From Bacillota bacterium (GTDB lineage Bacteria > Patescibacteriota > Patescibacteriia > Patescibacteriales > UBA12465): DNA of 64,000 nt. Positions 1 to 64,000 of this stretch are shown here, piece after piece (within the stretch, counting starts at the first letter, position 1; each line of letters opens with the position of its first letter). The notes beneath the pieces were generated by a model. The model was not told the DNA's origin. It made no database searches and saw only the letters and a list, made by a program, of their open reading frames with translations. Both the position numbers and the translations under genes were made by a program. The stretch spans positions 71,329 to 135,328 of the forward strand of contig JBLNBA010000001.1 in assembly GCA_050259635.1 (NCBI GenBank). The letters run 5' to 3'.

Positions 1-130
1 GTTTCTTCCCGGGTTGGGCGTCTTTCGGACCGGTGAGGAAGATCACGGCGGCCACGACAACGGCGAGCACGAGTACGCCGGTGATAAGAGCGCTCTTATT
101 CTTCAAAATACGTTGCAGCATCTTTTTCAT
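1..130 (-). CDS. N-terminal fragment of a membrane-anchored protein (runs off the window)
   Basis: ATG at 130-128 on minus opens MKKMLQRILKNKSALITGVLVLAVVVAAVIFLTGPKDAQPGKK with one hydrophobic helix and no stop before position 1. Too short for the ORF track. Confidence 0.35.
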   Translation of the reverse strand, partial: MKKMLQRILKNKSALITGVLVLAVVVAAVIFLTGPKDAQPGKK

Positions 131-198
131 ATTGTCTATTTATTAAACTATTTATTATCTGAGCTTAATTATAAGAGATAGAGGAGTAGGTGTCAAAA

Positions 199-987
199 TC
201 ATTTCTGTTTGGCGAGAAAGTCCATCAGCTCTACAGGTAAAGCGGAGGCAAATGACAGTTTTTCCCCCGATGGGGCGGTAAAGCTGAGCAGGGCTGCATG
301 GAGGAATATCCGACCCAATCCGATCTTGCTGTTTTTTACTTTTGTCTTAGGAGTGCCATAGACATCATCCCCGACTAAGGGGTGGCCCGAAGCGGCCATA
401 TGCACCCTGATCTGGTGTGTGCGGCCGGTCTTGATATTTACTCTAAGGAGAGTAAGGTGGGGCCATTTTTTTTCGCAGATGAAATCAGTTATTGCTTGGC
501 GTGCGCGTTCATGGGCCTCGATCGTACCCAGGTCTCGGTTGCTTAGCTTTGTTTTCTTTTCTTCGATCTTTTCTGCTCCCAGGGGAAGGGCGGCCATCTT
601 GAAGCCTGCACGCGAGCGTACGATAGGGAATAAAATACGGCCTTCGTCACGGATAATCTTGCCATGGGCGAGAGCGATATATTCTTTCTTTACCTTCCTC
701 TTTTTGAATTGTTCTTTAAGGTGGAGAAAGCTTGCCTGGTTGCGCGCGACCACCATAAGGCCGCTAGCTTCACGGTCAAGGCGGTGAACTATGCCTGGCC
801 TAGTCTCTTCCTCCCCTACCCCTTTAAGCTCGGGATAATCTGCCAGAAGATAATCCGCTAAGGTCGGCTCCTGGGTGGCGTCACCTTCGTGGACGATGAG
901 GCCGGCGGGTTTTTCTACTACCAGTAGGTCGTCGTTTTCAAATATTATTTTAATCGCTCCGTGAGGAGTAGGTATTTCTTTTTCCAT
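199..987 (-). CDS. RluA/RluD-family pseudouridine synthase (no S4 domain)
   Basis: Catalytic-Asp motif HRLDREASGL and PAGLIVHEG. 262 aa. Confidence 0.85.
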   Translation of the reverse strand: MEKEIPTPHGAIKIIFENDDLLVVEKPAGLIVHEGDATQEPTLADYLLADYPELKGVGEEETRPGIVHRLDREASGLMVVARNQASFLHLKEQFKKRKVKKEYIALAHGKIIRDEGRILFPIVRSRAGFKMAALPLGAEKIEEKKTKLSNRDLGTIEAHERARQAITDFICEKKWPHLTLLRVNIKTGRTHQIRVHMAASGHPLVGDDVYGTPKTKVKNSKIGLGRIFLHAALLSFTAPSGEKLSFASALPVELMDFLAKQK

Positions 988-988
988 A

Positions 989-2425
989 TTAGGTTCTTTT
1001 AAAGAGGCTTAGAAAATCATTTCTCGTGAAAGCCTTCAATAGATATAAGGAGAGGAGATAGGTTAAGCCCCCAATAATTAATGTGAGTAGTAACCTTAAA
1101 AGGTCTGAACTAGCGGAAATAGGAATGAGATATAGAGCGGCAGCCATGATTCCGGTGGCGCCAGCGGCTTTAAGGAAGCCTGTCCATTTCATCTTTAGCT
1201 TGAGGTGGCGATAGAGGAAGATCGATGATAGCAGGGCAATGGCTGTTTCACTGTATACGGTTACCGCTGCTGCGCCGAAATAGGAAAACCGCGGGATGAG
1301 TAAGATATAGGCTGCGAGTGAGGTAAGGCCGGTGAAGACGTAAATCCAGATGATCTTTTTTTGTGCCTTAACCGCTATAATAGCATGGGCGGCCATATTG
1401 CCCAAGAAAATGGCGGCTACGGCCATAATAAGGATGCGCAGGATAGATCCGGCGGCTAGGAATTGCGGACCGGCGACAAGCACGATAATCTCCTTCGCAG
1501 CGAATTGCGTTCCCACCGCAATCGGCAAAGCGATGAGAGCCATGGCATCAAAGGACCTTTGTAGAATCGAAGCAAAGCGCCCTTTGTCGGCCTTTTCCCA
1601 GGCAGCGGACAATAGAGGCAGAATTATTCCGGCGAACATAAAGGGCAAAGAGCTTAGCACGTCGATGATCTTATACGAGGCTCCGTAGAGACCCACCTCT
1701 TCCTGGCTGCGGACCATGGATAGCACCAGGGTGTCGGCACGGAGATAAATCAGGTTAAAAGCGATGGTTACCGCTAGTGGCCAGGAAAGGCCCATGATCT
1801 TCTTCCACCAGTTAAAATCGAACGTGGGGCGGATACGGGCAAAGCGTCGGGCATAATACAAGTGGAGTAGAAAACTGGCAAACGAAGCAGCGGTCGTCGA
1901 AATCAGGATTCCCGGAAGACCCCAGCCTTCTTCCACTGAAAGGATGACACCGATAATTAGGACAAAGCGGCTCAAGGTCTCAGCCCAAGCGACCTTATCC
2001 ATCCTTAGACGATTTTGGAAAAGGCCGACCATGATTTGGTTTAAAGCCGTGAATATAAAGGATCCGGCGGCTAGCAATACCCCTAACTTTATATCCCCGC
2101 TGTAATTAAACAGCAGGACGGCCAGCGGTGCCGATCCAATAAATAGCAAGGCGGTCGCTAAACGCAAACCAAAAAGGTTACCTAGGATTTTCTCTTCCTG
2201 TTCTGGCTGGCTTGAAATCATTTGCGATGTCACCAGCGTCAAGCCGAGGTCGGCAATGATTGCAAAGAAGGAGAGAAAGGTGATGGCGGTCGTATATTCT
2301 CCGAAACCGGCTTGGCCCAGCTCTCTTGTCATTAACGCAAAGGCGAAAAGATTAAGGCCGGTGGAGGCCAGCTTGCCGACTACCTGGATAATGGTATTGC
2401 GGAATATTTTCCTTCTTAAAGCCAT
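989..2425 (-). CDS. MOP-superfamily flippase (Wzx/MurJ-like polysaccharide or lipid-linked oligosaccharide exporter)
   Basis: 478 aa, hydrophobic throughout with many TM helices. N-terminus RNTIIQVVGKLASTGLNLF is typical of Wzx/MurJ-type proteins. Confidence 0.7.
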   Translation of the reverse strand: MALRRKIFRNTIIQVVGKLASTGLNLFAFALMTRELGQAGFGEYTTAITFLSFFAIIADLGLTLVTSQMISSQPEQEEKILGNLFGLRLATALLFIGSAPLAVLLFNYSGDIKLGVLLAAGSFIFTALNQIMVGLFQNRLRMDKVAWAETLSRFVLIIGVILSVEEGWGLPGILISTTAASFASFLLHLYYARRFARIRPTFDFNWWKKIMGLSWPLAVTIAFNLIYLRADTLVLSMVRSQEEVGLYGASYKIIDVLSSLPFMFAGIILPLLSAAWEKADKGRFASILQRSFDAMALIALPIAVGTQFAAKEIIVLVAGPQFLAAGSILRILIMAVAAIFLGNMAAHAIIAVKAQKKIIWIYVFTGLTSLAAYILLIPRFSYFGAAAVTVYSETAIALLSSIFLYRHLKLKMKWTGFLKAAGATGIMAAALYLIPISASSDLLRLLLTLIIGGLTYLLSLYLLKAFTRNDFLSLFKRT

Positions 2426-2482
2426 ATTTCTTGTTATTTGAGGGCTATTTTTATATAATGATTATATCACATCAATAACTAT

Positions 2483-2917
2483 ATGCGCATCGTCCGTAAA
2501 AAAGCAATTTCCGCCTTTATCTTGGGAGTGTTGAGTTTGTTTATGTCCGGTTTCTTCTTGCCGGCCGAACCAGTTTTAGCTGATCAATCCCTCATTAGTT
2601 CTCAAGAAGGGTTCGGTAGCGGGGAAATCGGCGTTGCTTTCGATCAGGAGGGTAAGCCGGATGACATCCGGATTGTCGTTATCAGGATAATCAAAGTCGC
2701 TTTAACCATCCTCGGCCTTCTTTTAGTGGCAATCTTAGTATTAGCTGGATATAGGTATATGACGGCAAACGGCAATGAGGACCAAACTAAGAAGGCTATA
2801 AAAGAGATTACTGAGGCGGTAATCGGCTTGCTCGTCGTCCTGGTTGCTTGGGGTGTCACTGCCTTCGTTATGAGGCAGCTCCTTTCCGCCACGGGAAGCC
2901 AGATATTAGTGCCTTAA
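2483..2917 (+). CDS. small secreted/membrane protein, TrbC/VirB2-like 'T4SS pilin' type
   Basis: Signal anchor plus two hydrophobic helices flanking AGYRYMTANGNEDQTKKAIKEITEAVIGLL. The pattern is recalled from VirB2-like mini-pilins of CPR genomes. No alignment was done. Confidence 0.5.
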   Translation: MRIVRKKAISAFILGVLSLFMSGFFLPAEPVLADQSLISSQEGFGSGEIGVAFDQEGKPDDIRIVVIRIIKVALTILGLLLVAILVLAGYRYMTANGNEDQTKKAIKEITEAVIGLLVVLVAWGVTAFVMRQLLSATGSQILVP

Positions 2918-3031
2918 TCCCTTTACAAATAGACTCTTGTCTGCTATATTGTCATTAGAAAGCTAATTGTCCTTACAATTAGCTTTTTCTTTAGCCCGAT
3001 TTAAATTGCGGGATTTCCCGCTTAAAAAAAT

Positions 3032-4276
3032 ATGTCTGAACTAACCAACGCCATCAAACAGGTGTGCGAAGAAAAAAACCTTGATTATACGGCCGTCGTA
3101 AACACAATTGAGCTTGCTTTAGCGGCAGCTTATCGCAAGGATTACGGCGAAAAGAACCAGAATATCAAGGTGGTTTTTGATCCCAACACCGCCAAGTCGG
3201 AAATCTACGACGTAAAAACCGTAGTGGATAATCTGCCGGAGCAGGAGGAGCAAGAGATGCTCCGTCGTCTTAACGATCCTGATTATAGGCGCGACGAGAA
3301 AGAAGAAAGGCAAGAACAGGCCGAGGGTGAAGAAGGCGAAGAGAAAGAACGTAAGTTTAATCCCAAGACCGATATCCAATTAAAAGAGGCCCTTATTTTC
3401 AAACACGAAGCTAAGATTGGCGATGAAATGATGACCGAGCTTCCTATCCCCGAGAGTTACGGGCGCATGGCTGCTCAGACAGCCAAGCAGGTAATCATCC
3501 AGAAGCTCCGAGAAATGGAGCGCGATATGGTCTTAAGTGAGTTCAGGGATAAGGAAAGAGAGGTTGTAGGCGGCGTCGTCCAAAGACATGAAGGCCGGCT
3601 CGTCTTTGTCGATCTCGGCAAAGCGATTGGCATCCTGCCTCCGGAAGAACAGATCTTTAATGAATTCTATCGCCCCGGTGAACGCGTAAAGGTATATATC
3701 AAAGAAGTCCGGGAAGGACATAAGGGTCCGGAGATCATCTTGTCCCGGCGTAGCGAGGAAATCTTGAAAAAAATCTTCTACCTTGAGATCCCGGAAATCG
3801 CTAACGGCTTGGTGGAGATAAAAGGCGTTGCTCGCGAAGCCGGTTCCCGCTCAAAGGTAGCGATCTTCACAGAAGCCGAGAACGTAGATCCGGTAGGATC
3901 GTGCGTAGGCCAGCGCGGTGCCCGTATCCAGACTATTATCAGTGAATTAGGGGGAGAGAAAGTTGACATCATCGAATATGATGAAGATCCTGCGAAATTC
4001 ATCACCAATGCTCTTTCACCTGCCAAGATCGAAAGTATCGAGCTCGATGATAAGGAGCGTAAAGCGGTGGTAAAGGTAGCAGCCGATAAGCTTTCACTCG
4101 CAATCGGCAAGAGCGGGCAGAATGTCCGCTTAGCTGCCCATCTTACTGGTTGGAAAATCGATATCATAGAAGCGGAAGGTGAAAAGAAAGTGGCTGATGA
4201 GAATGGCGAAGCTGAAACAGAGTCAAGCCAATCGCCGGAAGCAGAGGAAAAGGAGGAGGAAGCTAAGGAGGAATAA
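3032..4276 (+). CDS. nusA: transcription termination/antitermination factor NusA
   Basis: S1 domain (VVGGVVQRHEGRLVFVDLG) and two KH domains (GSCVGQRGARIQ, AIGKSGQNVRLA). Has an acidic insert and an acidic tail, and no AR1/AR2 repeats. Confidence 0.9.
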   Translation: MSELTNAIKQVCEEKNLDYTAVVNTIELALAAAYRKDYGEKNQNIKVVFDPNTAKSEIYDVKTVVDNLPEQEEQEMLRRLNDPDYRRDEKEERQEQAEGEEGEEKERKFNPKTDIQLKEALIFKHEAKIGDEMMTELPIPESYGRMAAQTAKQVIIQKLREMERDMVLSEFRDKEREVVGGVVQRHEGRLVFVDLGKAIGILPPEEQIFNEFYRPGERVKVYIKEVREGHKGPEIILSRRSEEILKKIFYLEIPEIANGLVEIKGVAREAGSRSKVAIFTEAENVDPVGSCVGQRGARIQTIISELGGEKVDIIEYDEDPAKFITNALSPAKIESIELDDKERKAVVKVAADKLSLAIGKSGQNVRLAAHLTGWKIDIIEAEGEKKVADENGEAETESSQSPEAEEKEEEAKEE

Positions 4277-4304
4277 GAGGAAATAATAAATTTTAATAAA
4301 TAAT

Positions 4305-6293
4305 ATGACTAATCTCCTGATCATCGGCAGCGCTTTGGCGGCCATCATATATGGCGTCATCGCTGTTGCCTCCGTCCTTCGTATGCCTGCGGGCAACGAG
4401 AAGATGAAGGAAATTGCAGCCGCTATCCAAGCCGGAGCGCGCGCCTTCCTTAATCGCCAATATCGTTCGGTCGGTATCGTGGCCGCGGTGTTGTTCGTGA
4501 TCCTCGGTCTCATCCCGTCCTTGGGATGGTTGACTGCGGCCGCTTTCTTGTTGGGCGCGGCGTTTTCTGCCCTTACCGGATACATCGGCATGTTCGTCAG
4601 CGTCCGTGCTAATGTCCGTACGGCTGAAGCGGCTCGCGGCGGCTTACAGAAAGCTTTAAATGTCGCCGTTCGTGGTGGTAGTGTCACTGGCTTATTAGTG
4701 GTTGGTCTTGCTTTGCTTGGAACTGCCGGTTTTTATTTAGTTACCGGCAACCTTCATGCTTTGATCGGCTTTGGTTTTGGTGGTTCTTTAGTTTCCATTT
4801 TTGCCCGTTTAGGGGGCGGTATTTACACCAAGGCTGCTGATGTCGGCGCCGATTTAGTAGGAAAAGTTGAAGCCAGTATTCCTGAAGATGACCCTCGTAA
4901 CCCCGCGGTGATTGCCGATAATGTCGGTGATAATGTCGGTGATTGCGCAGGTATGGCCGCCGATCTTTTTGAGACTTACGCCGTTACCTCAATTGCGGCG
5001 ATGGTCTTAGGTTCTCTAACTTTTGCAAACAACCCTGATATCGTTATCTTCCCGCTGGTTTTGGGAGCGGTTTCCATCCTCGCTTCTATCGTCGGCATCT
5101 TTTTCATCCGCTTGGGCAAGAAGAAAAACATCATGCGCGCTTTGTACAAGGGCTTGATCGCTTCTGGCGTATTAGCGGCGATCGCTTTTTACCCCATAAC
5201 CCGCGCCTTCATCGATGATGCCTCTCTGGCTATGAACGTTTATCTGGCAGGCTTGATCGGCTTGGCCGTAACGGCCGCTTTGGTCGTTATCACCGAATAC
5301 TATACCTCCACCAAGTTTGCTCCGGTGAAGAGTATAGCTGAAGCTTCCCGTACCGGGCACGGAACGAATGTTATCGCCGGCCTCGCGGTATCCATGAAGT
5401 CTACCGCCCTTCCGATCCTTGTGATCGTGGCCGCCATTATCGGTTCATACTCATTAGTCGGTTTATACGGCGTTGCGGTGGCTGCAGTAGCCATGCTTTC
5501 CATGGCCGGCATAATTGTAACTATTGATGCCTACGGTCCGATTACTGATAACGCCGGCGGAATAGCGGAAATGGCTGAATTAGGAGACGATGTCCGCAAC
5601 ATTACTGATCCGCTAGATGCAGTTGGTAACACCACTAAAGCTGTTACTAAGGGCTATGCCATTGGTTCTGCCGCTCTGGCAGCCCTGGTCCTGTTCTCAG
5701 ACTTCACGTATTCCCTGCCGGATAGTTATCAGTTCATGATTAATAATCCTTATGTACTCGCCGGCTTATTTCTTGGCGGTCTCTTGCCTTATTACTTCGG
5801 CGCTTTAGCGATGAAGGCGGTGGGCAAAGCTGCTGGGTCTGTCGTCGATGATGTCCGGGCACAGTTTAAGGAGAAGACCGGCATTATGGCCGGTACCGAA
5901 AAGCCGGATTATGGTCGTACGGTTGATATCGTCACCAAGGCGGCGCTTAAAGAAATGGTTCTCCCGGCTATTATTCCTGTGGTCGTTCCGATCCTTGTCG
6001 GCTTCATTTTTGGGAGCCACGGCATTGAAGCTCTTGGTGGCCTGTTAGTCGGGTCGATCATCACTGGCGTCTTTGTTGCTGTTTCCATGACATCCGGAGG
6101 TGGTGCTTGGGATAATGCCAAGAAGTATATTGAACTTGGTCATTTTGGCGGCAAGGGCTCTGATGCCCACAAGGCTGCGGTTACTGGTGATACCGTCGGT
6201 GATCCTTATAAGGATACCGCCGGCCCGGCGATTAATCCGATGATTAAGGTATTAAACATTGTCGCCCTGCTCATCGTTGGTTTGTTGCTCTAA
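4305..6293 (+). CDS. hppA: membrane-bound H+-translocating pyrophosphatase
   Basis: [22 protein letters not shown] and [21 protein letters not shown] motifs. 662 aa polytopic membrane protein. Confidence 0.95.
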
Positions 6294-6316
6294 TTAACTG
6301 TCCAAAGAATAAAAAA

Positions 6317-6340
6317 ACACCTCCTTTGGGGGTGTTTTTT
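6317..6340 (+). terminator. intrinsic terminator after hppA
   Basis: Stem acacctcc/ggggtgt followed by a T-run. Confidence 0.6.
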
Positions 6341-6422
6341 GTTACCAAACAGCTCTTTACAAGCTAGAAGATATCATCTAAAATTGTTGAAAATCAATTT
6401 GTTCTTACTAAAAACACACGAG

Positions 6423-6854
6423 ATGAAAACTTATCAGGCTAATATTATCGGTTCAGTTAAAAGACTTATCGATAAAATGAAAAAGAATGATGATGATCTT
6501 GTTGAAAAAATTTTGTTGTTTAACGACATTCTGAAAAGATTGCCCTGTACAACTATGGTTGATAAGGAGTATCTTCATACTGGCGAGTTATATAGAGGTA
6601 CGACCGAACTATTCCCCCAAGCTTATTGGGGGTATCTTAGTCCCTCGGAAAAAAGCAAGTTGACTATCGCCTTTGCTTTCTCCGTTGAGGATAAGGCAAA
6701 ATTAACCGAAAGTTGGTTCGACGGTCAGGTAATTTTCGAGGGCAACTGGATAGAAACACTTAAGACAATGCTGGAGATGATGTCGCTTACCGAGATTGGT
6801 CTTACCGAGAAAGAGAACAACGCACTTAAAGCTTTTTCCGAAGCTATTAAATGA
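6423..6854 (+). CDS. hypothetical protein (143 aa from ATG 6423)
   Basis: Long ORF with its own downstream terminator. The track start at 6339 overlaps the hppA terminator, so ATG 6423 is preferred. No recognisable motif, and visibly AT-richer than its neighbours. Confidence 0.45.
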   Translation: MKTYQANIIGSVKRLIDKMKKNDDDLVEKILLFNDILKRLPCTTMVDKEYLHTGELYRGTTELFPQAYWGYLSPSEKSKLTIAFAFSVEDKAKLTESWFDGQVIFEGNWIETLKTMLEMMSLTEIGLTEKENNALKAFSEAIK

Positions 6855-6858
6855 ACTT

Positions 6859-6887
6859 AGCGCTTATCAATCAGATAAGCGCTTTTA
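6859..6887 (+). terminator. intrinsic terminator
   Basis: Perfect 10-bp stem agcgcttatc/gataagcgct followed by TTT. Confidence 0.6.
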
Positions 6888-7008
6888 AAAAAAGTATCTT
6901 TTGCTACCAAAATTTATACTTGCTTTTTCCCAAAAAAGTGCTAAGATATAATAAATAAAGAAATCATAATAAGCGAGCTAAAAGCTCGTTTCTAATTGCT
7001 TCGAGCAT

Positions 7009-8319
7009 ATGAAAGTCACTAAAAAAGATTTAGAAAAATCAATGGTTGAAGTTTCTGTAGTCCTTGAAGTGGAAGAATTTCAGCCATATATAGAGAAAGG
7101 GGCTCAGCACGTTTCTGAGCATGTAAAGATTGAAGGGTTTCGCCCAGGCAAGGTCCCTTATGACATTCTTAAACAGAAAGTGGGGGAAATCAGCATCCTG
7201 GAAGAAGCGGCCCACATTGCAATCCATAAGACGATTGATGGGATTTTTGAAAAGGAACTTGCGGGCCGTCAGCCGGTAGGGCAGCCGAACGTCGAGATTA
7301 CGAAGCTCGCACCTGGCAATCCTTTGGAATATAAAGTGACCATTGCCCTTCTTCCGGTCGTTGCATTGGGAGAATATAAGGGACTTAAGATAGTGAAGGA
7401 AAGGCCGGAGGTGACGGACGAAGATATTGAAAAGACCCTCAAAGAAATTCTTGAGATGCGCGCCAAGGAGGCAATAAGCGATTCTCCGGCTAAGCAGGGG
7501 GATAAGATTGTCCTTGATATCAACCTGAGTATTGAGAAAGTTCCGGTAGAAGGAGGCCAGGCTAAAGATGTAACCATAATCTTAGGGAAAGAGTATATGG
7601 TGCCGGGATTTGATGAGAAGGTCGGGGGTATAAAGACCGGTGATAAGCGCGAATTCTCTCTCCATTATCCTGAAACGCATCATCAGGCCAATCTTGCGGG
7701 TAAGCTGGTGGATTTTGAGGTTAAGGCTACGGCGGTTTATTCTCGCGAATTACCAGCTATCGACGATGCTTTAGCGGAAGACATGCATTTCAAGAATGTG
7801 GAAGATTTAAAGGAGGCTATCCGTAAGAACATTATGGCGGATCGCGAGCGTCAGGCGGATATAAAGGCGGAGCTTAAGATGTTAGAAGCGATCGCTGAGA
7901 AAGCTAAGTTTGGTGATTTTCCTGATGCCCTTATCATGAGCGAATCGGAAAATATGATGCAGGAGCTCGAACGCAATGTGACCAGCCAGGGCGGAAATTT
8001 CCAAGATTATCTTCAGCATCTTAATAAGAACAGAGAAGAATTACGTCTGGATATGCTGCCAAACGCTATCAAGAGGATCAAGACCGCTCTTGTCATTAGA
8101 GAAGTTGGAATCATTGAAAAGATTGATATCAAGAAAAGCGCGGTGGACGAGCGTTTGGAAGGTCTTAAAAAGATGTATGGGCAAGATCAGGAAGTGTCTT
8201 CCCGGTTGGCTTCAGCTGAATATCGCCGCCATCTTGAAAATATGATGTTTAATGACGAAGTGGTAGCTAAGCTTAAAGAATGGAATTATGCCGATTCTGG
8301 CGAACAACCGCAGAGCTAG
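7009..8319 (+). CDS. tig: trigger factor
   Basis: Ribosome-binding motif GFRPGKVP, central FKBP-like part and C-terminal domain. 436 aa. Confidence 0.9.
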   Translation: MKVTKKDLEKSMVEVSVVLEVEEFQPYIEKGAQHVSEHVKIEGFRPGKVPYDILKQKVGEISILEEAAHIAIHKTIDGIFEKELAGRQPVGQPNVEITKLAPGNPLEYKVTIALLPVVALGEYKGLKIVKERPEVTDEDIEKTLKEILEMRAKEAISDSPAKQGDKIVLDINLSIEKVPVEGGQAKDVTIILGKEYMVPGFDEKVGGIKTGDKREFSLHYPETHHQANLAGKLVDFEVKATAVYSRELPAIDDALAEDMHFKNVEDLKEAIRKNIMADRERQADIKAELKMLEAIAEKAKFGDFPDALIMSESENMMQELERNVTSQGGNFQDYLQHLNKNREELRLDMLPNAIKRIKTALVIREVGIIEKIDIKKSAVDERLEGLKKMYGQDQEVSSRLASAEYRRHLENMMFNDEVVAKLKEWNYADSGEQPQS

Positions 8320-8752
8320 TTTCGATTACGACCTTTTAGAAAGCTATGAGGCTGGTTTAGTATTGTCTGGACAGGAGGCGAAATCGGCCAAAGGAGGCCA
8401 TATTAACCTCAACGGTTCATATGTTTCTATCAAAGCAGATAAATCAGGACCGGAGCTCTGGCTGATCAATGCCCATATTTCCCCTTATCCTTATGCCGGG
8501 CAGCTTTCCGGATACGAGCCGACCAGGGATCGCAAGCTGTTGGTTACTAAGCGGGAAATGGCCCATTTATCGGGAAAAATTCAGGAAAAGGGCTTGACAT
8601 TGATTCCGGTCAAAATGTATACTAAACGCAGTTTCGTGAAGCTTGAGTTCGCTTTAGGCCGAGGCAAAAAGAAGTATGATAAGCGTGAGGCGATTAAGAA
8701 GCGCGAAACAGAGAGACAGATCAGGACATTCACAAAGAGACAGGGCAAATGA
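8288..8752 (+). CDS. smpB: SsrA-binding protein SmpB
   Basis: NRRASFDYDLLESYEAGLVLSGQEAKS and a basic C-tail. Overlaps the tig 3' end by 32 nt, with no alternative canonical start downstream. Confidence 0.9.
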   Translation: MPILANNRRASFDYDLLESYEAGLVLSGQEAKSAKGGHINLNGSYVSIKADKSGPELWLINAHISPYPYAGQLSGYEPTRDRKLLVTKREMAHLSGKIQEKGLTLIPVKMYTKRSFVKLEFALGRGKKKYDKREAIKKRETERQIRTFTKRQGK

Positions 8753-8756
8753 TATC

Positions 8757-9142
8757 GGGGATGCCGGGTATCGATAATACAGACTGTCTTTAGATATTCA
8801 TGACGGGTTTTGGTTACACCGTAAAAATAACCTAAAAACACAAGTGCCAAAAACACTGCAAGAGCGTTTACTTGGAATGTTCCGAGTTTCGCTCCCGTTA
8901 TGGCTTAATTAAAAAATAGCCGTAACCATCGGACCGGTGCCGCTTCAGCGCCGACAACCGGTGTCATCATCGAAGCTTGGGAACCTTTAGCTCCTCCCTG
9001 ATGGTTCCGACACAATGGAGGGCGGCTGCCGCCTTTTTTGCCTGGTTTAATAGGGCGTCGGCTCGTAACCATAAGCTAGGCTACTCTTGTAAATATATCT
9101 AAAGATCCTTATTAGACATGGGTTCAACTCCCATCATCTCCA
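8757..9142 (+). ncRNA. ssrA: tmRNA (SsrA)
   Basis: 5' GGGGAUG pairs with 3' CAUCUCC, giving the G3:U70 Ala identity pair. T-arm is AUGGG-UUCAACU-CCCAU with discriminator A. Starts 5 nt after smpB and contains an internal tag ORF ending ...FAPVMA-TAA. Confidence 0.85.
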
Positions 9143-9152
9143 CAAATCATGA

Positions 9153-9236
9153 GCCGCGGTGGCGGAACTGGTAGACGCGCTGGACTTAAAATCCAGTTGT
9201 AGAGATACAGTGCGGGTTCGATTCCCGCCCGCGGCA
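9153..9236 (+). tRNA. tRNA-Leu (anticodon TAA)
   Basis: Acceptor gccgcgg/ccgcggc, anticodon loop cuUAAaa, long variable arm, T-loop ttcgatt. No encoded CCA. Confidence 0.9.
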
Positions 9237-9273
9237 CCTTCCGGAACCGAACATTTCCCTGTCTTTTTAGGGC

Positions 9274-9302
9274 TTGCCTCAGGCAAAAATATTTGTTATA
9301 TA
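9274..9302 (+). promoter_or_regulatory. sigma70-type promoter for tRNA-Gly
   Basis: TTGCCT, 17 nt spacer, TATATA, ending 11 nt before the tRNA 5' end. Confidence 0.5.
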
Positions 9303-9313
9303 AGTTAATAGTT

Positions 9314-9385
9314 GCGGGTATCGTATAGTGGTTATTATGCAACCTTGCCATGGTTGAGAGACGAGTTCGATTCTCGTTACCCGCT
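9314..9385 (+). tRNA. tRNA-Gly (anticodon GCC)
   Basis: Acceptor gcgggta/tacccgc, anticodon stem caacc/ggttg with loop ttGCCat, T-loop ttcgatt. Confidence 0.9.
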
Positions 9386-9393
9386 CATAAATA

Positions 9394-9426
9394 AAACGGC
9401 TCCTTTGAAAAGGAGCCGTTTTGTGT
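9394..9426 (+). terminator. intrinsic terminator after tRNA-Gly
   Basis: Stem aacggctcctt/aaggagccgtt followed by TTTGTGT. Confidence 0.6.
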
Positions 9427-9446
9427 ATGGGGGGCAAGGTAGTATA

Positions 9447-9899
9447 ATGAATTATATTTATATGAATGAATTATCCAACGAACAGTTTCATGTAGGCGTT
9501 TATGGGATTCTTATTAAGGACGGTAAAATCCTATTAATAAAGAAGTCTAGGGGAGCGTATAAAGGAATGTACGATCTACCTGGAGGAGGAATTGAGTTTG
9601 GTGAAAGGATTGAAGAGACGTTAAAGCGTGAATTTTTAGAGGAGACAGGGATTAACCTCAGCACTTACATATTCATAGGAAATAATGAGTATTTTTGCGA
9701 TTATGTTAATGGCTTAGGAGAAAAAAGACGACTGCACCATATCGGAATATATTTTGAAGTGACCGCATCAATTGATAATATAAAGGATTCCCCAGATGGG
9801 CAAGATTCAATGGGTGCCGAGCTCATTGAATTACCAAATATTAATTCGCTTAAAGTGGCGCCTATTGCACTTCAGATGATTAACAAAAAATTAATTTAA
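9447..9899 (+). CDS. NUDIX hydrolase
   Basis: Nudix box GGGIEFGERIEETLKREFLEETG. ATG 9447 is preferred because the track start at 9312 lies inside tRNA-Gly. Confidence 0.8.
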   Translation: MNYIYMNELSNEQFHVGVYGILIKDGKILLIKKSRGAYKGMYDLPGGGIEFGERIEETLKREFLEETGINLSTYIFIGNNEYFCDYVNGLGEKRRLHHIGIYFEVTASIDNIKDSPDGQDSMGAELIELPNINSLKVAPIALQMINKKLI

Positions 9900-9955
9900 T
9901 TGACTTTTTCCTTATTTTACGCTATAAATAGCACATAATATCTAATTACATTGCC

Positions 9956-10510
9956 ATGCGCATCAAATTCCATCGCGTCGAACAGAAAGAAAAGAAGTTT
10001 TTCCGCTCAAATTCGCAAATACGAAGCGAGGAAGTTTTTTTAATCGATGAAACCGGAGAAAACGTCGGTGTAATGACTACAAGGGAAGCTATTGATCGGG
10101 CAAAGGAGCTGGATCTAGACCTTGTGGAGGTAAACCCTAAAGCAAATCCCCCAGTAGCTAAGATCGTAGATCTTGGGCAACTCAAATACGAGCATGAAAA
10201 GAAGCTGCATCGTCAGAAGGTGATGCAGAAGAAGATTGATACCAAGGTAGTGCGCTTATCTTTCAGGATCAGCGAGCATGATTTCAATTTTCGCCTGATG
10301 CAAGCGGAAAAGTTCTTGCTTAAAGAGAATAAGCTTAAGGTCGAGTTGATTTTACGCGGTCGCGAGCGCCAATATCCGCAAAAAGGACGAGAAATCATCG
10401 ATAATTTTGTGGCTAAGCTTAGACAAATAGAAGGACTCAATATTGAGATTGAACAACCCTTGACAAATCAAGGGGGAAGATTTACTATGGTGTTGATGAA
10501 TAAGAAGTAG
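9956..10510 (+). CDS. infC: translation initiation factor IF-3
   Basis: IRSEEVFLIDETGENVGVMTT and ANPPVAKIVDLGQLKYE. First gene of the infC-rpmI-rplT operon order. Uses a canonical ATG here. Confidence 0.9.
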   Translation: MRIKFHRVEQKEKKFFRSNSQIRSEEVFLIDETGENVGVMTTREAIDRAKELDLDLVEVNPKANPPVAKIVDLGQLKYEHEKKLHRQKVMQKKIDTKVVRLSFRISEHDFNFRLMQAEKFLLKENKLKVELILRGRERQYPQKGREIIDNFVAKLRQIEGLNIEIEQPLTNQGGRFTMVLMNKK

Positions 10511-10555
10511 GATTTTTTATCATCCAGGTGTTACGCCTGTTTTTTTATCAATTTT

Positions 10556-10753
10556 ATGCCGAAAATCAAGACTCATCAGGCTACTGCCAAGCGTTTCCGC
10601 CTCACCGCTACCTCTAAGATTAAAAAGAGAAAAGCCGGTCAGGATCATTTCAATTCTCGTGAAACCGGCAATACCAAGCGTGCTAAGCGTTTGGATATCA
10701 GCGCTGATGCGACTTTAGCAAAAACCATTAAGACTTTGACCCCGTATCGATAA
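10556..10753 (+). CDS. rpmI: ribosomal protein bL35
   Basis: MPKIKTHQATAKRFRLT. 65 aa. Confidence 0.95.
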   Translation: MPKIKTHQATAKRFRLTATSKIKKRKAGQDHFNSRETGNTKRAKRLDISADATLAKTIKTLTPYR

Positions 10754-10776
10754 GATGCGGCTTTAGCTAATCCAAT

Positions 10777-11124
10777 ATGCCAAGAGTAAAAAGAGGTACC
10801 ACTCATGTAAAAAAACGCCGCAAACTGTTACAGCAGGTTAAGGGCTACAAATGGGGCCGCAAGAACCTGATTAAGCTGGCAAAAACTGCCCGCACCAAGG
10901 CCGGAGCACATGCTTTCCGTGACCGCCGCAAGAAGAAGCGCGATATGCGTGCTGCCTGGCAGATCAAGATCAATGCCTTTGTCCGTGAACATGGATATTC
11001 TTATTCTCGTTTCATGGGCGCCTTAAAGGCCGCTGGCGTTACCGTGGATCGCAAGATCCTGGCCGATCTCGCCGTCAACAATAAGAAAGTTTTGGCGGAA
11101 ATGATCGCCGGTCTCAAGAAATAA
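10777..11124 (+). CDS. rplT: ribosomal protein bL20
   Basis: MPRVKRGTTHVKKRRKLLQQVKGYKWGR. 115 aa. Confidence 0.95.
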   Translation: MPRVKRGTTHVKKRRKLLQQVKGYKWGRKNLIKLAKTARTKAGAHAFRDRRKKKRDMRAAWQIKINAFVREHGYSYSRFMGALKAAGVTVDRKILADLAVNNKKVLAEMIAGLKK

Positions 11125-11130
11125 TCGAAT

Positions 11131-11343
11131 ATGGACTGGATCAAAATATCCCAAATCATCGTTTCTATCCTCCTCATCATAGTGATTTTGCTTCAGAATC
11201 GCGGCGCAGGCCTCGGTTCCGCTTTTGGCGGCACTGGTGGCGTTTATCTGACGAAGCGCGGTCTGGAAAAAAAGTTATTCACCGCCACAATTGTGATTGC
11301 GGTGCTCTTCTTCGGCCTGTCTCTGGCCAATTTATTGGCCTAA
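11131..11343 (+). CDS. secG: preprotein translocase subunit SecG
   Basis: 70 aa with two TM helices and the Gly-rich loop LLQNRGAGLGSAFGG. Confidence 0.7.
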   Translation: MDWIKISQIIVSILLIIVILLQNRGAGLGSAFGGTGGVYLTKRGLEKKLFTATIVIAVLFFGLSLANLLA

Positions 11344-11373
11344 GGCCGTCCTTCCGGTTCGTCTCTTTTTGAA

Positions 11374-13317
11374 ATGAATCCTCGAAATATAATCTCAATC
11401 CTGAAAGGAAGCGTCACTGCGTTTTCCCATCTTTTCGTATCACGCATTAAACCCGGTGTTAAATCGGGATATCGCTCCAAAGATGCTTTGCGTGCTCAGG
11501 CGGACAAGAATCTAGTTTATTCACTTGCACCGACAAAGATCCCGCGGCGTACACAGATAACACATCTTTCTAAACTGCTTGATCCTCGGGAGAAAATCAT
11601 CCTGAAAGTATCAGCGCTTTTGCTCGCTTTGAGCCTAGGTTATCTTGGCTATCGCTTTTATAACCAGAATCTCGTTCTCATTCCTAAAGCGGGAGGAACA
11701 TATAGCGAAGGAATTGTGGGCTATCCGCAGGCGATTAATCCGCTTTATGCCTCGAACCGCGACGTGGATGCGGACCTGACCCGCCTTATTTATTCTAGCC
11801 TTTTTAGTTACGATCCTTCTGGCCGTCTGGCGTCCGATTTGGCCTCTGGTTGGATTATCGAGGATGCAGGTAAATCATACACCGTTACTCTACGTGAAGG
11901 TGCGAAGTGGCAGACGGGAGAGCCGGTGACGGTTGAGGATGTGATCTTCACTTTCAATTTGATCAAGACTCCGGAATATCGTTCTCCTTTGCGGGCGAGC
12001 CTGAATGGAGCGGAGATTGAGCGGGTCGATGATCGGAGCGTGAGATTCAAGCTTTCTGAGCCCTATGCAGATTTTTTAAGCTTGCTCACTTTCGGTATCA
12101 TGCCGCAAAATGCTTGGGAAAATATATTACCCGAAGCAGCTCCTCTTTCCGAATTAAATCTGAAGCCGATCGGTTCCGGTCCGTACATGTTCCTCTCGCT
12201 GATCAAGAACAAGGGAGGAGCGATGCGCGAATACCATTTAGTGGCTAATCCCGAGTATTATGGTGTGAAGCCATACATCGGAGAGCTTATCATCAAGTTT
12301 TATCCTGATTATAATGAGCTCGTTCGTGCTCTCAATGCTAATGAAATCGACGGCGCGAGCTATGTGCCGGATGATTTAATGAGAGATTTAGTGGCCAAGC
12401 ACTCCCTGAACATCCATCGCCTCCGCCTGCCTCAGATTAATGCGATATTTTTCAATACTTCAAAGAACAAGGCTTTATCCAATTTGAAAGTGAGACAGGG
12501 CTTGGCTTATGCCATTGACCGGGAGCGCTTGATCGGAGAGGCGCTTGAGGGTGGAGGAAGCTTAATTGATGGACCGATTATTGCCGATGACTACGTTGCC
12601 GTCCCGGAAGCGAATCGCTTCGCTTTTGATCGCGCTAAAGCGGAACAGCTTTTGGAGGAAAGCGGATACAAGAGAGTGGATATAACTCCGGAAGTATTAG
12701 CGGCGACCGAAAAGAGCGCAGATGTATCTGCTGTGATTTCCTATGCGTCGTCCTCAAAGATGGAAGCGATTGGTTATTGGCGCTATTCCAGTGCGGATAA
12801 GCAGGTATTGGCAATTAAGCTTTCTATCCCTGAAACGGGAAAGATTGAAGCGGCAGAGAGTATAAAATCAGATTGGGAAGCGGTGGGCGTTAGGGTAACG
12901 ATAGATAAAGCAGCGGCCTCCTCAGTAAGTTCGGACTTGGTTTCATCCCATAATTTCGAAGCCTTCCTGTATGGACAGGTAGTCGGTTCCGAGCCGGACA
13001 TCTCATCATTTTGGAGTTCGTCTCGCATCGGCGGACAAGGGCTGAATCTGGCAGGATATAATAACCAAACGGTAGACAATTTACTCACTGAAGCCCGGCA
13101 GACGGATAATATCGATCAAAGAATAGAAAAATATACCAAGATACAGGAGCTCATAACCGGCGATGTACCGGCAATCTTCCTCTATGCCCCGAGTTATAAT
13201 TATGTGCAGGCAAAGCGCGTCCGCGGCGTTTCCTCAACGGCCGTGAATGAGCCGAATGACCGTTTTGCCGGCATTTCCGATTGGTATTTAAAGACTAAAA
13301 AACGGATTGCCTGGTAA
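11374..13317 (+). CDS. family-5 (peptide/nickel, OppA/DppA-like) ABC substrate-binding protein, TM-anchored
   Basis: 647 aa. SBP_bac_5-type core (YSEGIVGYPQAINPLYA, TFNLIKTPEYRSP) behind an N-terminal TM helix. No permease or ATPase genes adjacent. Confidence 0.75.
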   Translation: MNPRNIISILKGSVTAFSHLFVSRIKPGVKSGYRSKDALRAQADKNLVYSLAPTKIPRRTQITHLSKLLDPREKIILKVSALLLALSLGYLGYRFYNQNLVLIPKAGGTYSEGIVGYPQAINPLYASNRDVDADLTRLIYSSLFSYDPSGRLASDLASGWIIEDAGKSYTVTLREGAKWQTGEPVTVEDVIFTFNLIKTPEYRSPLRASLNGAEIERVDDRSVRFKLSEPYADFLSLLTFGIMPQNAWENILPEAAPLSELNLKPIGSGPYMFLSLIKNKGGAMREYHLVANPEYYGVKPYIGELIIKFYPDYNELVRALNANEIDGASYVPDDLMRDLVAKHSLNIHRLRLPQINAIFFNTSKNKALSNLKVRQGLAYAIDRERLIGEALEGGGSLIDGPIIADDYVAVPEANRFAFDRAKAEQLLEESGYKRVDITPEVLAATEKSADVSAVISYASSSKMEAIGYWRYSSADKQVLAIKLSIPETGKIEAAESIKSDWEAVGVRVTIDKAAASSVSSDLVSSHNFEAFLYGQVVGSEPDISSFWSSSRIGGQGLNLAGYNNQTVDNLLTEARQTDNIDQRIEKYTKIQELITGDVPAIFLYAPSYNYVQAKRVRGVSSTAVNEPNDRFAGISDWYLKTKKRIAW

Positions 13318-13426
13318 GGCATCCATTACTCATAATCGAGGCTTCGGCCTCATAACATGATTGAAAATTTATTAGGTAGGGGCCTGCGTGGCCCCCTGAT
13401 CTGTGAATTTTTAATTTTCAATCCTA

Positions 13427-15238
13427 ATGATAACTAGATTTAAGCCTGGCATCACTGCCAGCAAAGAAAGCGGTCGCCCGAGCGCGCCCGCACCTGTAGC
13501 GCCGAAAAGGCGTTTCCGGCCCCAAGCTCGGCCTACTACCCTTATAAAGAATGACAAGGGCGATTATCTGAAAGTAATGGTTTTGGGCGGACTCGAAGAA
13601 GTCGGACGCAACATGACCCTTATTGAATGCAACCGGGAAATCATTATTATCGACATGGGGCTGCAATTTCCTGAAGAGGACATGCCCGGTATTGATTATA
13701 TAATTCCTAACGTCTCTTATTTAAGGGACAAGGCTGACTGGATCAAAGGTGTCGTCATCACCCATGGCCATTACGATCACATCGGAGCTATTCCCCATAT
13801 CATGGGTGAAATTGGTAATCCGCCGATGTTTATGGGCAAGATGACCGCCGGTTTGGTTCGTAAGCGCCATCTGGAACATAAGAATGCCCCGGTCCTTAAG
13901 ATAAAGGAAATCGATGAAAATGTCGTCGTCCAATTGGGCGCTTCTTTCCGAGTGGAGTTCACGCGCGTCAACCATTCCATACCTGATTGTTTTGCCGTTA
14001 TCGCCAATACTCCTCTCGGGACGATATTGCATACCGGCGATTTCAAGATCGATTTCACGCCGGTCAATGACAAACCGGCAGACCTCCAGCGCATCGCGCA
14101 AATCGGAAACCGCGGAATCTTGATGCTGATGTCCGATTCCACGGATGCCACTCATCCGGGCTACCAGATTTCTGAGTCTGCGATCGGAGAAGAGATGGGC
14201 AAGCTCTTTGAGAAGATAGATGGCCGCATTATTATCGGCACTTTTGCTTCCCAGATTAGCCGCGTCCAAAAGATTCTCGATCTTGCTAAAAAATATGGCC
14301 GCCGCGTAAGTCTTCAGGGCAGGAGTATGAATGCCAACGTCGAGATTGCGCACCAGATCGGTTATCTTAAATTTGACCCCAAGATCCTCATTGATGATAA
14401 GGAGCTTAACCGCTTACCGGATAATAAGATAATGATCATCGGTACGGGGGCACAAGGAGAAGACAATGCTTTCCTGAGCAGAGTGGTCAACGGTGAACAT
14501 CGCGTTGTATCACTCAAGCATGGCGACACCGTCCTTTTCTCTTCTTCCGTAATTCCTGGAAACGAGCGCTCCATTCAAAATCTTATGGATATGGTTGTCC
14601 GACAGGGTGCTAAGATCATCCATTACCGGATGCTCGATATCCATGCCGGAGGACATGCCAAGGCGGAAGACCTAAAGCTCATGATGCGCTTATTGAAACC
14701 GGAATATTTCATGCCGATCGAAGCTAACCATTATATGCTTCGCGCCCATGCGGAACTTGCCGAACAGGTGGGGATCAAGACGGAAAATATCTTTGTTGCC
14801 GATAATGGCCAGATCGTACACTTTAAGAAGAATGCCCAAGGAAATACGGTTGGCGAGCTCACTAAGGAAAAGGTTCCCACTGATTATGTCATGGTGGACG
14901 GGCTTGGTGTCGGCGATGTCTCCGAAGTAGTATTGCGCGATCGCTTGATGATGGCTGGCGACGGCATGATCGTAATCATTGCTACTATCGACGCCAAGAC
15001 GGGAAATATCATCGGTAACCCCGATATCATTTCCCGCGGCTTCATCTATATGAAGGAAAGCCGGGACTTGATCGAGAAGACTCGATCCAGAGTGAAGAAT
15101 ATCGTCAAAGATAAGAATCCTATGACTCCGGCCGATGATGACTTTATCAAGAATAAGATTAGAAATGATGTCGGTCAGTTTCTCTTCGCTCAGACGAAGA
15201 GGCGCCCGATGGTCCTGCCGGTAGTAATTAAAGTGTAA
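13427..15238 (+). CDS. rnj: ribonuclease J
   Basis: Metallo-beta-lactamase motif VITHGHYDHIGA, plus beta-CASP and C-terminal domains. Has a ~50-aa basic N-terminal extension if ATG 13427 is used. Confidence 0.9.
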   Translation: MITRFKPGITASKESGRPSAPAPVAPKRRFRPQARPTTLIKNDKGDYLKVMVLGGLEEVGRNMTLIECNREIIIIDMGLQFPEEDMPGIDYIIPNVSYLRDKADWIKGVVITHGHYDHIGAIPHIMGEIGNPPMFMGKMTAGLVRKRHLEHKNAPVLKIKEIDENVVVQLGASFRVEFTRVNHSIPDCFAVIANTPLGTILHTGDFKIDFTPVNDKPADLQRIAQIGNRGILMLMSDSTDATHPGYQISESAIGEEMGKLFEKIDGRIIIGTFASQISRVQKILDLAKKYGRRVSLQGRSMNANVEIAHQIGYLKFDPKILIDDKELNRLPDNKIMIIGTGAQGEDNAFLSRVVNGEHRVVSLKHGDTVLFSSSVIPGNERSIQNLMDMVVRQGAKIIHYRMLDIHAGGHAKAEDLKLMMRLLKPEYFMPIEANHYMLRAHAELAEQVGIKTENIFVADNGQIVHFKKNAQGNTVGELTKEKVPTDYVMVDGLGVGDVSEVVLRDRLMMAGDGMIVIIATIDAKTGNIIGNPDIISRGFIYMKESRDLIEKTRSRVKNIVKDKNPMTPADDDFIKNKIRNDVGQFLFAQTKRRPMVLPVVIKV

Positions 15239-15254
15239 TCCCAGACCTATTTAA

Positions 15255-15287
15255 ACAGAGGAAGAGCTTGACTCTTCCTCTGTTTTG
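15255..15287 (+). terminator. intrinsic terminator after rnj
   Basis: 11-bp stem cagaggaagag/ctcttcctctg followed by TTTT. Confidence 0.65.
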
Positions 15288-15305
15288 TTATAAGCTGTAC
15301 GAGCA

Positions 15306-15334
15306 TTGAAAAATGAATACTCACCTATTATAAT
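15306..15334 (+). promoter_or_regulatory. sigma70-type promoter for rpsA
   Basis: TTGAAA, 17 nt spacer, TATAAT. Leaves a ~80-nt structured leader (cagggcgc/gcgcctg hairpin) before ATG 15418. Confidence 0.6.
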
Positions 15335-15417
15335 CTCCCGGATTCAGGGCGCAATAAGCGCCTGAGGTGGCTGGGGGGCTGGTCCGTAAGAGCCGGTTAA
15401 GTATCTTTTTTATTTAT

Positions 15418-16590
15418 ATGCCAAAAGAACAGGTAAATACTTCTTTCGCCGATTTGATAGAGAAGGACGGGGTTAAAGTCCCTCAGGTCGGAGACGTTAT
15501 CAAGGGAACCGTTATCACCGCTTCTAAGTCGGAGGTAAAACTGGATATCGATGGCGTCCTCATGGGCGTTGTCCGCGGTCCTGAGCTCTATGTAGAGGTG
15601 GAAGAATATTCCAATCTTAAGCCGGGAGATCAGATCGAAGCGGCCGTGATCGATGCAGAAAACGAAGCCGGCCAGCTTGAGTTATCTTTCCGCCAGGTTG
15701 GACAGGAGAAGGCTTGGAATAAACTCCGTGAAGCGTTCAAAGAACGCAGTACTGTTAAGATCCGCATCATTGATGCTAACAAGGGCGGCTTATTAGCACG
15801 CTATTGCCAGATTAATGGCTTCTTGCCGGTATCTCAGCTCGCTCCTGAAAATTATCCCCGCATCAGCGGCGGCGATAAGAGCAAGATCCTTGAGAAGCTC
15901 AAGACTTTTGTCGGCCGTGATTTTGAGGTGAACGTCATCACTTTGAATGAAGATGAGAATAAGATAATTTTTAGCGAGAAGGATGTCTGGAACAAGAAGC
16001 AAAAGCCGGCTTTGGACCGTTATAATGTCGGAATGATTGTCGATGGTCGCGTCACGGCCATTACCAGCTTCGGCGTCTTTTTAAACTTTGACGACGGTAT
16101 GGAAGGCTTGATCCATATTTCCGAGATTGCCTGGCAGAGAATCGATTCTCCGAGCGAACTCTTCAAGGTGGGAGATCATGTTAAGGCAGAAATCGTAAGC
16201 ATCGATGGCAGCAAGATCTTCCTCAGCTCTAAGAAGCTGCAGAAGGATCCTTGGCAGGAAGCGAGTGCGAAATATAGTATCGGCCAGACCGTATCTGGCT
16301 TGATCGTAAAGATTAATCCCTTCGGCCTTTTCGTTAAGCTCGACGAGGAAATCCACGGTCTCGCCCATATCAGCCAGCTCAATGTCACCGCTAAGGATAA
16401 GATCAGCGAAATGTTCCATGCCGGCGAAACTCGCGACTTTGAAATCGTAAGCATTTCCCCATCCGAACATCGTTTAGGTCTAAAGCTTTCCGGTGTGGAG
16501 GGAGAAAAGCCGGCCAAGAAGCGTGCCACTAAAGAAAAAGAAGAAGCCGGAGAAACGAAAGAAGAAGTGAAGGCAGAGGAAACAGAATAA
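15418..16590 (+). CDS. rpsA: ribosomal protein bS1 (four S1 domains)
   Basis: Repeated S1 motifs (GDVIKGTVI, GMIVDGRVTAITSFGVFL, GQTVSGLIVKINPFGLFV) and an acidic tail. ATG 15418 is preferred over GTG 15367. Confidence 0.85.
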   Translation: MPKEQVNTSFADLIEKDGVKVPQVGDVIKGTVITASKSEVKLDIDGVLMGVVRGPELYVEVEEYSNLKPGDQIEAAVIDAENEAGQLELSFRQVGQEKAWNKLREAFKERSTVKIRIIDANKGGLLARYCQINGFLPVSQLAPENYPRISGGDKSKILEKLKTFVGRDFEVNVITLNEDENKIIFSEKDVWNKKQKPALDRYNVGMIVDGRVTAITSFGVFLNFDDGMEGLIHISEIAWQRIDSPSELFKVGDHVKAEIVSIDGSKIFLSSKKLQKDPWQEASAKYSIGQTVSGLIVKINPFGLFVKLDEEIHGLAHISQLNVTAKDKISEMFHAGETRDFEIVSISPSEHRLGLKLSGVEGEKPAKKRATKEKEEAGETKEEVKAEETE

Positions 16591-16616
16591 TCCCCATAAT
16601 AACTGTATTGATTTAA

Positions 16617-16640
16617 AAGAGTCCGGAAACGGGCTCTTTT
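16617..16640 (+). terminator. intrinsic terminator after rpsA
   Basis: Stem agagtccg/cgggctct with a GAAA loop and T-run. Confidence 0.6.
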
Positions 16641-16677
16641 AAATAATTAGGGTTGATCAGAGATTAAACAATTAGTC

Positions 16678-16706
16678 TTGCCAAAACTGCGTAATAGTTA
16701 TATAAT
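16678..16706 (+). promoter_or_regulatory. sigma70-type promoter for ftsH
   Basis: TTGCCA, 17 nt spacer, TATAAT. Confidence 0.6.
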
Positions 16707-16750
16707 AAGGGTTACGATATAAGTAAAAATTTGCATACTTTCGAATAAAT

Positions 16751-18577
<1,827 letters not shown>

Positions 18578-18586
18578 GCCTAGAAT

Positions 18587-18614
18587 TTGACTAATATCAG
18601 TTTTTGGTTATACT
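18587..18614 (+). promoter_or_regulatory. sigma70-type promoter for rpmF-nusB
   Basis: TTGACT, 16 nt spacer, TATACT. Confidence 0.5.
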
Positions 18615-18678
18615 AAAATCAGATAAATAATAAATCTGCGAGTAATTTTGTTAAAATTCTCCAAAGAAAGCGAAATAT

Positions 18679-18885
18679 ATGGCTAATCCAAAGAAAAGAA
18701 AATCCTCAAGCGCTGTCCGCACTAATCGTGCTCACCAAGCCTTGGATAAAATGGCTTTAGACAAATGCCCTCAGTGCGGCAAAGCTAAGCTTCCTCATGT
18801 TGTCTGCAATTTTTGCGGTACATATCGCGGACGCCAGATCCTTAAAGTGGCAGTTGCCCCAGTAAAGGCAAAGGCTAAGAAATAA
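18679..18885 (+). CDS. rpmF: ribosomal protein bL32
   Basis: MANPKKRKSSSAVRTNRAH and the zinc ribbon CPQCG...CNFCG. Confidence 0.9.
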   Translation: MANPKKRKSSSAVRTNRAHQALDKMALDKCPQCGKAKLPHVVCNFCGTYRGRQILKVAVAPVKAKAKK

Positions 18886-18888
18886 GCT

Positions 18889-19407
18889 ATGTCAAATCGC
18901 CATTTAGCGAGAACTATCGCCCTCCAGACATTGTTTGCCTGGGATTTTAATGGCAAGAATGGGCAGAATACTGACACTTTAATGCAGGATAACTTCACGA
19001 ATTTTGCCCCGAACTTCGATGATGGCGGTTTCGTGAGCCAGTTGGTAAATGGCGTCATCGAACACTTAACTGAAATCGATGCTCAGATTGTCAGGTTTGC
19101 AACTGAATGGCCCCTTGATCAAATTACGACCATTGACCGCAATATCCTCCGTTTGGGTATCTTCGAGCTTGTCTATACGGAAATTCCTCCCCGCGTCGCC
19201 ATTAATGAAGCGATCGAAGTGGCAAAAAGTTTTGGGGGGGATGCCTCGGGAAAGTTTATAAACGGCGTGTTAGGTGCAATATATAACTCTTGGCCGGAAG
19301 AAGATAAAAAGAAACGTGATAACCATTGGGATAAGGATCAAGGTGACAAAGAAACGGAAACGGGAAGCACGGAAGCGAGCGAGCCGGTTTCCGGCACCGA
19401 TGAATAA
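18889..19407 (+). CDS. nusB: transcription antitermination factor NusB
   Basis: [17 protein letters not shown] and [13 protein letters not shown]. Has a ~35-aa acidic C-terminal extension. Confidence 0.85.
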
Positions 19408-19523
19408 TGATACTAGCTTATATAATGCCCGCGCTATCCGCGGGCTTTATTGAATAAATTGCGAGACGGTTTGGCAGCGGCTCCGAATGGAGCCGATGCG
19501 ATATCGTCCCGTGATGGGAAAAT

Positions 19524-20216
19524 ATGCCAGAACTAAGTAATTTGCAAAAGATCTTAGGCTTTAAATTCAAGGACCCTAACATCCTCCGTCAGGCAATGGT
19601 CCACCGTTCTTATTTAAACGAGCATCCTGAATTTGCGAGCGGACATAATGAGCGCCTGGAATTCTTGGGCGATGCCGTGTTGGAGATCGTTGTGACCGAG
19701 CATCTCTATCTCAATTATCCGGATATGCCCGAAGGAGATCTCACGAATTGGCGGGCCGCTTTAGTGAACGCTAAAATGCTCCATGTAATTGCCGAGGAGA
19801 TCGGGCTGGAGGAATACCTATATCTTTCAAGGGGAGAAGCGAAGGATAAGAATAAGAAATCGCGCCATTATATATTGGCGAATGCCGTGGAAGCCTTGAT
19901 TGGCGCCATTTATCTTGATCAAGGGTTGGCAAGGGCAAAGAAATTTATCCTCGATCGCATCGTGATTAAATTGCCGGAGATTTTAAAGACGCAAGCTTAT
20001 CTGGATCCTAAATCACGTTTTCAGGAACAAGCCCAGGAGAAGCAGGGTATTACGCCGAGATATGATATACTAGCTGAAGAGGGTCCTGACCATGCCAAGA
20101 TGTTTACGGTCGGGCTCTATCTTGGTGAAGAACTTATTTCCACGGGGCAGGGGTCTTCCAAGCAAGAGGCTCAAGTAGATGCTGCCGCCAAAGGGCTGAA
20201 GCTTCTCAGTTGGTAA
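19524..20216 (+). CDS. rnc: ribonuclease III
   Basis: Catalytic signature ERLEFLGDAVLE plus a C-terminal dsRBD. Confidence 0.9.
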   Translation: MPELSNLQKILGFKFKDPNILRQAMVHRSYLNEHPEFASGHNERLEFLGDAVLEIVVTEHLYLNYPDMPEGDLTNWRAALVNAKMLHVIAEEIGLEEYLYLSRGEAKDKNKKSRHYILANAVEALIGAIYLDQGLARAKKFILDRIVIKLPEILKTQAYLDPKSRFQEQAQEKQGITPRYDILAEEGPDHAKMFTVGLYLGEELISTGQGSSKQEAQVDAAAKGLKLLSW

Positions 20217-20230
20217 ATTATTAATGTGAT

Positions 20231-21286
20231 ATGGAAATCAAGAAGATCCTTTCCGAGGCGGCTGTCCAAAAGGCCTCGGACATTCATTTAGTATTCGGTT
20301 TACCGCCTATGATCCGTAAAGATGGGGAGTTAGCCGTCTTTATGAGTAGTACAGGTCAAGCATTGCCCGCGGTTGCTGATATTGATCTGGACCAGGCAAT
20401 GAAATCTTTGTTGGATCTTAGCCAGCGCCAGCGTTTTGAAGAGGATAAGGATCTCGATGCGGCCGCTTCGATAGATGAATATAGATATCGTTTGAATTTT
20501 TCCTATGACCGGGGCCATATAAAATTAGCTGCCCGAGTCGTTGATAGTCACAAACCTACCTTGGAAGAGATCGGGATGCCTGAATCCGTCAGACACTTGT
20601 TAGATCTTCCTCAGGGATTAATCTTGGTTACCGGCCCGACCGGTTGCGGAAAGTCTGCTACTTTAGCAGCGATGATAAATCACATCAATCAGGAACGGTC
20701 CTGCCATATCATTACCCTAGAGGATCCGATTGAGTATCTTTTTACCTCGGATAAGAGTGTTATTTCGCAGAGACAACTCGGTGAGGATATGGTTTCTTTT
20801 TCCGAAGGCTTAAAGCATTGTCTGCGCCAGGATCCGGATGTGATCATGGTGGGTGAGATGCGCGACCTTGAAACGATCTCCACGGCTATAACCTTGGCGG
20901 AAACCGGTCATCTGGTTTTAGCTACTTTGCATACTTTTAACTCCGCTCAGACTATTGACCGCATCATTGATACTTTCCCCGCCGATCAGCAATCACAAAT
21001 CCGCTCGCAACTTTCCATGATTTTGGCGGGGGTGATTTCACAACGCCTTTTGGCTCGGCAAAGCGGCGGCCGCATCGCGGCTCGGGAGGTAATGTTGAAA
21101 AATAGTGCGATTTCTAATCTTATCCGAGAGAACAAGATTGCGCAGATAAAAACAGTCTTAGAGACCAATATCCAAAATGGGATGACTACGCTTGACCGGC
21201 ACTTAAAACAGCTATATCAGGCGGGAGAAATCTCGAAGGAAACAGCCCTGGAATACATAGAGGAGGCAAGCTTCCTCGAATCTTAA
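20231..21286 (+). CDS. pilT: type IV pilus retraction ATPase PilT
   Basis: Walker A GPTGCGKSATLAAM and ITLEDPIEY. 351 aa, which is PilT size and lacks a PilB-type N-domain. Confidence 0.85.
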   Translation: MEIKKILSEAAVQKASDIHLVFGLPPMIRKDGELAVFMSSTGQALPAVADIDLDQAMKSLLDLSQRQRFEEDKDLDAAASIDEYRYRLNFSYDRGHIKLAARVVDSHKPTLEEIGMPESVRHLLDLPQGLILVTGPTGCGKSATLAAMINHINQERSCHIITLEDPIEYLFTSDKSVISQRQLGEDMVSFSEGLKHCLRQDPDVIMVGEMRDLETISTAITLAETGHLVLATLHTFNSAQTIDRIIDTFPADQQSQIRSQLSMILAGVISQRLLARQSGGRIAAREVMLKNSAISNLIRENKIAQIKTVLETNIQNGMTTLDRHLKQLYQAGEISKETALEYIEEASFLES

Positions 21287-21319
21287 AATATCAACGAAAA
21301 TAAGCTGTTTTATTAGGGC

Positions 21320-21347
21320 TTGACATATTTTTTTAAAGCCTTATAAT
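21320..21347 (+). promoter_or_regulatory. near-consensus sigma70 promoter upstream of 23S
   Basis: TTGACA, 16 nt spacer, TATAAT, ~345 nt upstream of the 23S 5' end. Confidence 0.6.
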
Positions 21348-21443
21348 TAGTATCAGTTTTTACAAATAGCCTATGCGTATTTATTCTAGAGAGTATAAAC
21401 TCAAGCGGTTATAAGATAATTTGCTATTTTGCGATTATCTTGG

Positions 21444-21465
21444 AACCGCGGCCTCGCGGTTTTTT
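21444..21465 (+). terminator. terminator-like hairpin in the rrn leader
   Basis: Stem aaccgcg/cgcggtt with a 4-nt loop, followed by TTTTT. Confidence 0.45.
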
Positions 21466-21540
21466 GGACCTCTAGAAAAATGATTAAATATATCTTTGCC
21501 TTTACGAGCTTCGGCTGGCAGGGGCAAAGTAATATTTAAT

Positions 21541-21553
21541 TGGACTTTAACAG
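21541..21553 (+). promoter_or_regulatory. boxA-like antitermination element (candidate)
   Basis: TGGACTTTAACAG compared with E. coli rrn boxA TGCTCTTTAACAA, ~140 nt upstream of 23S. nusA and nusB are both present in the window. Confidence 0.3.
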
Positions 21554-21690
21554 TTAAATATTTTTTTGTCGCTTTTTTCTAAAAAGCGGACTGCCAACCG
21601 CCGGTTTATTTTGCAATTTCCGGGCGGAAGGCAAAAAAAATCGCGCTCGCGAAGGAGCGCGTACGCTTTTGTTTGAAAGCAAAAGTGTGG

Positions 21691-24701
<3,011 letters not shown>

Positions 24702-24744
24702 ACTTTTGCGTTTCAAAGCGTAAATATATAAAAAGACACCATTG

Positions 24745-24860
24745 TTCTGGTGGTCAAAGCGAGGGGGTCACACCTGATCCCATCCCGAACTCAGAAGTTA
24801 AGCCCTTCAGCGCCGATGATACTTGGGCCTGAGCCCTGGAAAAGTAGGTCGCCGCCAGAA
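24745..24860 (+). rRNA. rrf: 5S ribosomal RNA
   Basis: tctggtggtc...cccatcccgaactcagaagttaag...gtcgccgccaga. Flanking processing stem caccattgttctgg/ccagaacaatggtg. Confidence 0.9.
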
Positions 24861-24881
24861 CAATGGTGTTTTTTTGTACCC

Positions 24882-24912
24882 AAAAAACAGGAATTGAGTT
24901 TCCTGTTTTTTT
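24882..24912 (+). terminator. intrinsic terminator after 5S
   Basis: Stem aaaaaacaggaa/ttcctgtttttt followed by a T-run. Confidence 0.65.
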
Positions 24913-24971
24913 GTAGGTATTTAAATATTGACAAAAATATGCTATAATAAGCTCAAATAAGGGACAACTTT

Positions 24972-26363
24972 ATGCTCATGAAATCTATTTCCGGGATCAG
25001 AGGGACGATTGGCGGACAGCGAGGTGAGAATCTTACCCCTGTTGATGTAGTAAAATTTGTAAGTGCCTATGCTCTTGAAAGAAGACAGGCATTCCCAAAA
25101 CCCGTGGAGCTCAAGGTCGTGCTCGGTCGGGATGGAAGGTCCTCGGGCCCATTGTTGCACGAACTTGTTTCTTCTGTTTTGCGTTTCTCGGGAATCACTG
25201 TTTTAGATGCCGGTTTAGCCACCACGCCGACGGTCGAAATGGCAGTTCTTCAGGAGAAGGCCCAGGGAGGGATAATATTGAGCGCTTCGCATAACCCGGC
25301 ACAGTGGAATGCCCTGAAGCTATTAAATGAGAAGGGAGAGTTTCTGGATGCGGAAGCGGGTGCACAAGTTTTGGAACTAGCAGAAGCGGTCGGGATGGAG
25401 TTTCCCGGCTATGAAGATTTAGGACAGGCAGTCATTCTGGAAGACCCTCTAGGACGTCATATAGAGGCTGTCCTGGCCTTAGACTCGGTGCTCGGTGAAG
25501 AGATAGGGACGAGAGGGTATAAAGTCGTTGTTGACGGGATAAACTCGGTTGGTGGGATCGCGGTCCCTCGACTTTTGGAAGCTCTCGGTCTAAAAGATAT
25601 AAGCGTGATCAACGGTGAGGCCAATGGCCGCTTTGCCCATAATCCCGAACCACTGGATGAACATCTGGGGGAGATAAAGGATAAGGTGTTAGCTAGCGGG
25701 GCCGACCTGGGCATCGTTGTAGATCCTGATGTGGATCGCTTAGCCTTTATTGATGAGCAGGGGAAGATGTTTGGTGAGGAATATACCTTGGTAGCGGTCG
25801 GCGATTATATCCTTAGCCATTACCATCCTTGTTATTATCAGAAGATCGCCGTATCCAACCTTTCATCCAGCCGCGCTCTCAAGGATGTCGCAGAAAGGCA
25901 TGGTGGCGGATATTTTTCTGCCGCTGTCGGTGAGGTGAACGTGGTGGCCAAAATGAAAGAAACCGGAGCGGCGATTGGCGGGGAGGGCAATGGAGGCATC
26001 ATATATCCGGACCTCCATTATGGCCGCGATGCTTTGGTGGGGATTGCTCTCTTTCTGAGCGCTTTAGCGGAAAGCGGCCTTAAAATGTCTGAATATAAGG
26101 AACGATTTCCTAAATATGAAATGATAAAGGACCGGATAGATTTAGCGCCTGGTACGGATATCTCAGGGATATTGCGGAAGATCAAAGAGGGGATTACCGA
26201 AGGTAAGATTGATGAAACCGACGGGATAAAGATAGACTTCGATGATTCGTGGCTCCATTTGCGCGCCTCTAATACCGAGCCCATCATCCGCATTTATGCC
26301 GAGGGAAAAGAAGCGGCGGCGGCGAAGGAAAAAATTGAGCGAGTTAAGGAATTGATTAAATAA
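24972..26363 (+). CDS. alpha-D-phosphohexomutase (GlmM/ManB-type phosphoglucosamine or phosphomanno/glucomutase)
   Basis: Phosphoserine loop SASHNPAQWNALK and metal loop VVDPDVDR. 463 aa. Confidence 0.85.
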   Translation: MLMKSISGIRGTIGGQRGENLTPVDVVKFVSAYALERRQAFPKPVELKVVLGRDGRSSGPLLHELVSSVLRFSGITVLDAGLATTPTVEMAVLQEKAQGGIILSASHNPAQWNALKLLNEKGEFLDAEAGAQVLELAEAVGMEFPGYEDLGQAVILEDPLGRHIEAVLALDSVLGEEIGTRGYKVVVDGINSVGGIAVPRLLEALGLKDISVINGEANGRFAHNPEPLDEHLGEIKDKVLASGADLGIVVDPDVDRLAFIDEQGKMFGEEYTLVAVGDYILSHYHPCYYQKIAVSNLSSSRALKDVAERHGGGYFSAAVGEVNVVAKMKETGAAIGGEGNGGIIYPDLHYGRDALVGIALFLSALAESGLKMSEYKERFPKYEMIKDRIDLAPGTDISGILRKIKEGITEGKIDETDGIKIDFDDSWLHLRASNTEPIIRIYAEGKEAAAAKEKIERVKELIK

Positions 26364-26370
26364 AAAAAGA

Positions 26371-26398
26371 AGCTCGCATTTTTGCGAGCTTTTGTTTT
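26371..26398. terminator. bidirectional terminator between convergent genes
   Basis: Stem agctcgca/tgcgagct flanked by an A-run and a T-run. Confidence 0.6.
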
Positions 26399-26910
26399 CA
26401 TTTTGCACTTCTTTCTTTTCTGAGTTTCGCCCTTTTATGGATCCGTGATTTTTCATTTAGCCTAATAAATATCACTGATGTAACGAGCGCTCCGGCGAGA
26501 GGGAAGAATATGAGACTGGGATATCGAGCCACGTCAGCTCCCGCTACGATGAAGCTAAAGGGGATTAGGAAGAAGGTTAAGGGCGTGGAGGAAGCTGGTC
26601 GTTTTGAATACCAGATGATAAAGATCAGAGCGGCGATTGAAACTATGATCTCTGGCAGCCAGGAATTAAGACCAATCAGTCCAAAAAGCGCTAACAATCT
26701 AACGCCGGTTCCGGCTGCTAGGGCGGATATTAGCCCTACGTACTTTTGTCTGGACTCGCTTTCCGGTTCAATAGATAAAAAAATGGCGGTTAATAAGGCG
26801 ATAGCTCCTGTAGCCGGTGTGAAATGAAGCACAAATATATTATAAGCGATACAGGCCAAGAGGAAAAACGGCAGGTGCTTAATCCTGAATTCGTTGATGT
26901 TTGTTGTCAT
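26398..26910 (-). CDS. hypothetical polytopic membrane protein
   Basis: 170 aa with ~5 hydrophobic helices and a basic C-tail. No motif recognised. Confidence 0.5.
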   Translation of the reverse strand: MTTNINEFRIKHLPFFLLACIAYNIFVLHFTPATGAIALLTAIFLSIEPESESRQKYVGLISALAAGTGVRLLALFGLIGLNSWLPEIIVSIAALIFIIWYSKRPASSTPLTFFLIPFSFIVAGADVARYPSLIFFPLAGALVTSVIFIRLNEKSRIHKRAKLRKERSAK

Positions 26911-27026
26911 GGGCTCATTTTTTAAAGGACTATATCTTTATAGTACAAAGGGTTTGGCGTGTCAAATATGGAAGGATGGAATATTCAAGCAAAATATGCT
27001 AAAATGGAGTGAATAAATCGGATTAT

Positions 27027-27800
27027 ATGAAGACAAAAATAGTGATTTTAGCAGCTGGAAAAGGTACTAGAATGGGGTCTGATCTGCCCAAAGCCTTAGT
27101 GCCGGTAAGCGGCAGGCCGATGATTGCTCATCTGGCTGACTCAGTATCTGAATCTGGCCTGGATGATAAGCCGGTGGTCGTCGTATCTCCTGGCAATATG
27201 GAGGAGATCAAGGCAGCGATGAATGGTTATGATTGGAACTTTGTCATCCAAGAACAACAGCTCGGTACCGGCCATGCGGTGAATTCGGCTAGGAGCGCCA
27301 TTGGCGAAGCGGATCAGGTCTTGGTCCTTTACTGTGACCATCCTTTTGTCAGATCAGCGTCTATTAAGGCTATGGGCAGTGAGCCGACTGATTCCGTCCT
27401 GATCATGCCCGCACTACTTAACGATTTTGAAGGTTGGCGCCATAACTTTTTCCATTGGGGAAGGATAGTCCGCAATAACGTCGGCGGAGTAGAAAGGATA
27501 GTGGAGTTCAAGGACGCCTCTCCTGAAGAAATTGCGATTACCGAGGTAAACCCCGGCTTCATGTGTTTCAATAAAGAATGGCTGTTTTCAAACATCGATA
27601 AGCTCCATGATGATAACAACGCGCATGAATTTTATCTCACCGATATGGTTAAGATTGCTTTTAGCCAGGGGCACACTGTGAAAACTATCCCGGTGGAGGC
27701 TCATGAGGCCATGGGAATTAACAGCAAAGAAGAGCTGTTAATCGCGGAAACCATCATGGCTGAGCGTGAGAAGGAGATATTGCCAGAGGTGGCGGCATAA
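27027..27800 (+). CDS. sugar-1-phosphate nucleotidyltransferase, GlmU N-terminal-domain-like (no acetyltransferase domain)
   Basis: LAAGKGTRMGSDLPKAL signature. The protein ends before any left-handed beta-helix repeat. ATG 27027 is preferred over GTG 27009. Confidence 0.8.
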   Translation: MKTKIVILAAGKGTRMGSDLPKALVPVSGRPMIAHLADSVSESGLDDKPVVVVSPGNMEEIKAAMNGYDWNFVIQEQQLGTGHAVNSARSAIGEADQVLVLYCDHPFVRSASIKAMGSEPTDSVLIMPALLNDFEGWRHNFFHWGRIVRNNVGGVERIVEFKDASPEEIAITEVNPGFMCFNKEWLFSNIDKLHDDNNAHEFYLTDMVKIAFSQGHTVKTIPVEAHEAMGINSKEELLIAETIMAEREKEILPEVAA

Positions 27801-27801
27801 T

Positions 27802-29040
27802 ATGCGTATCCTTGATCTGCATATCCATTCCCGCTTTGCTCGCGCGTGTTCTCCTAAGTTAGATCTCGCCGGCATCGATTCAGCTTGTCGCGTAAAGGGT
27901 GTGGATGTCGTAGTGACAGGCGATTTTACCCATCCTGTTTGGTATAAGGAGCTCCGAGAGGAGTTGGAGCAGAAAAGAGACACCGGTTTGTATATACGAA
28001 AAGGTAGTGACGGCAAGACACTTTTCTTAATTGGAACCGAAGTCTCTCTTGTTTATCGAGACGGGGGTAAGGCCAGGAGGATCCATTTGGTCGTGCTTGC
28101 CCCGAATCTGGAAGCGGCAGCCTCATTGAATAACATCCTCGGCAAGCGGTTTAACCTCCGGGCGGATGGACGTCCAATTCTGGGGATAAGCGCACCGGAA
28201 TTCATCAGCCTTTGTCTGGATTTAAATCCCGCTTTCTTGATATATCCCGCACATATCTGGACTCCCTGGTATTCGGTATTAGGCTCAAAGTCCGGTTTTG
28301 ATTCCTTGGAAGAGTGCTTTAAGGAACAGACGGAAAACATTTATGCCTATGAGACCGGATTATCCAGTGATCCGCCGCTAAACTGGCGCGTGAGTGCCCT
28401 AGACGGTTTTTGCCGCTTATCTAATTCGGATGCTCATAGCCCCGAGAATATCGGCCGGGAAGCAAATGTTGTGAATTTGCAGGATCTGACTTATGAAGGC
28501 ATCTACCGGACTATACGCCATAATTTGATTTCAGAAAATGGGTCGGACGGTTTTGTGGAGACGATAGAGTTTTTTCCGGAAGAAGGGATGTATCATTGGG
28601 ATGGCCATCGCGACTGCGGTTTCTGCAGCCAGCCGGCAGAAAGCCGTCGGCTCGGGCAGATCTGCCCTCGTTGCGGGCGCCCTTTGGTGATCGGTGTCGC
28701 GAGTCGTGTCGCCGTCTTGGCTGATCGACCGGAGGGATACCGTCCAGAAAATGCTTTACCCTTTCGTTATTTATTAGGTTTAGACAAGGTGATAGCGGCA
28801 GCCTTAGGGGTCAAGGGTCGTTCGTCGTCGGCTGTAAAGCGTATATATGATAAGATGATAGAGGGGATAGGGCCGGAATTGTATATTCTCAGGCAGGGCG
28901 ACTTAACTCAAGTGGAGGCAATCCATCCGGCTACAGCCGTAGCCTTATCCGCCTTCAGAGCTGGTAAAATTGAACTACAGCCCGGGTTTGATGGACAATA
29001 TGGGAAAGTGAAGATAATCATTCCCACAGATCGTAAATAG
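27802..29040 (+). CDS. PHP-domain endonuclease, EndoQ-like
   Basis: N-terminus MRILDLHIHSRFARACSP...VVVTGDFTHPVWYKEL is a PHP metal site. An internal Cys4 zinc finger reads CGFCSQPAESRRLGQICPRCG. ATG lies 1 nt after the previous stop. Confidence 0.6.
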   Translation: MRILDLHIHSRFARACSPKLDLAGIDSACRVKGVDVVVTGDFTHPVWYKELREELEQKRDTGLYIRKGSDGKTLFLIGTEVSLVYRDGGKARRIHLVVLAPNLEAAASLNNILGKRFNLRADGRPILGISAPEFISLCLDLNPAFLIYPAHIWTPWYSVLGSKSGFDSLEECFKEQTENIYAYETGLSSDPPLNWRVSALDGFCRLSNSDAHSPENIGREANVVNLQDLTYEGIYRTIRHNLISENGSDGFVETIEFFPEEGMYHWDGHRDCGFCSQPAESRRLGQICPRCGRPLVIGVASRVAVLADRPEGYRPENALPFRYLLGLDKVIAAALGVKGRSSSAVKRIYDKMIEGIGPELYILRQGDLTQVEAIHPATAVALSAFRAGKIELQPGFDGQYGKVKIIIPTDRK

Positions 29041-29041
29041 T

Positions 29042-29506
29042 ATGCAGAAAACAATCTTCCAGATTCTTATTCTCGCAGCCTTTCTTTTCTTGGCTTCCTT
29101 TTCGGCTGTCTGGTTCGATGAAGAAAGTGGCCGCGAGGAAAATGCCTGGGCAGCCAAGACGGCGGGCGGTGCATCCCTTTTTATGGATGCCTTAGTACGG
29201 TTTTCTTCTCCCTCTTCCAATTCTTTTTCGACGGGTATTCGTTTAGAAGCCGATCAGGCTGCCGAAAGGCTGGAGGATATTGCCCAGGAAACACAGGAAG
29301 GAGTGGACTATGCGGTCGGTTCGGTCGGGGGGTCTGAAGGATTACAGTTGCCGCCGGCTCTGGGTTCTCCTGAGACCGGGTTTAAGAGTTTTCTCAGGGA
29401 TGTTTTGAGTGGTGCGCCCTCCCGTTATCTGGATATTCGCTTGTATAATCGCGGTTTAAAGGATTTCTTTTCCTTCTACTGGCTTGGCTTGACGGGTCGC
29501 GAATAA
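29042..29506 (+). CDS. hypothetical signal-anchored protein
   Basis: 154 aa with an N-terminal hydrophobic helix. Starts 1 nt after the EndoQ-like stop. No motif recognised. Confidence 0.45.
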   Translation: MQKTIFQILILAAFLFLASFSAVWFDEESGREENAWAAKTAGGASLFMDALVRFSSPSSNSFSTGIRLEADQAAERLEDIAQETQEGVDYAVGSVGGSEGLQLPPALGSPETGFKSFLRDVLSGAPSRYLDIRLYNRGLKDFFSFYWLGLTGRE

Positions 29507-29673
29507 TCGGGCCTTTCCTGTTAAAATGGCCGTTTTTCCTGTATAATATAAAAGTAGTTAATCCGGATTTAACCGGGAGTTAACCCGCCTTCAGCGGGTT
29601 TATGTTAAGCTTCAATTATTAATAAGTAATGCGCGTCGAAGTAGCGGTATATCCGCTTTCAGGCGCTATATAT

Positions 29674-30741
29674 ATGCCTAAAGACAAAAAAAGCGTCGCT
29701 GTGAAGGACGAAGCCGCTGCTATCCATGATCATAAGGCTGAAGCCGCCGCTGACGCGATTGAGCAGATTAAGAGTAAGTTTGGCGAGGGTGCGATTATGA
29801 AGTTCGGTGACGTCCGCAAAACGAATGTCGATGCGATTTCAACCGGCTGCTTATCCTTAGACATCGCTTTCGGGATTGGCGGTGTCCCTAGAGGTCGTAT
29901 CATCGAAATCTATGGACCGGAATCTTCCGGTAAGACCACTTTGGCTCAGCATATTGTTGCTGAGGTGCAAAAAATTGGCGGTATCGGCGCTTTTGTCGAT
30001 GCTGAGCATGCGCTCGATCCAGATTATGCGGCGCGCATCGGCGTTAATGTCAATGAATTACTCATCTCACAGCCTGATTCCGGAGAGCAGGCTCTGGAAA
30101 TCGTCGAAACGCTCGTCCGTTCCAATGCGGTTGATGTCGTTGTCGTCGACTCGGTGGCGGCTTTAGTTCCGCAAAAGGAGATTGAAGGCGATATGGGAGA
30201 CCAGCATATGGGTTTACAGGCGCGTTTGATGAGCCAAGCCTTACGTAAATTGACCGCCGCTATCGCGAAAACCAAGACCAGTGTTATTTTTATCAATCAG
30301 ATCAGGAATAAGATCGGCGTTTTCTTTGGGAATCCCGAAACGACCACTGGTGGTAATGCCCTTAAATTTTATAGTTCTGTCCGCGTAGAAGTCCGACGGG
30401 CTGCCCAAATCAAGCAGGGTGAAAGCATCATCGGTAATCGCGTGAAGGTAAAGATCGTGAAGAACAAGGTCGCCGCTCCATTCAAGACCTGCGAATTCGA
30501 TATCATGTATAACGAAGGAATTTCCTTGGCCGGAGATCTGGTAGATGCCGGCGTGCAGTATGACGTCATCAAGAAGAACGGTAATTCCTATTCTTTTGGA
30601 GAAATAAAGCTCGGATCCGGTCGCGAAAATGCCAAGCGCACGATCAAGGAAGATAAGAAGCTGCTGTCGGAGATTCGCAAGGCCATCTTAATAGAAGTGA
30701 AGAGCAAAGAGATAGAAGCAGCCGCTCCGGTGAAGAAATAA
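29674..30741 (+). CDS. recA: recombinase RecA
   Basis: Walker [10 protein letters not shown] and the L1/L2 loop regions ([33 protein letters not shown]). ATG 29674 is preferred over the track start. Confidence 0.95.
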
Positions 30742-30756
30742 AATTAGATATAAAAA

Positions 30757-30782
30757 AAGACCGTGTAAAAAGCGGTCTTTTT
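30757..30782 (+). terminator. intrinsic terminator after recA
   Basis: Stem aagaccg/cggtctt followed by a T-run. Confidence 0.6.
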
Positions 30783-30790
30783 ATATGGTA

Positions 30791-30819
30791 TTGACAAGAT
30801 ATACAAGGCATGTTATGAT
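30791..30819 (+). promoter_or_regulatory. sigma70-type promoter for the 30885 orphan gene
   Basis: TTGACA, 17 nt spacer, TATGAT. Confidence 0.6.
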
Positions 30820-30884
30820 TTGTAGATTTTTATCCCCTAAATCTGCCGGGGAAAAGGCGGATAGTAACTTAAAATGCATAACCA

Positions 30885-31574
30885 ATGAAACAAAGAGTTC
30901 AAAAACGGGAACAAAGTTTCGGACAAGGGCTGGAACTAATTGACATCGCGGCAAAGGCAATTGCAACCGCCGCAAAAAACAGTGATGTGGAGTCAGATTT
31001 TATACAGAAAATCATAGGCAAACCACAAGCTATCTTCGACTTCTATAAAAAATTATTTAAAGGAGAAGAACCAGATGATCAATCTTCAGGGCAATTGATA
31101 TTAATGTCTCAGGGTGAATCTCCTTTAATAGAAGAATTAGATTGTTCAATGAGATTTTCTGCGGCTCACGAATTTCTTAGACCCTATGATGATGGCATAT
31201 ACGATAAATATAATTTGAACCATCCTGCTAAGAAGAAGACGCCGAAGACTTTCTGTGATGTTTACAAGACCACTTTTAGTAGCTCATACAGGCAGATATT
31301 CGCAACAATAAACGAAAATTTAGATAGGCTTGTTTTGAGTCAACATCAAATACTATGGTTTTGTCGAAAATATCCCTTCTGGCTCTTTCAGGGAGCGTCA
31401 GGTGATACCGCCTTCTTAATAAAAGTTCATAATGGTGGGTATCAAGTGGTTTGTGTCTCCAATCCAATAGCTTCTATCAGTGGGAGCGACAATGTTTATT
31501 GGTTTACAATACAGTCCTTAGAAAGAAATCCTGATTGTTTGTATAATCGCATCGTGGTGCCACAAATTAAGTAA
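30885..31574 (+). CDS. hypothetical protein (229 aa, orphan)
   Basis: Long ORF with its own promoter. AT-rich. No motif recognised. Confidence 0.5.
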   Translation: MKQRVQKREQSFGQGLELIDIAAKAIATAAKNSDVESDFIQKIIGKPQAIFDFYKKLFKGEEPDDQSSGQLILMSQGESPLIEELDCSMRFSAAHEFLRPYDDGIYDKYNLNHPAKKKTPKTFCDVYKTTFSSSYRQIFATINENLDRLVLSQHQILWFCRKYPFWLFQGASGDTAFLIKVHNGGYQVVCVSNPIASISGSDNVYWFTIQSLERNPDCLYNRIVVPQIK

Positions 31575-31681
31575 TTTTTGAAAGAGGTCCTTGGTTTTAC
31601 ACGAGTTTTATAAACGAGGCCTTAATTCTAATTAGTTTGTTTGTTATAATATAGGGAGATAAGTATCTCCCTTTTATAAAT

Positions 31682-31912
31682 ATGAAAAGAATCTTTTGTT
31701 CTATTGCCATCGGCATTGGTATATTCCTTTACATTCCCTTTACGATGTATGTCTATTTGGTAGTCATAGGCCTGGTATATGACATGAATTGGTTCAATTT
31801 AGATTACTTGAGCTTGATGACTAGTCTTACGCTCATTATTTCCTGGCTTATCCTGCCTATAGCAGTAGCTTGTTACTATCTAATGCCCAAGAAGGGAACA
31901 CTTAGGCAATAA
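31682..31912 (+). CDS. hypothetical small membrane protein (76 aa)
   Basis: Two hydrophobic helices, followed by a terminator. Confidence 0.35.
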   Translation: MKRIFCSIAIGIGIFLYIPFTMYVYLVVIGLVYDMNWFNLDYLSLMTSLTLIISWLILPIAVACYYLMPKKGTLRQ

Positions 31913-31930
31913 TTAAAATTATATATATAC

Positions 31931-31958
31931 AAAAAACCCGCTTGAAAGCGGGTTTTTT
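31931..31958. terminator. bidirectional terminator
   Basis: Stem aacccgc/gcgggtt flanked by an A-run and a T-run, between convergent genes. Confidence 0.6.
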
Positions 31959-31970
31959 GTTCTATGTAAA

Positions 31971-32528
31971 TCATTCTACGCATTTTTCTAACCGCCCGTA
32001 GACGTCATCCATGCTTCCTTCGCCCTTAACGCTGATCAGGCGTTTGGTATCGGCGTAAAAGTCTAGCAAAGGTTCAGTCTGCCGGCTATATGCGAGTAGG
32101 CGGTTCTTTATGACCGCTTCGTTGTCATCAATTCGTCCTTCGATAGTAGCGCGCAAAGCGAGGCGTTTAGCTAATTCATCGGTGCTGACCTCCAAGTTCA
32201 GTGTCAACGGGAGAGCCTTTGCGGCAAGTAGGGCGTCCAGAGTCTTGGCTTGGTTAAGGGTGCGAGGATAGCCATCAAAAATAAAACCGGCGTTTCGGCC
32301 GTTTTCTTTTATTTTTTCTTCGATTATAGAATCGACGATCTCATCGTCGACGAGTTCTCCCCTTTCGATAACCTCCTTGACCTTGCGGCCTATATCAGTC
32401 CCGCGGGAAACTTCTTCCCGCAACAGCGCTCCAGTAGAGAGGTGCGTTAAATTTAGCTTCGCCGCAAGCTTTCTGGCTTGCGTTCCTTTGCCGGCTCCCG
32501 GCGGCCCGAAAATGATGTAATTCAACAT
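31971..32528 (-). CDS. adk: adenylate kinase (short-LID type)
   Basis: P-loop GPPGAGKGTQA. ATG 32528 is preferred, giving MLNYIIFGPPG. Confidence 0.9.
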   Translation of the reverse strand: MLNYIIFGPPGAGKGTQARKLAAKLNLTHLSTGALLREEVSRGTDIGRKVKEVIERGELVDDEIVDSIIEEKIKENGRNAGFIFDGYPRTLNQAKTLDALLAAKALPLTLNLEVSTDELAKRLALRATIEGRIDDNEAVIKNRLLAYSRQTEPLLDFYADTKRLISVKGEGSMDDVYGRLEKCVE

Positions 32529-32562
32529 AGAGTATATTAAACAATGAACAGACAAAATAAAG

Positions 32563-32635
32563 TGCGCCCAGAGGGATTCGAACCCACGACCGTCTCCTTA
32601 AGAGGGAGCTGCTCTACCAGCTGAGCTATAGGCGC
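32563..32635 (-). tRNA. tRNA-Lys (anticodon CTT)
   Basis: Acceptor gcgccta/tgggcgc, loop ctCTTaa, T-loop ttcgaat. Confidence 0.85.
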
Positions 32636-32669
32636 ATAAAGAATAATCGGGTTGTTAAATTTCAGGGTG

Positions 32670-32743
32670 TGGCTGGGGAGGGGCTCGAACCCTCGACCTT
32701 AGCGTTATGAGTGCTACGCTCTAACCAGCTGAGCTACCCAGCC
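32670..32743 (-). tRNA. tRNA-Met, elongator type (anticodon CAT; could instead be tRNA-Ile2 if lysidine-modified)
   Basis: Acceptor ggctggg/cccagcc is fully paired, loop ctCATaa, no initiator hallmarks. Confidence 0.8.
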
Positions 32744-32812
32744 CTGTCACACAAACAATATTATATTTATCATTAGCCCAATAGTCAAGGCCTACTTTTA
32801 CGGTGATTTTAG

Positions 32813-32886
32813 TGCTCCGGAGAGGAATTGAACCCCTAACCTTGTGGTCCGAAGCCACACGCTCTATCCAATTGAGCTACCGGAGC
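32813..32886 (-). tRNA. tRNA-Arg (anticodon TCG)
   Basis: Acceptor gctccgg/ccggagc, anticodon stem tgtgg/ccaca, loop ctTCGga. Confidence 0.85.
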
Positions 32887-32957
32887 CTTTACAGCAGAAA
32901 CACGGGAAGGCCTGCCGGTTGTACCGGGCAAGCCTTCCCGAAAAGATATCAGGTTGT

Positions 32958-33245
32958 TTATCTCTTTCCCTTGAGAGCCTGTTTGAGATTGTAGCCAGTT
33001 TTGAACTTAGCCACCTTTACAGCCGGGATAGTGATCCTTTCCTTGGGGTTCTGCGGATTAACGCCTCCGCGAGAATACCGGACGCGGGAAAGGAAGGTTC
33101 CGAAGCCGGTGATAGTGACTTCGCGATCATTCTTGAGCTCTTCGATGATGGTGTCGGTCAGAACATCAAGCATCTTTTCAGCTTGCTTCTTGTTCAAGCC
33201 CTCTACTTCATGATAGAGCTTGTCGATGAGTTGCGCTTTGTTCAT
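32958..33245 (-). CDS. hup: HU-family nucleoid protein
   Basis: MNKAQLIDKL..., GFGTF and a beta-arm with NPQNPKERITIPA. 95 aa. Confidence 0.9.
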   Translation of the reverse strand: MNKAQLIDKLYHEVEGLNKKQAEKMLDVLTDTIIEELKNDREVTITGFGTFLSRVRYSRGGVNPQNPKERITIPAVKVAKFKTGYNLKQALKGKR

Positions 33246-33292
33246 ATATTTGGCGTCCGGCCCTAAGGGAAGCCGAGGACGTTAATTATAAT

Positions 33293-34807
33293 TTATCTGG
33301 CATATTCCGTCACCCTGGTTTCCCGGATAACGTTGATCTTGATCTCACCTGGATATTTTAACTCCGTTTCTATTTTTTTTGCAATATCTCTAGCCAAATT
33401 ATGTGCCTTGAGGTCATCGATAGCTTCCGGTTTGACGAAAACCCTGACCTCTCTTCCGGCTTGGATGGCATAGGCCTTCTCAATCCCGTCGAAGCTGGTA
33501 GCGATTTTTTCCAGTTCTTCCAAACGCTGGATATAATTTTCATGGCTATCGCTTCTGGCGCCTGGGCGGGCCGATGAGATGGCATCCGCTACTTTGACGA
33601 TGACGGAAGTGAGCGTAGCGGGCTGGTCATCATGATGGGTTTCTATAGGAGCGATTATTTCTGCCGGTAAGTTGAACTTCTTGGCAATATCGCGGCCGAT
33701 TTCGGTGTGGTTGCCTTGGACTTCATGGTCTACGGCCTTGCCGATATCATGCAATAGGCCGCCCTTCTTGGCTAAGGTGACATCCGCTCCCAGTTCCTCC
33801 GCCAGCATCGCAGCTAGATGGGCCACCTCAATAGAATGGCTTAGAGTATTCTGCCCATAGCTGGTGCGGTATTTCAAGCGTCCAAGGATCTGTACTAATT
33901 TAGGATCGAAGCCGGTAACGCCCACTTCATACATCGCTTCTTCTCCGGCTTTCTTGATGTCGACGGCCAATTCTTTTTTAGCCATCTCTACGGCATCTTC
34001 GATTTTGGTGGGATGGATGCGGCCGTCCTTGATCAAGTAGTCTAAAGTCTTCTTGGCGATATGTCGGCGTATAAGTGAAAAGCCTGATACGGTAATGGCG
34101 TTAGGCGTATCGTCGACAATGATTTCAACGCCGGTGAGCTGTTCGATCGCTTTGATATTGCGTCCTTCACGTCCGATAATCCTTCCTTTCATCTCGTCGT
34201 TCGGAAGGTCGATGGTGGTTGTGGTTAGTTCTACTGTATACGAGGAAACCATTCTCTGCATGGCTAGCGCCATGATGTCTTTGGCTTTCTCCTGTAATTT
34301 CTCGGTCGCGTCGTCCTCCAGTTTCTTTATGCGGATCATCAAGTCTTCTTCGGACTTCTCTTCAATGTTTTTGAGCAATAATCCTTTAGCTTCTTCTTGT
34401 GAGAGGCGCGCTACTTCTTCAAGCTTCTTGGTTTGTTCTTCCTTGATCAACTTGATTTTCTCCTTGATTTCCTGGACTTCGTTTACCTTGTCATATAGTT
34501 TCTGCTGTTTCTCTTGCAGGTCGATCAGTTTTTGGGAGAAAGCATTTTCTCTTTGTTCTAGTCTGGTCTGAAGGCCATTAATTTCTTTCCGGCGTTGGCT
34601 TTCATCCTTTTTCGCCTCATCTATGATCTGTAGGGCCTTGTCTTGAGCTTTGAGTAAGAGTTCCTTCTCCTTGCTCTTGGCTTCATTGATTAACTTTTCT
34701 GCCTTATTCTGGGCGTTTTCCGTTTGCCGGCTAGCTTTCCTCTGCTGGAACCAGCTGCCGATGAAAAAACCGCCGATGGCTAGGATTGCAGCAATTGCGT
34801 ATTCCAT
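33293..34807 (-). CDS. rny: ribonuclease Y
   Basis: N-terminal TM helix, coiled coil, KH domain (GRIIGREGRNIKA) and HD domain (HSIEVAHLAAMLA...LLHDIGK). Confidence 0.9.
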   Translation of the reverse strand: MEYAIAAILAIGGFFIGSWFQQRKASRQTENAQNKAEKLINEAKSKEKELLLKAQDKALQIIDEAKKDESQRRKEINGLQTRLEQRENAFSQKLIDLQEKQQKLYDKVNEVQEIKEKIKLIKEEQTKKLEEVARLSQEEAKGLLLKNIEEKSEEDLMIRIKKLEDDATEKLQEKAKDIMALAMQRMVSSYTVELTTTTIDLPNDEMKGRIIGREGRNIKAIEQLTGVEIIVDDTPNAITVSGFSLIRRHIAKKTLDYLIKDGRIHPTKIEDAVEMAKKELAVDIKKAGEEAMYEVGVTGFDPKLVQILGRLKYRTSYGQNTLSHSIEVAHLAAMLAEELGADVTLAKKGGLLHDIGKAVDHEVQGNHTEIGRDIAKKFNLPAEIIAPIETHHDDQPATLTSVIVKVADAISSARPGARSDSHENYIQRLEELEKIATSFDGIEKAYAIQAGREVRVFVKPEAIDDLKAHNLARDIAKKIETELKYPGEIKINVIRETRVTEYAR

Positions 34808-35082
34808 AATTGAATTACCGAAAACGAGCAAGTGGCGTGGGCGGAATAAAAAAATCCTCTATTATCTGGGTTTATATTTGCTTATAGGTCTGTTTGAGGT
34901 TCTTCCGGACTTCATTTTGATATTAGCTAAGGAATTTTTTCACTCGTTGGCGGCATCCTCCTTTTTCGCTCCTGCCGCTCTTATGCTCGCAATGCAGTGT
35001 AGATTAATGATTGCTAAGTAATATTAGTATATATATTAGCAAGCTTTCATATATTTGTAAAGCAAAAAAGGCGGAAATGAAG

Positions 35083-35111
35083 TTGACTAAATTATAAAAA
35101 TAAAGTAATAT
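35083..35111 (+). promoter_or_regulatory. sigma70-type promoter for infB
   Basis: TTGACT, 17 nt spacer, TAATAT. Confidence 0.55.
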
Positions 35112-35163
35112 TTAGAAATAATTTAGACTTAGTCCGCCTTTTTGGGCCTTATTTGGATTTTTT

Positions 35164-37146
35164 ATGAATATTACCGAATTAGCACGTATCCTTCGCATTT
35201 CGCCTCAAGAATTAAGGGATCTTTTACCGGAAATAGGATTTGCTATCGGACAGAAGGCAATAAAAGTAGATAATAATACAGCCAAGAAGATCATTAAGAA
35301 CTGGCCGGCTTTTCGTCGTCAGTGGGAGATGAAGAAAGCGGTAGAGAGGGCGCGGAAGCAGGACGAGGCGATTTTGCCTAAAGAAAGGAAAACTATCGAG
35401 ATACCTTCCGTCATTACCGTCAGGGCATTTGCCGAAATATCGCAAATTCCCGTTAATCGCATATTATCCGAATTAATAAAAAACGGCGTCTTCGCTTCAA
35501 TCAATGAAAAGATCGATTTTGATACGGCCTCAATTATTGGCAGCGATCTGAATCTTGATGTCCGTCTAATGACGGAGAATGAGGAGAGTGAGGAACCGGA
35601 AGAAAAGAAGCTCCAGGATATCTTGGATCTAGAAAAACCTGAGGATATGGAGCAGCGTTCGCCGGTCATAGTTGTCATGGGTCATGTCGATCACGGCAAG
35701 ACTAAGCTTCTCGATTCCATCCGTCTTACTAATGTCATTGCCGGTGAGGCCGGCGGCATAACTCAGCATATCGGTGCTTATCAGGTGGTGCGCAAGGACC
35801 GCCGTCTTACTTTTATCGATACCCCTGGCCATGAGGCCTTCACTGCGATGAGGAGCCGCGGCGCCAAGGTGGCGGACATCGCTATTTTGGTAGTAGCAGC
35901 GGATGACGGGGTTAAACCGCAGACAGTGGAAGCGCTTCGTATAATCGAGGCGGCTAAGCTTCCTTATCTTGTAGCTATAAATAAGATTGACAAGCCGGAT
36001 GCAGACGTGAACCGCACTAAGCAGGATCTCGCCAATAACCTCAATATTACTCCGGAGGACTGGGGAGGGAAAACGATTTGCGTGCCAATTTCCGCTAAGG
36101 AAGGTACGGGTATCGAGGAACTTTTGGATATGGTGCTTCTGACTGCCGATGCGGAGCTGGGCGATAGCCTTAAGGCAAATCCTAATGCTGAAGCGGCTGG
36201 GACTGTTGTCGAGTCGAATGTAGACAAAGGTGCCGGACCGGTGGCCACTTTACTCGTCCAGAACGGGACTTTACGGGTTGGAGACCAATTGTGCTTTGAA
36301 GACGTTGTCTATGGCAAGGTTAAGTCTTTAAAGAACCATAAGGGCGAGAGTATCGAAACCGCCGGGCCATCCGAGCCGGTTAAGATTCTTGGCCTTAAAA
36401 TCTCTCCTTCCGTCGGTGACATTCTTTATGTTGGCGATGGTAAGAAGGTGAAGATGCGCAAGATTAAAAGCGCCGACGAAAGGAAAGAGAAGATCATGTC
36501 TATTGCCCAACAAGACAATGCTGATGAGAATATCCCTAAGGTGAACATTATTGTGAAGAGCGATTTTCTGGGTTCGGCTGAAGCAATCGAGGAATCATTG
36601 CTCAAAATCAATACCGTGATCGTGAAGGTGAAAATTATCAGTAAAGGTTTAGGTAATGTAACGGAAGGTGATATTAAGCGCGCTCAAGATTCTGGTGCCC
36701 AGATTATCTGTTTCAATACCAAGATGCCTCCGAACGTCGAGAATCTGGCTCGTACTCAAAATATCATCGTGAAATCATTTACCATCATCTACGATCTCAT
36801 TAAATACGTCAAAGAAGAGATGCAGAAACTCGTACCAGTCGAGGTTACCCGGGTTGATCTGGGCAAGCTAAAGGTTTTGGCTGTTTTCCGCACAGAGAGG
36901 CAGCACCAGATTGTCGGCGGCCGCGTAATTTCCGGTGCGCCCGAAAATAATGCGACGGTCAATGTCTGGCGAGGGGAAGAATTTATCACCACCGGCCATA
37001 TTACTAGCTTGCAAAGCGCCAAGCAAGAAGTGCGATTTGTCCAAGAAGGGGAAGAATGCGGTTTGAAATTCGAGGGCCAACCTCTTATCCAAGAGGGAGA
37101 CATTTTGGAGTTTTACCGTGAGGACAAGAAGGTGGAAAAGATTTGA
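35164..37146 (+). CDS. infB: translation initiation factor IF-2
   Basis: G-domain motifs [13 protein letters not shown] and NKID, plus C-terminal domains. 660 aa. Confidence 0.95.
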
Positions 37147-37147
37147 T

Positions 37148-37501
37148 ATGTCAAAAGTTGACCAGCTAAATGAATTATTACATCGTGAACTAGCCGCTTC
37201 CATCCCTCAGGAAGTGGAGCTTCCTGACGCTTTGATAACCGTGGCCTTCGTGTCTTGTACTCCGGATTTGCAATTCGCCAAGGTAATCGTTTCGGTTTTA
37301 CCGGATCATCTTGCCGGTACCGCCCTAAAGAAGCTCAAGGCAGCCTCCGGGCGCTTGGCGGCGGCCGTCATGAAGCGCACTCGCCTGAGAAAGGTTCCGC
37401 GTTTCCTGTGGGAATTTGATCCCACTGAGAGAAAGGCGGCTGAGTTAGAGGAGTATTTCCAAAAAATAGAGGAAGAAGAGGAAGAAGAGGAAGAAGAATG
37501 A
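37148..37501 (+). CDS. rbfA: ribosome-binding factor A
   Basis: Starts 1 nt after the infB stop. RbfA-type core (LLHRELAASI...FAKVIVSVL). Ends in a poly-Glu tail. Confidence 0.8.
   Translation: MSKVDQLNELLHRELAASIPQEVELPDALITVAFVSCTPDLQFAKVIVSVLPDHLAGTALKKLKAASGRLAAAVMKRTRLRKVPRFLWEFDPTERKAAELEEYFQKIEEEEEEEEEE
37469..37498 (+). repeat. tandem 9-bp repeat (gaggaagaa x3.3) encoding the RbfA poly-Glu tail
   Basis: Read directly: gaggaagaa gaggaagaa gaggaagaa gaa. Confidence 0.9.
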
Positions 37502-37564
37502 CCGCCATTGGCGGTCTTTTTGCAGTTTTGACTTTTGCCTATAGCCGCGCTATGATAGCTGGTT

Positions 37565-38584
37565 ATGGATTTTCAGGAAAAATTTACCAAAGCCTATGAG
37601 ATGATGCAGGATGCCAGACGCATCCTTTTCATAACGCATTTGCGCCCGGATGGCGATGCTCTTTCTTCTCTTTGCGCTCTTCGTCTCTGCGCTATCGGGC
37701 TGAAGAAAGATACTATGGGTTTTGCCGAGGGGAAGAATCCAATCCTATTTGATTACTTGGAAGGTTTCAATGAGATCGCCGATGGCCTGGCTGAATTGCG
37801 ACGTCTTGGCGGTTTCTCGGACGGTTTGATTGAGCGCTTTGATTTAGCGGTAGTCTCTGATTGCGGGTCGCTAGCGAGGACGGCTCTTTTTTCCGAGCTG
37901 AAGGCGTTTAAAGAGGCTGGGGGGAAAATAATTGAGTTTGACCACCACCCCAAAACGGATGATTATGCTGATCTGGAAATCCGGGACCCCGGAATGTCTT
38001 CTACTGCTGAGCTAGCCTATAATTTCATTCGTTCTAATAATATCCCTTTTACTAAGGAGATGGCGGATTGTGTTCTTACGGGAATCTTGACCGATACTGG
38101 TAATTTTTTATATCCATCTGCCGGCGACGAGACGATGAAAGCTGCGTCGGCGGCTCTGGAAGCTGGCGCGAGGTATTCTAAGATTGTCGCTTATACCTTG
38201 AAGAATAAGGACATGGCAATCGTGAAGATGTGGGGTCTCGCTCTGGACCGCTTGTTTCTTAACCCCAAATACAATATTGCGCTGTCTGTTATTTCCAGGG
38301 ATGATGTGGAGAAAGTTTTAGGGGAAATCGACGGTGCTTCTGAGAGTGATCTTTTTGGCGGCTTAGCCGGTTTCTTAAGCAATATCGCCGGGGCAAAAGC
38401 CGTGCTTCTGCTTTATGAGGATCGTAACGGCATGATTAAAGGGAGTCTACGCAGCACTGCGGACGGCGTTCCGGTAGATAGGCTTGCTCGAGCATTAGGG
38501 GGAGGCGGCCACGAAAGGGCGGCCGGGTTTGCGATTAACGGACATTTGACAAAGAAGGGAAAACGCTGGATAATTATCAACTAA
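37565..38584 (+). CDS. nrnA: DHH/DHHA1 phosphoesterase (NrnA-like nanoRNase/pAp phosphatase)
   Basis: DHH motifs HLRPDGDALSS, VSDCGS and FDHHP, plus DHHA1 motif GGGHERAAGF. Confidence 0.8.
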   Translation: MDFQEKFTKAYEMMQDARRILFITHLRPDGDALSSLCALRLCAIGLKKDTMGFAEGKNPILFDYLEGFNEIADGLAELRRLGGFSDGLIERFDLAVVSDCGSLARTALFSELKAFKEAGGKIIEFDHHPKTDDYADLEIRDPGMSSTAELAYNFIRSNNIPFTKEMADCVLTGILTDTGNFLYPSAGDETMKAASAALEAGARYSKIVAYTLKNKDMAIVKMWGLALDRLFLNPKYNIALSVISRDDVEKVLGEIDGASESDLFGGLAGFLSNIAGAKAVLLLYEDRNGMIKGSLRSTADGVPVDRLARALGGGGHERAAGFAINGHLTKKGKRWIIIN

Positions 38585-38644
38585 GAAAAGAAAAGACATT
38601 GATATAAATGCACCTTATAACAACAAAAGAAGAAAGGAAGAAAG

Positions 38645-38950
38645 ATGAAAGAGAAGGTAGGAAACGCAAAAAGTACCATATGGTACGTCCAACCATTGGA
38701 CGCCGTTACTAATGAGGTAATTGCAAAGCATCTGGCGCTGACGTCTGATGTCTCGGAGACGATATCGATTGAAGTGGATGGTAAAAAAATCCACGATCTG
38801 TACCTGTTGCCGGGCTATAGCGTTTTAAACAGGCTGTATCAATTTAAAGCTAGTATGGGCTTGAAATTCAAGGCTTACCGTCAGGTTGGGCCCAAAGGTA
38901 GAGCCAAACTTTGGAAGTTTGGCGAGAAAAAGAAGAAAGCTTTAGCTTAA
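38645..38950 (+). CDS. hypothetical small basic protein (101 aa)
   Basis: One of the few ORFs here with an SD-like aggaag 6 nt upstream. A terminator follows. No motif recognised. Confidence 0.45.
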   Translation: MKEKVGNAKSTIWYVQPLDAVTNEVIAKHLALTSDVSETISIEVDGKKIHDLYLLPGYSVLNRLYQFKASMGLKFKAYRQVGPKGRAKLWKFGEKKKKALA

Positions 38951-38952
38951 AC

Positions 38953-38981
38953 AAAAAGGCTCCCGATAAGGAGCCCTTTTT
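38953..38981. terminator. bidirectional terminator
   Basis: Stem ggctcc/ggagcc flanked by an A-run and a T-run, between convergent genes. Confidence 0.6.
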
Positions 38982-38994
38982 ATTTAGTTACACT

Positions 38995-39663
38995 CTATTT
39001 CTTGACCTTCTGCTGTTTTTCCCGCCAGGCCTTGATCTTGGCATGATTGCCTTCGAGCAGGACCGAAGGCACCTTCAGCTTCTTCCCATCGGCCTCGAAT
39101 ACTGCCGGCCTCGTGTATTGTGGATATTCCAGGACCTTTTCGGCGGAATGAGATTCCTCTTCGATGCTTTGGGCATTGCCCAGGACTCCCGGAAGAAGGC
39201 GGGTGATGGTATCTATTATTACCAAGGCTGGCAGTTCTCCGCCAGTAAGGACGTAATCGCCGATGGAGATTTCGGCGTCGACATATTTCTTTATCCTGGC
39301 ATCCACTCCTTCATAACGTCCGCATACAAAAACGACTTCGTCTAGGACGCTATACTTCTTAGCCTGTTTCTGGCTCCAGGTCGAACCGCTCGCAGAAAGT
39401 AGTACTACTTTCCGTTTCTTGGTCCGGCTCTTTTTTTTGAGATCTTTGAGCGCTTGATAGAGAGGCTCGATTTTCATGAGCATGCCGGCGCCGCCCCCAT
39501 AGGGGGTGTCATCTACCGTCCGGTGGCGGTCATGAGTCCAATCACGCAGATCGTATTTCTCAATACTGATCGCCTTTTGGTCTAGGGCGCGTTTAATGAT
39601 GCTTTCATCCAGATAGGAATCCAGGATGTGAGGGAAAATTGATAAGAGGCGGAATTTGATCAT
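38995..39663 (-). CDS. trmD: tRNA (guanine37-N1)-methyltransferase
   Basis: DDTPYGGGAGMLMK, GRYEGVD and SIGDYVLTGGE motifs. Confidence 0.9.
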   Translation of the reverse strand: MIKFRLLSIFPHILDSYLDESIIKRALDQKAISIEKYDLRDWTHDRHRTVDDTPYGGGAGMLMKIEPLYQALKDLKKKSRTKKRKVVLLSASGSTWSQKQAKKYSVLDEVVFVCGRYEGVDARIKKYVDAEISIGDYVLTGGELPALVIIDTITRLLPGVLGNAQSIEEESHSAEKVLEYPQYTRPAVFEADGKKLKVPSVLLEGNHAKIKAWREKQQKVKK

Positions 39664-39694
39664 ATATCAATATCTTATAACAAAATTACGATAA

Positions 39695-39719
39695 CAAAAA
39701 GGCCGGGTAAAACCCGGCC
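39695..39719 (-). terminator. hairpin/terminator between the KH gene and trmD
   Basis: Stem ggccggg/cccggcc with T-runs on both strands. Confidence 0.5.
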
Positions 39720-39740
39720 CTTTAGTTTTTGATAGATTGA

Positions 39741-40073
39741 TTAGATCTTGAGGTCGTCTAAAGCGGAAGTATCGACATCAGCGAGCTCGCTGGTCTGTTC
39801 TTCCTGGCGTCCGCCACGGCGGCTGCCACCTTCAGGGTCATAGATCTTCAGGTTCACGCGGGAGTTGTTCTTGGCGCCGACGATCTTCAGAAGGGTGCGG
39901 ATCGCCTGGGCGGTCTGGCCCTTGCGCCCGATAACGTAGCCCATGTCAGCCGGGTTGATCTTAAGAGTCAGAAGGACTCCCATTTCATCCACTGTGCGGT
40001 CGACGGAAACGTCATTGGGGTTGCTGACGATGTTCTTGACGATCATTTCGAGGAACTGTTTGTCTGCTTCCAT
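39741..40073 (-). CDS. KH-domain RNA-binding protein (YlqC/UPF0109-like)
   Basis: GxxG loop VIGRKGQTAQAIRTLL, in the conserved position after rpsP. Has a ~30-aa RGG/acidic tail. Confidence 0.8.
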   Translation of the reverse strand: MEADKQFLEMIVKNIVSNPNDVSVDRTVDEMGVLLTLKINPADMGYVIGRKGQTAQAIRTLLKIVGAKNNSRVNLKIYDPEGGSRRGGRQEEQTSELADVDTSALDDLKI

Positions 40074-40203
40074 AGTTGTTGTGCTGGGCTTCCAATCGGT
40101 GAACTCGCGCTCGCCTCTTTGAAAGATCCTAGACTTAAATTATATTACCTTGCTTTCGCAAGATTTATACCTTCATTATAACTTCTGGGGCCTGTTTGTC
40201 AAT

Positions 40204-40602
40204 TTAGGCCTCCTGATTCGGGGTCTCTTCGGCCGGGGTTTCAGCCGGAGCTTCAGGGGCGGGGGTGGCGGCAGCTTCAGAGGCCGCACGTTTGTCTGCC
40301 TTCGTTTTGAGCTGGGCGGCGCGCTTTTCGTTGACCTTGCCGGCCTTGGAAGCGGTTGCTTTTTTGCCTTCGATTATACCCTTGCCGATTAAGAGATTAT
40401 TGATCGTAGGGGTCATACCAGCGCCCTTTTCGAGCCAATATTTAACACGATCTGCTTTTACCTGCAGGTCCTTGGAATAAGGGTTATATGAACCGAGTAT
40501 TTCCAAATTATCACCATAGGGGTCTCGTCCCTTTTCAGAGATGATCAGGCGAAAGACTTTTTTGTTGGTTTTGCCGATTTTCGACAGTTTAATCATTAAC
40601 AT
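40204..40602 (-). CDS. rpsP: ribosomal protein bS16 with Ala/Pro/Glu-rich C-terminal extension
   Basis: MLMIKLSKIGKTNKKVFRLIISEKGRDPYG. 132 aa, against my recollection of ~80 aa in E. coli. Confidence 0.9.
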   Translation of the reverse strand: MLMIKLSKIGKTNKKVFRLIISEKGRDPYGDNLEILGSYNPYSKDLQVKADRVKYWLEKGAGMTPTINNLLIGKGIIEGKKATASKAGKVNEKRAAQLKTKADKRAASEAAATPAPEAPAETPAEETPNQEA

Positions 40603-40659
40603 AGGTGTTTATTAATTCTTTATTGACAAATATTAGCTTGAGATATCGGAAAAGTCAAG

Positions 40660-42927
40660 TTAGAAACGGGGTCGGCGAGGACCCGCATCTCGGCGTCCAA
40701 AACCGCCTCTCCGGTCGCCCGAGGACGGGCGATTAAATCCGGTGGGGCGTCCTTCTCCGGTAGACTTGCCTTTTTCTTCTTTCCAAAGGTCCTCATTCTC
40801 AAGTAGGTTTTTCATGGTGAGGTTGATACGGCCTTGGTCGTCGATCTCTCTAATGCGGACCGTGACAACGTCGCCGATTTGGAGGAAGTCGCTTGGCTTC
40901 TCGATCCGGTAAGGGGCCAGTTCGCTCACGTGGACCATGCCGTCCTGGCTGTTATTGAGTTGGATGAAGGCGCCGAAGTCCAGCATGCGCACCACCTTGC
41001 CGGCGATGATCTCACCTACCTCGAAGACGTGGACGATTTCCTTCACTTTACCCACGGCTTCATTTACCTTGTCGCGATCAACGCCACAAACCATGACCAA
41101 GCCGTCATCTTCAATGTCAATGCTAACCCCGGTTTCGTCGATAATCTTGTTAATGACTTTTCCTCCGGGACCGATGATGGCTCCGATCTTCTCGGGATCA
41201 ACGAAGAAAGAAATTACTCTTGGCGCATAGGGGGAGAGTTCCGCTCTTGGAGCCGGTATTGCCGCTGTGAGAACGCCGAGGATCTTGTTCAGGGCTTCAC
41301 GGCCTTGCTTGAAGGTCTGGGTGATGATTTCACGGGTAAGGCCTTCTGTTTTCGTATCGAGCTGGATGGCAGTGAGGCCGGCGTCCGTACCGGTGATCTT
41401 GAAATCCATGCCGCCGTCTCCGTCTTCAAGGTCCTGGATGTCGGTAAGGACTTTCCATTTGCTAAGATCCGGATATGAAGCAAGGCCCATAGCAATTCCA
41501 GCTACCGGTTTGCGGATAGGAACGCCTGCATCCATAAGGGCGAGCGTAGAAGCGCAGGTTGAGGCCATCGATGAGGAACCATTGCTACCAAGCGTTTCGC
41601 TGACAACGCGGATAGTGTAAGGGAAGTCTTCGCGGTTAGGTACCATCGGCATCAAGGCCTTTTCCGCCAAGGCGCCGTGGCCGATTTCTCTTCGGCCGGT
41701 GCCTCTGATCGGTGATGCCTCACCGACACTGTAAGGTGGGAAATTATAGTGGTGCATGTAGCGCTTCTTGCTCTGGCCTTCCATCCCTTCGAGGGATTGT
41801 TCAAGACCGGGAGCGCCCAAGGTAATGATAGACATCACCTGGGTTTCGCCGCGAGAAAAGAGCGAGCTGCCATGATCGCGGGGGATGAGGCCCACTTCCG
41901 CATTCAAGGCTCGTATCTCATCAATAGCCCGTCCGTCTACGCGGCGTCCTTCTTCTAAGATAGCGCGGGTGACTTCTTTATCCACTAAGCGCTCGACGAG
42001 CTGCTTAATGGCATAGGAGCGGCGATCCGAGCTAACTCCCTGGGAGAAGAGATAGGCGTCAAACTGTTCTTTAATCGCGCTTAATGCCGCCTTCCTTTCA
42101 CCTTTGGTATAGTATTCTTTGTCAAAAAGGATGTTCTTGATGTTTTCGCGGAGCCAGCTTTCGCCGAGGGCGAGAAGATCCTGCTTCTCTTGCTCAGCCT
42201 TTAGTTCATCGGCGCTCTTTAAGACCTGTTTAGCTGCCTTTTCTTTGGCAGGGATCTGTTTCATGAGTTCTTCGATGAGCGCGATTGCCGGCTGCATCTT
42301 TTCCTGGCCGGCCATGATGGCTTCCAGAATGACATCCTCAGATACTTCGTTCGCTCCGGCTTCAATCATTATGGATTTGGTCTTCGTACCAGCAACAATG
42401 AGATCAAGGCTGCTAGCTGCTTGCTGCACATAGGTGGGGTTGAATACGAATTCGTTTTCAATCAGGCCTACGCGAACGCCGCCGATGGGGCCTTTCCAGT
42501 CTAGGCCAGAAATTGCCAGAGCGGCCGAAGCAGCGATCAGGGAGACGATATCATGGTCGTTTTCTTGGTCGACCGAAAGGGGGGTGATAATGACCTGGAC
42601 ATCGCGGCGGTCTTCTTGGTTGAAAAGCGGGCGGATGGCTCGATCAATCATGCGTCCGGTGAGGACGGAGTCGTCGCTGGGGCGACCCTCACGCTTGATC
42701 CAGCGGGATCCCTTGATGATTCCGGCAGCATAAAGCTTCTCTTGGAATTCCACCATCAACGGAAAAAAGTCCACGCCTTCGCGGTGGGACTTGTTCTGGA
42801 CGACAGTCGCCATGACGACGGTGTCTCCATATTGGGCGAGTACGGCAGAATCCGCCTGGAGGGCGAGTTTGCCTGTCTTAATCGTGAGCTGGCGGCCAAG
42901 CCAGTCGGCGCTTACGATCTTTTCCAT
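40660..42927 (-). CDS. pnp: polynucleotide phosphorylase
   Basis: Two RNase PH domains, a KH domain and an S1 domain (GKVVRMLDFGAFIQL). Arg/Gly-rich tail. ATG 42927 is preferred. Confidence 0.95.
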   Translation of the reverse strand: MEKIVSADWLGRQLTIKTGKLALQADSAVLAQYGDTVVMATVVQNKSHREGVDFFPLMVEFQEKLYAAGIIKGSRWIKREGRPSDDSVLTGRMIDRAIRPLFNQEDRRDVQVIITPLSVDQENDHDIVSLIAASAALAISGLDWKGPIGGVRVGLIENEFVFNPTYVQQAASSLDLIVAGTKTKSIMIEAGANEVSEDVILEAIMAGQEKMQPAIALIEELMKQIPAKEKAAKQVLKSADELKAEQEKQDLLALGESWLRENIKNILFDKEYYTKGERKAALSAIKEQFDAYLFSQGVSSDRRSYAIKQLVERLVDKEVTRAILEEGRRVDGRAIDEIRALNAEVGLIPRDHGSSLFSRGETQVMSIITLGAPGLEQSLEGMEGQSKKRYMHHYNFPPYSVGEASPIRGTGRREIGHGALAEKALMPMVPNREDFPYTIRVVSETLGSNGSSSMASTCASTLALMDAGVPIRKPVAGIAMGLASYPDLSKWKVLTDIQDLEDGDGGMDFKITGTDAGLTAIQLDTKTEGLTREIITQTFKQGREALNKILGVLTAAIPAPRAELSPYAPRVISFFVDPEKIGAIIGPGGKVINKIIDETGVSIDIEDDGLVMVCGVDRDKVNEAVGKVKEIVHVFEVGEIIAGKVVRMLDFGAFIQLNNSQDGMVHVSELAPYRIEKPSDFLQIGDVVTVRIREIDDQGRINLTMKNLLENEDLWKEEKGKSTGEGRPTGFNRPSSGDRRGGFGRRDAGPRRPRF

Positions 42928-43030
42928 ACTGTTGTGCCTGGCCTTCGGATTACAGGACTGTATAACCATCCGCATCCCTAGGGGAGCGGCAATCGTTTAC
43001 AGTACTATCTATCCGGAGGGCAGGTCCTTA

Positions 43031-43567
43031 TTATTTATTAATTCTCTTTACATTATTGGCGAGTCTGGTGGGGCCGATCAAAAACTTGCGGTCACTCGAG
43101 AGATCAAGAAAATCATCCGCTTCTTCGACCAGCTTGGAGGAACAAGTTTTGCGGAAGGCTAGAACCTCTACCAAGCAACCCTTGTTGTTTTGCAGATAAG
43201 AAACCAACGGCAGATAATCTCCATCTCCGGAAACAAGGATTATGACGTCTAGCTTGTCTGCTAGCTTGATGGCGTCGATAGCGATGCCGACATCCCAATC
43301 CGCTTTCTTGGCGCCGCCGGCGAAGATCTGGAGGTCTTTCATCCGGACTTCGAAACCTTGTTGGCTGAGCGCTTCAAAGAAGGCAGTCTCTTCCTCGCTT
43401 TCTGCCCGTATAACATAAGCAGTGGCCCGGATAAGTTTCCGACCAGCCACTGCTCTTGTCAGTATTTCTTTAAAGTTAACGCGCCTGCCGTAAAGGTTTT
43501 TGGCAGAGTGGTACATATTGGCGACATCTATCAGGACGCCGACGCGCTGTTCTTCATGTTTGATCAT
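43031..43567 (-). CDS. NYN-domain (LabA-like, PIN-fold) putative ribonuclease
   Basis: VGVLIDVANMY and ILVSGDGDYLPLV acidic motifs. 178 aa. Starts 3 nt after the rpsO stop. Confidence 0.75.
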   Translation of the reverse strand: MIKHEEQRVGVLIDVANMYHSAKNLYGRRVNFKEILTRAVAGRKLIRATAYVIRAESEEETAFFEALSQQGFEVRMKDLQIFAGGAKKADWDVGIAIDAIKLADKLDVIILVSGDGDYLPLVSYLQNNKGCLVEVLAFRKTCSSKLVEEADDFLDLSSDRKFLIGPTRLANNVKRINK

Positions 43568-43570
43568 AAT

Positions 43571-43948
43571 CTAGGCTTCATCTTCTGCTTCGACGATTTC
43601 GGCACTCTCTTCGGTTTCATCGGTGACGCTATATTTTTTCTCTTTAGCCTTTTCCTCCTCTTCTTCCGCCTGGAGCTTTTGAGCGATCTTGAGTTTCAAT
43701 TTCTCAGCTAGCGCGCGGAACTGTTCCGCATCTTCCTTCTGGAGATATTTGAGAAGCTTGCGTCTCTCGCCGACCTTCTTGAGTAATCCGCGGCGGGAAG
43801 AGTAGTCATGCTTATGCTGCTTGAGGTGTTCGGTAAGCTCTTTGATCTCTTCGGTCAGGATGGCGATCTGTACTTGAGGGGAACCGGTATCGGTGTCATG
43901 CACCCGGAATTTCTTAATAATCTTCTCTTTAGTCTTTTTATCTAACAT
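43571..43948 (-). CDS. rpsO: ribosomal protein uS15 with acidic C-terminal extension
   Basis: [50 protein letters not shown]. 125 aa, against my recollection of ~89 aa in E. coli. Confidence 0.9.
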
Positions 43949-44016
43949 AGTTTTGCGCTTTTTCCGAGACGAGGGGGTTGCACCCGCCTCCCAGCAAAAG
44001 TGACGTTATTATGCGC

Positions 44017-44277
44017 TTATTTCAGCGCGTTTATCTTTTTAGCTAAGCGAGATTTCTTGCGGGCGGCGGTATTCTTCTTGATTACGCCCTTTTTGGCGGC
44101 TTTATCCAAGGTTTTCATGATGACGGCAAACTCTTCGCGGACCGTCTTGTCTGCAGCCTGCACTTTCTTGAGGGTCTTCTTGACCGCCTGTTTCATCGTG
44201 TTTTTTACTTTAACATTGGCGATTTCTCTCTTCGTGCTCTTACGAAGCTCCTTTTTCGCCGATTTCTTATTAGGCAT
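44017..44277 (-). CDS. rpsT: ribosomal protein bS20
   Basis: [26 protein letters not shown]. 86 aa. Confidence 0.9.
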
Positions 44278-44350
44278 ACTGAATTTAGATAAATTAGGTA
44301 AATTATTAAAAGTAATCTTATGTTAGCACAAAACTAATTAAAAATCAAGG

Positions 44351-44424
44351 TCGGGGTGCCGGGACTTGAACCCGGAATCTCCTGCTCCCAAAGCAGGCGC
44401 CTTAGCCAATTAGGCCACACCCCG
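44351..44424 (-). tRNA. tRNA-Pro (anticodon TGG)
   Basis: Acceptor cggggtg/caccccg, anticodon stem cctgc/gcagg, loop ttTGGga. Confidence 0.85.
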
Positions 44425-44435
44425 TGGCATAAAAA

Positions 44436-44498
44436 ATTACGGATCAGGAAGTGTGAATTACGGCGAAATATCGTAATTCGTAATTCATGATCCGTAAT
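44436..44498 (-). other. long imperfect hairpin in the tRNA-Phe/tRNA-Pro spacer
   Basis: Outer 11-bp stem attacggatca/tgatccgtaat. The inner tgaattacg can pair with either copy of a tandem cgtaatt repeat. Confidence 0.6.
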
Positions 44499-44508
44499 CT
44501 TTGTTTTG

Positions 44509-44580
44509 TGCCCCGGGTCAGAATCGAACTGACGACACAAGGATTTTCAGTCCTTTGCTCTACCACTGAGCTACCGAGGC
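44509..44580 (-). tRNA. tRNA-Phe (anticodon GAA)
   Basis: Acceptor gcctcgg/ccggggc with one U:G pair, loop ctGAAaa. Confidence 0.85.
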
Positions 44581-44613
44581 CCAGTGAAATTTTTTTATCT
44601 CGGGCCGTTTTTG

Positions 44614-44686
44614 TTGCGGGAGCTGGATTCGAACCAGCGACCTCCAGGTTATGGGCCTGGCGAGCTGCCAACTGCTCTATCCCGCG
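44614..44686 (-). tRNA. initiator tRNA-fMet (anticodon CAT), atypical
   Basis: C1:A72 mismatch (cgcggga/tcccgca) and A11:U24. The anticodon stem ccagg/cctgg has only two G:C pairs next to the loop, and the loop reads ccCATaa. Confidence 0.8.
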
Positions 44687-44707
44687 ATCATGTCCTTCTT
44701 AGAAGGG

Positions 44708-44781
44708 TGGGCAATGGAGGATTCGAACCTCCGACCTCAACATTATCAGTGTTGCGCTCTAACCAACTGAGCTAATTGCCC
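44708..44781 (-). tRNA. tRNA-Ile (anticodon GAT)
   Basis: Acceptor gggcaat/attgccc, loop ctGATaa. Confidence 0.85.
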
Positions 44782-44886
44782 CGATAATTAATCTGAAATA
44801 ACAATAAAAAATCAGTTTTCCGCAACTTCTTGATAAAATATAACAGAAGGTCAATAAAAAAGCAAGTCATTATAAAGGCCGATTTT

Positions 44887-45855
44887 TCAGCTTAAAGAAG
44901 CGACAATCGCATATAGCTCGCTCTTGATTTCCGCCTTGCCCTGCTTGTTGCGGAAATCGAGATCCAAGAGGCCTTCTAACCCCTGTTTGAGCTCGGTTAA
45001 AGTGAAGCGGCTTCCTTGGGAAAGGCTCTTTTTGACGACAAATGGGTGAAGCTTGAGTTTAGAAGCTAGCTGGGCTTCGCTTAAGCGCCCCTCCGCTTGC
45101 AGGATTTTTAACTGGAGCATGATCTTAAACTGCCTTTGGAACATCGCGAGAAGGTATTCGGCGCTCAGGCCGGCAGCGAATTGTTCCTCTAAAAGTTGTA
45201 AGGCTGCGGCCCGGTTCCTGCTGCCCAGAGCATCGGTGAGGGCAAAGATGTTCTCCTCTGTTTCTCCTTTGACTAATTCCTCGACCAAGGCGTTGTCTAT
45301 ATTACTGCCGCCCGAGGCGGCAATGAGTTTCTTAATCTCATTATCTAATCTCCAGAGGTCGTTTTCGGTGCGGGAGATGAGGAGAGCGAGGGCGGAGGGG
45401 CTGATCCTTCCTCCTTTCGCGGCGATGGACTTTTTTGCAAAGTCCAAAACTTGGATGTTATTGAGAGGCTTGAACTCTTGGACGAAAGGCTGTTTTCCCA
45501 GCCAAGCGAAAAGCTTCTTGGCTTCCGCTTTGAGTTTGGTGGGGGAGATGTCGTTTTCGTTGAAGACGATGGCATTATCATCCGCGCCTGCCTGTTTCTG
45601 GCAGGTCTCGAGCAAGCCGGAGAAAAGAGCTTCATCTTTATTGGCGAAGGCATCCTCCAGGATTACCATCCGTTTGGCAGTGAAAAGCGAACCGCCAGCC
45701 ATTTTTTCCCTGATCTCCTTAGGCGATGCCTGTTTTGCGTCTACATACACTAAACTTTGGCCGAGCGGATCTACCGCGGCCATGAAACGGTCCTGTAATT
45801 CTTTCAATTTTTGTTTACGGCGGAATGAATCCGCGCCATAAAGGAGGAATATCAT
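44887..45855 (-). CDS. holA: DNA polymerase III delta subunit
   Basis: 322 aa with a delta-like N-terminus (IFLLYGADSFRRKQ) and an all-helical C-half. Overlaps the upstream gene by 4 nt. This is a weaker, pattern-based call. Confidence 0.65.
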   Translation of the reverse strand: MIFLLYGADSFRRKQKLKELQDRFMAAVDPLGQSLVYVDAKQASPKEIREKMAGGSLFTAKRMVILEDAFANKDEALFSGLLETCQKQAGADDNAIVFNENDISPTKLKAEAKKLFAWLGKQPFVQEFKPLNNIQVLDFAKKSIAAKGGRISPSALALLISRTENDLWRLDNEIKKLIAASGGSNIDNALVEELVKGETEENIFALTDALGSRNRAAALQLLEEQFAAGLSAEYLLAMFQRQFKIMLQLKILQAEGRLSEAQLASKLKLHPFVVKKSLSQGSRFTLTELKQGLEGLLDLDFRNKQGKAEIKSELYAIVASLS

Positions 45856-48416
45856 AGGCGTCCAAACTGTTTAACGTAGTTCTTAAAGAGGTCGCCTTTT
45901 TCCTTGTAGTCTTTCCAGAGGCTATAGCTCGGGGAGGCAGTGGAAAGAAGGCAGGCTTTTCCGGCGGGAGTCTGCTTAAAAGCGAAACGGACGGCTTCTT
46001 CCATTGAGGAGGTTTCCAGGATAGGCGGGAGATTATTTTTATAGGCGGTCATCAGAGCATCTTTGATCCGAGCGCCGCTATAAGGAAAGAGGATGATGGC
46101 ACTGAGCGGGAGCTGCGTCAGGCGTTTGGCCAGGGAAGAGAAATCATACCCGCGATCTTCTCCGCCGAGGAAGATGCAGCCGGTCTTTTCACCAAGATAA
46201 TCCAGTGCCGCCATCGTGGATTCCGGCGTGGTGGAGATGGCGTCATCATAGAAATCTATGCCTCGGTAACTGCCGATATTTTCCAAACGATGGGGCAAGC
46301 CCCTGAAGTTGGCAATTCCTTCCCTTATCGCTTTGTTTGCGATTTTCAATTCTTTGGCGACAGCGATGGCGGCTCCGATATTTTTGAGGTTGTGCTCTCC
46401 AGGCAGGCTGATATCAGCCTGTTCGATAATCTTTTTTCCGCCATAGAGGAGCCAGCCGTCTTTGGCCTCTACTTCCTGGTCATAAGGGAGGGCCTTAGCC
46501 TTATTGTGCTTGGCTAACTTATTCAGGAAAGGAAAGCTTGAGTTATATACGAAAACATCTCCTTCTTGTTGGAAGCGGGCGATATTGGCCTTGGCCTGCG
46601 CATAGTTGTCGAATCCTTGGTGGTAAGGGAGGTGATCAGGGAAGAGGCTGATGAAAACGGCGATGTGCGGGCTTTCTTCCAGAGTGGAGAGCTGGTAGCT
46701 GGAGAGTTCATAAACGAACCAAGCGTCTTCGCCGATCAGGTGGAGAGGGTCGGCACCGATGTTGCCCACCAGATAAGCCTTTTTTCCGGCCGCTTTAAGT
46801 ATCGAATAGATGAGAGAACTGGTAGTGCTTTTGCCTTTCGTCCCGGTGATGCCAATGATCCTATCGCGCTCATGGCGGAAGAAAATGCGGCTCACCGTTT
46901 CCATTTCAGCGCCTTTCTCCAAAGCTTCCTGCAGCTCCGGCGTTTCGGAGGAGATGCCGGGGCTTTTGGCTATGACATCGAAGAGGGTAAGAGATTCCAG
47001 GTAGTGCGGGCCGTCTTTCTTGTCGCGGAAGCTTATCACAGTCTTGGGATCAAGGCGTCGATAGTAGTCTGCTAAGTAATTACCCTCTTCCCCTCGCCCG
47101 AGGATGACGGTGGGCCGGAAGCTTGCGGGAACGGCGTGTTCTTTATTGACGGCGAAAGCCTGGGCGATGATTTTTTTCTTATCCTTAATCTTCGGGGCGA
47201 TTTTCTTTACGAAGTATTCCATTACCGGATCCTTATCATAACCTCGGTTGCGGGCCAGGAGAAGGGCTGCCTTCACTTCTTCCGGCGTCCCGACGCAATC
47301 AAAAGGCTTGATGCGCTTTTCTCCCCACAGCTCTTGGAAGAGCGGGAGCATCTCGGCTCGGAACATGTCTTTCCCGAAGATCTTTTTCAATTCATTTCTT
47401 GGCAAGAAGGCGGAAAGCAGGGAATAGGTGAAAGCGCATTTGGGACATTCGCCGCACCAGCGGGAGGCGGCTGCCTCCGTGATCCGGAAGTTGCGGTTGC
47501 AGCTGGAAAAAGCCGGTAGATATTTCTTGTGAGCGGAGAATTGGTAGGCGATACGGAGCTCGGTAAGAGGGCGGAGGATACTGAAGTATTCCAGTTTCTC
47601 CGCGACATTATCCTTGAGATAGGAGGCGAAGTCGCGCTCGAACTCAAAAGATTTGCTGTATTGATGGTTAATCTCTTCGCCAAGGTAACGGACATTGCCG
47701 AAGTTGGCGCTGGCTTCGTTCGCGAAAACTATATAGCGGTAGTCTTCAAGAGCGGCAGCGAGGACGCAGATCCAGGAGTAAAGGGCAGAAATCGGCACGT
47801 GGCCGTTATAGGCGCCTTGCTTGTTCAGTTCAAAAAGCAGGGGATCGATCTCCCGTCCGAAGACTAAGCGGGATTTGCCTGCCAGTTTAGCCGTGTCTGC
47901 TTGGATGCGGCTGTCTCTCAAGCTGATGAGAGTAAAGTCTTTCCCTGTCTGGCCCAACTTCTCGGCCGCCAGAAGGGAATCCTTTCCGCCGCCGATGGGA
48001 GAAAGGCAGCGGTCTTTGAAAGCCTTGTTGGAGACGGCAGGTTTATAACCGCGTTTATAAGGAAAGGAAACGAGGCCGCGGTAATCGATCTTATTGCGAT
48101 AGAAAAATTCTCCTAGGCCTTTCGTGTACAGTTTATTCCAGAAGGCCGCTTGCTTTTTGGATAGGACGCCGCTTCTGACCTCTATTTTCTTGGGGCAGAA
48201 GGCCTTGTAGTAGCCGATGCCGGCGGCGAGATGCAAGTTGAAGAGAATATTGTCCAAGAGCTTGCGATCTCCCTTGAAGGCGACGCCCTGGGGAAGAGTA
48301 ATCTGCTCGGTGAATCGTAAACCGGTATCGAAGGAATATGAAAACCGGACCAAGGAGTTTCCTTTATCGATCTCATAGCTCTCGAAGATGAATTTTTCCG
48401 GTTTCTTTAGTTTCAT
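45852..48416 (-). CDS. murD: fusion protein: N-terminal PP-loop ATPase-like domain (MurL-like?) + C-terminal UDP-MurNAc-L-Ala--Glu ligase MurD
   Basis: The C-half has the Mur ligase P-loop GITGTKGKST and GLPHRLE. The N-half (aa 1-~440) has the PP-loop SPIGGGKDS and CGECPKC and no Mur ligase similarity. Confidence 0.75.
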   Translation of the reverse strand: MKLKKPEKFIFESYEIDKGNSLVRFSYSFDTGLRFTEQITLPQGVAFKGDRKLLDNILFNLHLAAGIGYYKAFCPKKIEVRSGVLSKKQAAFWNKLYTKGLGEFFYRNKIDYRGLVSFPYKRGYKPAVSNKAFKDRCLSPIGGGKDSLLAAEKLGQTGKDFTLISLRDSRIQADTAKLAGKSRLVFGREIDPLLFELNKQGAYNGHVPISALYSWICVLAAALEDYRYIVFANEASANFGNVRYLGEEINHQYSKSFEFERDFASYLKDNVAEKLEYFSILRPLTELRIAYQFSAHKKYLPAFSSCNRNFRITEAAASRWCGECPKCAFTYSLLSAFLPRNELKKIFGKDMFRAEMLPLFQELWGEKRIKPFDCVGTPEEVKAALLLARNRGYDKDPVMEYFVKKIAPKIKDKKKIIAQAFAVNKEHAVPASFRPTVILGRGEEGNYLADYYRRLDPKTVISFRDKKDGPHYLESLTLFDVIAKSPGISSETPELQEALEKGAEMETVSRIFFRHERDRIIGITGTKGKSTTSSLIYSILKAAGKKAYLVGNIGADPLHLIGEDAWFVYELSSYQLSTLEESPHIAVFISLFPDHLPYHQGFDNYAQAKANIARFQQEGDVFVYNSSFPFLNKLAKHNKAKALPYDQEVEAKDGWLLYGGKKIIEQADISLPGEHNLKNIGAAIAVAKELKIANKAIREGIANFRGLPHRLENIGSYRGIDFYDDAISTTPESTMAALDYLGEKTGCIFLGGEDRGYDFSSLAKRLTQLPLSAIILFPYSGARIKDALMTAYKNNLPPILETSSMEEAVRFAFKQTPAGKACLLSTASPSYSLWKDYKEKGDLFKNYVKQFGRL

Positions 48417-48417
48417 A

Positions 48418-51177
48418 TTATTTCAGCTCGCCCCAATTATCTCCGGATGAAGCCTCCACAAGGACCGGTACGGATAAAGGCAGAGCGGACTCCATCAGTT
48501 CTTTTATCTTGGGAGCGTGCTTGTCCAGCTTATCCGCTTTCACTTCGAAAATCAATTCGTCATGGACTTGGAGCAGCAAGCGGATTTCATCCTGCTTCCC
48601 TTTGAGATAGGAGGCGATATCCAACATGGCTTTCTTGATCATATCGGCGGCCGTCCCTTGGAGAGGCGTATTTATTGCCATGCGTTCCGCGGTGCGCCTC
48701 ACCTGGGGTATCGTGGACTCCAGTTCGGGTAGGGGGCGGCGGCGATTGAAGATGGTCTCGGCATATCCTTTTTCGCGGGCGAGGGCGATGAAGCGGTCCA
48801 TCATCTTCTTCACCCCGGGATAGACTTTGAGATAACGGTCAATGAATTCCTTGGCTTCGCCATAGCTTATGCCGGCGGCTTCGCTTAGTCCGTGCGGACC
48901 TTGGCCATAGATGATCCCGAAGTTCGTGGCCTTGGCCGCTCGGCGCATATTCTTGGTCACGTCCTCTGGCTTGATGCCCTTTATCGCTGCTGCCGTAATT
49001 GTATGGATATCATCTCCGTCCTTGAAAGCTTTAGCCATGCGTTTGTCCTTGGAGAAATGAGCAGCTAAGCGTAGCTCGATCTGGGAGTAGTCGAAGCTGA
49101 TAAGCTTGTATCCTTTTTCTGATATGAAAGCCTTGCGGATCTCGCGCCCTTCCTCGGTCCGGGTAGGGATATTTTGCAGATTGGGTTCCATGGACGACAG
49201 CCGGCCGGTGGCAGCGATGGTTTGGTTATAGGTAGTATGGATGCGCCCGTCCGCGGGATCGATCAGGGAAGGCAAGGCCTGGATATAGGTGCTCTGGAGC
49301 TTGCTCAGCTCTCGGTAGCGCTGGATGACGGGGATGATGGGGTGGGATCCTTTCAGTTTTTCCAGTTCTTCGTCGGCCGTGGACAGTCCGGTCTTGGTCT
49401 TGCGCAGTCCTTTCACCTCCAAGCCCAGCTTGGTGAATAGGATCCCTTGGAGCTGCTTCGGGGAATTAATATTGAACTCTTCGCCGGCGAGCGAATATGC
49501 TTCCGCAATAAGCTCTTGCAGCTTGGTGCTAAATTCCTTTTCCATATCTTCCAGCGCCCCTCCATCCAGCTTGATGCCGAGGTCTTCCATGTCTGCCAGG
49601 ACATAGGAGAGAGGAAGTTCCAGGTCTTTTGCCAGAGCGTCTAACTTCGCTTCTTTGAGGTCTTTGGTCAAGATGCTTTCTAACTGGAAAATACAATCCG
49701 CGTTTTCGCCGGAATAGAGACGGAGGATATCGGTGGGGATGTCTTTTAATCTTTTTGCCTCTTTCCCTTTGCCGGTTATTTCCGGAAGGCTGATTTTTTC
49801 GTATTTGAGATCCCTGAAAGCGAGTACGTCCAGGTTATGTTGGCGGTTGTCCGGTTGCAGGAGATATGACGCCAGCAGGGAATCGAAGACGATCCCATGG
49901 AGCTCAATACCTTGTCCTCTCAAGGCTCGGATGGCGAACTTGAGATTGTGCCCGTATTTCTTTATGCCCGGGTTTTCCAGGATACCCTTGAAAGCCGATA
50001 GGTTGGACTTGCCGAAAGAAAATAAATCGTTAGCAGAGGAGAGTTTTAGGCAGAAAGCTTCTCCCTCTTTGAAGCAGAAGGAAATCATCAGGGCTTCCGC
50101 ATGCATGGGGTCCTCACCTTCGGTTTCTAGGCTGAAAGCGAAGGCTTTCCGCTTTTCCAATTTTGAAATCAAGCCGGCAATATCCTTGTTTTCCACCAAC
50201 TGGTAACGCTTCTGCCGGTTGCGCTCGAACTTATCCGTATGTTCGATGAGAGAAGGTTTTGCTTCCCCTACTTCTTGATGGAGATTTTTCACTTGTTCCA
50301 GCTTGCCGATAAGGGTGCGGAATTCCAAGTCATAGAAAAGTTCGATCGCTTTTTTTTCATCGAAGGAATCCAAGCGTAAGGCAGGCCAACTGATATCAAT
50401 CGGGGCCTTGCAGTCTATGGTAGCTAATCGGCGGCTCATGTAGGCGCTATCTTTTCCGGTTTTGAGGAGTTCCAAGATGCGCGGTTTTATAGCGGGGTCT
50501 TCCTTGGCAACGGCTTCATATACCCCATCTAAGGTCGTATAGCGCTGTAATAATTCAGTTGCCCCTTTTTCGCCGATCCCCCGGACGCCCGGGATATTGT
50601 CGCTGGCATCGCCGCGGATCGCCTTATAGTCTATCACCTGGGAGGGCTCGATCCCGTATTTAGCTTTCACAACCTCAGGGGTATAAAGGACGCTTTCCGA
50701 AAGGCCACGGCTCATGGCATAGACGCTAGTCCGCTCGTTTACCAATTGTAAAGTATCCATATCGCCGGTAATAACGATGCTGTGCCAGTCCGTGTCGGTT
50801 GCTGCCTGCCGGGCGATGGTGCCGATAAGGTCGTCCGCTTCATAGCCGTCCAGTTCAAAAATGGGCATATCAAGGGCTTCTGCCACTTGGCGGGCAATCG
50901 GGAACTGCTCAAAAAGCCCATCTGGCGCCTTATGCCTAGTGGCTTTGTACTCCGTATATTCTAAGTGGCGGAAAGTAGGGGCGGGGCGATCGAAGGTAAG
51001 AACGGCAAATTCTGGCTTAAGTTCGATAAAAGCTTTGAGAATGAAAGAGGTGAAACCATAGACCGCATTAACCTGCCTGCCGTCTTTGGTGGTGAGAGTG
51101 GGTGGGAGGGCATGGAAACTACGGTGAATAAGGGCGTTTCCGTCGATAATAACGAATTTGGGAGCATTTTTCTTCAT
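48418..51177 (-). CDS. polA: DNA polymerase I
   Basis: 5' nuclease domain, middle exo-like domain, and pol motifs DYSQIELR, RRAAKATNFGIIYG and QVHDELIFE. 919 aa. Confidence 0.95.
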   Translation of the reverse strand: MKKNAPKFVIIDGNALIHRSFHALPPTLTTKDGRQVNAVYGFTSFILKAFIELKPEFAVLTFDRPAPTFRHLEYTEYKATRHKAPDGLFEQFPIARQVAEALDMPIFELDGYEADDLIGTIARQAATDTDWHSIVITGDMDTLQLVNERTSVYAMSRGLSESVLYTPEVVKAKYGIEPSQVIDYKAIRGDASDNIPGVRGIGEKGATELLQRYTTLDGVYEAVAKEDPAIKPRILELLKTGKDSAYMSRRLATIDCKAPIDISWPALRLDSFDEKKAIELFYDLEFRTLIGKLEQVKNLHQEVGEAKPSLIEHTDKFERNRQKRYQLVENKDIAGLISKLEKRKAFAFSLETEGEDPMHAEALMISFCFKEGEAFCLKLSSANDLFSFGKSNLSAFKGILENPGIKKYGHNLKFAIRALRGQGIELHGIVFDSLLASYLLQPDNRQHNLDVLAFRDLKYEKISLPEITGKGKEAKRLKDIPTDILRLYSGENADCIFQLESILTKDLKEAKLDALAKDLELPLSYVLADMEDLGIKLDGGALEDMEKEFSTKLQELIAEAYSLAGEEFNINSPKQLQGILFTKLGLEVKGLRKTKTGLSTADEELEKLKGSHPIIPVIQRYRELSKLQSTYIQALPSLIDPADGRIHTTYNQTIAATGRLSSMEPNLQNIPTRTEEGREIRKAFISEKGYKLISFDYSQIELRLAAHFSKDKRMAKAFKDGDDIHTITAAAIKGIKPEDVTKNMRRAAKATNFGIIYGQGPHGLSEAAGISYGEAKEFIDRYLKVYPGVKKMMDRFIALAREKGYAETIFNRRRPLPELESTIPQVRRTAERMAINTPLQGTAADMIKKAMLDIASYLKGKQDEIRLLLQVHDELIFEVKADKLDKHAPKIKELMESALPLSVPVLVEASSGDNWGELK

Positions 51178-51183
51178 GAGGAC

Positions 51184-51213
51184 ATTTTAGCACGGGTAAT
51201 AAACAATAGGCAA
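51184..51213 (-). promoter_or_regulatory. sigma70-type promoter placed for a leaderless polA mRNA
   Basis: On minus: TTGCCT, 18 nt spacer, TAAAAT, then only 6 nt (gtcctc) before the polA ATG. Confidence 0.45.
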
Positions 51214-51225
51214 AAGCCATATTTT

Positions 51226-51253
51226 AAAAAAATCCTGCTTTTTTTAAGCAGGA
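51226..51253 (-). terminator. intrinsic terminator (minus strand) upstream of the polA promoter
   Basis: On minus: tcctgct-loop-agcagga followed by TTTTTTT. Confidence 0.65.
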
Positions 51254-51566
51254 CTGAAGCGTTTTTAGCTTCACTTGGTGATACCGTTAGCGGTTTGTGT
51301 CGGGAAAGGAAGATTTCTTCTGCTCCTGACGATTTGGTTGAGGTTTTTAATACCTTTTTTAAGTTTGGAACCTTTTTTGTTGCCCGAGCGCTTACTCGTA
51401 ATAAGTAATAGTGTTGCCTCAGGCAAAGTGCACATTTCCCCGGTTATTCCGGGCACCCCTGTCTGTGTCATGATCTGATGTTTATAAAACCATGTTGTCA
51501 ATTATTTTAAGCGGTGTCAAGCTTAATGTATTACCGGGAAAGTGCTATTTTATATTTATTGCGGGC

Positions 51567-51595
51567 TTGACTAACGAGCCGAGGAAAGATAATAT
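51567..51595 (+). promoter_or_regulatory. sigma70-type promoter for the HD-domain gene
   Basis: TTGACT, 17 nt spacer, TAATAT, ~40 nt before ATG 51635. Confidence 0.55.
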
Positions 51596-51634
51596 TCGTT
51601 GAAGTTCTTTGAAAACAAATAAACCGACCATATC

Positions 51635-52639
51635 ATGAAAACCCTTACCAATGAAAACGGGCTTGCGGCTTTTGACAGCCATAAATCGCTGGGCAGGCGC
51701 AGCCCCGCCAGTACTCCAGGAGATCCTTTTGTACAAGACATCCTTACTATTACTAATAGCAAGATTTTTATAAGGCTCGCCCGCAAGACGCAGGTCTTTA
51801 ACCCTTATCTTCCGGTAGCGAATCGTCTCACTCACACTTTACAGGTGATGGCGGTAGCCACGGAACTCTCCGCACGCTTGAAATTAAACACTCCCTTGGT
51901 GCAAGCCGCGTCCCTTTTGCATGATTGCGGGCACACTGTAATCAGCCATCTTGGAGAACAGACCTTATCCGCTTTGACTGGGAAGAATTTCCGCCATGAA
52001 ATCATGAGTGTCAATCTGGCGATAGCCAGCGGCTTGAATCTCAGTTATGAGACCCTTAAAGCTGCCTATCTGCATTCTCGGGGTGATAAGCGCATGGAAA
52101 CTCGCGGCGGACCGGAAGACAATATCGTAATGTTTGCCGATAAGCTTGCCTATGTCTTTACCGACATCGAGGACGCCTTGAAAATGAAAGTGATCGATGA
52201 AGAATCGATCAATAAAGTGAAGGGCTTCCTTGATCAGCGCGCTTGTATCGAGGCAATGATAAAAGAAAGCCTCAAACAAGGCGAAGTGAGTTTCCAGTTC
52301 AGCGAAGAAGCAAAAATCTTCTCGGACCTGAAGGACATGATGCACGTCATTTATAAGAGGGTAGACCTTACGGAAGGGAGGCAAAAACAGAAGGTAGAAA
52401 TGATCGAACTTTTCGAGCATCTGGGGGCTTATCGTGAATATTTAAAAGTCGATCCCGTCCTGGCAATCGCGCTAATGAACGACCAAGAGATGCATGATAG
52501 TTTCTTGATCATGCAACGACCTAACATCGGCAGCTTTGAGGCCATCGGCAATATGCCCTGGAAAGAACTGCATGATGAGTTTATTGGAATAAAAATATTT
52601 GAACCTGATCTCAGTCCTGACGACTTTCTTAGGGGTTAG
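51635..52639 (+). CDS. HD-domain phosphohydrolase, dGTPase/dNTP triphosphohydrolase-like
   Basis: NRLTHTLQVMAVATELS and SLLHDCGHTVISHLGE (the H...HD...D set). 334 aa. Confidence 0.7.
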   Translation: MKTLTNENGLAAFDSHKSLGRRSPASTPGDPFVQDILTITNSKIFIRLARKTQVFNPYLPVANRLTHTLQVMAVATELSARLKLNTPLVQAASLLHDCGHTVISHLGEQTLSALTGKNFRHEIMSVNLAIASGLNLSYETLKAAYLHSRGDKRMETRGGPEDNIVMFADKLAYVFTDIEDALKMKVIDEESINKVKGFLDQRACIEAMIKESLKQGEVSFQFSEEAKIFSDLKDMMHVIYKRVDLTEGRQKQKVEMIELFEHLGAYREYLKVDPVLAIALMNDQEMHDSFLIMQRPNIGSFEAIGNMPWKELHDEFIGIKIFEPDLSPDDFLRG

Positions 52640-52644
52640 ATCCC

Positions 52645-52669
52645 GGAGCTGTAAACAGCTCCTTTTTTT
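52645..52669 (+). terminator. intrinsic terminator after the HD gene
   Basis: Stem ggagctg/cagctcc followed by TTTTTTT. Confidence 0.65.
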
Positions 52670-52691
52670 AATTAGGCGTTCTGATAGTAAT

Positions 52692-52715
52692 AAAAAACAG
52701 CCCGATAAAGGCTGT
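52692..52715 (-). terminator. terminator after tRNA-Ala (bidirectional hairpin)
   Basis: Stem acagcc/ggctgt flanked by an A-run and a T-run. Confidence 0.55.
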
Positions 52716-52721
52716 TTTTTG

Positions 52722-52794
52722 TGGACTCTAGGGGATTCGAACCCCTGACCCTCTGCTTGCAAAGCAGATGCTCTACCAGCTGAGCTAAGAGCCC
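52722..52794 (-). tRNA. tRNA-Ala (anticodon TGC)
   Basis: Acceptor gggctct/agagtcc with the G3:U70 identity pair, loop ttTGCaa. Confidence 0.9.
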
Positions 52795-52837
52795 TTGGTC
52801 CCGATGAAAACCATTCTATCGGGATTAAGGCCGGTCG

Positions 52838-53077
52838 TCAATCCGGTATCAGCGGACTGAGCAGCCAGCTAAAGAAATTACTTCCATTGCCGCTCAGCAC
52901 GATGATGCCGATAAAGATGACGACCACCCCGATTAGCTTGTAGCCGAGACGGGATCCGCCGTCACTTCCTAGCTTATCTTCGAACCAGCTTATGCGGCCG
53001 AAGTTCTCTAAGAACCATTCCGTCTTTATCATCAGGGCAGCGCCAATGGCAGTGACCAAGAGGCCGGGGATGAACAT
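52838..53077 (-). CDS. hypothetical small membrane protein (79 aa)
   Basis: Two TM helices. Starts 1 nt after the stop of the upstream M23 gene. Confidence 0.45.
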   Translation of the reverse strand: MFIPGLLVTAIGAALMIKTEWFLENFGRISWFEDKLGSDGGSRLGYKLIGVVVIFIGIIVLSGNGSNFFSWLLSPLIPD

Positions 53078-53078
53078 A

Positions 53079-54248
53079 TTATTTGATGTAATTTAAAGGA
53101 TTGTATCTACTGCCGGTTATAACTACTTCGAAGTGCAGGTGTGATCCGGTTGAACGGCCGGTGGATCCCATGAGGGCGATGAGCTGTCCTTTTTCTACCT
53201 CCTCGCCTTTTTTCACCAGTAGTTTGGAGGCGTGTCCATAACGGGTTTTCTTGCCTCCGCCGTGGTTGATAAGGATCGTGTTCCCATAGCCGCCATTATA
53301 ACCGCCCTGCGAAATCTCAACGACACCGGAATCCGCGGCATATATAGGCGTGCCGATCTTATTGGCGATATCGACGCCGTTATGCTTCCAAGAGAAGTAT
53401 TGGGTAATGCGGTGGCCTTGAGTCGGCCAAACCATCTTGTTGCCGCTTACCTTTGGCTTATCTGAGGATACAATATCTTTTATGACGGCGATACCGGAAT
53501 AACTGCTCTGAGTGGATCTCGTTGGGGAAGAGGCAACCGAGGTTCTCCTTGTACCGGGAATGATAAGCTGCTGACCGGCGGCAATCGTACCGGCATCGTT
53601 CAGGTTGTTGCTGGCGATAATCTTGTCGGCGCTGGTGTCATAATCACGGGCAAGCTTCCCGAGGGTGTCGCCACGTTTTACCGTGTAGATAAAGCCGTCC
53701 GTCGGGAGAATCTTAAGATCGTCGCCAATCCGGATGATGCTGAAAGCGGTCAGGTCATTAGCCCAAAGGACGGTATTGACATTTAAGCCGAAGCGACGGG
53801 CGATAGTGCTAATCGTATCGCCGGAGCTGACGGTATAGGTGATGACAGAATTACGTTTGGCCGGTTCTTGGGATGTGCTTCCCTCAGATGATCCGGGTGA
53901 TATTCCTCTGGGGTTTTCCAGCATGTTGCCGTCTTTAGCGATAACAGAAATTTCCGGCTCTTCTTCGGCGGGCGAGATTCCTTTGGGAGCGACGACCGCC
54001 GGGCGGCGGCTAAGATAGCGGTCTCCGCCGATTTGCAGGGAAGGGACCGAAGCGGTTTCTTCTATTAACTCGTCGTTGTTGCTGCCGACATCGCTGAATT
54101 CATTCTGTACTACCTGTGCCATGACGCTCTGTTTGGTCTTGCCCACGGCGGCGCTGGCCTGTTTTTTGTCGGTTAAGTTGAGAATGATGGCGAAAATGAT
54201 AAGGGCAAAGGCGGCCACGTGGAAGGATTTTTTATGCAAGAGCTCCAT
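53079..54248 (-). CDS. LysM-domain M23 metallopeptidase (start uncertain, see findings)
   Basis: Two LysM repeats (YTVSSGDTISTIARRFG, YTVKRGDTLGKLARDYD). M23 motifs HNGVDIA and GSTGRSTGSHLHFEV. Confidence 0.85.
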   Translation of the reverse strand: MELLHKKSFHVAAFALIIFAIILNLTDKKQASAAVGKTKQSVMAQVVQNEFSDVGSNNDELIEETASVPSLQIGGDRYLSRRPAVVAPKGISPAEEEPEISVIAKDGNMLENPRGISPGSSEGSTSQEPAKRNSVITYTVSSGDTISTIARRFGLNVNTVLWANDLTAFSIIRIGDDLKILPTDGFIYTVKRGDTLGKLARDYDTSADKIIASNNLNDAGTIAAGQQLIIPGTRRTSVASSPTRSTQSSYSGIAVIKDIVSSDKPKVSGNKMVWPTQGHRITQYFSWKHNGVDIANKIGTPIYAADSGVVEISQGGYNGGYGNTILINHGGGKKTRYGHASKLLVKKGEEVEKGQLIALMGSTGRSTGSHLHFEVVITGSRYNPLNYIK

Positions 54249-54492
54249 CTTTGACTGATCCCCTAAGTCATATTTCTTTACCCGGAAGATAAGGTAATAT
54301 AGCTTAACGGCCGGCCGGTAGAGCAGGAGTTTCCCTAACCAAAAAAACGGCTGGAATAGAGCCGGTATTAATTTGGCGATCAGATCTTTGAGTCCGATGA
54401 CAAGTTTTAGGATTATGAGAAGCGATTCGATCGCGAATTTCTTGGCTTTGAGGTTTTTTTTCCGGGCAATATTATTTAATGATTACGCGATT

Positions 54493-54522
54493 ATACTATC
54501 ACCTTTGCGCTTCAACCGTCAA
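54493..54522 (-). promoter_or_regulatory. sigma70-type promoter for the M23 peptidase gene
   Basis: On minus: TTGACG, 18 nt spacer, TG-a-TAGTAT, overlapping a TATAAT at 54495-54490. The predicted start lies ~240 nt upstream of ATG 54248. Confidence 0.45.
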
Positions 54523-54597
54523 TTTGCGCCATCACCTATTTCTCTGTTATAATGAGTGAAAAAGCGTTTATTTAGCGATAATTTTAAGCAATAATCT

Positions 54598-55335
54598 ATG
54601 CATAAGCTAGTCCTGCTCCGCCACGGCGAGAGCGTTTGGAATGAAAAGGGACTCTTTACCGGCTGGACGGACGTCGATTTGAGCCAACATGGCCTGACGG
54701 AGGCCAAGATCGCCGGGAAAAAGCTCAAGAAAGCCGGTTTCCATTTCGATGCTGCCTATAGTTCTTATTTGAAACGAGCCGTAAAGACCTTGGATATCGT
54801 TCTTGAGGAAATGGATGAGCTTTGGCTACCGGTAGCTAAGGATTGGCGGCTCAACGAAAGGCATTACGGCAATCTCCAAGGCTTGAATAAGAAGCAGATG
54901 GCGAAGAAGTTTGGAGAAGAACAGGTAAAAATCTGGCGCCGTAGCTATGACGTCCGGCCTCCGAAGATCGATTCTAAGAATAAATTCAATCAGAAGAGAG
55001 ATGCTAGGTATAAAGGGATAAAGGTCCCGGAAGCGGAGAGTCTCAAGGATGTGGTCGCTCGGGTGCAGCCGATTTGGGACAAAGAACTGAAACACCACAT
55101 AAATGACGGTTACAGCCTCTTAATCGCGGCTTCCGGAAACAGCCTTCGGGCTTTAGTAAAGATCATTGAGGGTATGCCGGATAAGGAAATTGTGGAATTT
55201 AACATCCCAACCGCCATACCGCTCGTTTATGAATTGGACAATAAGCTGAAGCCCGTGAAACGCTATTATCTCGCCAGCGCCAAGGAGTTGAAGGAAGCGA
55301 CAGATAAGGTAAAGAACCAAGGAAAAAGTAAGTAA
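54598..55335 (+). CDS. gpmA: 2,3-bisphosphoglycerate-dependent phosphoglycerate mutase
   Basis: LVLLRHGESVWNEKGLFTGWTDVDLS phosphohistidine motif. 245 aa. Confidence 0.9.
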   Translation: MHKLVLLRHGESVWNEKGLFTGWTDVDLSQHGLTEAKIAGKKLKKAGFHFDAAYSSYLKRAVKTLDIVLEEMDELWLPVAKDWRLNERHYGNLQGLNKKQMAKKFGEEQVKIWRRSYDVRPPKIDSKNKFNQKRDARYKGIKVPEAESLKDVVARVQPIWDKELKHHINDGYSLLIAASGNSLRALVKIIEGMPDKEIVEFNIPTAIPLVYELDNKLKPVKRYYLASAKELKEATDKVKNQGKSK

Positions 55336-55345
55336 AATTAAATAA

Positions 55346-55373
55346 AAATCCTCTGAAATATCAGGGGATTTTT
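55346..55373 (+). terminator. intrinsic terminator after gpmA
   Basis: Stem aatcctctg/caggggatt followed by a T-run. Confidence 0.6.
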
Positions 55374-55393
55374 AGTAGGATAAATAACGCTTA

Positions 55394-55422
55394 TTGACAT
55401 ATAAATATATTTATGTTATAAT
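55394..55422 (+). promoter_or_regulatory. perfect-consensus sigma70 promoter
   Basis: TTGACA, 17 nt spacer, TATAAT. Confidence 0.65.
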
Positions 55423-55470
55423 CATCTTAGTTATTTAAAAAAACAAGTAAACCACCTAAAGTATCAGAAA

Positions 55471-55812
55471 ATGTCAAGAAATGAAAGGTTAAGCCGTAAA
55501 GATGCGCTTAAGCACATCATCCTACTAGTAGGTATCCCTATCGCCCTGTATCTTCTTGGTCAGTTCCTTCCAGAAGGACACCGCCCCAGTCTCTTTTTTC
55601 TTCTTCTTGTTTCCCTAGCAACATCGGGGAAAAAATTGTCTTCGCTTAGAAGTGTATTACCTCCTTTCAGGCGTCGATTGATAAGGAGAGGAGCTGCCAT
55701 ATTTACAGGAAACATGTTGTATTTTTTTGGCATAGCAAGTGATTATGCCGGTTACTATTTAAGGATAGATAAGAGGAAAATAATCATTACCTCTTATAGG
55801 CATTGTTTCTAA
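55471..55812 (+). CDS. hypothetical membrane protein (113 aa, orphan)
   Basis: Has its own consensus promoter and terminator and 2-3 hydrophobic helices. No motif recognised. Confidence 0.45.
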   Translation: MSRNERLSRKDALKHIILLVGIPIALYLLGQFLPEGHRPSLFFLLLVSLATSGKKLSSLRSVLPPFRRRLIRRGAAIFTGNMLYFFGIASDYAGYYLRIDKRKIIITSYRHCF

Positions 55813-55818
55813 AAAAAT

Positions 55819-55846
55819 AAAGCTATCGTTACCGGTAGCTTTTTTC
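55819..55846 (+). terminator. intrinsic terminator
   Basis: Stem agctatcg/cggtagct followed by TTTTT. Confidence 0.55.
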
Positions 55847-55851
55847 TATAC

Positions 55852-55880
55852 AAAAAAGCGCCAGTTTGAATTTAGGCGCT
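55852..55880 (-). terminator. terminator after the SIS-like gene
   Basis: Stem agcgcc/ggcgct with flanking A-run and T-run. Confidence 0.5.
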
Positions 55881-55905
55881 TTTTAATATCTCTTTTCTAT
55901 TTTGA

Positions 55906-56859
55906 TTAATTTCCGGGTACGATAACAGGGAATGGCTTCGATCCTTCGTATGCTTTATAGCCGTAGTCCGTGCAGAAGTTCTTGATGTGCTTGCCGAAGT
56001 AGTCCGGCTTCCCGTCTTGGATAAGCCCGATAAGGAAATATCCCACAGACATCATCCAGGCGATGCCGGCAGATCTAGGAACGTTGATTTCCAGGCGGCT
56101 TTTCTGGTGTCCAAAGTATTCGTTCTTGCCGAAGCTGATTACCAGTTCATCTTTTTCCCGGACAACGAATTTTGCATGTCTGGCCTCGCCGAAAGTGCAG
56201 GCGCGCAGAGAAACATTAGGTCCGAAGAGCTCATTGCGCTTTATTTCTAGCATAGGGGCGATAGATCCGAATTCGTCCGGGACAATGAAAGAGTATGCGC
56301 GATATTTCTTGAAGTTGAATGGTAATTTGAGTTTAAGAATCGAGGCAGCGATATCGCCAGGTTTTTCTTTACTTGAGGCTATGAGCATGCCGAGATAGGT
56401 GGAAACGTTGTAGGTGTATGGTTCCGCCAGTTTGCGGAAGAAATGAGATTCATCGGCAAGCTTTGCGGCGGTTGATTCCGGTGAGCAGGTGAGCAGAACG
56501 GTTTTTAGCCCGACTTTTTTGGTGGCCTTTATTTCCCAGACCGAATCCTTCTCGCCGGAGGCGGAGATGACAACAGCGTGTGTGATGTCTTTATGGGCGA
56601 TGAGGCTGCGGTAATCTTTAAGCTGGCGGCGGAAATTGCTTTCATTGGCAAATATGGCTTTACGTCCAGAAAACATCGCAAGACCGGCGTTTATCGCATT
56701 GCCGCTGCCAACGACGATCGGAAAGGAGTATTTCTTCAGGTCTAAGGCAACCGGCCTGTTCGCTTTAAAAAAATCCAGTGCTTTCAGAACGCTTAGATTA
56801 AGAGTCTCGAGCTTATGCTTCTCCATAATATTTTTCCCTAATTTTATTGATGTTTCCAT
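55906..56859 (-). CDS. SIS-domain-like protein (possible sugar-phosphate isomerase)
   Basis: PIVVGSGNAINAGLAM and VVISASGEKDSVWEIKATKKVGLKTVLLT resemble the SIS phosphosugar-binding fold. The call is tentative. Confidence 0.4.
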   Translation of the reverse strand: METSIKLGKNIMEKHKLETLNLSVLKALDFFKANRPVALDLKKYSFPIVVGSGNAINAGLAMFSGRKAIFANESNFRRQLKDYRSLIAHKDITHAVVISASGEKDSVWEIKATKKVGLKTVLLTCSPESTAAKLADESHFFRKLAEPYTYNVSTYLGMLIASSKEKPGDIAASILKLKLPFNFKKYRAYSFIVPDEFGSIAPMLEIKRNELFGPNVSLRACTFGEARHAKFVVREKDELVISFGKNEYFGHQKSRLEINVPRSAGIAWMMSVGYFLIGLIQDGKPDYFGKHIKNFCTDYGYKAYEGSKPFPVIVPGN

Positions 56860-56926
56860 TATAGCGGTTATTGATTTTTATTTCAATTTACGATAAGATG
56901 TCTGGGTAATAATTAATATCTAAGCT

Positions 56927-57649
56927 ATGTCCGGACATTCTAAATGGGCGACGACTCATCGGCAAAAAGAATTAGTCGATGCCAAGCGTGGTGCTATTTT
57001 TACAAAGTTAGCCAATATCATATCGATTGCGGCCAAAAGAGGCGGTGATCCGGCTGCTAATCCTAGTCTGCGAGCCGCTATTGATCGTGCCCGGGAAGCG
57101 AGCATGCCTAAAGATAATATTGAACGGGCGATCAAGAAAGGAACCGGCGAATTAGGCGGAGACCAGATAGAAGAACTGTATTATGAAGGAGTCGGCCCGG
57201 CCGGAGTCCAGGTTATCGTCAAATGCGTTACCGATAACCGCAATCGCAGCGGTTCTACCGTGCGCCATATATTTACTAAGAATGGCGGCGCTTTTAGTTC
57301 GGTAATGTGGAACTTCGAACAAGCCGGCGTTTTCATGATCAGCCAAGAGTCTTTGAAAGAAAAGAATATCGATCCCGAAGATTTCGAGCTTGAATTGATC
57401 GACGGCGGCGCCAGTGACATTTCTAAGGCGGCGGAAGGCATTACGATTTACACCGCTTTAGGCGATTTCCAGAAAATGCAGGATTTCTTAAAGGCAAAGG
57501 GGCTTAAGACGGAATCTGCTCAGGTAGAATATGTAGCCAAAGAAAAAGTGAGCTTATCTGAGGATGACCAGGTGAAAACCGATAAGTTTTTGGAAGAATT
57601 CGATGACAACGAAGATGTGAGCGATTATTATACTAATCTTGCCGATTAG
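56927..57649 (+). CDS. yebC: YebC/PmpR-family transcriptional regulator
   Basis: MSGHSKWATTHRQKELVDAKRGAIFTKL. 240 aa. Confidence 0.9.
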   Translation: MSGHSKWATTHRQKELVDAKRGAIFTKLANIISIAAKRGGDPAANPSLRAAIDRAREASMPKDNIERAIKKGTGELGGDQIEELYYEGVGPAGVQVIVKCVTDNRNRSGSTVRHIFTKNGGAFSSVMWNFEQAGVFMISQESLKEKNIDPEDFELELIDGGASDISKAAEGITIYTALGDFQKMQDFLKAKGLKTESAQVEYVAKEKVSLSEDDQVKTDKFLEEFDDNEDVSDYYTNLAD

Positions 57650-57710
57650 CTTTTTAAGTCAGTCTGATTATGGCTCGGCGAGAATAATATTCTCTGCCGA
57701 GCCGCTATTT

Positions 57711-58193
57711 ATGCAAAAGATCATACTCGGAATCGATCCCGGGATCGCCGATACGGGCTATGGTTTCATCCGCGTGTGCGGGACATCCTTAGAGTGCTTG
57801 GAATACGGATCGATTAAGACTCCGGCGCATACCGAACTGTCCGAGAGGCTACAGACCCTTTATGTGGAGTTGCAGCGGCTGATTAAAAAGCATAATCCTC
57901 AAGGAGCGGCGATCGAACAATTGTTTTTCAATAAGAATGTGAGTACCGCCTTGATTGTCGGGCAAGCGCGAGGCGTCGCCTTGCTAGCCTTGAAACAGGC
58001 CGGTGTACCGCTGGTGGATTTTACTCCTTCGCAAATAAAGCAGTCGGTGTCTTCTTATGGCCAGGCATCTAAGAATCAGGTTCAAAGGATGGTGAAAATG
58101 ATCTTGGGGCTTGAAACAATACCGAAGCCGGACGATGCCGCCGATGCGCTGGCGGCCGCCATTTGCGGCGCTAATTACCGTTTTGCCAAATAA
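57711..58193 (+). CDS. ruvC: Holliday junction resolvase RuvC
   Basis: ILGIDPGIADTGYG and DDAADALAAA catalytic motifs. ATG 57711 is preferred. Confidence 0.9.
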   Translation: MQKIILGIDPGIADTGYGFIRVCGTSLECLEYGSIKTPAHTELSERLQTLYVELQRLIKKHNPQGAAIEQLFFNKNVSTALIVGQARGVALLALKQAGVPLVDFTPSQIKQSVSSYGQASKNQVQRMVKMILGLETIPKPDDAADALAAAICGANYRFAK

Positions 58194-58196
58194 TAT

Positions 58197-59666
58197 ATGG
58201 CCAAGGCCTTAAAGATAGTACATATCGCCTCGGAAGCTGCCCCTTTTTCTAAGACGGGCGGCCTAGGTGACGTGGCTCGTAGTTTGCCTAAGGCGCAAAA
58301 GCGCTTGGGTCATGATGTCTGCTTGATTACGCCGCTATATGCCAAGGCGGTGGACAAGAAAGAACATCATCTCAAGCTTCTTTTCGCGGACGTGAAACTC
58401 AGATTGAATTCGACGGAGACGATCAGCGTAAATTTTTGGCAAGGGCAGCTTATGGAAGATTTACCTGCTTATTTCGTGGAATGTCCAAAATATTTTTCCA
58501 AGCACAAGCGATTATATGGTTCAAGCCATGAAAACGCCCGCTTCTTGGTATTCAGCGTGGCCTCTTTAAAACTTTTGTCACTGATCAAGTTCAAGGCGGA
58601 CATCGTCCATTGCCATGATTGGCAGACCGGTCTCATTCCGTATTATCTGAAACATGACTTCCGTTATTCTAAGACCTTGAAAGATGCTAAGAGCGTCTTT
58701 ACCATCCATAACCTTATATTCCAACTGGGGCATAATTGGTGGGAAATACCGCCGGAGAGGAAAGATTATGGCCGGGGGTCTATTCCACATCTGAGCGATC
58801 CTAAGCTGGAGGATATTAACTTTGCTAAACGCGGCATATTATCAGCCGATATCATAAATACCGTGAGCGAGCAATATCGCTCGGAAATCATGACCAAGAA
58901 ATTCGGTCAGGATTTGCATCGTATCTTGCGCAACCGTTCCGATCGTCTTTTCGGTATCGTTAACGGCATCGACTACAATGCTTATAATCCTGAAAAAGAT
59001 GAACTATTAGTTCAGCGTTATAGCGCCAGATCATTAGGGAAACGTTTGTCCGCCAAGAAGGCGAACAAAGTCGCTTTCCAAAAGAAGGTCGGCTTGCCGC
59101 AGGAAGCTCTTACCCCCATGCTCTGTACTACTTCCCGGGTGACTTTCCAAAAAGGATTCAGTCTCATCCTTGAAATCATGCCGGCTCTCTTGCGCCTTGA
59201 TGCCCAGTTTGTCTTTATGGGTGACGGTAGCAAGGAATATATCCAGCCGCTTAAGAAGTTGCAGAAAAAATTCGGCCGCAAACTCATCTGGCTGCCTTTT
59301 GACGAGAAATTGGAAACCGCCCTATACGCCGCTTCCGACCTATTCCTTTTGCCTTCCAATCATGAACCTTGCGGTATTAACCAGCTTATCGCCATGCGTT
59401 ATGGCTGTATTCCGGTTGTCCGAGAGATCGGAGGCTTATATGACACGGTGGAGGATTATAATCCGGCAACCGGCCGGGGTAATGGTTTTACCTTTGATGA
59501 AGAGCATGGTTTGGAATTCTTCGGAGCGATTATCCGAGCTTTAGAAAATTACCAGCATCGCCCTTCCTGGGAGGCTTTAGTCCGACAGGTAATGGAACAG
59601 TCTAACAGCTGGGAGATCCCGGCTAAGAAATATATCCAGCTCTATCGCCGGGTAAAGAAATTATGA
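58197..59666 (+). CDS. glgA: glycogen/starch synthase (GT5)
   Basis: N-terminal SEAAPFSKTGGLGDV motif. 489 aa. Confidence 0.9.
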   Translation: MAKALKIVHIASEAAPFSKTGGLGDVARSLPKAQKRLGHDVCLITPLYAKAVDKKEHHLKLLFADVKLRLNSTETISVNFWQGQLMEDLPAYFVECPKYFSKHKRLYGSSHENARFLVFSVASLKLLSLIKFKADIVHCHDWQTGLIPYYLKHDFRYSKTLKDAKSVFTIHNLIFQLGHNWWEIPPERKDYGRGSIPHLSDPKLEDINFAKRGILSADIINTVSEQYRSEIMTKKFGQDLHRILRNRSDRLFGIVNGIDYNAYNPEKDELLVQRYSARSLGKRLSAKKANKVAFQKKVGLPQEALTPMLCTTSRVTFQKGFSLILEIMPALLRLDAQFVFMGDGSKEYIQPLKKLQKKFGRKLIWLPFDEKLETALYAASDLFLLPSNHEPCGINQLIAMRYGCIPVVREIGGLYDTVEDYNPATGRGNGFTFDEEHGLEFFGAIIRALENYQHRPSWEALVRQVMEQSNSWEIPAKKYIQLYRRVKKL

Positions 59667-60808
59667 ATCTCCTTTGGATAAATTTCATTCATCTATATCA
59701 ACCGGCGAACAGTCCGGCGGAACGCATCGCGGAAGCGGTCGAGAAGAGCTATCTTCGCCTGACCCGTCTTTTAGAAGAACATCCCAATTTACATTTCACT
59801 GCCAATATCAGCGGCTGCCTCTTGGAAAGGCTCAATGAAGGGGGCTATGGCACTTTGCTTGAGCGCTGGAAGAAATTGATTGCGGACGGACGCTTGGAGA
59901 TCGTTGGTTCTGCGGCTTACCATGGATTTCTGCCTTTGCTTCCGGAAAGCGAAGTGCGCTACCAAATTAGGCGCCAAGAGGAAATCGTCAAGGAATTGTT
60001 GGGGGCAGATATCAGGAAGGGCGGATTTTTCCTGCCTGAGATGGCATATTCTTCGGAACTGGGTAAATTACTTGCTTCACTCGGTTACCGTTGGCTGATC
60101 CTAGATGCAGCATGTTTGCCAAAGGAGGCGCCGAAAGAGGAAATTTTTAAAGATCGCGATAGCGGCTTGATTGCCGTTATCCGGCAAAGGGAATATTCCA
60201 ATTCCTATGCCCCTGATCTTGTCGGAAGACTCTTGAAGGAGGGGAAGGCGCCGGAGTTGATGGTAACAGCTACGGACGCTGAGCTTTATGGCTTGAGACA
60301 CGAGGACCCTACGGCCGAACTTGAGAAGATGGCCGCTTTACCGCAGTTGAATACGGACACTATCAGCAATTTCCTAAAAGGGAAGGACGTGCCGGAGACA
60401 AAATTGCTTCCAGGAACTTGGGAGACGGATCGGCAGATTGATCGGAAGAATCCCTACGCCATTTGGGATGGCAACGGCCTGCAACACGATCTCTGGCGTT
60501 TAGCCGGAATCGCCCTGAAGGCCGGGAAGCGTTATGGGGCGGATGAGAACTTTTCCGCCTATCGCTGGCATTTGGATCGAGGATTGGCGAGCTGCATGTT
60601 CTGGTGGGCAAGCGGGCGGGATTTTTTCCACAGCATGGGACCGGTAGCCTGGAGCCCAGACGAGATCGAAGCGGGCCTTAACGATCTTGTCCGCTCGGTG
60701 AGATCGTTAAAGCATCCAGAGAGCCGCAAAGTAAAGCTGGCGACAGAAAGGATGGCGACACGTATCCGGGGAAAAATTTGGAGATTACATTGGCAAAAGC
60801 ATTTTTGA
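59663..60808 (+). CDS. glycoside hydrolase family 57 protein (short form)
   Basis: INFIHLYQP start, nucleophile region FFLPEMAY and acid/base region TATDAELYG. ATGA overlap with glgA. Confidence 0.65.
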   Translation: MNLLWINFIHLYQPANSPAERIAEAVEKSYLRLTRLLEEHPNLHFTANISGCLLERLNEGGYGTLLERWKKLIADGRLEIVGSAAYHGFLPLLPESEVRYQIRRQEEIVKELLGADIRKGGFFLPEMAYSSELGKLLASLGYRWLILDAACLPKEAPKEEIFKDRDSGLIAVIRQREYSNSYAPDLVGRLLKEGKAPELMVTATDAELYGLRHEDPTAELEKMAALPQLNTDTISNFLKGKDVPETKLLPGTWETDRQIDRKNPYAIWDGNGLQHDLWRLAGIALKAGKRYGADENFSAYRWHLDRGLASCMFWWASGRDFFHSMGPVAWSPDEIEAGLNDLVRSVRSLKHPESRKVKLATERMATRIRGKIWRLHWQKHF

Positions 60809-60819
60809 AATATCTATCT

Positions 60820-61869
60820 ATGAACAAGATCCTTGCGCTTTTCCAGGAGGAGGAAGTCCAAGCGCTGTTAGAAAGAGAACTGGCAAAGTCTCATCCGGAG
60901 ATCAAGCGGATTTTCGGGCTTGAGATCATGCCCTTTAAGAAGAATGTTTGGGAGACCACCTATCACGTAGTGATCGCTTACCACTTTTCCTATGCGACGG
61001 ACGAAGGCAGGGATGGGCGGATGATGGTCATATGTTCTGCCCACAGCGAAGAGCCAAGGGATAAGGCTTATGCCGTTTTGCAATACCTATGGAATAGTGA
61101 CCTGAATAAAGCGGAATACGGCGTGGCCCTGCCTGAGCCCCTTTTTTATTCCTCTGAGTATCGCGGCTTCTTCTACCGGGCAGTGGAAGGAAAAGATTTG
61201 CTTTATTTCATCAAGAAGGATGATCGTCCATCTGTGGAAGATTATCTGCGCCGGACCGCGGTATTATTTTCTCTTCTCCACGCTTTGCCCATTCCGGCCG
61301 ATACGGGGATCTTTAGTATGGATAATCGCCGTTTGGAAACCGTCGTTCCCGGGAGAACGCGGGCCATTGCGGAGATCAGGAAACGTTATCCGAAGGAAAG
61401 TTACGCCGATGATTTGGATGCTTTTTATACCCGCTGCGAAGCGGAAGAGGATAGCTTCTTTTCATCAACCGAAAAACGCTGGCTTATCCACGGTGATGCC
61501 CATCCTGAGAATATCATTGCCGCCGGTGATAGGATCGGACTCATCGATTTTACTGATTTTTGTCCGGCAGACTTTGCCCGTGACCTTGGCGCCTTCATGC
61601 AGCAGGTCGAGTATAAGATTATCCGCAATCTGGGAGACGAAGGATATGGAAAGCGGATGAAACATCTCTTTCTGGAATCATATTTGCAGGCTTCCGGCCT
61701 GGTATTCGATGACGTTCTGCAAAGGAGGCTTGATACTTATTTTTATTTTACCGCTTCAAGGAGCGCCTGTTTTTGGCTTTTAAAATATAATAGTGAGCCT
61801 CAGAAAGCGGCCGCCGCCATTGAACGGCTCAAAGCCAGGCTGGCCGCGGGAATGCATGCTCAGGATTGA
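60820..61869 (+). CDS. APH/choline-kinase-fold phosphotransferase
   Basis: Catalytic loop LIHGDAHPENII and metal-binding GLIDFTDF. ATG 60820 is preferred. Confidence 0.7.
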   Translation: MNKILALFQEEEVQALLERELAKSHPEIKRIFGLEIMPFKKNVWETTYHVVIAYHFSYATDEGRDGRMMVICSAHSEEPRDKAYAVLQYLWNSDLNKAEYGVALPEPLFYSSEYRGFFYRAVEGKDLLYFIKKDDRPSVEDYLRRTAVLFSLLHALPIPADTGIFSMDNRRLETVVPGRTRAIAEIRKRYPKESYADDLDAFYTRCEAEEDSFFSSTEKRWLIHGDAHPENIIAAGDRIGLIDFTDFCPADFARDLGAFMQQVEYKIIRNLGDEGYGKRMKHLFLESYLQASGLVFDDVLQRRLDTYFYFTASRSACFWLLKYNSEPQKAAAAIERLKARLAAGMHAQD

Positions 61870-61870
61870 T

Positions 61871-62896
61871 ATGAAGATCGCTCATATCCATGTCTGGGAT
61901 AAGACTAATAAAGGTGACTTAGGGATAGTCTTAGCTGTGCAAGAGATCTTGCTTTCACGCTTCCCGGGCGTGATCATTGAGGATTTTCCTATTGAAGTAC
62001 TCAAGGAGTATGACAAGGGGGAGGCAGAGCGTCTTAATTCCGCCGACCTTATCATCATGGGAGGGGGTGGCTTGTTCTATCGCTATTTCCTGCCTTTCAG
62101 CTCGCAGATGATTGCCGCTCTGCATAAGCCGTTCGTAATCTTCGGTGTGGGCTATATCCGGGAAGTCGGCGCTCCGGCCCTGACAAGGACCGAGCGGGAC
62201 TCTATTATCGCCCTTGCGGAGCGTGCAGACCTGCTGGGCGTGCGTGAGAATTACACGAAGCGCTTTTTGGTAAAATATGGCTTGCCGTCAGAGAAGGTAA
62301 AGGTTATCGGAGACCCAGCCTTGCTTCTCTCCGAGAGTGAAGGCGCGGCTTTGTCCGCCGGAGTAAAGATCGGTTTCAATCTGAATTATTCTGGTTGGCT
62401 TGGTTTCGGCTCCTGGCGTGATGATATCCTAGATGCCTATCGTGAGACCGCGCAATATTTTCAGCAGAAGTATGGTGCGAACATATATTATCTGAAACAT
62501 CATCCGGGCGAGGACAAGATTTATCCGGAACTGGGAATTAACAACTTGACAGTGATCGACGAAGAGCCGCATAAGCAAAAAGGGCAGTATGGCAAGTTGG
62601 ATTTAGTAATCGGGATGATGCTCCATTCCTGTGTCATGGCCGCGGGCGCGCTTACGCCGGAAATCAATGTCGCGTATGATCTTCGCAACCGAAATTTCGC
62701 GCGTTTCTTGGGGATCCCGGAAGCCATTGTGGAACTGCCGCAACTGAGAGGCGGGGTACTTCTAAAACGAGCTAAGCATTTTTATAGCCATCAGGAGGAA
62801 TATCGCCGGAAGCTAGAAGTTTTTAAGCGGCAAGTCACTCGGCGCACCTCCGGTTTCTTGGACGAAATTCAAGAAATCTGCAAAGAAAAAATATGA
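61871..62896 (+). CDS. polysaccharide pyruvyl transferase family protein
   Basis: N-terminal NKGDLGI, then IIMGGGGLF, GVRENYT and VIGDPALL, the PS_pyruv_trans pattern. ATG lies 1 nt after the previous stop. Confidence 0.6.
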   Translation: MKIAHIHVWDKTNKGDLGIVLAVQEILLSRFPGVIIEDFPIEVLKEYDKGEAERLNSADLIIMGGGGLFYRYFLPFSSQMIAALHKPFVIFGVGYIREVGAPALTRTERDSIIALAERADLLGVRENYTKRFLVKYGLPSEKVKVIGDPALLLSESEGAALSAGVKIGFNLNYSGWLGFGSWRDDILDAYRETAQYFQQKYGANIYYLKHHPGEDKIYPELGINNLTVIDEEPHKQKGQYGKLDLVIGMMLHSCVMAAGALTPEINVAYDLRNRNFARFLGIPEAIVELPQLRGGVLLKRAKHFYSHQEEYRRKLEVFKRQVTRRTSGFLDEIQEICKEKI

Positions 62897-63900
62897 ACCC
62901 TTCAAAATCAGCCGGCTCATTGCCGGTCTTAGCCGCCTTTGCCGGGAATGCCATCGTCTGCATATCTAAGACTTTGGGTTTTTTCGTCTCCGGTTCGAGC
63001 GCGATGTTTTCTGAAGCGGTCCATAGCTTTGCGGATACGGCAAACCAGTCTCTGCTTCTGATCGGGCTTAAGCGTTCCCATATCGCGCCTTCTCTTGAGT
63101 ATCCCTACGGGCACGGGCGGGAGCGTTATATCTGGGCGCTTATTTCTGCTTGCGGCATTTTCTTTATTGGCGCGGGTGTCACCGTCTATCATGGGATTGA
63201 CGCCTTCTGGCATCCTTCTACCTTCCGTTTCAGCTTTTGGCCGATCCTGATCCTTATCGCTTCCTTTATTATCGAGAGCTTCACTCTTGGTCTGGCTTTC
63301 CGTGAACTCAGGAAAAGCCATCCAGGAAAACGTTGGCGGAAGATTCTAAGAGAAGCTGATCCTACCACTTTGGCCGTAATCTATGAAGATGGTTTGGCGG
63401 TCTTTGGCGTCTTGGTTGCCTTGTCCGCTTATCTCCTTTCTGAATTTACCGGCAATAATTTTTGGGATGCTGCCGGTTCCGTCTTGATCGGCGCCTTATT
63501 AGGAGTGGCGGCGATAATCCTGATAGACAAGAATCGGCACTATCTGGTTACCACCTCCATCCCCGCCGAAGTGGAACAGGGAGTGAAGAAGATCCTGATG
63601 TCTGACCCCGCGATTGAGAAGGTATTGGATTTCAAATCCGCCGTTTTAGACGTCGATAAATACTTGGTTAAGTGCGATGTTGAGTTTAATGCGGCCGTTC
63701 TTATCCAAAATCTGGAGAAGAATCGTTTTTTGGCTAACGAGTTCAAAGAGATTAAGGACGATTATGAAGAGTACATGAAGTTTTGCGTCGATTATATGGA
63801 TCGTGTCCCTCGACTGGTTGGCCGTAAGATCGATGACATCGAAAAGAAGATTACTGTCGCCTATCCAAAGGTAGTATTCATCGACATTGAGATCAACTAG
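62893..63900 (+). CDS. cation diffusion facilitator (CDF) family metal efflux protein
   Basis: SAMFSEAVHSFADTANQ in TM2, six TM helices and a C-terminal cytoplasmic domain. ATGA overlap with the upstream gene. Confidence 0.8.
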   Translation: MNPSKSAGSLPVLAAFAGNAIVCISKTLGFFVSGSSAMFSEAVHSFADTANQSLLLIGLKRSHIAPSLEYPYGHGRERYIWALISACGIFFIGAGVTVYHGIDAFWHPSTFRFSFWPILILIASFIIESFTLGLAFRELRKSHPGKRWRKILREADPTTLAVIYEDGLAVFGVLVALSAYLLSEFTGNNFWDAAGSVLIGALLGVAAIILIDKNRHYLVTTSIPAEVEQGVKKILMSDPAIEKVLDFKSAVLDVDKYLVKCDVEFNAAVLIQNLEKNRFLANEFKEIKDDYEEYMKFCVDYMDRVPRLVGRKIDDIEKKITVAYPKVVFIDIEIN

Positions 63901-63943
63901 GGCTTTTTGTGCACTCTGCTGGTCTTTGGTATAATTAACTGAT

Positions 63944-64000
63944 ATGGGAAAGAAAAAGAAAAACAACGGTAATCCACTGGAAAACATGCCTGATTTTCAC
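63944..64000 (+). CDS. 5' end of an unidentified gene (runs off the window)
   Basis: ATG 63944 is preceded by TGGTATAAT (extended -10). Opens MGKKKKNNGNPLENMPDFH with no stop before the window end. Confidence 0.25.
   Translation, partial: MGKKKKNNGNPLENMPDFH

Follow-up and report, generated by a model that had tools for sequence, protein, structure and literature searches.

The gene studied here lies at positions 45852 to 48416 on the minus strand of the window (the whole 64-kb stretch of DNA that was analyzed), where the list of open reading frames (ORFs) gives a murL-murD2 fusion gene of 854 codons plus a TGA stop codon, in one unbroken frame that begins with ATG. Upstream of it is polA (919 aa; positions 48418 to 51177, minus strand), the TAA stop codon of which ends at position 48418 and is followed by a single T and then by the fusion ATG at position 48416. 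Downstream is holA (DNA polymerase III delta, 322 aa; positions 44887 to 45855, minus strand), and its ATG (positions 45855 to 45853) overlaps the TGA of the fusion gene (positions 45854 to 45852) to give ATGA. A previous reading of this DNA from the sequence alone (the sequence-only reading) had placed the gene 1 nt after the polA stop codon and in an ATGA overlap with holA and had seen in it two enzymes in a single chain. The junctions are as it described, the ORF is a single frame with the four motifs at the residues assigned to them, and NCBIfam models matched the protein as MurL over aa 7 to 435 and as murD over aa 470 to 849, such that the two-module layout, judged by homology, is not a chance pattern. 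An AF2 model of the full-length, 854-residue fusion had a pLDDT of 93.8 and a pTM of 0.86.

The N-terminal half (aa 1 to 435; positions 47112 to 48416, minus strand; AF2 pLDDT, 91.7) was matched end to end by NCBIfam NF041275, the NCBI model for MurL, the UDP-N-acetyl-alpha-D-muramoyl-L-alanyl-L-glutamate epimerase (aa 7 to 435 against positions 8 to 441 of 447; E value, 1.5e-118), with a score of 396 bits that falls below an equivalog cutoff, 700 bits, set for Xanthomonadales. The Pfam domains MurL_N (PF26299) and MurL_epimerase_C (PF26298) are recorded, as precomputed matches, for the same protein. The literature names Rhodanobacter, Dyella, Frateuria, Pseudoxanthomonas, and Lysobacter as users of the pathway, and over ~430 aa this half is 36 to 39% identical to their MurL proteins. 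By homology, then, it is a MurL-family module, as had been guessed when it was called MurL-like.

The predicted fold of the N-terminal half has the core of a QueC-like PP-loop ATP pyrophosphatase. The best PDB matches found for the model with Foldseek were QatC, QueC, Cap9, TtuA (three of five chains), MnmA, and argininosuccinate synthase, at probabilities of 0.97 to 1.0, with a TM score of 0.67 over 214 columns for QueC. The loop itself, SPIGGGKDS (aa 139 to 147; positions 47976 to 48002, minus strand), is predicted to bind the alpha and beta phosphates of ATP for adenylation. Conservation of G142 to S147 is 97% or higher whether MurL is fused or free, G143, G144, K145, and S147 are invariant across 74 fusions, and GGGKDS aligns with the TtuA PP-loop SGGKDS (MurL profile; E value, 5e-4) and also with MJ0690 and MnmA. 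The PP-loop signature noticed in the sequence-only reading is thus genuine on the strength of both the TtuA alignment and the predicted fold. The CGECPKC cysteine pair of the same reading is present too but is not a lone pair, as it belongs to a four-cysteine motif, SSC306NRNF...WC321GEC324PKC327 (positions 47436 to 47507, minus strand; C306-x14-C321-x2-C324-x2-C327, with WCGECPKC at aa 320 to 327). None of the four cysteines varies in fused MurL, and each has a conservation of at least 97% in the free proteins. By analogy with QueC, where the corresponding E. coli motif is TCYNGFKGDGCGHCAAC, they would form a putative metal site, binding Zn. Further downstream, the KPFDCVG motif (positions 47289 to 47309, minus strand) contains K370, P371, F372, C374, V375, and G376, whose conservation is 97% or more in both the fused and the free MurL sets, and Cys374 is a candidate for the catalytic base or acid in C-alpha proton exchange.

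The C-terminal half (aa 436 to 854; positions 45855 to 47111, minus strand) comprises the N-terminal, central, and C-terminal Mur ligase domains, as assigned with TIGR01087, Pfam, and Foldseek. It scored 301 bits against TIGR01087 murD (cutoff, 212 bits), was matched by Pfam Mur_ligase_M and Mur_ligase_C, and in Foldseek shared the three-domain fold of ligand-bound E. coli MurD (PDB 2jfg and 1uag) with a TM score of 0.85 over ~440 columns covering all three domains. The ATP P-loop, GITGTKGKST (aa 522 to 531; positions 46824 to 46853, minus strand), includes the invariant K529, equivalent to E. coli K115, and a GLPHRLE motif lies at aa 706 to 712. Equivalents of E. coli K115, E157, H183, K198, N268, N271, R302, D317, T321, and S415 are all kept, including the lysine that is carbamylated in E. 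coli (K198). As far as the alignment can tell, this half is therefore a complete Mur ligase with its catalytic residues intact, and its type appears to be that of MurD2.

MurD2 is known from a route described in Xanthomonas in 2017, in which it adds L-Glu to the precursor and MurL then epimerizes the product in an ATP-using reaction (reviewed in PMC8788868 and PMC5808125). Relative to E. coli MurD, the ligase half has Arg for K348, Pro for A414, Tyr for L416, and Ile for K319, with DAIST in place of DSKAT. Arg755, in GGEDRGYDF (positions 46140 to 46166, minus strand), aligns with K348 and with R358 of X. oryzae MurD2, where the arginine was examined by mutagenesis as a determinant of L-Glu use (PMC8788868). 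All 74 fusions and all 41 free MurD2 proteins have Arg at this position, although it is not diagnostic alone, because the canonical MurD of S. agalactiae also has Arg. Pro829 and Tyr831, in STASPSYS (positions 45921 to 45944, minus strand), align with A414 and L416 (P433 and F435 in X. oryzae MurD2); the proline is present in all 74 fusions and 40 of the 41 free MurD2 proteins, and Tyr or Phe follows the same count at the second position. Ile727, in DDAISTTPES (positions 46218 to 46247, minus strand; the MurD2-type motif is DSI(S/A)TTP), stands where E. coli has K319, a residue whose change to Thr lets E. coli MurD use L-Glu (PMC8788868). The fusions have Ile (68), Asn (5), or Leu (1) there, and free MurD2 has Ile (40) or Leu (1). 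Canonical MurDs, in comparison, have Ala at the A414 position, Leu, Phe, or Trp at L416, and Lys at K319, those in the PDB reading DSK(A/S/G)T at the Ile727 motif. Since the Xanthomonadales MurD2 proteins, to which the ligase half is 31 to 35% identical, have Glu, Arg, Pro, and Phe at the published positions, the residue alignment can be considered validated. Four of the five MurD2 signature residues (R755, P829, Y831, and I727) are thus present. A neighbor-joining tree (400 columns, 42 sequences) agreed with them, in that the five canonical MurDs sampled split from the fused and MurD2 sequences with a bootstrap value of 90, and the fusions were monophyletic (93), nested within MurD2, and sister to one free Peribacteraceae MurD2.

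Homology, fold, and phylogeny together support the central guess of the sequence-only reading, a MurL-like N-terminal half joined to a MurD2-type C-terminal half. We consider it probable (about 0.78) that the protein is bifunctional and works in the alternative MurD2/MurL branch of the pathway to peptidoglycan precursors, with its two activities rigidly joined in one chain. A competing explanation makes the ligase half a D-Glu ligase, canonical or of dual specificity, with the MurL half only "repairing" misincorporated L-Glu and the D-Glu coming mainly from a racemase encoded elsewhere. This would suit the one signature residue that is missed, Asp594 in PDHLPYH (positions 46620 to 46640, minus strand), which aligns, with His595, to E. 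coli D182 and H183, whereas characterized Xanthomonas MurD2 has Glu (E197 in X. oryzae). A single E197D change altered the stereospecificity of X. oryzae MurD2 (PMC8788868), and Asp594 accordingly argues for caution over strict L-Glu specificity. The murD score above its cutoff is also in keeping with a D-Glu ligase, and the search for murI was confined to the 64-kb window. Against a D-Glu ligase stand the other four signature residues and the position of this half inside MurD2 in the tree. Moreover, the D182 position is occupied by Glu in 29 of the 74 fusions (44 have Asp and 1 has Gly; free MurD2 has 40 Glu and 1 Asp), and the Asp/Glu choice therefore varies inside a clade with MurL attached in every member, the 44 proteins with Asp included. 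A conserved, permanent fusion would also be a costly means of mere repair in streamlined genomes, and neither murI nor a D-amino acid aminotransferase was found in the window, where none of the 40 ORFs with 150 aa or more matched Asp_Glu_race or Aminotran_4. We regard the repair explanation as unlikely.

Much less probable still is that the N-terminal half adenylates its substrate for some other outcome, such as a conversion of Glu to iso-glutamine by amidating its alpha-carboxylate. The analogy is with QueC, which activates a carboxylate as the adenylate before trapping it with ammonia, and the QueC-like fold, the cysteine motif, and the MurL score below the equivalog cutoff could be cited in its favor. 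However, 49 residues reach 97% conservation or more both in a set of 69 free MurL proteins, including those of the five genera named above, and in the 74 fusions; the window protein retained all of them, and the NF041275 match took in the MurL-specific N- and C-terminal regions. The QueC family proper was rejected for this half, as it gave no match in Pfam or NCBIfam at E values up to 1, and hhalign against E. coli QueC aligned 34 PP-loop columns only, at a probability of 4%. The partner is, in addition, an L-Glu-type ligase, the product of which would still need inversion for MurE.

The bifunctional reading presupposes a real fusion. That murL and murD2 usually adjoin in the same order, so that a one-base error could merge them, and that the source is a metagenome-assembled genome would fit an assembly or frameshift artifact, but this explanation is rejected, with next to no probability left to it, because full-length homologues are widespread (the best 120 are all full length, 808 to 952 aa at 96 to 100% coverage, from NCBI, JGI, ENA, and Logan) and a separate Logan assembly has the identical protein with identical junctions. 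More than 120 full-length homologues occur in Patescibacteria. The linker between the modules is essentially absent, with ...PASFRPT running straight into VILGRGEEG; the junction residues P430, F433, L439, G440, G442, E444, and G445 each show 90% conservation or more, and the AF2 pLDDT stays at 90 to 94 across the junction. In 73 of the 80 loci with free-standing murL, the next gene downstream is MurD-like, and 72 of these pairs share a strand. The order of murL followed by murD2 is common to the fusion, the free pairs, and X. oryzae XOO_1319/1320. A fusion in the reverse order is present in two lineages. The MurL family as a whole comprises 3,551 clusters at 50% identity.

In the mechanism that we propose for the bifunctional enzyme, the MurL module (aa 1 to 435) would bind the product of the ligase module, which ends in L-Glu, and the PP-loop GGGKDS would adenylate the alpha-carboxylate of this terminal residue, converting ATP to AMP and PPi; the PP-loop fold fits the published AMP-forming MurL reaction. 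Adenylation would make the C-alpha proton more acidic, and the proton would then be exchanged, with Cys374 and the conserved His251 as candidate acid/base groups and an oxazolone as a chemically plausible intermediate. In this way the cell would obtain the D-Glu of its wall by inverting L-Glu already attached to the nucleotide precursor, spending two ATP and needing no free D-Glu pool. The activity and stereochemistry of the fusion protein are predicted from its sequence. Since both enzymes of the route are in one protein, the cell probably has no need for free D-glutamate. Two side claims of the sequence-only reading have less support than its central guess: channeling between the two modules may occur, and murI may be absent from the genome. 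More tentatively, and at rather less than even odds, fused or split MurL-MurD2 could be the sole source of wall D-Glu in a large share of those Patescibacteria that make peptidoglycan. On this view the fused form would be a machine that uses two ATP and channels the L-Glu intermediate without ever releasing it, and MurL would be a Zn/PP-loop enzyme of QueC descent, with C-alpha inverted at the acyl-adenylate stage. If so, D-Glu supply would have a third mechanistic class, and a widespread one, reaching well past the handful of genera known from the literature.

The same two families in the same order make up the X. oryzae MurD2/MurL system, with which the fusion shares the conserved MurL residues and the Arg, Pro, aromatic, and Ile signatures of the ligase. 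It differs in being one polypeptide, in having Asp at the Glu197 equivalent, and in its host, an uncultivated Patescibacteria bacterium represented by a metagenome-assembled genome, from a phylum outside the published distribution. The literature searched held no mention of a MurL-MurD2 fusion or of MurL in Patescibacteria, and relative to it the system is known, and the fused form and its occurrence in Patescibacteria are new. Compared with E. coli MurD, the Asp at the D182 position is shared, and the protein has a 435-aa MurL module at its N terminus. With QueC, with QatC and Cap9 (QueC-like proteins of anti-phage systems), and more broadly with TtuA, MnmA, and argininosuccinate synthase, the MurL module shares the alpha/beta core, the position of the PP-loop, GGKDS, and the C-terminal C...CxxCxxC motif, and it would also share a carboxylate adenylation that releases AMP. 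In sequence, the PP-loop alone aligns, with no match at the family level. Unlike these enzymes, it has extra N-terminal (aa 1 to 130) and C-terminal helical (aa 340 to 435) regions, its substrate would be UDP-muramyl dipeptide, and its outcome would be inversion at C-alpha rather than an amide or nitrile. The NCBIfam models MurC-Ddl (NF011171) and MurE-MurF (NF008896) are precedents in which cytoplasmic enzymes of peptidoglycan synthesis that act in succession or cooperate are covalently fused, but these join two ATP-grasp or Mur-type ligases, whereas here a Mur ligase is joined to a predicted PP-loop epimerase and the fusion would replace an amino acid racemase step.

The sequence-only reading had also set the gene in a replication operon. 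The gene arrangement stands, but a functional meaning is not evident: the same 4-nt overlap with holA is found in the related fusion loci L002, L083, and L087 and is limited to a Falkowbacteria-like clade, and more distant fused homologues have unrelated neighbors. The 1-nt polA junction was found in this organism only; polA is also upstream in L002 and L083, but at a distance of 400 to 600 nt, in a gap that holds an ORF on the opposite strand. The polA/holA linkage is clade-specific synteny with no evident functional tie. In a consensus scan, in which terminator- and promoter-like sites were no more numerous than expected from shuffled sequence, a terminator-like hairpin (positions 51255 to 51231) followed by a promoter-like site (positions 51213 to 51184) lay just upstream of polA on the minus strand (positions 51184 to 51255 overall), a possible start for a polA-murLD-holA transcript.

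We read the 854-codon gene on the minus strand of the window (45852..48416, a single frame in the window's ORF list) as encoding a bifunctional MurL-MurD2 enzyme of a known but little-studied pathway, and we put the probability of this reading at somewhat better than three in four. The sequence-only reading had already proposed a MurL-like domain fused to MurD. Residues 7 to 435 aligned to positions 8 to 441 of the 447-position NCBIfam model NF041275 (MurL_Xanthmoales, UDP-N-acetyl-alpha-D-muramoyl-L-alanyl-L-glutamate epimerase) with an E value of 1.5e-118 and a score of 396 bits, which is below the equivalog cutoff of 700 bits, a threshold set for Xanthomonadales. Precomputed Pfam matches of the protein and its homologues were to PF26299 (MurL_N) and PF26298 (MurL_epimerase_C); a Pfam set lacking these two families gave no match in aa 1-440 and placed Mur ligase domains in the C-terminal half only. 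Against Xanthomonadales MurL, taken from other genera named in the literature as stand-ins for the Xanthomonas oryzae sequences (as was also done for MurD2), the N-terminal half was 36-39% identical over ~430 residues (E values of 1e-81 to 1e-86). Moreover, it kept all 49 of the positions at which 69 free and 74 fused MurL sequences each show a conservation of 97% or more. The MurL assignment was thus borne out by an end-to-end profile match, by both Pfam families, and by the conserved residues.

Published reviews, PMC8788868 among them, describe MurL as an ATP-using enzyme that yields AMP, converts L to D but not the reverse, and "lacks known conserved domains." An AlphaFold model of the N-terminal half, built from an 18-sequence alignment, was of high confidence (pLDDT 91.7, pTM 0.92), and its best fold matches in the PDB were all PP-loop ATP pyrophosphatases, namely QatC, Bacillus subtilis QueC (TM 0.67 on the target, 214 columns), Cap9, TtuA, MnmA, argininosuccinate synthase, and ThiI. 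Searching the PDB sequences with the N-terminal half gave no match, and the MurL profile hit PP-loop segments only, so the PDB contains no MurL structure. Within the profile, the motif lvPiGGGKDSlvt aligned to LVAVSGGKDSAVT of TtuA (E value of 5e-4) and also to MJ0690 and MnmA. Because the modeled fold and the profile alignment agree, we regard the PP-loop signature (SPIGGGKDS, aa 139-147, nt 47976-48002), first picked out by eye, as genuine.

The same inspection had noted a cysteine pair in WCGECPKC (aa 320-327). The pair is present, yet it is part of a larger four-cysteine motif, SSC306N...WC321-x2-C324-x2-C327, that resembles the QueC motif TCYNGFKGDGCGHCAAC. When the MurL profile was compared with E. 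coli QueC in hhalign, the PP-loop alone was aligned, so the correspondence of the four cysteines rests on the Foldseek match and on motif inspection. By analogy with QueC, the motif is a putative zinc-binding site. Conservation of 97% or more in fused and free MurL also held for H206/P208, N233/E234, N250-H251-Q252-x-S254-K255, and K370-P371-F372-x-C374-V375-G376. In the scheme proposed in the literature, adenylation of the terminal L-Glu at its alpha-carboxylate is followed by inversion and then by hydrolysis; the adenylating fold predicted for the N-terminal half fits this scheme. Cys374 and His251 are candidate groups for proton transfer at C-alpha, and an oxazolone is a candidate intermediate of the epimerization. 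A QueC-like PP-loop fold with a four-cysteine motif would give the ATP-dependent, one-way epimerization by MurL a concrete and testable basis.

The C-terminal half (aa 436-854) scored 301 bits against TIGR01087 (murD), above the cutoff of 212, and carries the Mur ligase P-loop GITGTKGKST (aa 522-531) and GLPHRLE (aa 706-712); by inspection, these two motifs and the two in the N-terminal half all lay where the sequence-only reading had put them. A model of the whole 854-aa chain (pLDDT 93.8, pTM 0.86) superposed on ligand-bound E. coli MurD with a TM score of 0.85 over ~440 columns, implying that all three ligase domains are present, and the equivalents of E. coli K115, E157, H183, K198, N268, N271, R302, D317, T321, and S415 were all conserved.

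Mutagenesis of X. oryzae MurD2 has identified Glu197 and Arg358 (E. coli D182 and K348) as determinants of L-Glu use; that enzyme also differs from E. coli MurD at Pro433 (A414) and Phe435 (L416), and a K319T change in E. coli MurD confers a gain of L-Glu use (PMC8788868). For comparison, we assembled a free MurD2 set from the MurD-like genes that follow free murL. Its Xanthomonadales members showed exactly the published E, R, P, and F, which validated the alignment, and had Ile for K319. At the K348 position, the window protein (Arg755), all 74 fusions, and all 41 free MurD2 proteins have Arg, although this residue alone is not diagnostic because Streptococcus agalactiae MurD also has it. Pro occupies the A414 position in the window protein (Pro829), in the 74 fusions, and in 40 of 41 free MurD2 proteins. 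The L416 position is Tyr831 in the window protein, Tyr in 72 fusions and Phe in 2, and Phe in 27 and Tyr in 13 free MurD2 proteins. The K319 position is Ile727, with Ile in 68, Asn in 5, and Leu in 1 of the fusions and Ile in 40 and Leu in 1 of the free proteins. The equivalent motifs of canonical MurDs in the PDB are DSK(A/S/G)T and SP..AS(L/F/W)D. In a neighbor-joining tree of 42 sequences and 400 columns, five canonical MurDs stood apart from all fused and free MurD2 proteins (bootstrap 90), and the fusions were monophyletic (bootstrap 93) and nested within MurD2, with a free MurD2 from a Peribacteraceae genome next to them. The tree and these four residues thus agree with the suggestion that the ligase is a MurD2-type partner. 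The exception is the D182 position, which is Asp594 in the window protein (Asp in 44, Glu in 29, and Gly in 1 of the fusions; Glu in 40 and Asp in 1 of the free proteins). The weight of this sequence evidence suggests that the ligase half adds L-Glu, and Asp594 leaves room for a relaxed specificity.

An assembly artifact can be dismissed. The best 120 database matches, from NCBI, JGI, ENA, and Logan, were 808 to 952 aa long with 96-100% coverage and 41-65% identity, and those with names were Patescibacteria (Falkowbacteria, Moranbacteria, and Parcubacteria). The protein's exact sequence recurs on a Logan contig from an independent assembly, where the junctions to the neighboring genes are again 1 nt and 4 nt. 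A linker is essentially absent: ...HAVPASFRPT is followed at once by the first strand and the GxGxxG motif of the ligase's N-domain. The junction residues P430, F433, L439, G440, G442, E444, and G445 were at least 90% conserved and confidently modeled.

The gene begins one T after the polA stop codon (TAA ending at 48418; ATG at 48416), and its TGA overlaps the holA ATG in the form ATGA, as had been described. The sequence-only reading took this for a cell-wall gene translationally coupled within a replication operon; we considered a functional link to replication and rejected it. The order polA ... murL-murD2-holA ... rpsT-(rpsO)-NYN-PNPase was common to relatives at 53-55% identity, in which 400 to 600 nt with an opposite-strand ORF separate polA from the fusion. 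More distant fusions had unrelated neighbors. The setting among replication genes is therefore synteny specific to the clade, in genomes that are compact. Immediately upstream of polA, a hairpin and a site resembling a promoter were picked up; such matches were no commoner than in shuffled sequence. The stretch from holA to rpsT contains four tRNA genes (Pro, Phe, Met, and Ile; 44349-44781, minus strand), collinear with polA-murLD-holA. In two Moranbacteria-like genomes, an Amidohydro_3 protein of 512 to 523 aa (L084:2254-3825 and L085:2344-3882) is encoded directly upstream of the fusion on the same strand, and a functional tie to the fusion is possible; one of the two loci has murA and mreB 2 to 4 kb downstream. 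In the Moranbacteria MAG with locus L084, a reverse transcriptase gene (RVT_1) and a bAvd-like gene (L084:701-2112) lie shortly upstream of the fusion and look like a diversity-generating retroelement.

In the literature, the MurD2/MurL route belongs to only a few genera, from Xanthomonadales, some Alphaproteobacteria, and rare actinomycetes, and is promoted as a narrow-spectrum drug target. When a MurL profile was searched against 1.84 billion cluster representatives (clusters at 50% identity), 3551 clusters came up at E values up to 1e-3; the stricter limit of 1e-30 left 1615. A MurL alignment run against GTDB species genomes picked up free murL in Rhodanobacter, Dyella, Frateuria, Pseudoxanthomonas, and Lysobacter, all named users of the pathway (PMC8788868), and murL also in Solirubrobacterales/Thermoleophilia, many Alphaproteobacteria, Sericytochromatia, Peribacteraceae, and others (loci L003-L082). 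The MurL family is therefore far wider than the published genus list. Free murL-murD2 pairs were seen in these latter groups and also in Myxococcaceae and in a MAG labeled "Dichelobacter nodosus"; many Patescibacteria are among the named loci too.

Among the best 150 of the 3551 clusters, 21 were full-length fusions and 2 were truncated ones, the rest being mostly free proteins of 400 to 480 aa. Two of the 21 have the reverse order, with MurD2 N-terminal and MurL C-terminal: P0262 (835 aa), whose cluster includes Pacebacteria sequences, and P0266 (878 aa; L088:5001-7637, on a 1.19-Mb contig). The sequences thus imply that the two enzymes were joined on at least two independent occasions. Of 80 loci with free murL, 73 had a ligase gene directly behind it, 72 of them on the same strand; this is the order of XOO_1319 and XOO_1320 in X. 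oryzae (PMC8788868), and loss of a single stop codon in such a pair would yield the fusion described here.

We looked in the literature for the fusion, for reports of MurL in CPR/Patescibacteria, and for the systematic name of the enzyme, and nothing relevant came up; what is new is the fused architecture and its occurrence in a phylum without an earlier report of the pathway. Covalent joining in either order, frequent in Patescibacteria and a "Rosetta-stone" relationship, supports the biochemical pairing found in Xanthomonas and offers one protein in which to study coupling or channeling of the two steps. Among the 40 substantial ORFs of the 64-kb window, we found no glutamate racemase, class IV aminotransferase, or other Mur ligase, and the fusion would account for how streamlined genomes can make D-Glu-containing walls without a racemase. 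The fused proteins are systematically misannotated as plain D-glutamate-adding MurD.

The NCBI label of the source record (P0001) is "Bacillota bacterium," which is probably wrong. RecA encoded in the window shares 83-89% identity with proteins that carry the names Falkowbacteria, Parcubacteria, or Patescibacteria; none is named Bacillota. Together with the Patescibacteria relatives of the fused protein, the synteny, and a 23S-5S pair (21690-24700 and 24746-24860) with no 16S gene upstream, this points to a Falkowbacteria-like host. The gene preceding the pair encodes a PilT/T2SSE-type ATPase, and tRNA-Ile(GAT) (44706-44781) and tRNA-Ala(TGC) (52721-52794) lie elsewhere, so the rRNA operon is unlinked. 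Six ORFs of 154 to 424 aa (27766-29040, 55906-56859, 30885-31574, 26398-26910, 29042-29506, and 6339-6854) had no Pfam match at E values up to 0.001. A four-gene cluster at 58197-62896 encodes a glycogen/starch synthase (GT5), a GH57 glycoside hydrolase, an APH-type kinase, and a polysaccharide pyruvyl transferase; an H+-pyrophosphatase gene (4305-6293) is separate from it. The smpB gene (8288-8752) is followed 5 nt later by a tmRNA (8757-9145) with the predicted tag peptide AKNTARAFTWNVPSFAPVMA, ending in VMA. The listed TTG start of a NUDIX ORF (9312-9899) overlaps a tRNA-Gly gene (9314-9386), and the true start is probably further downstream.
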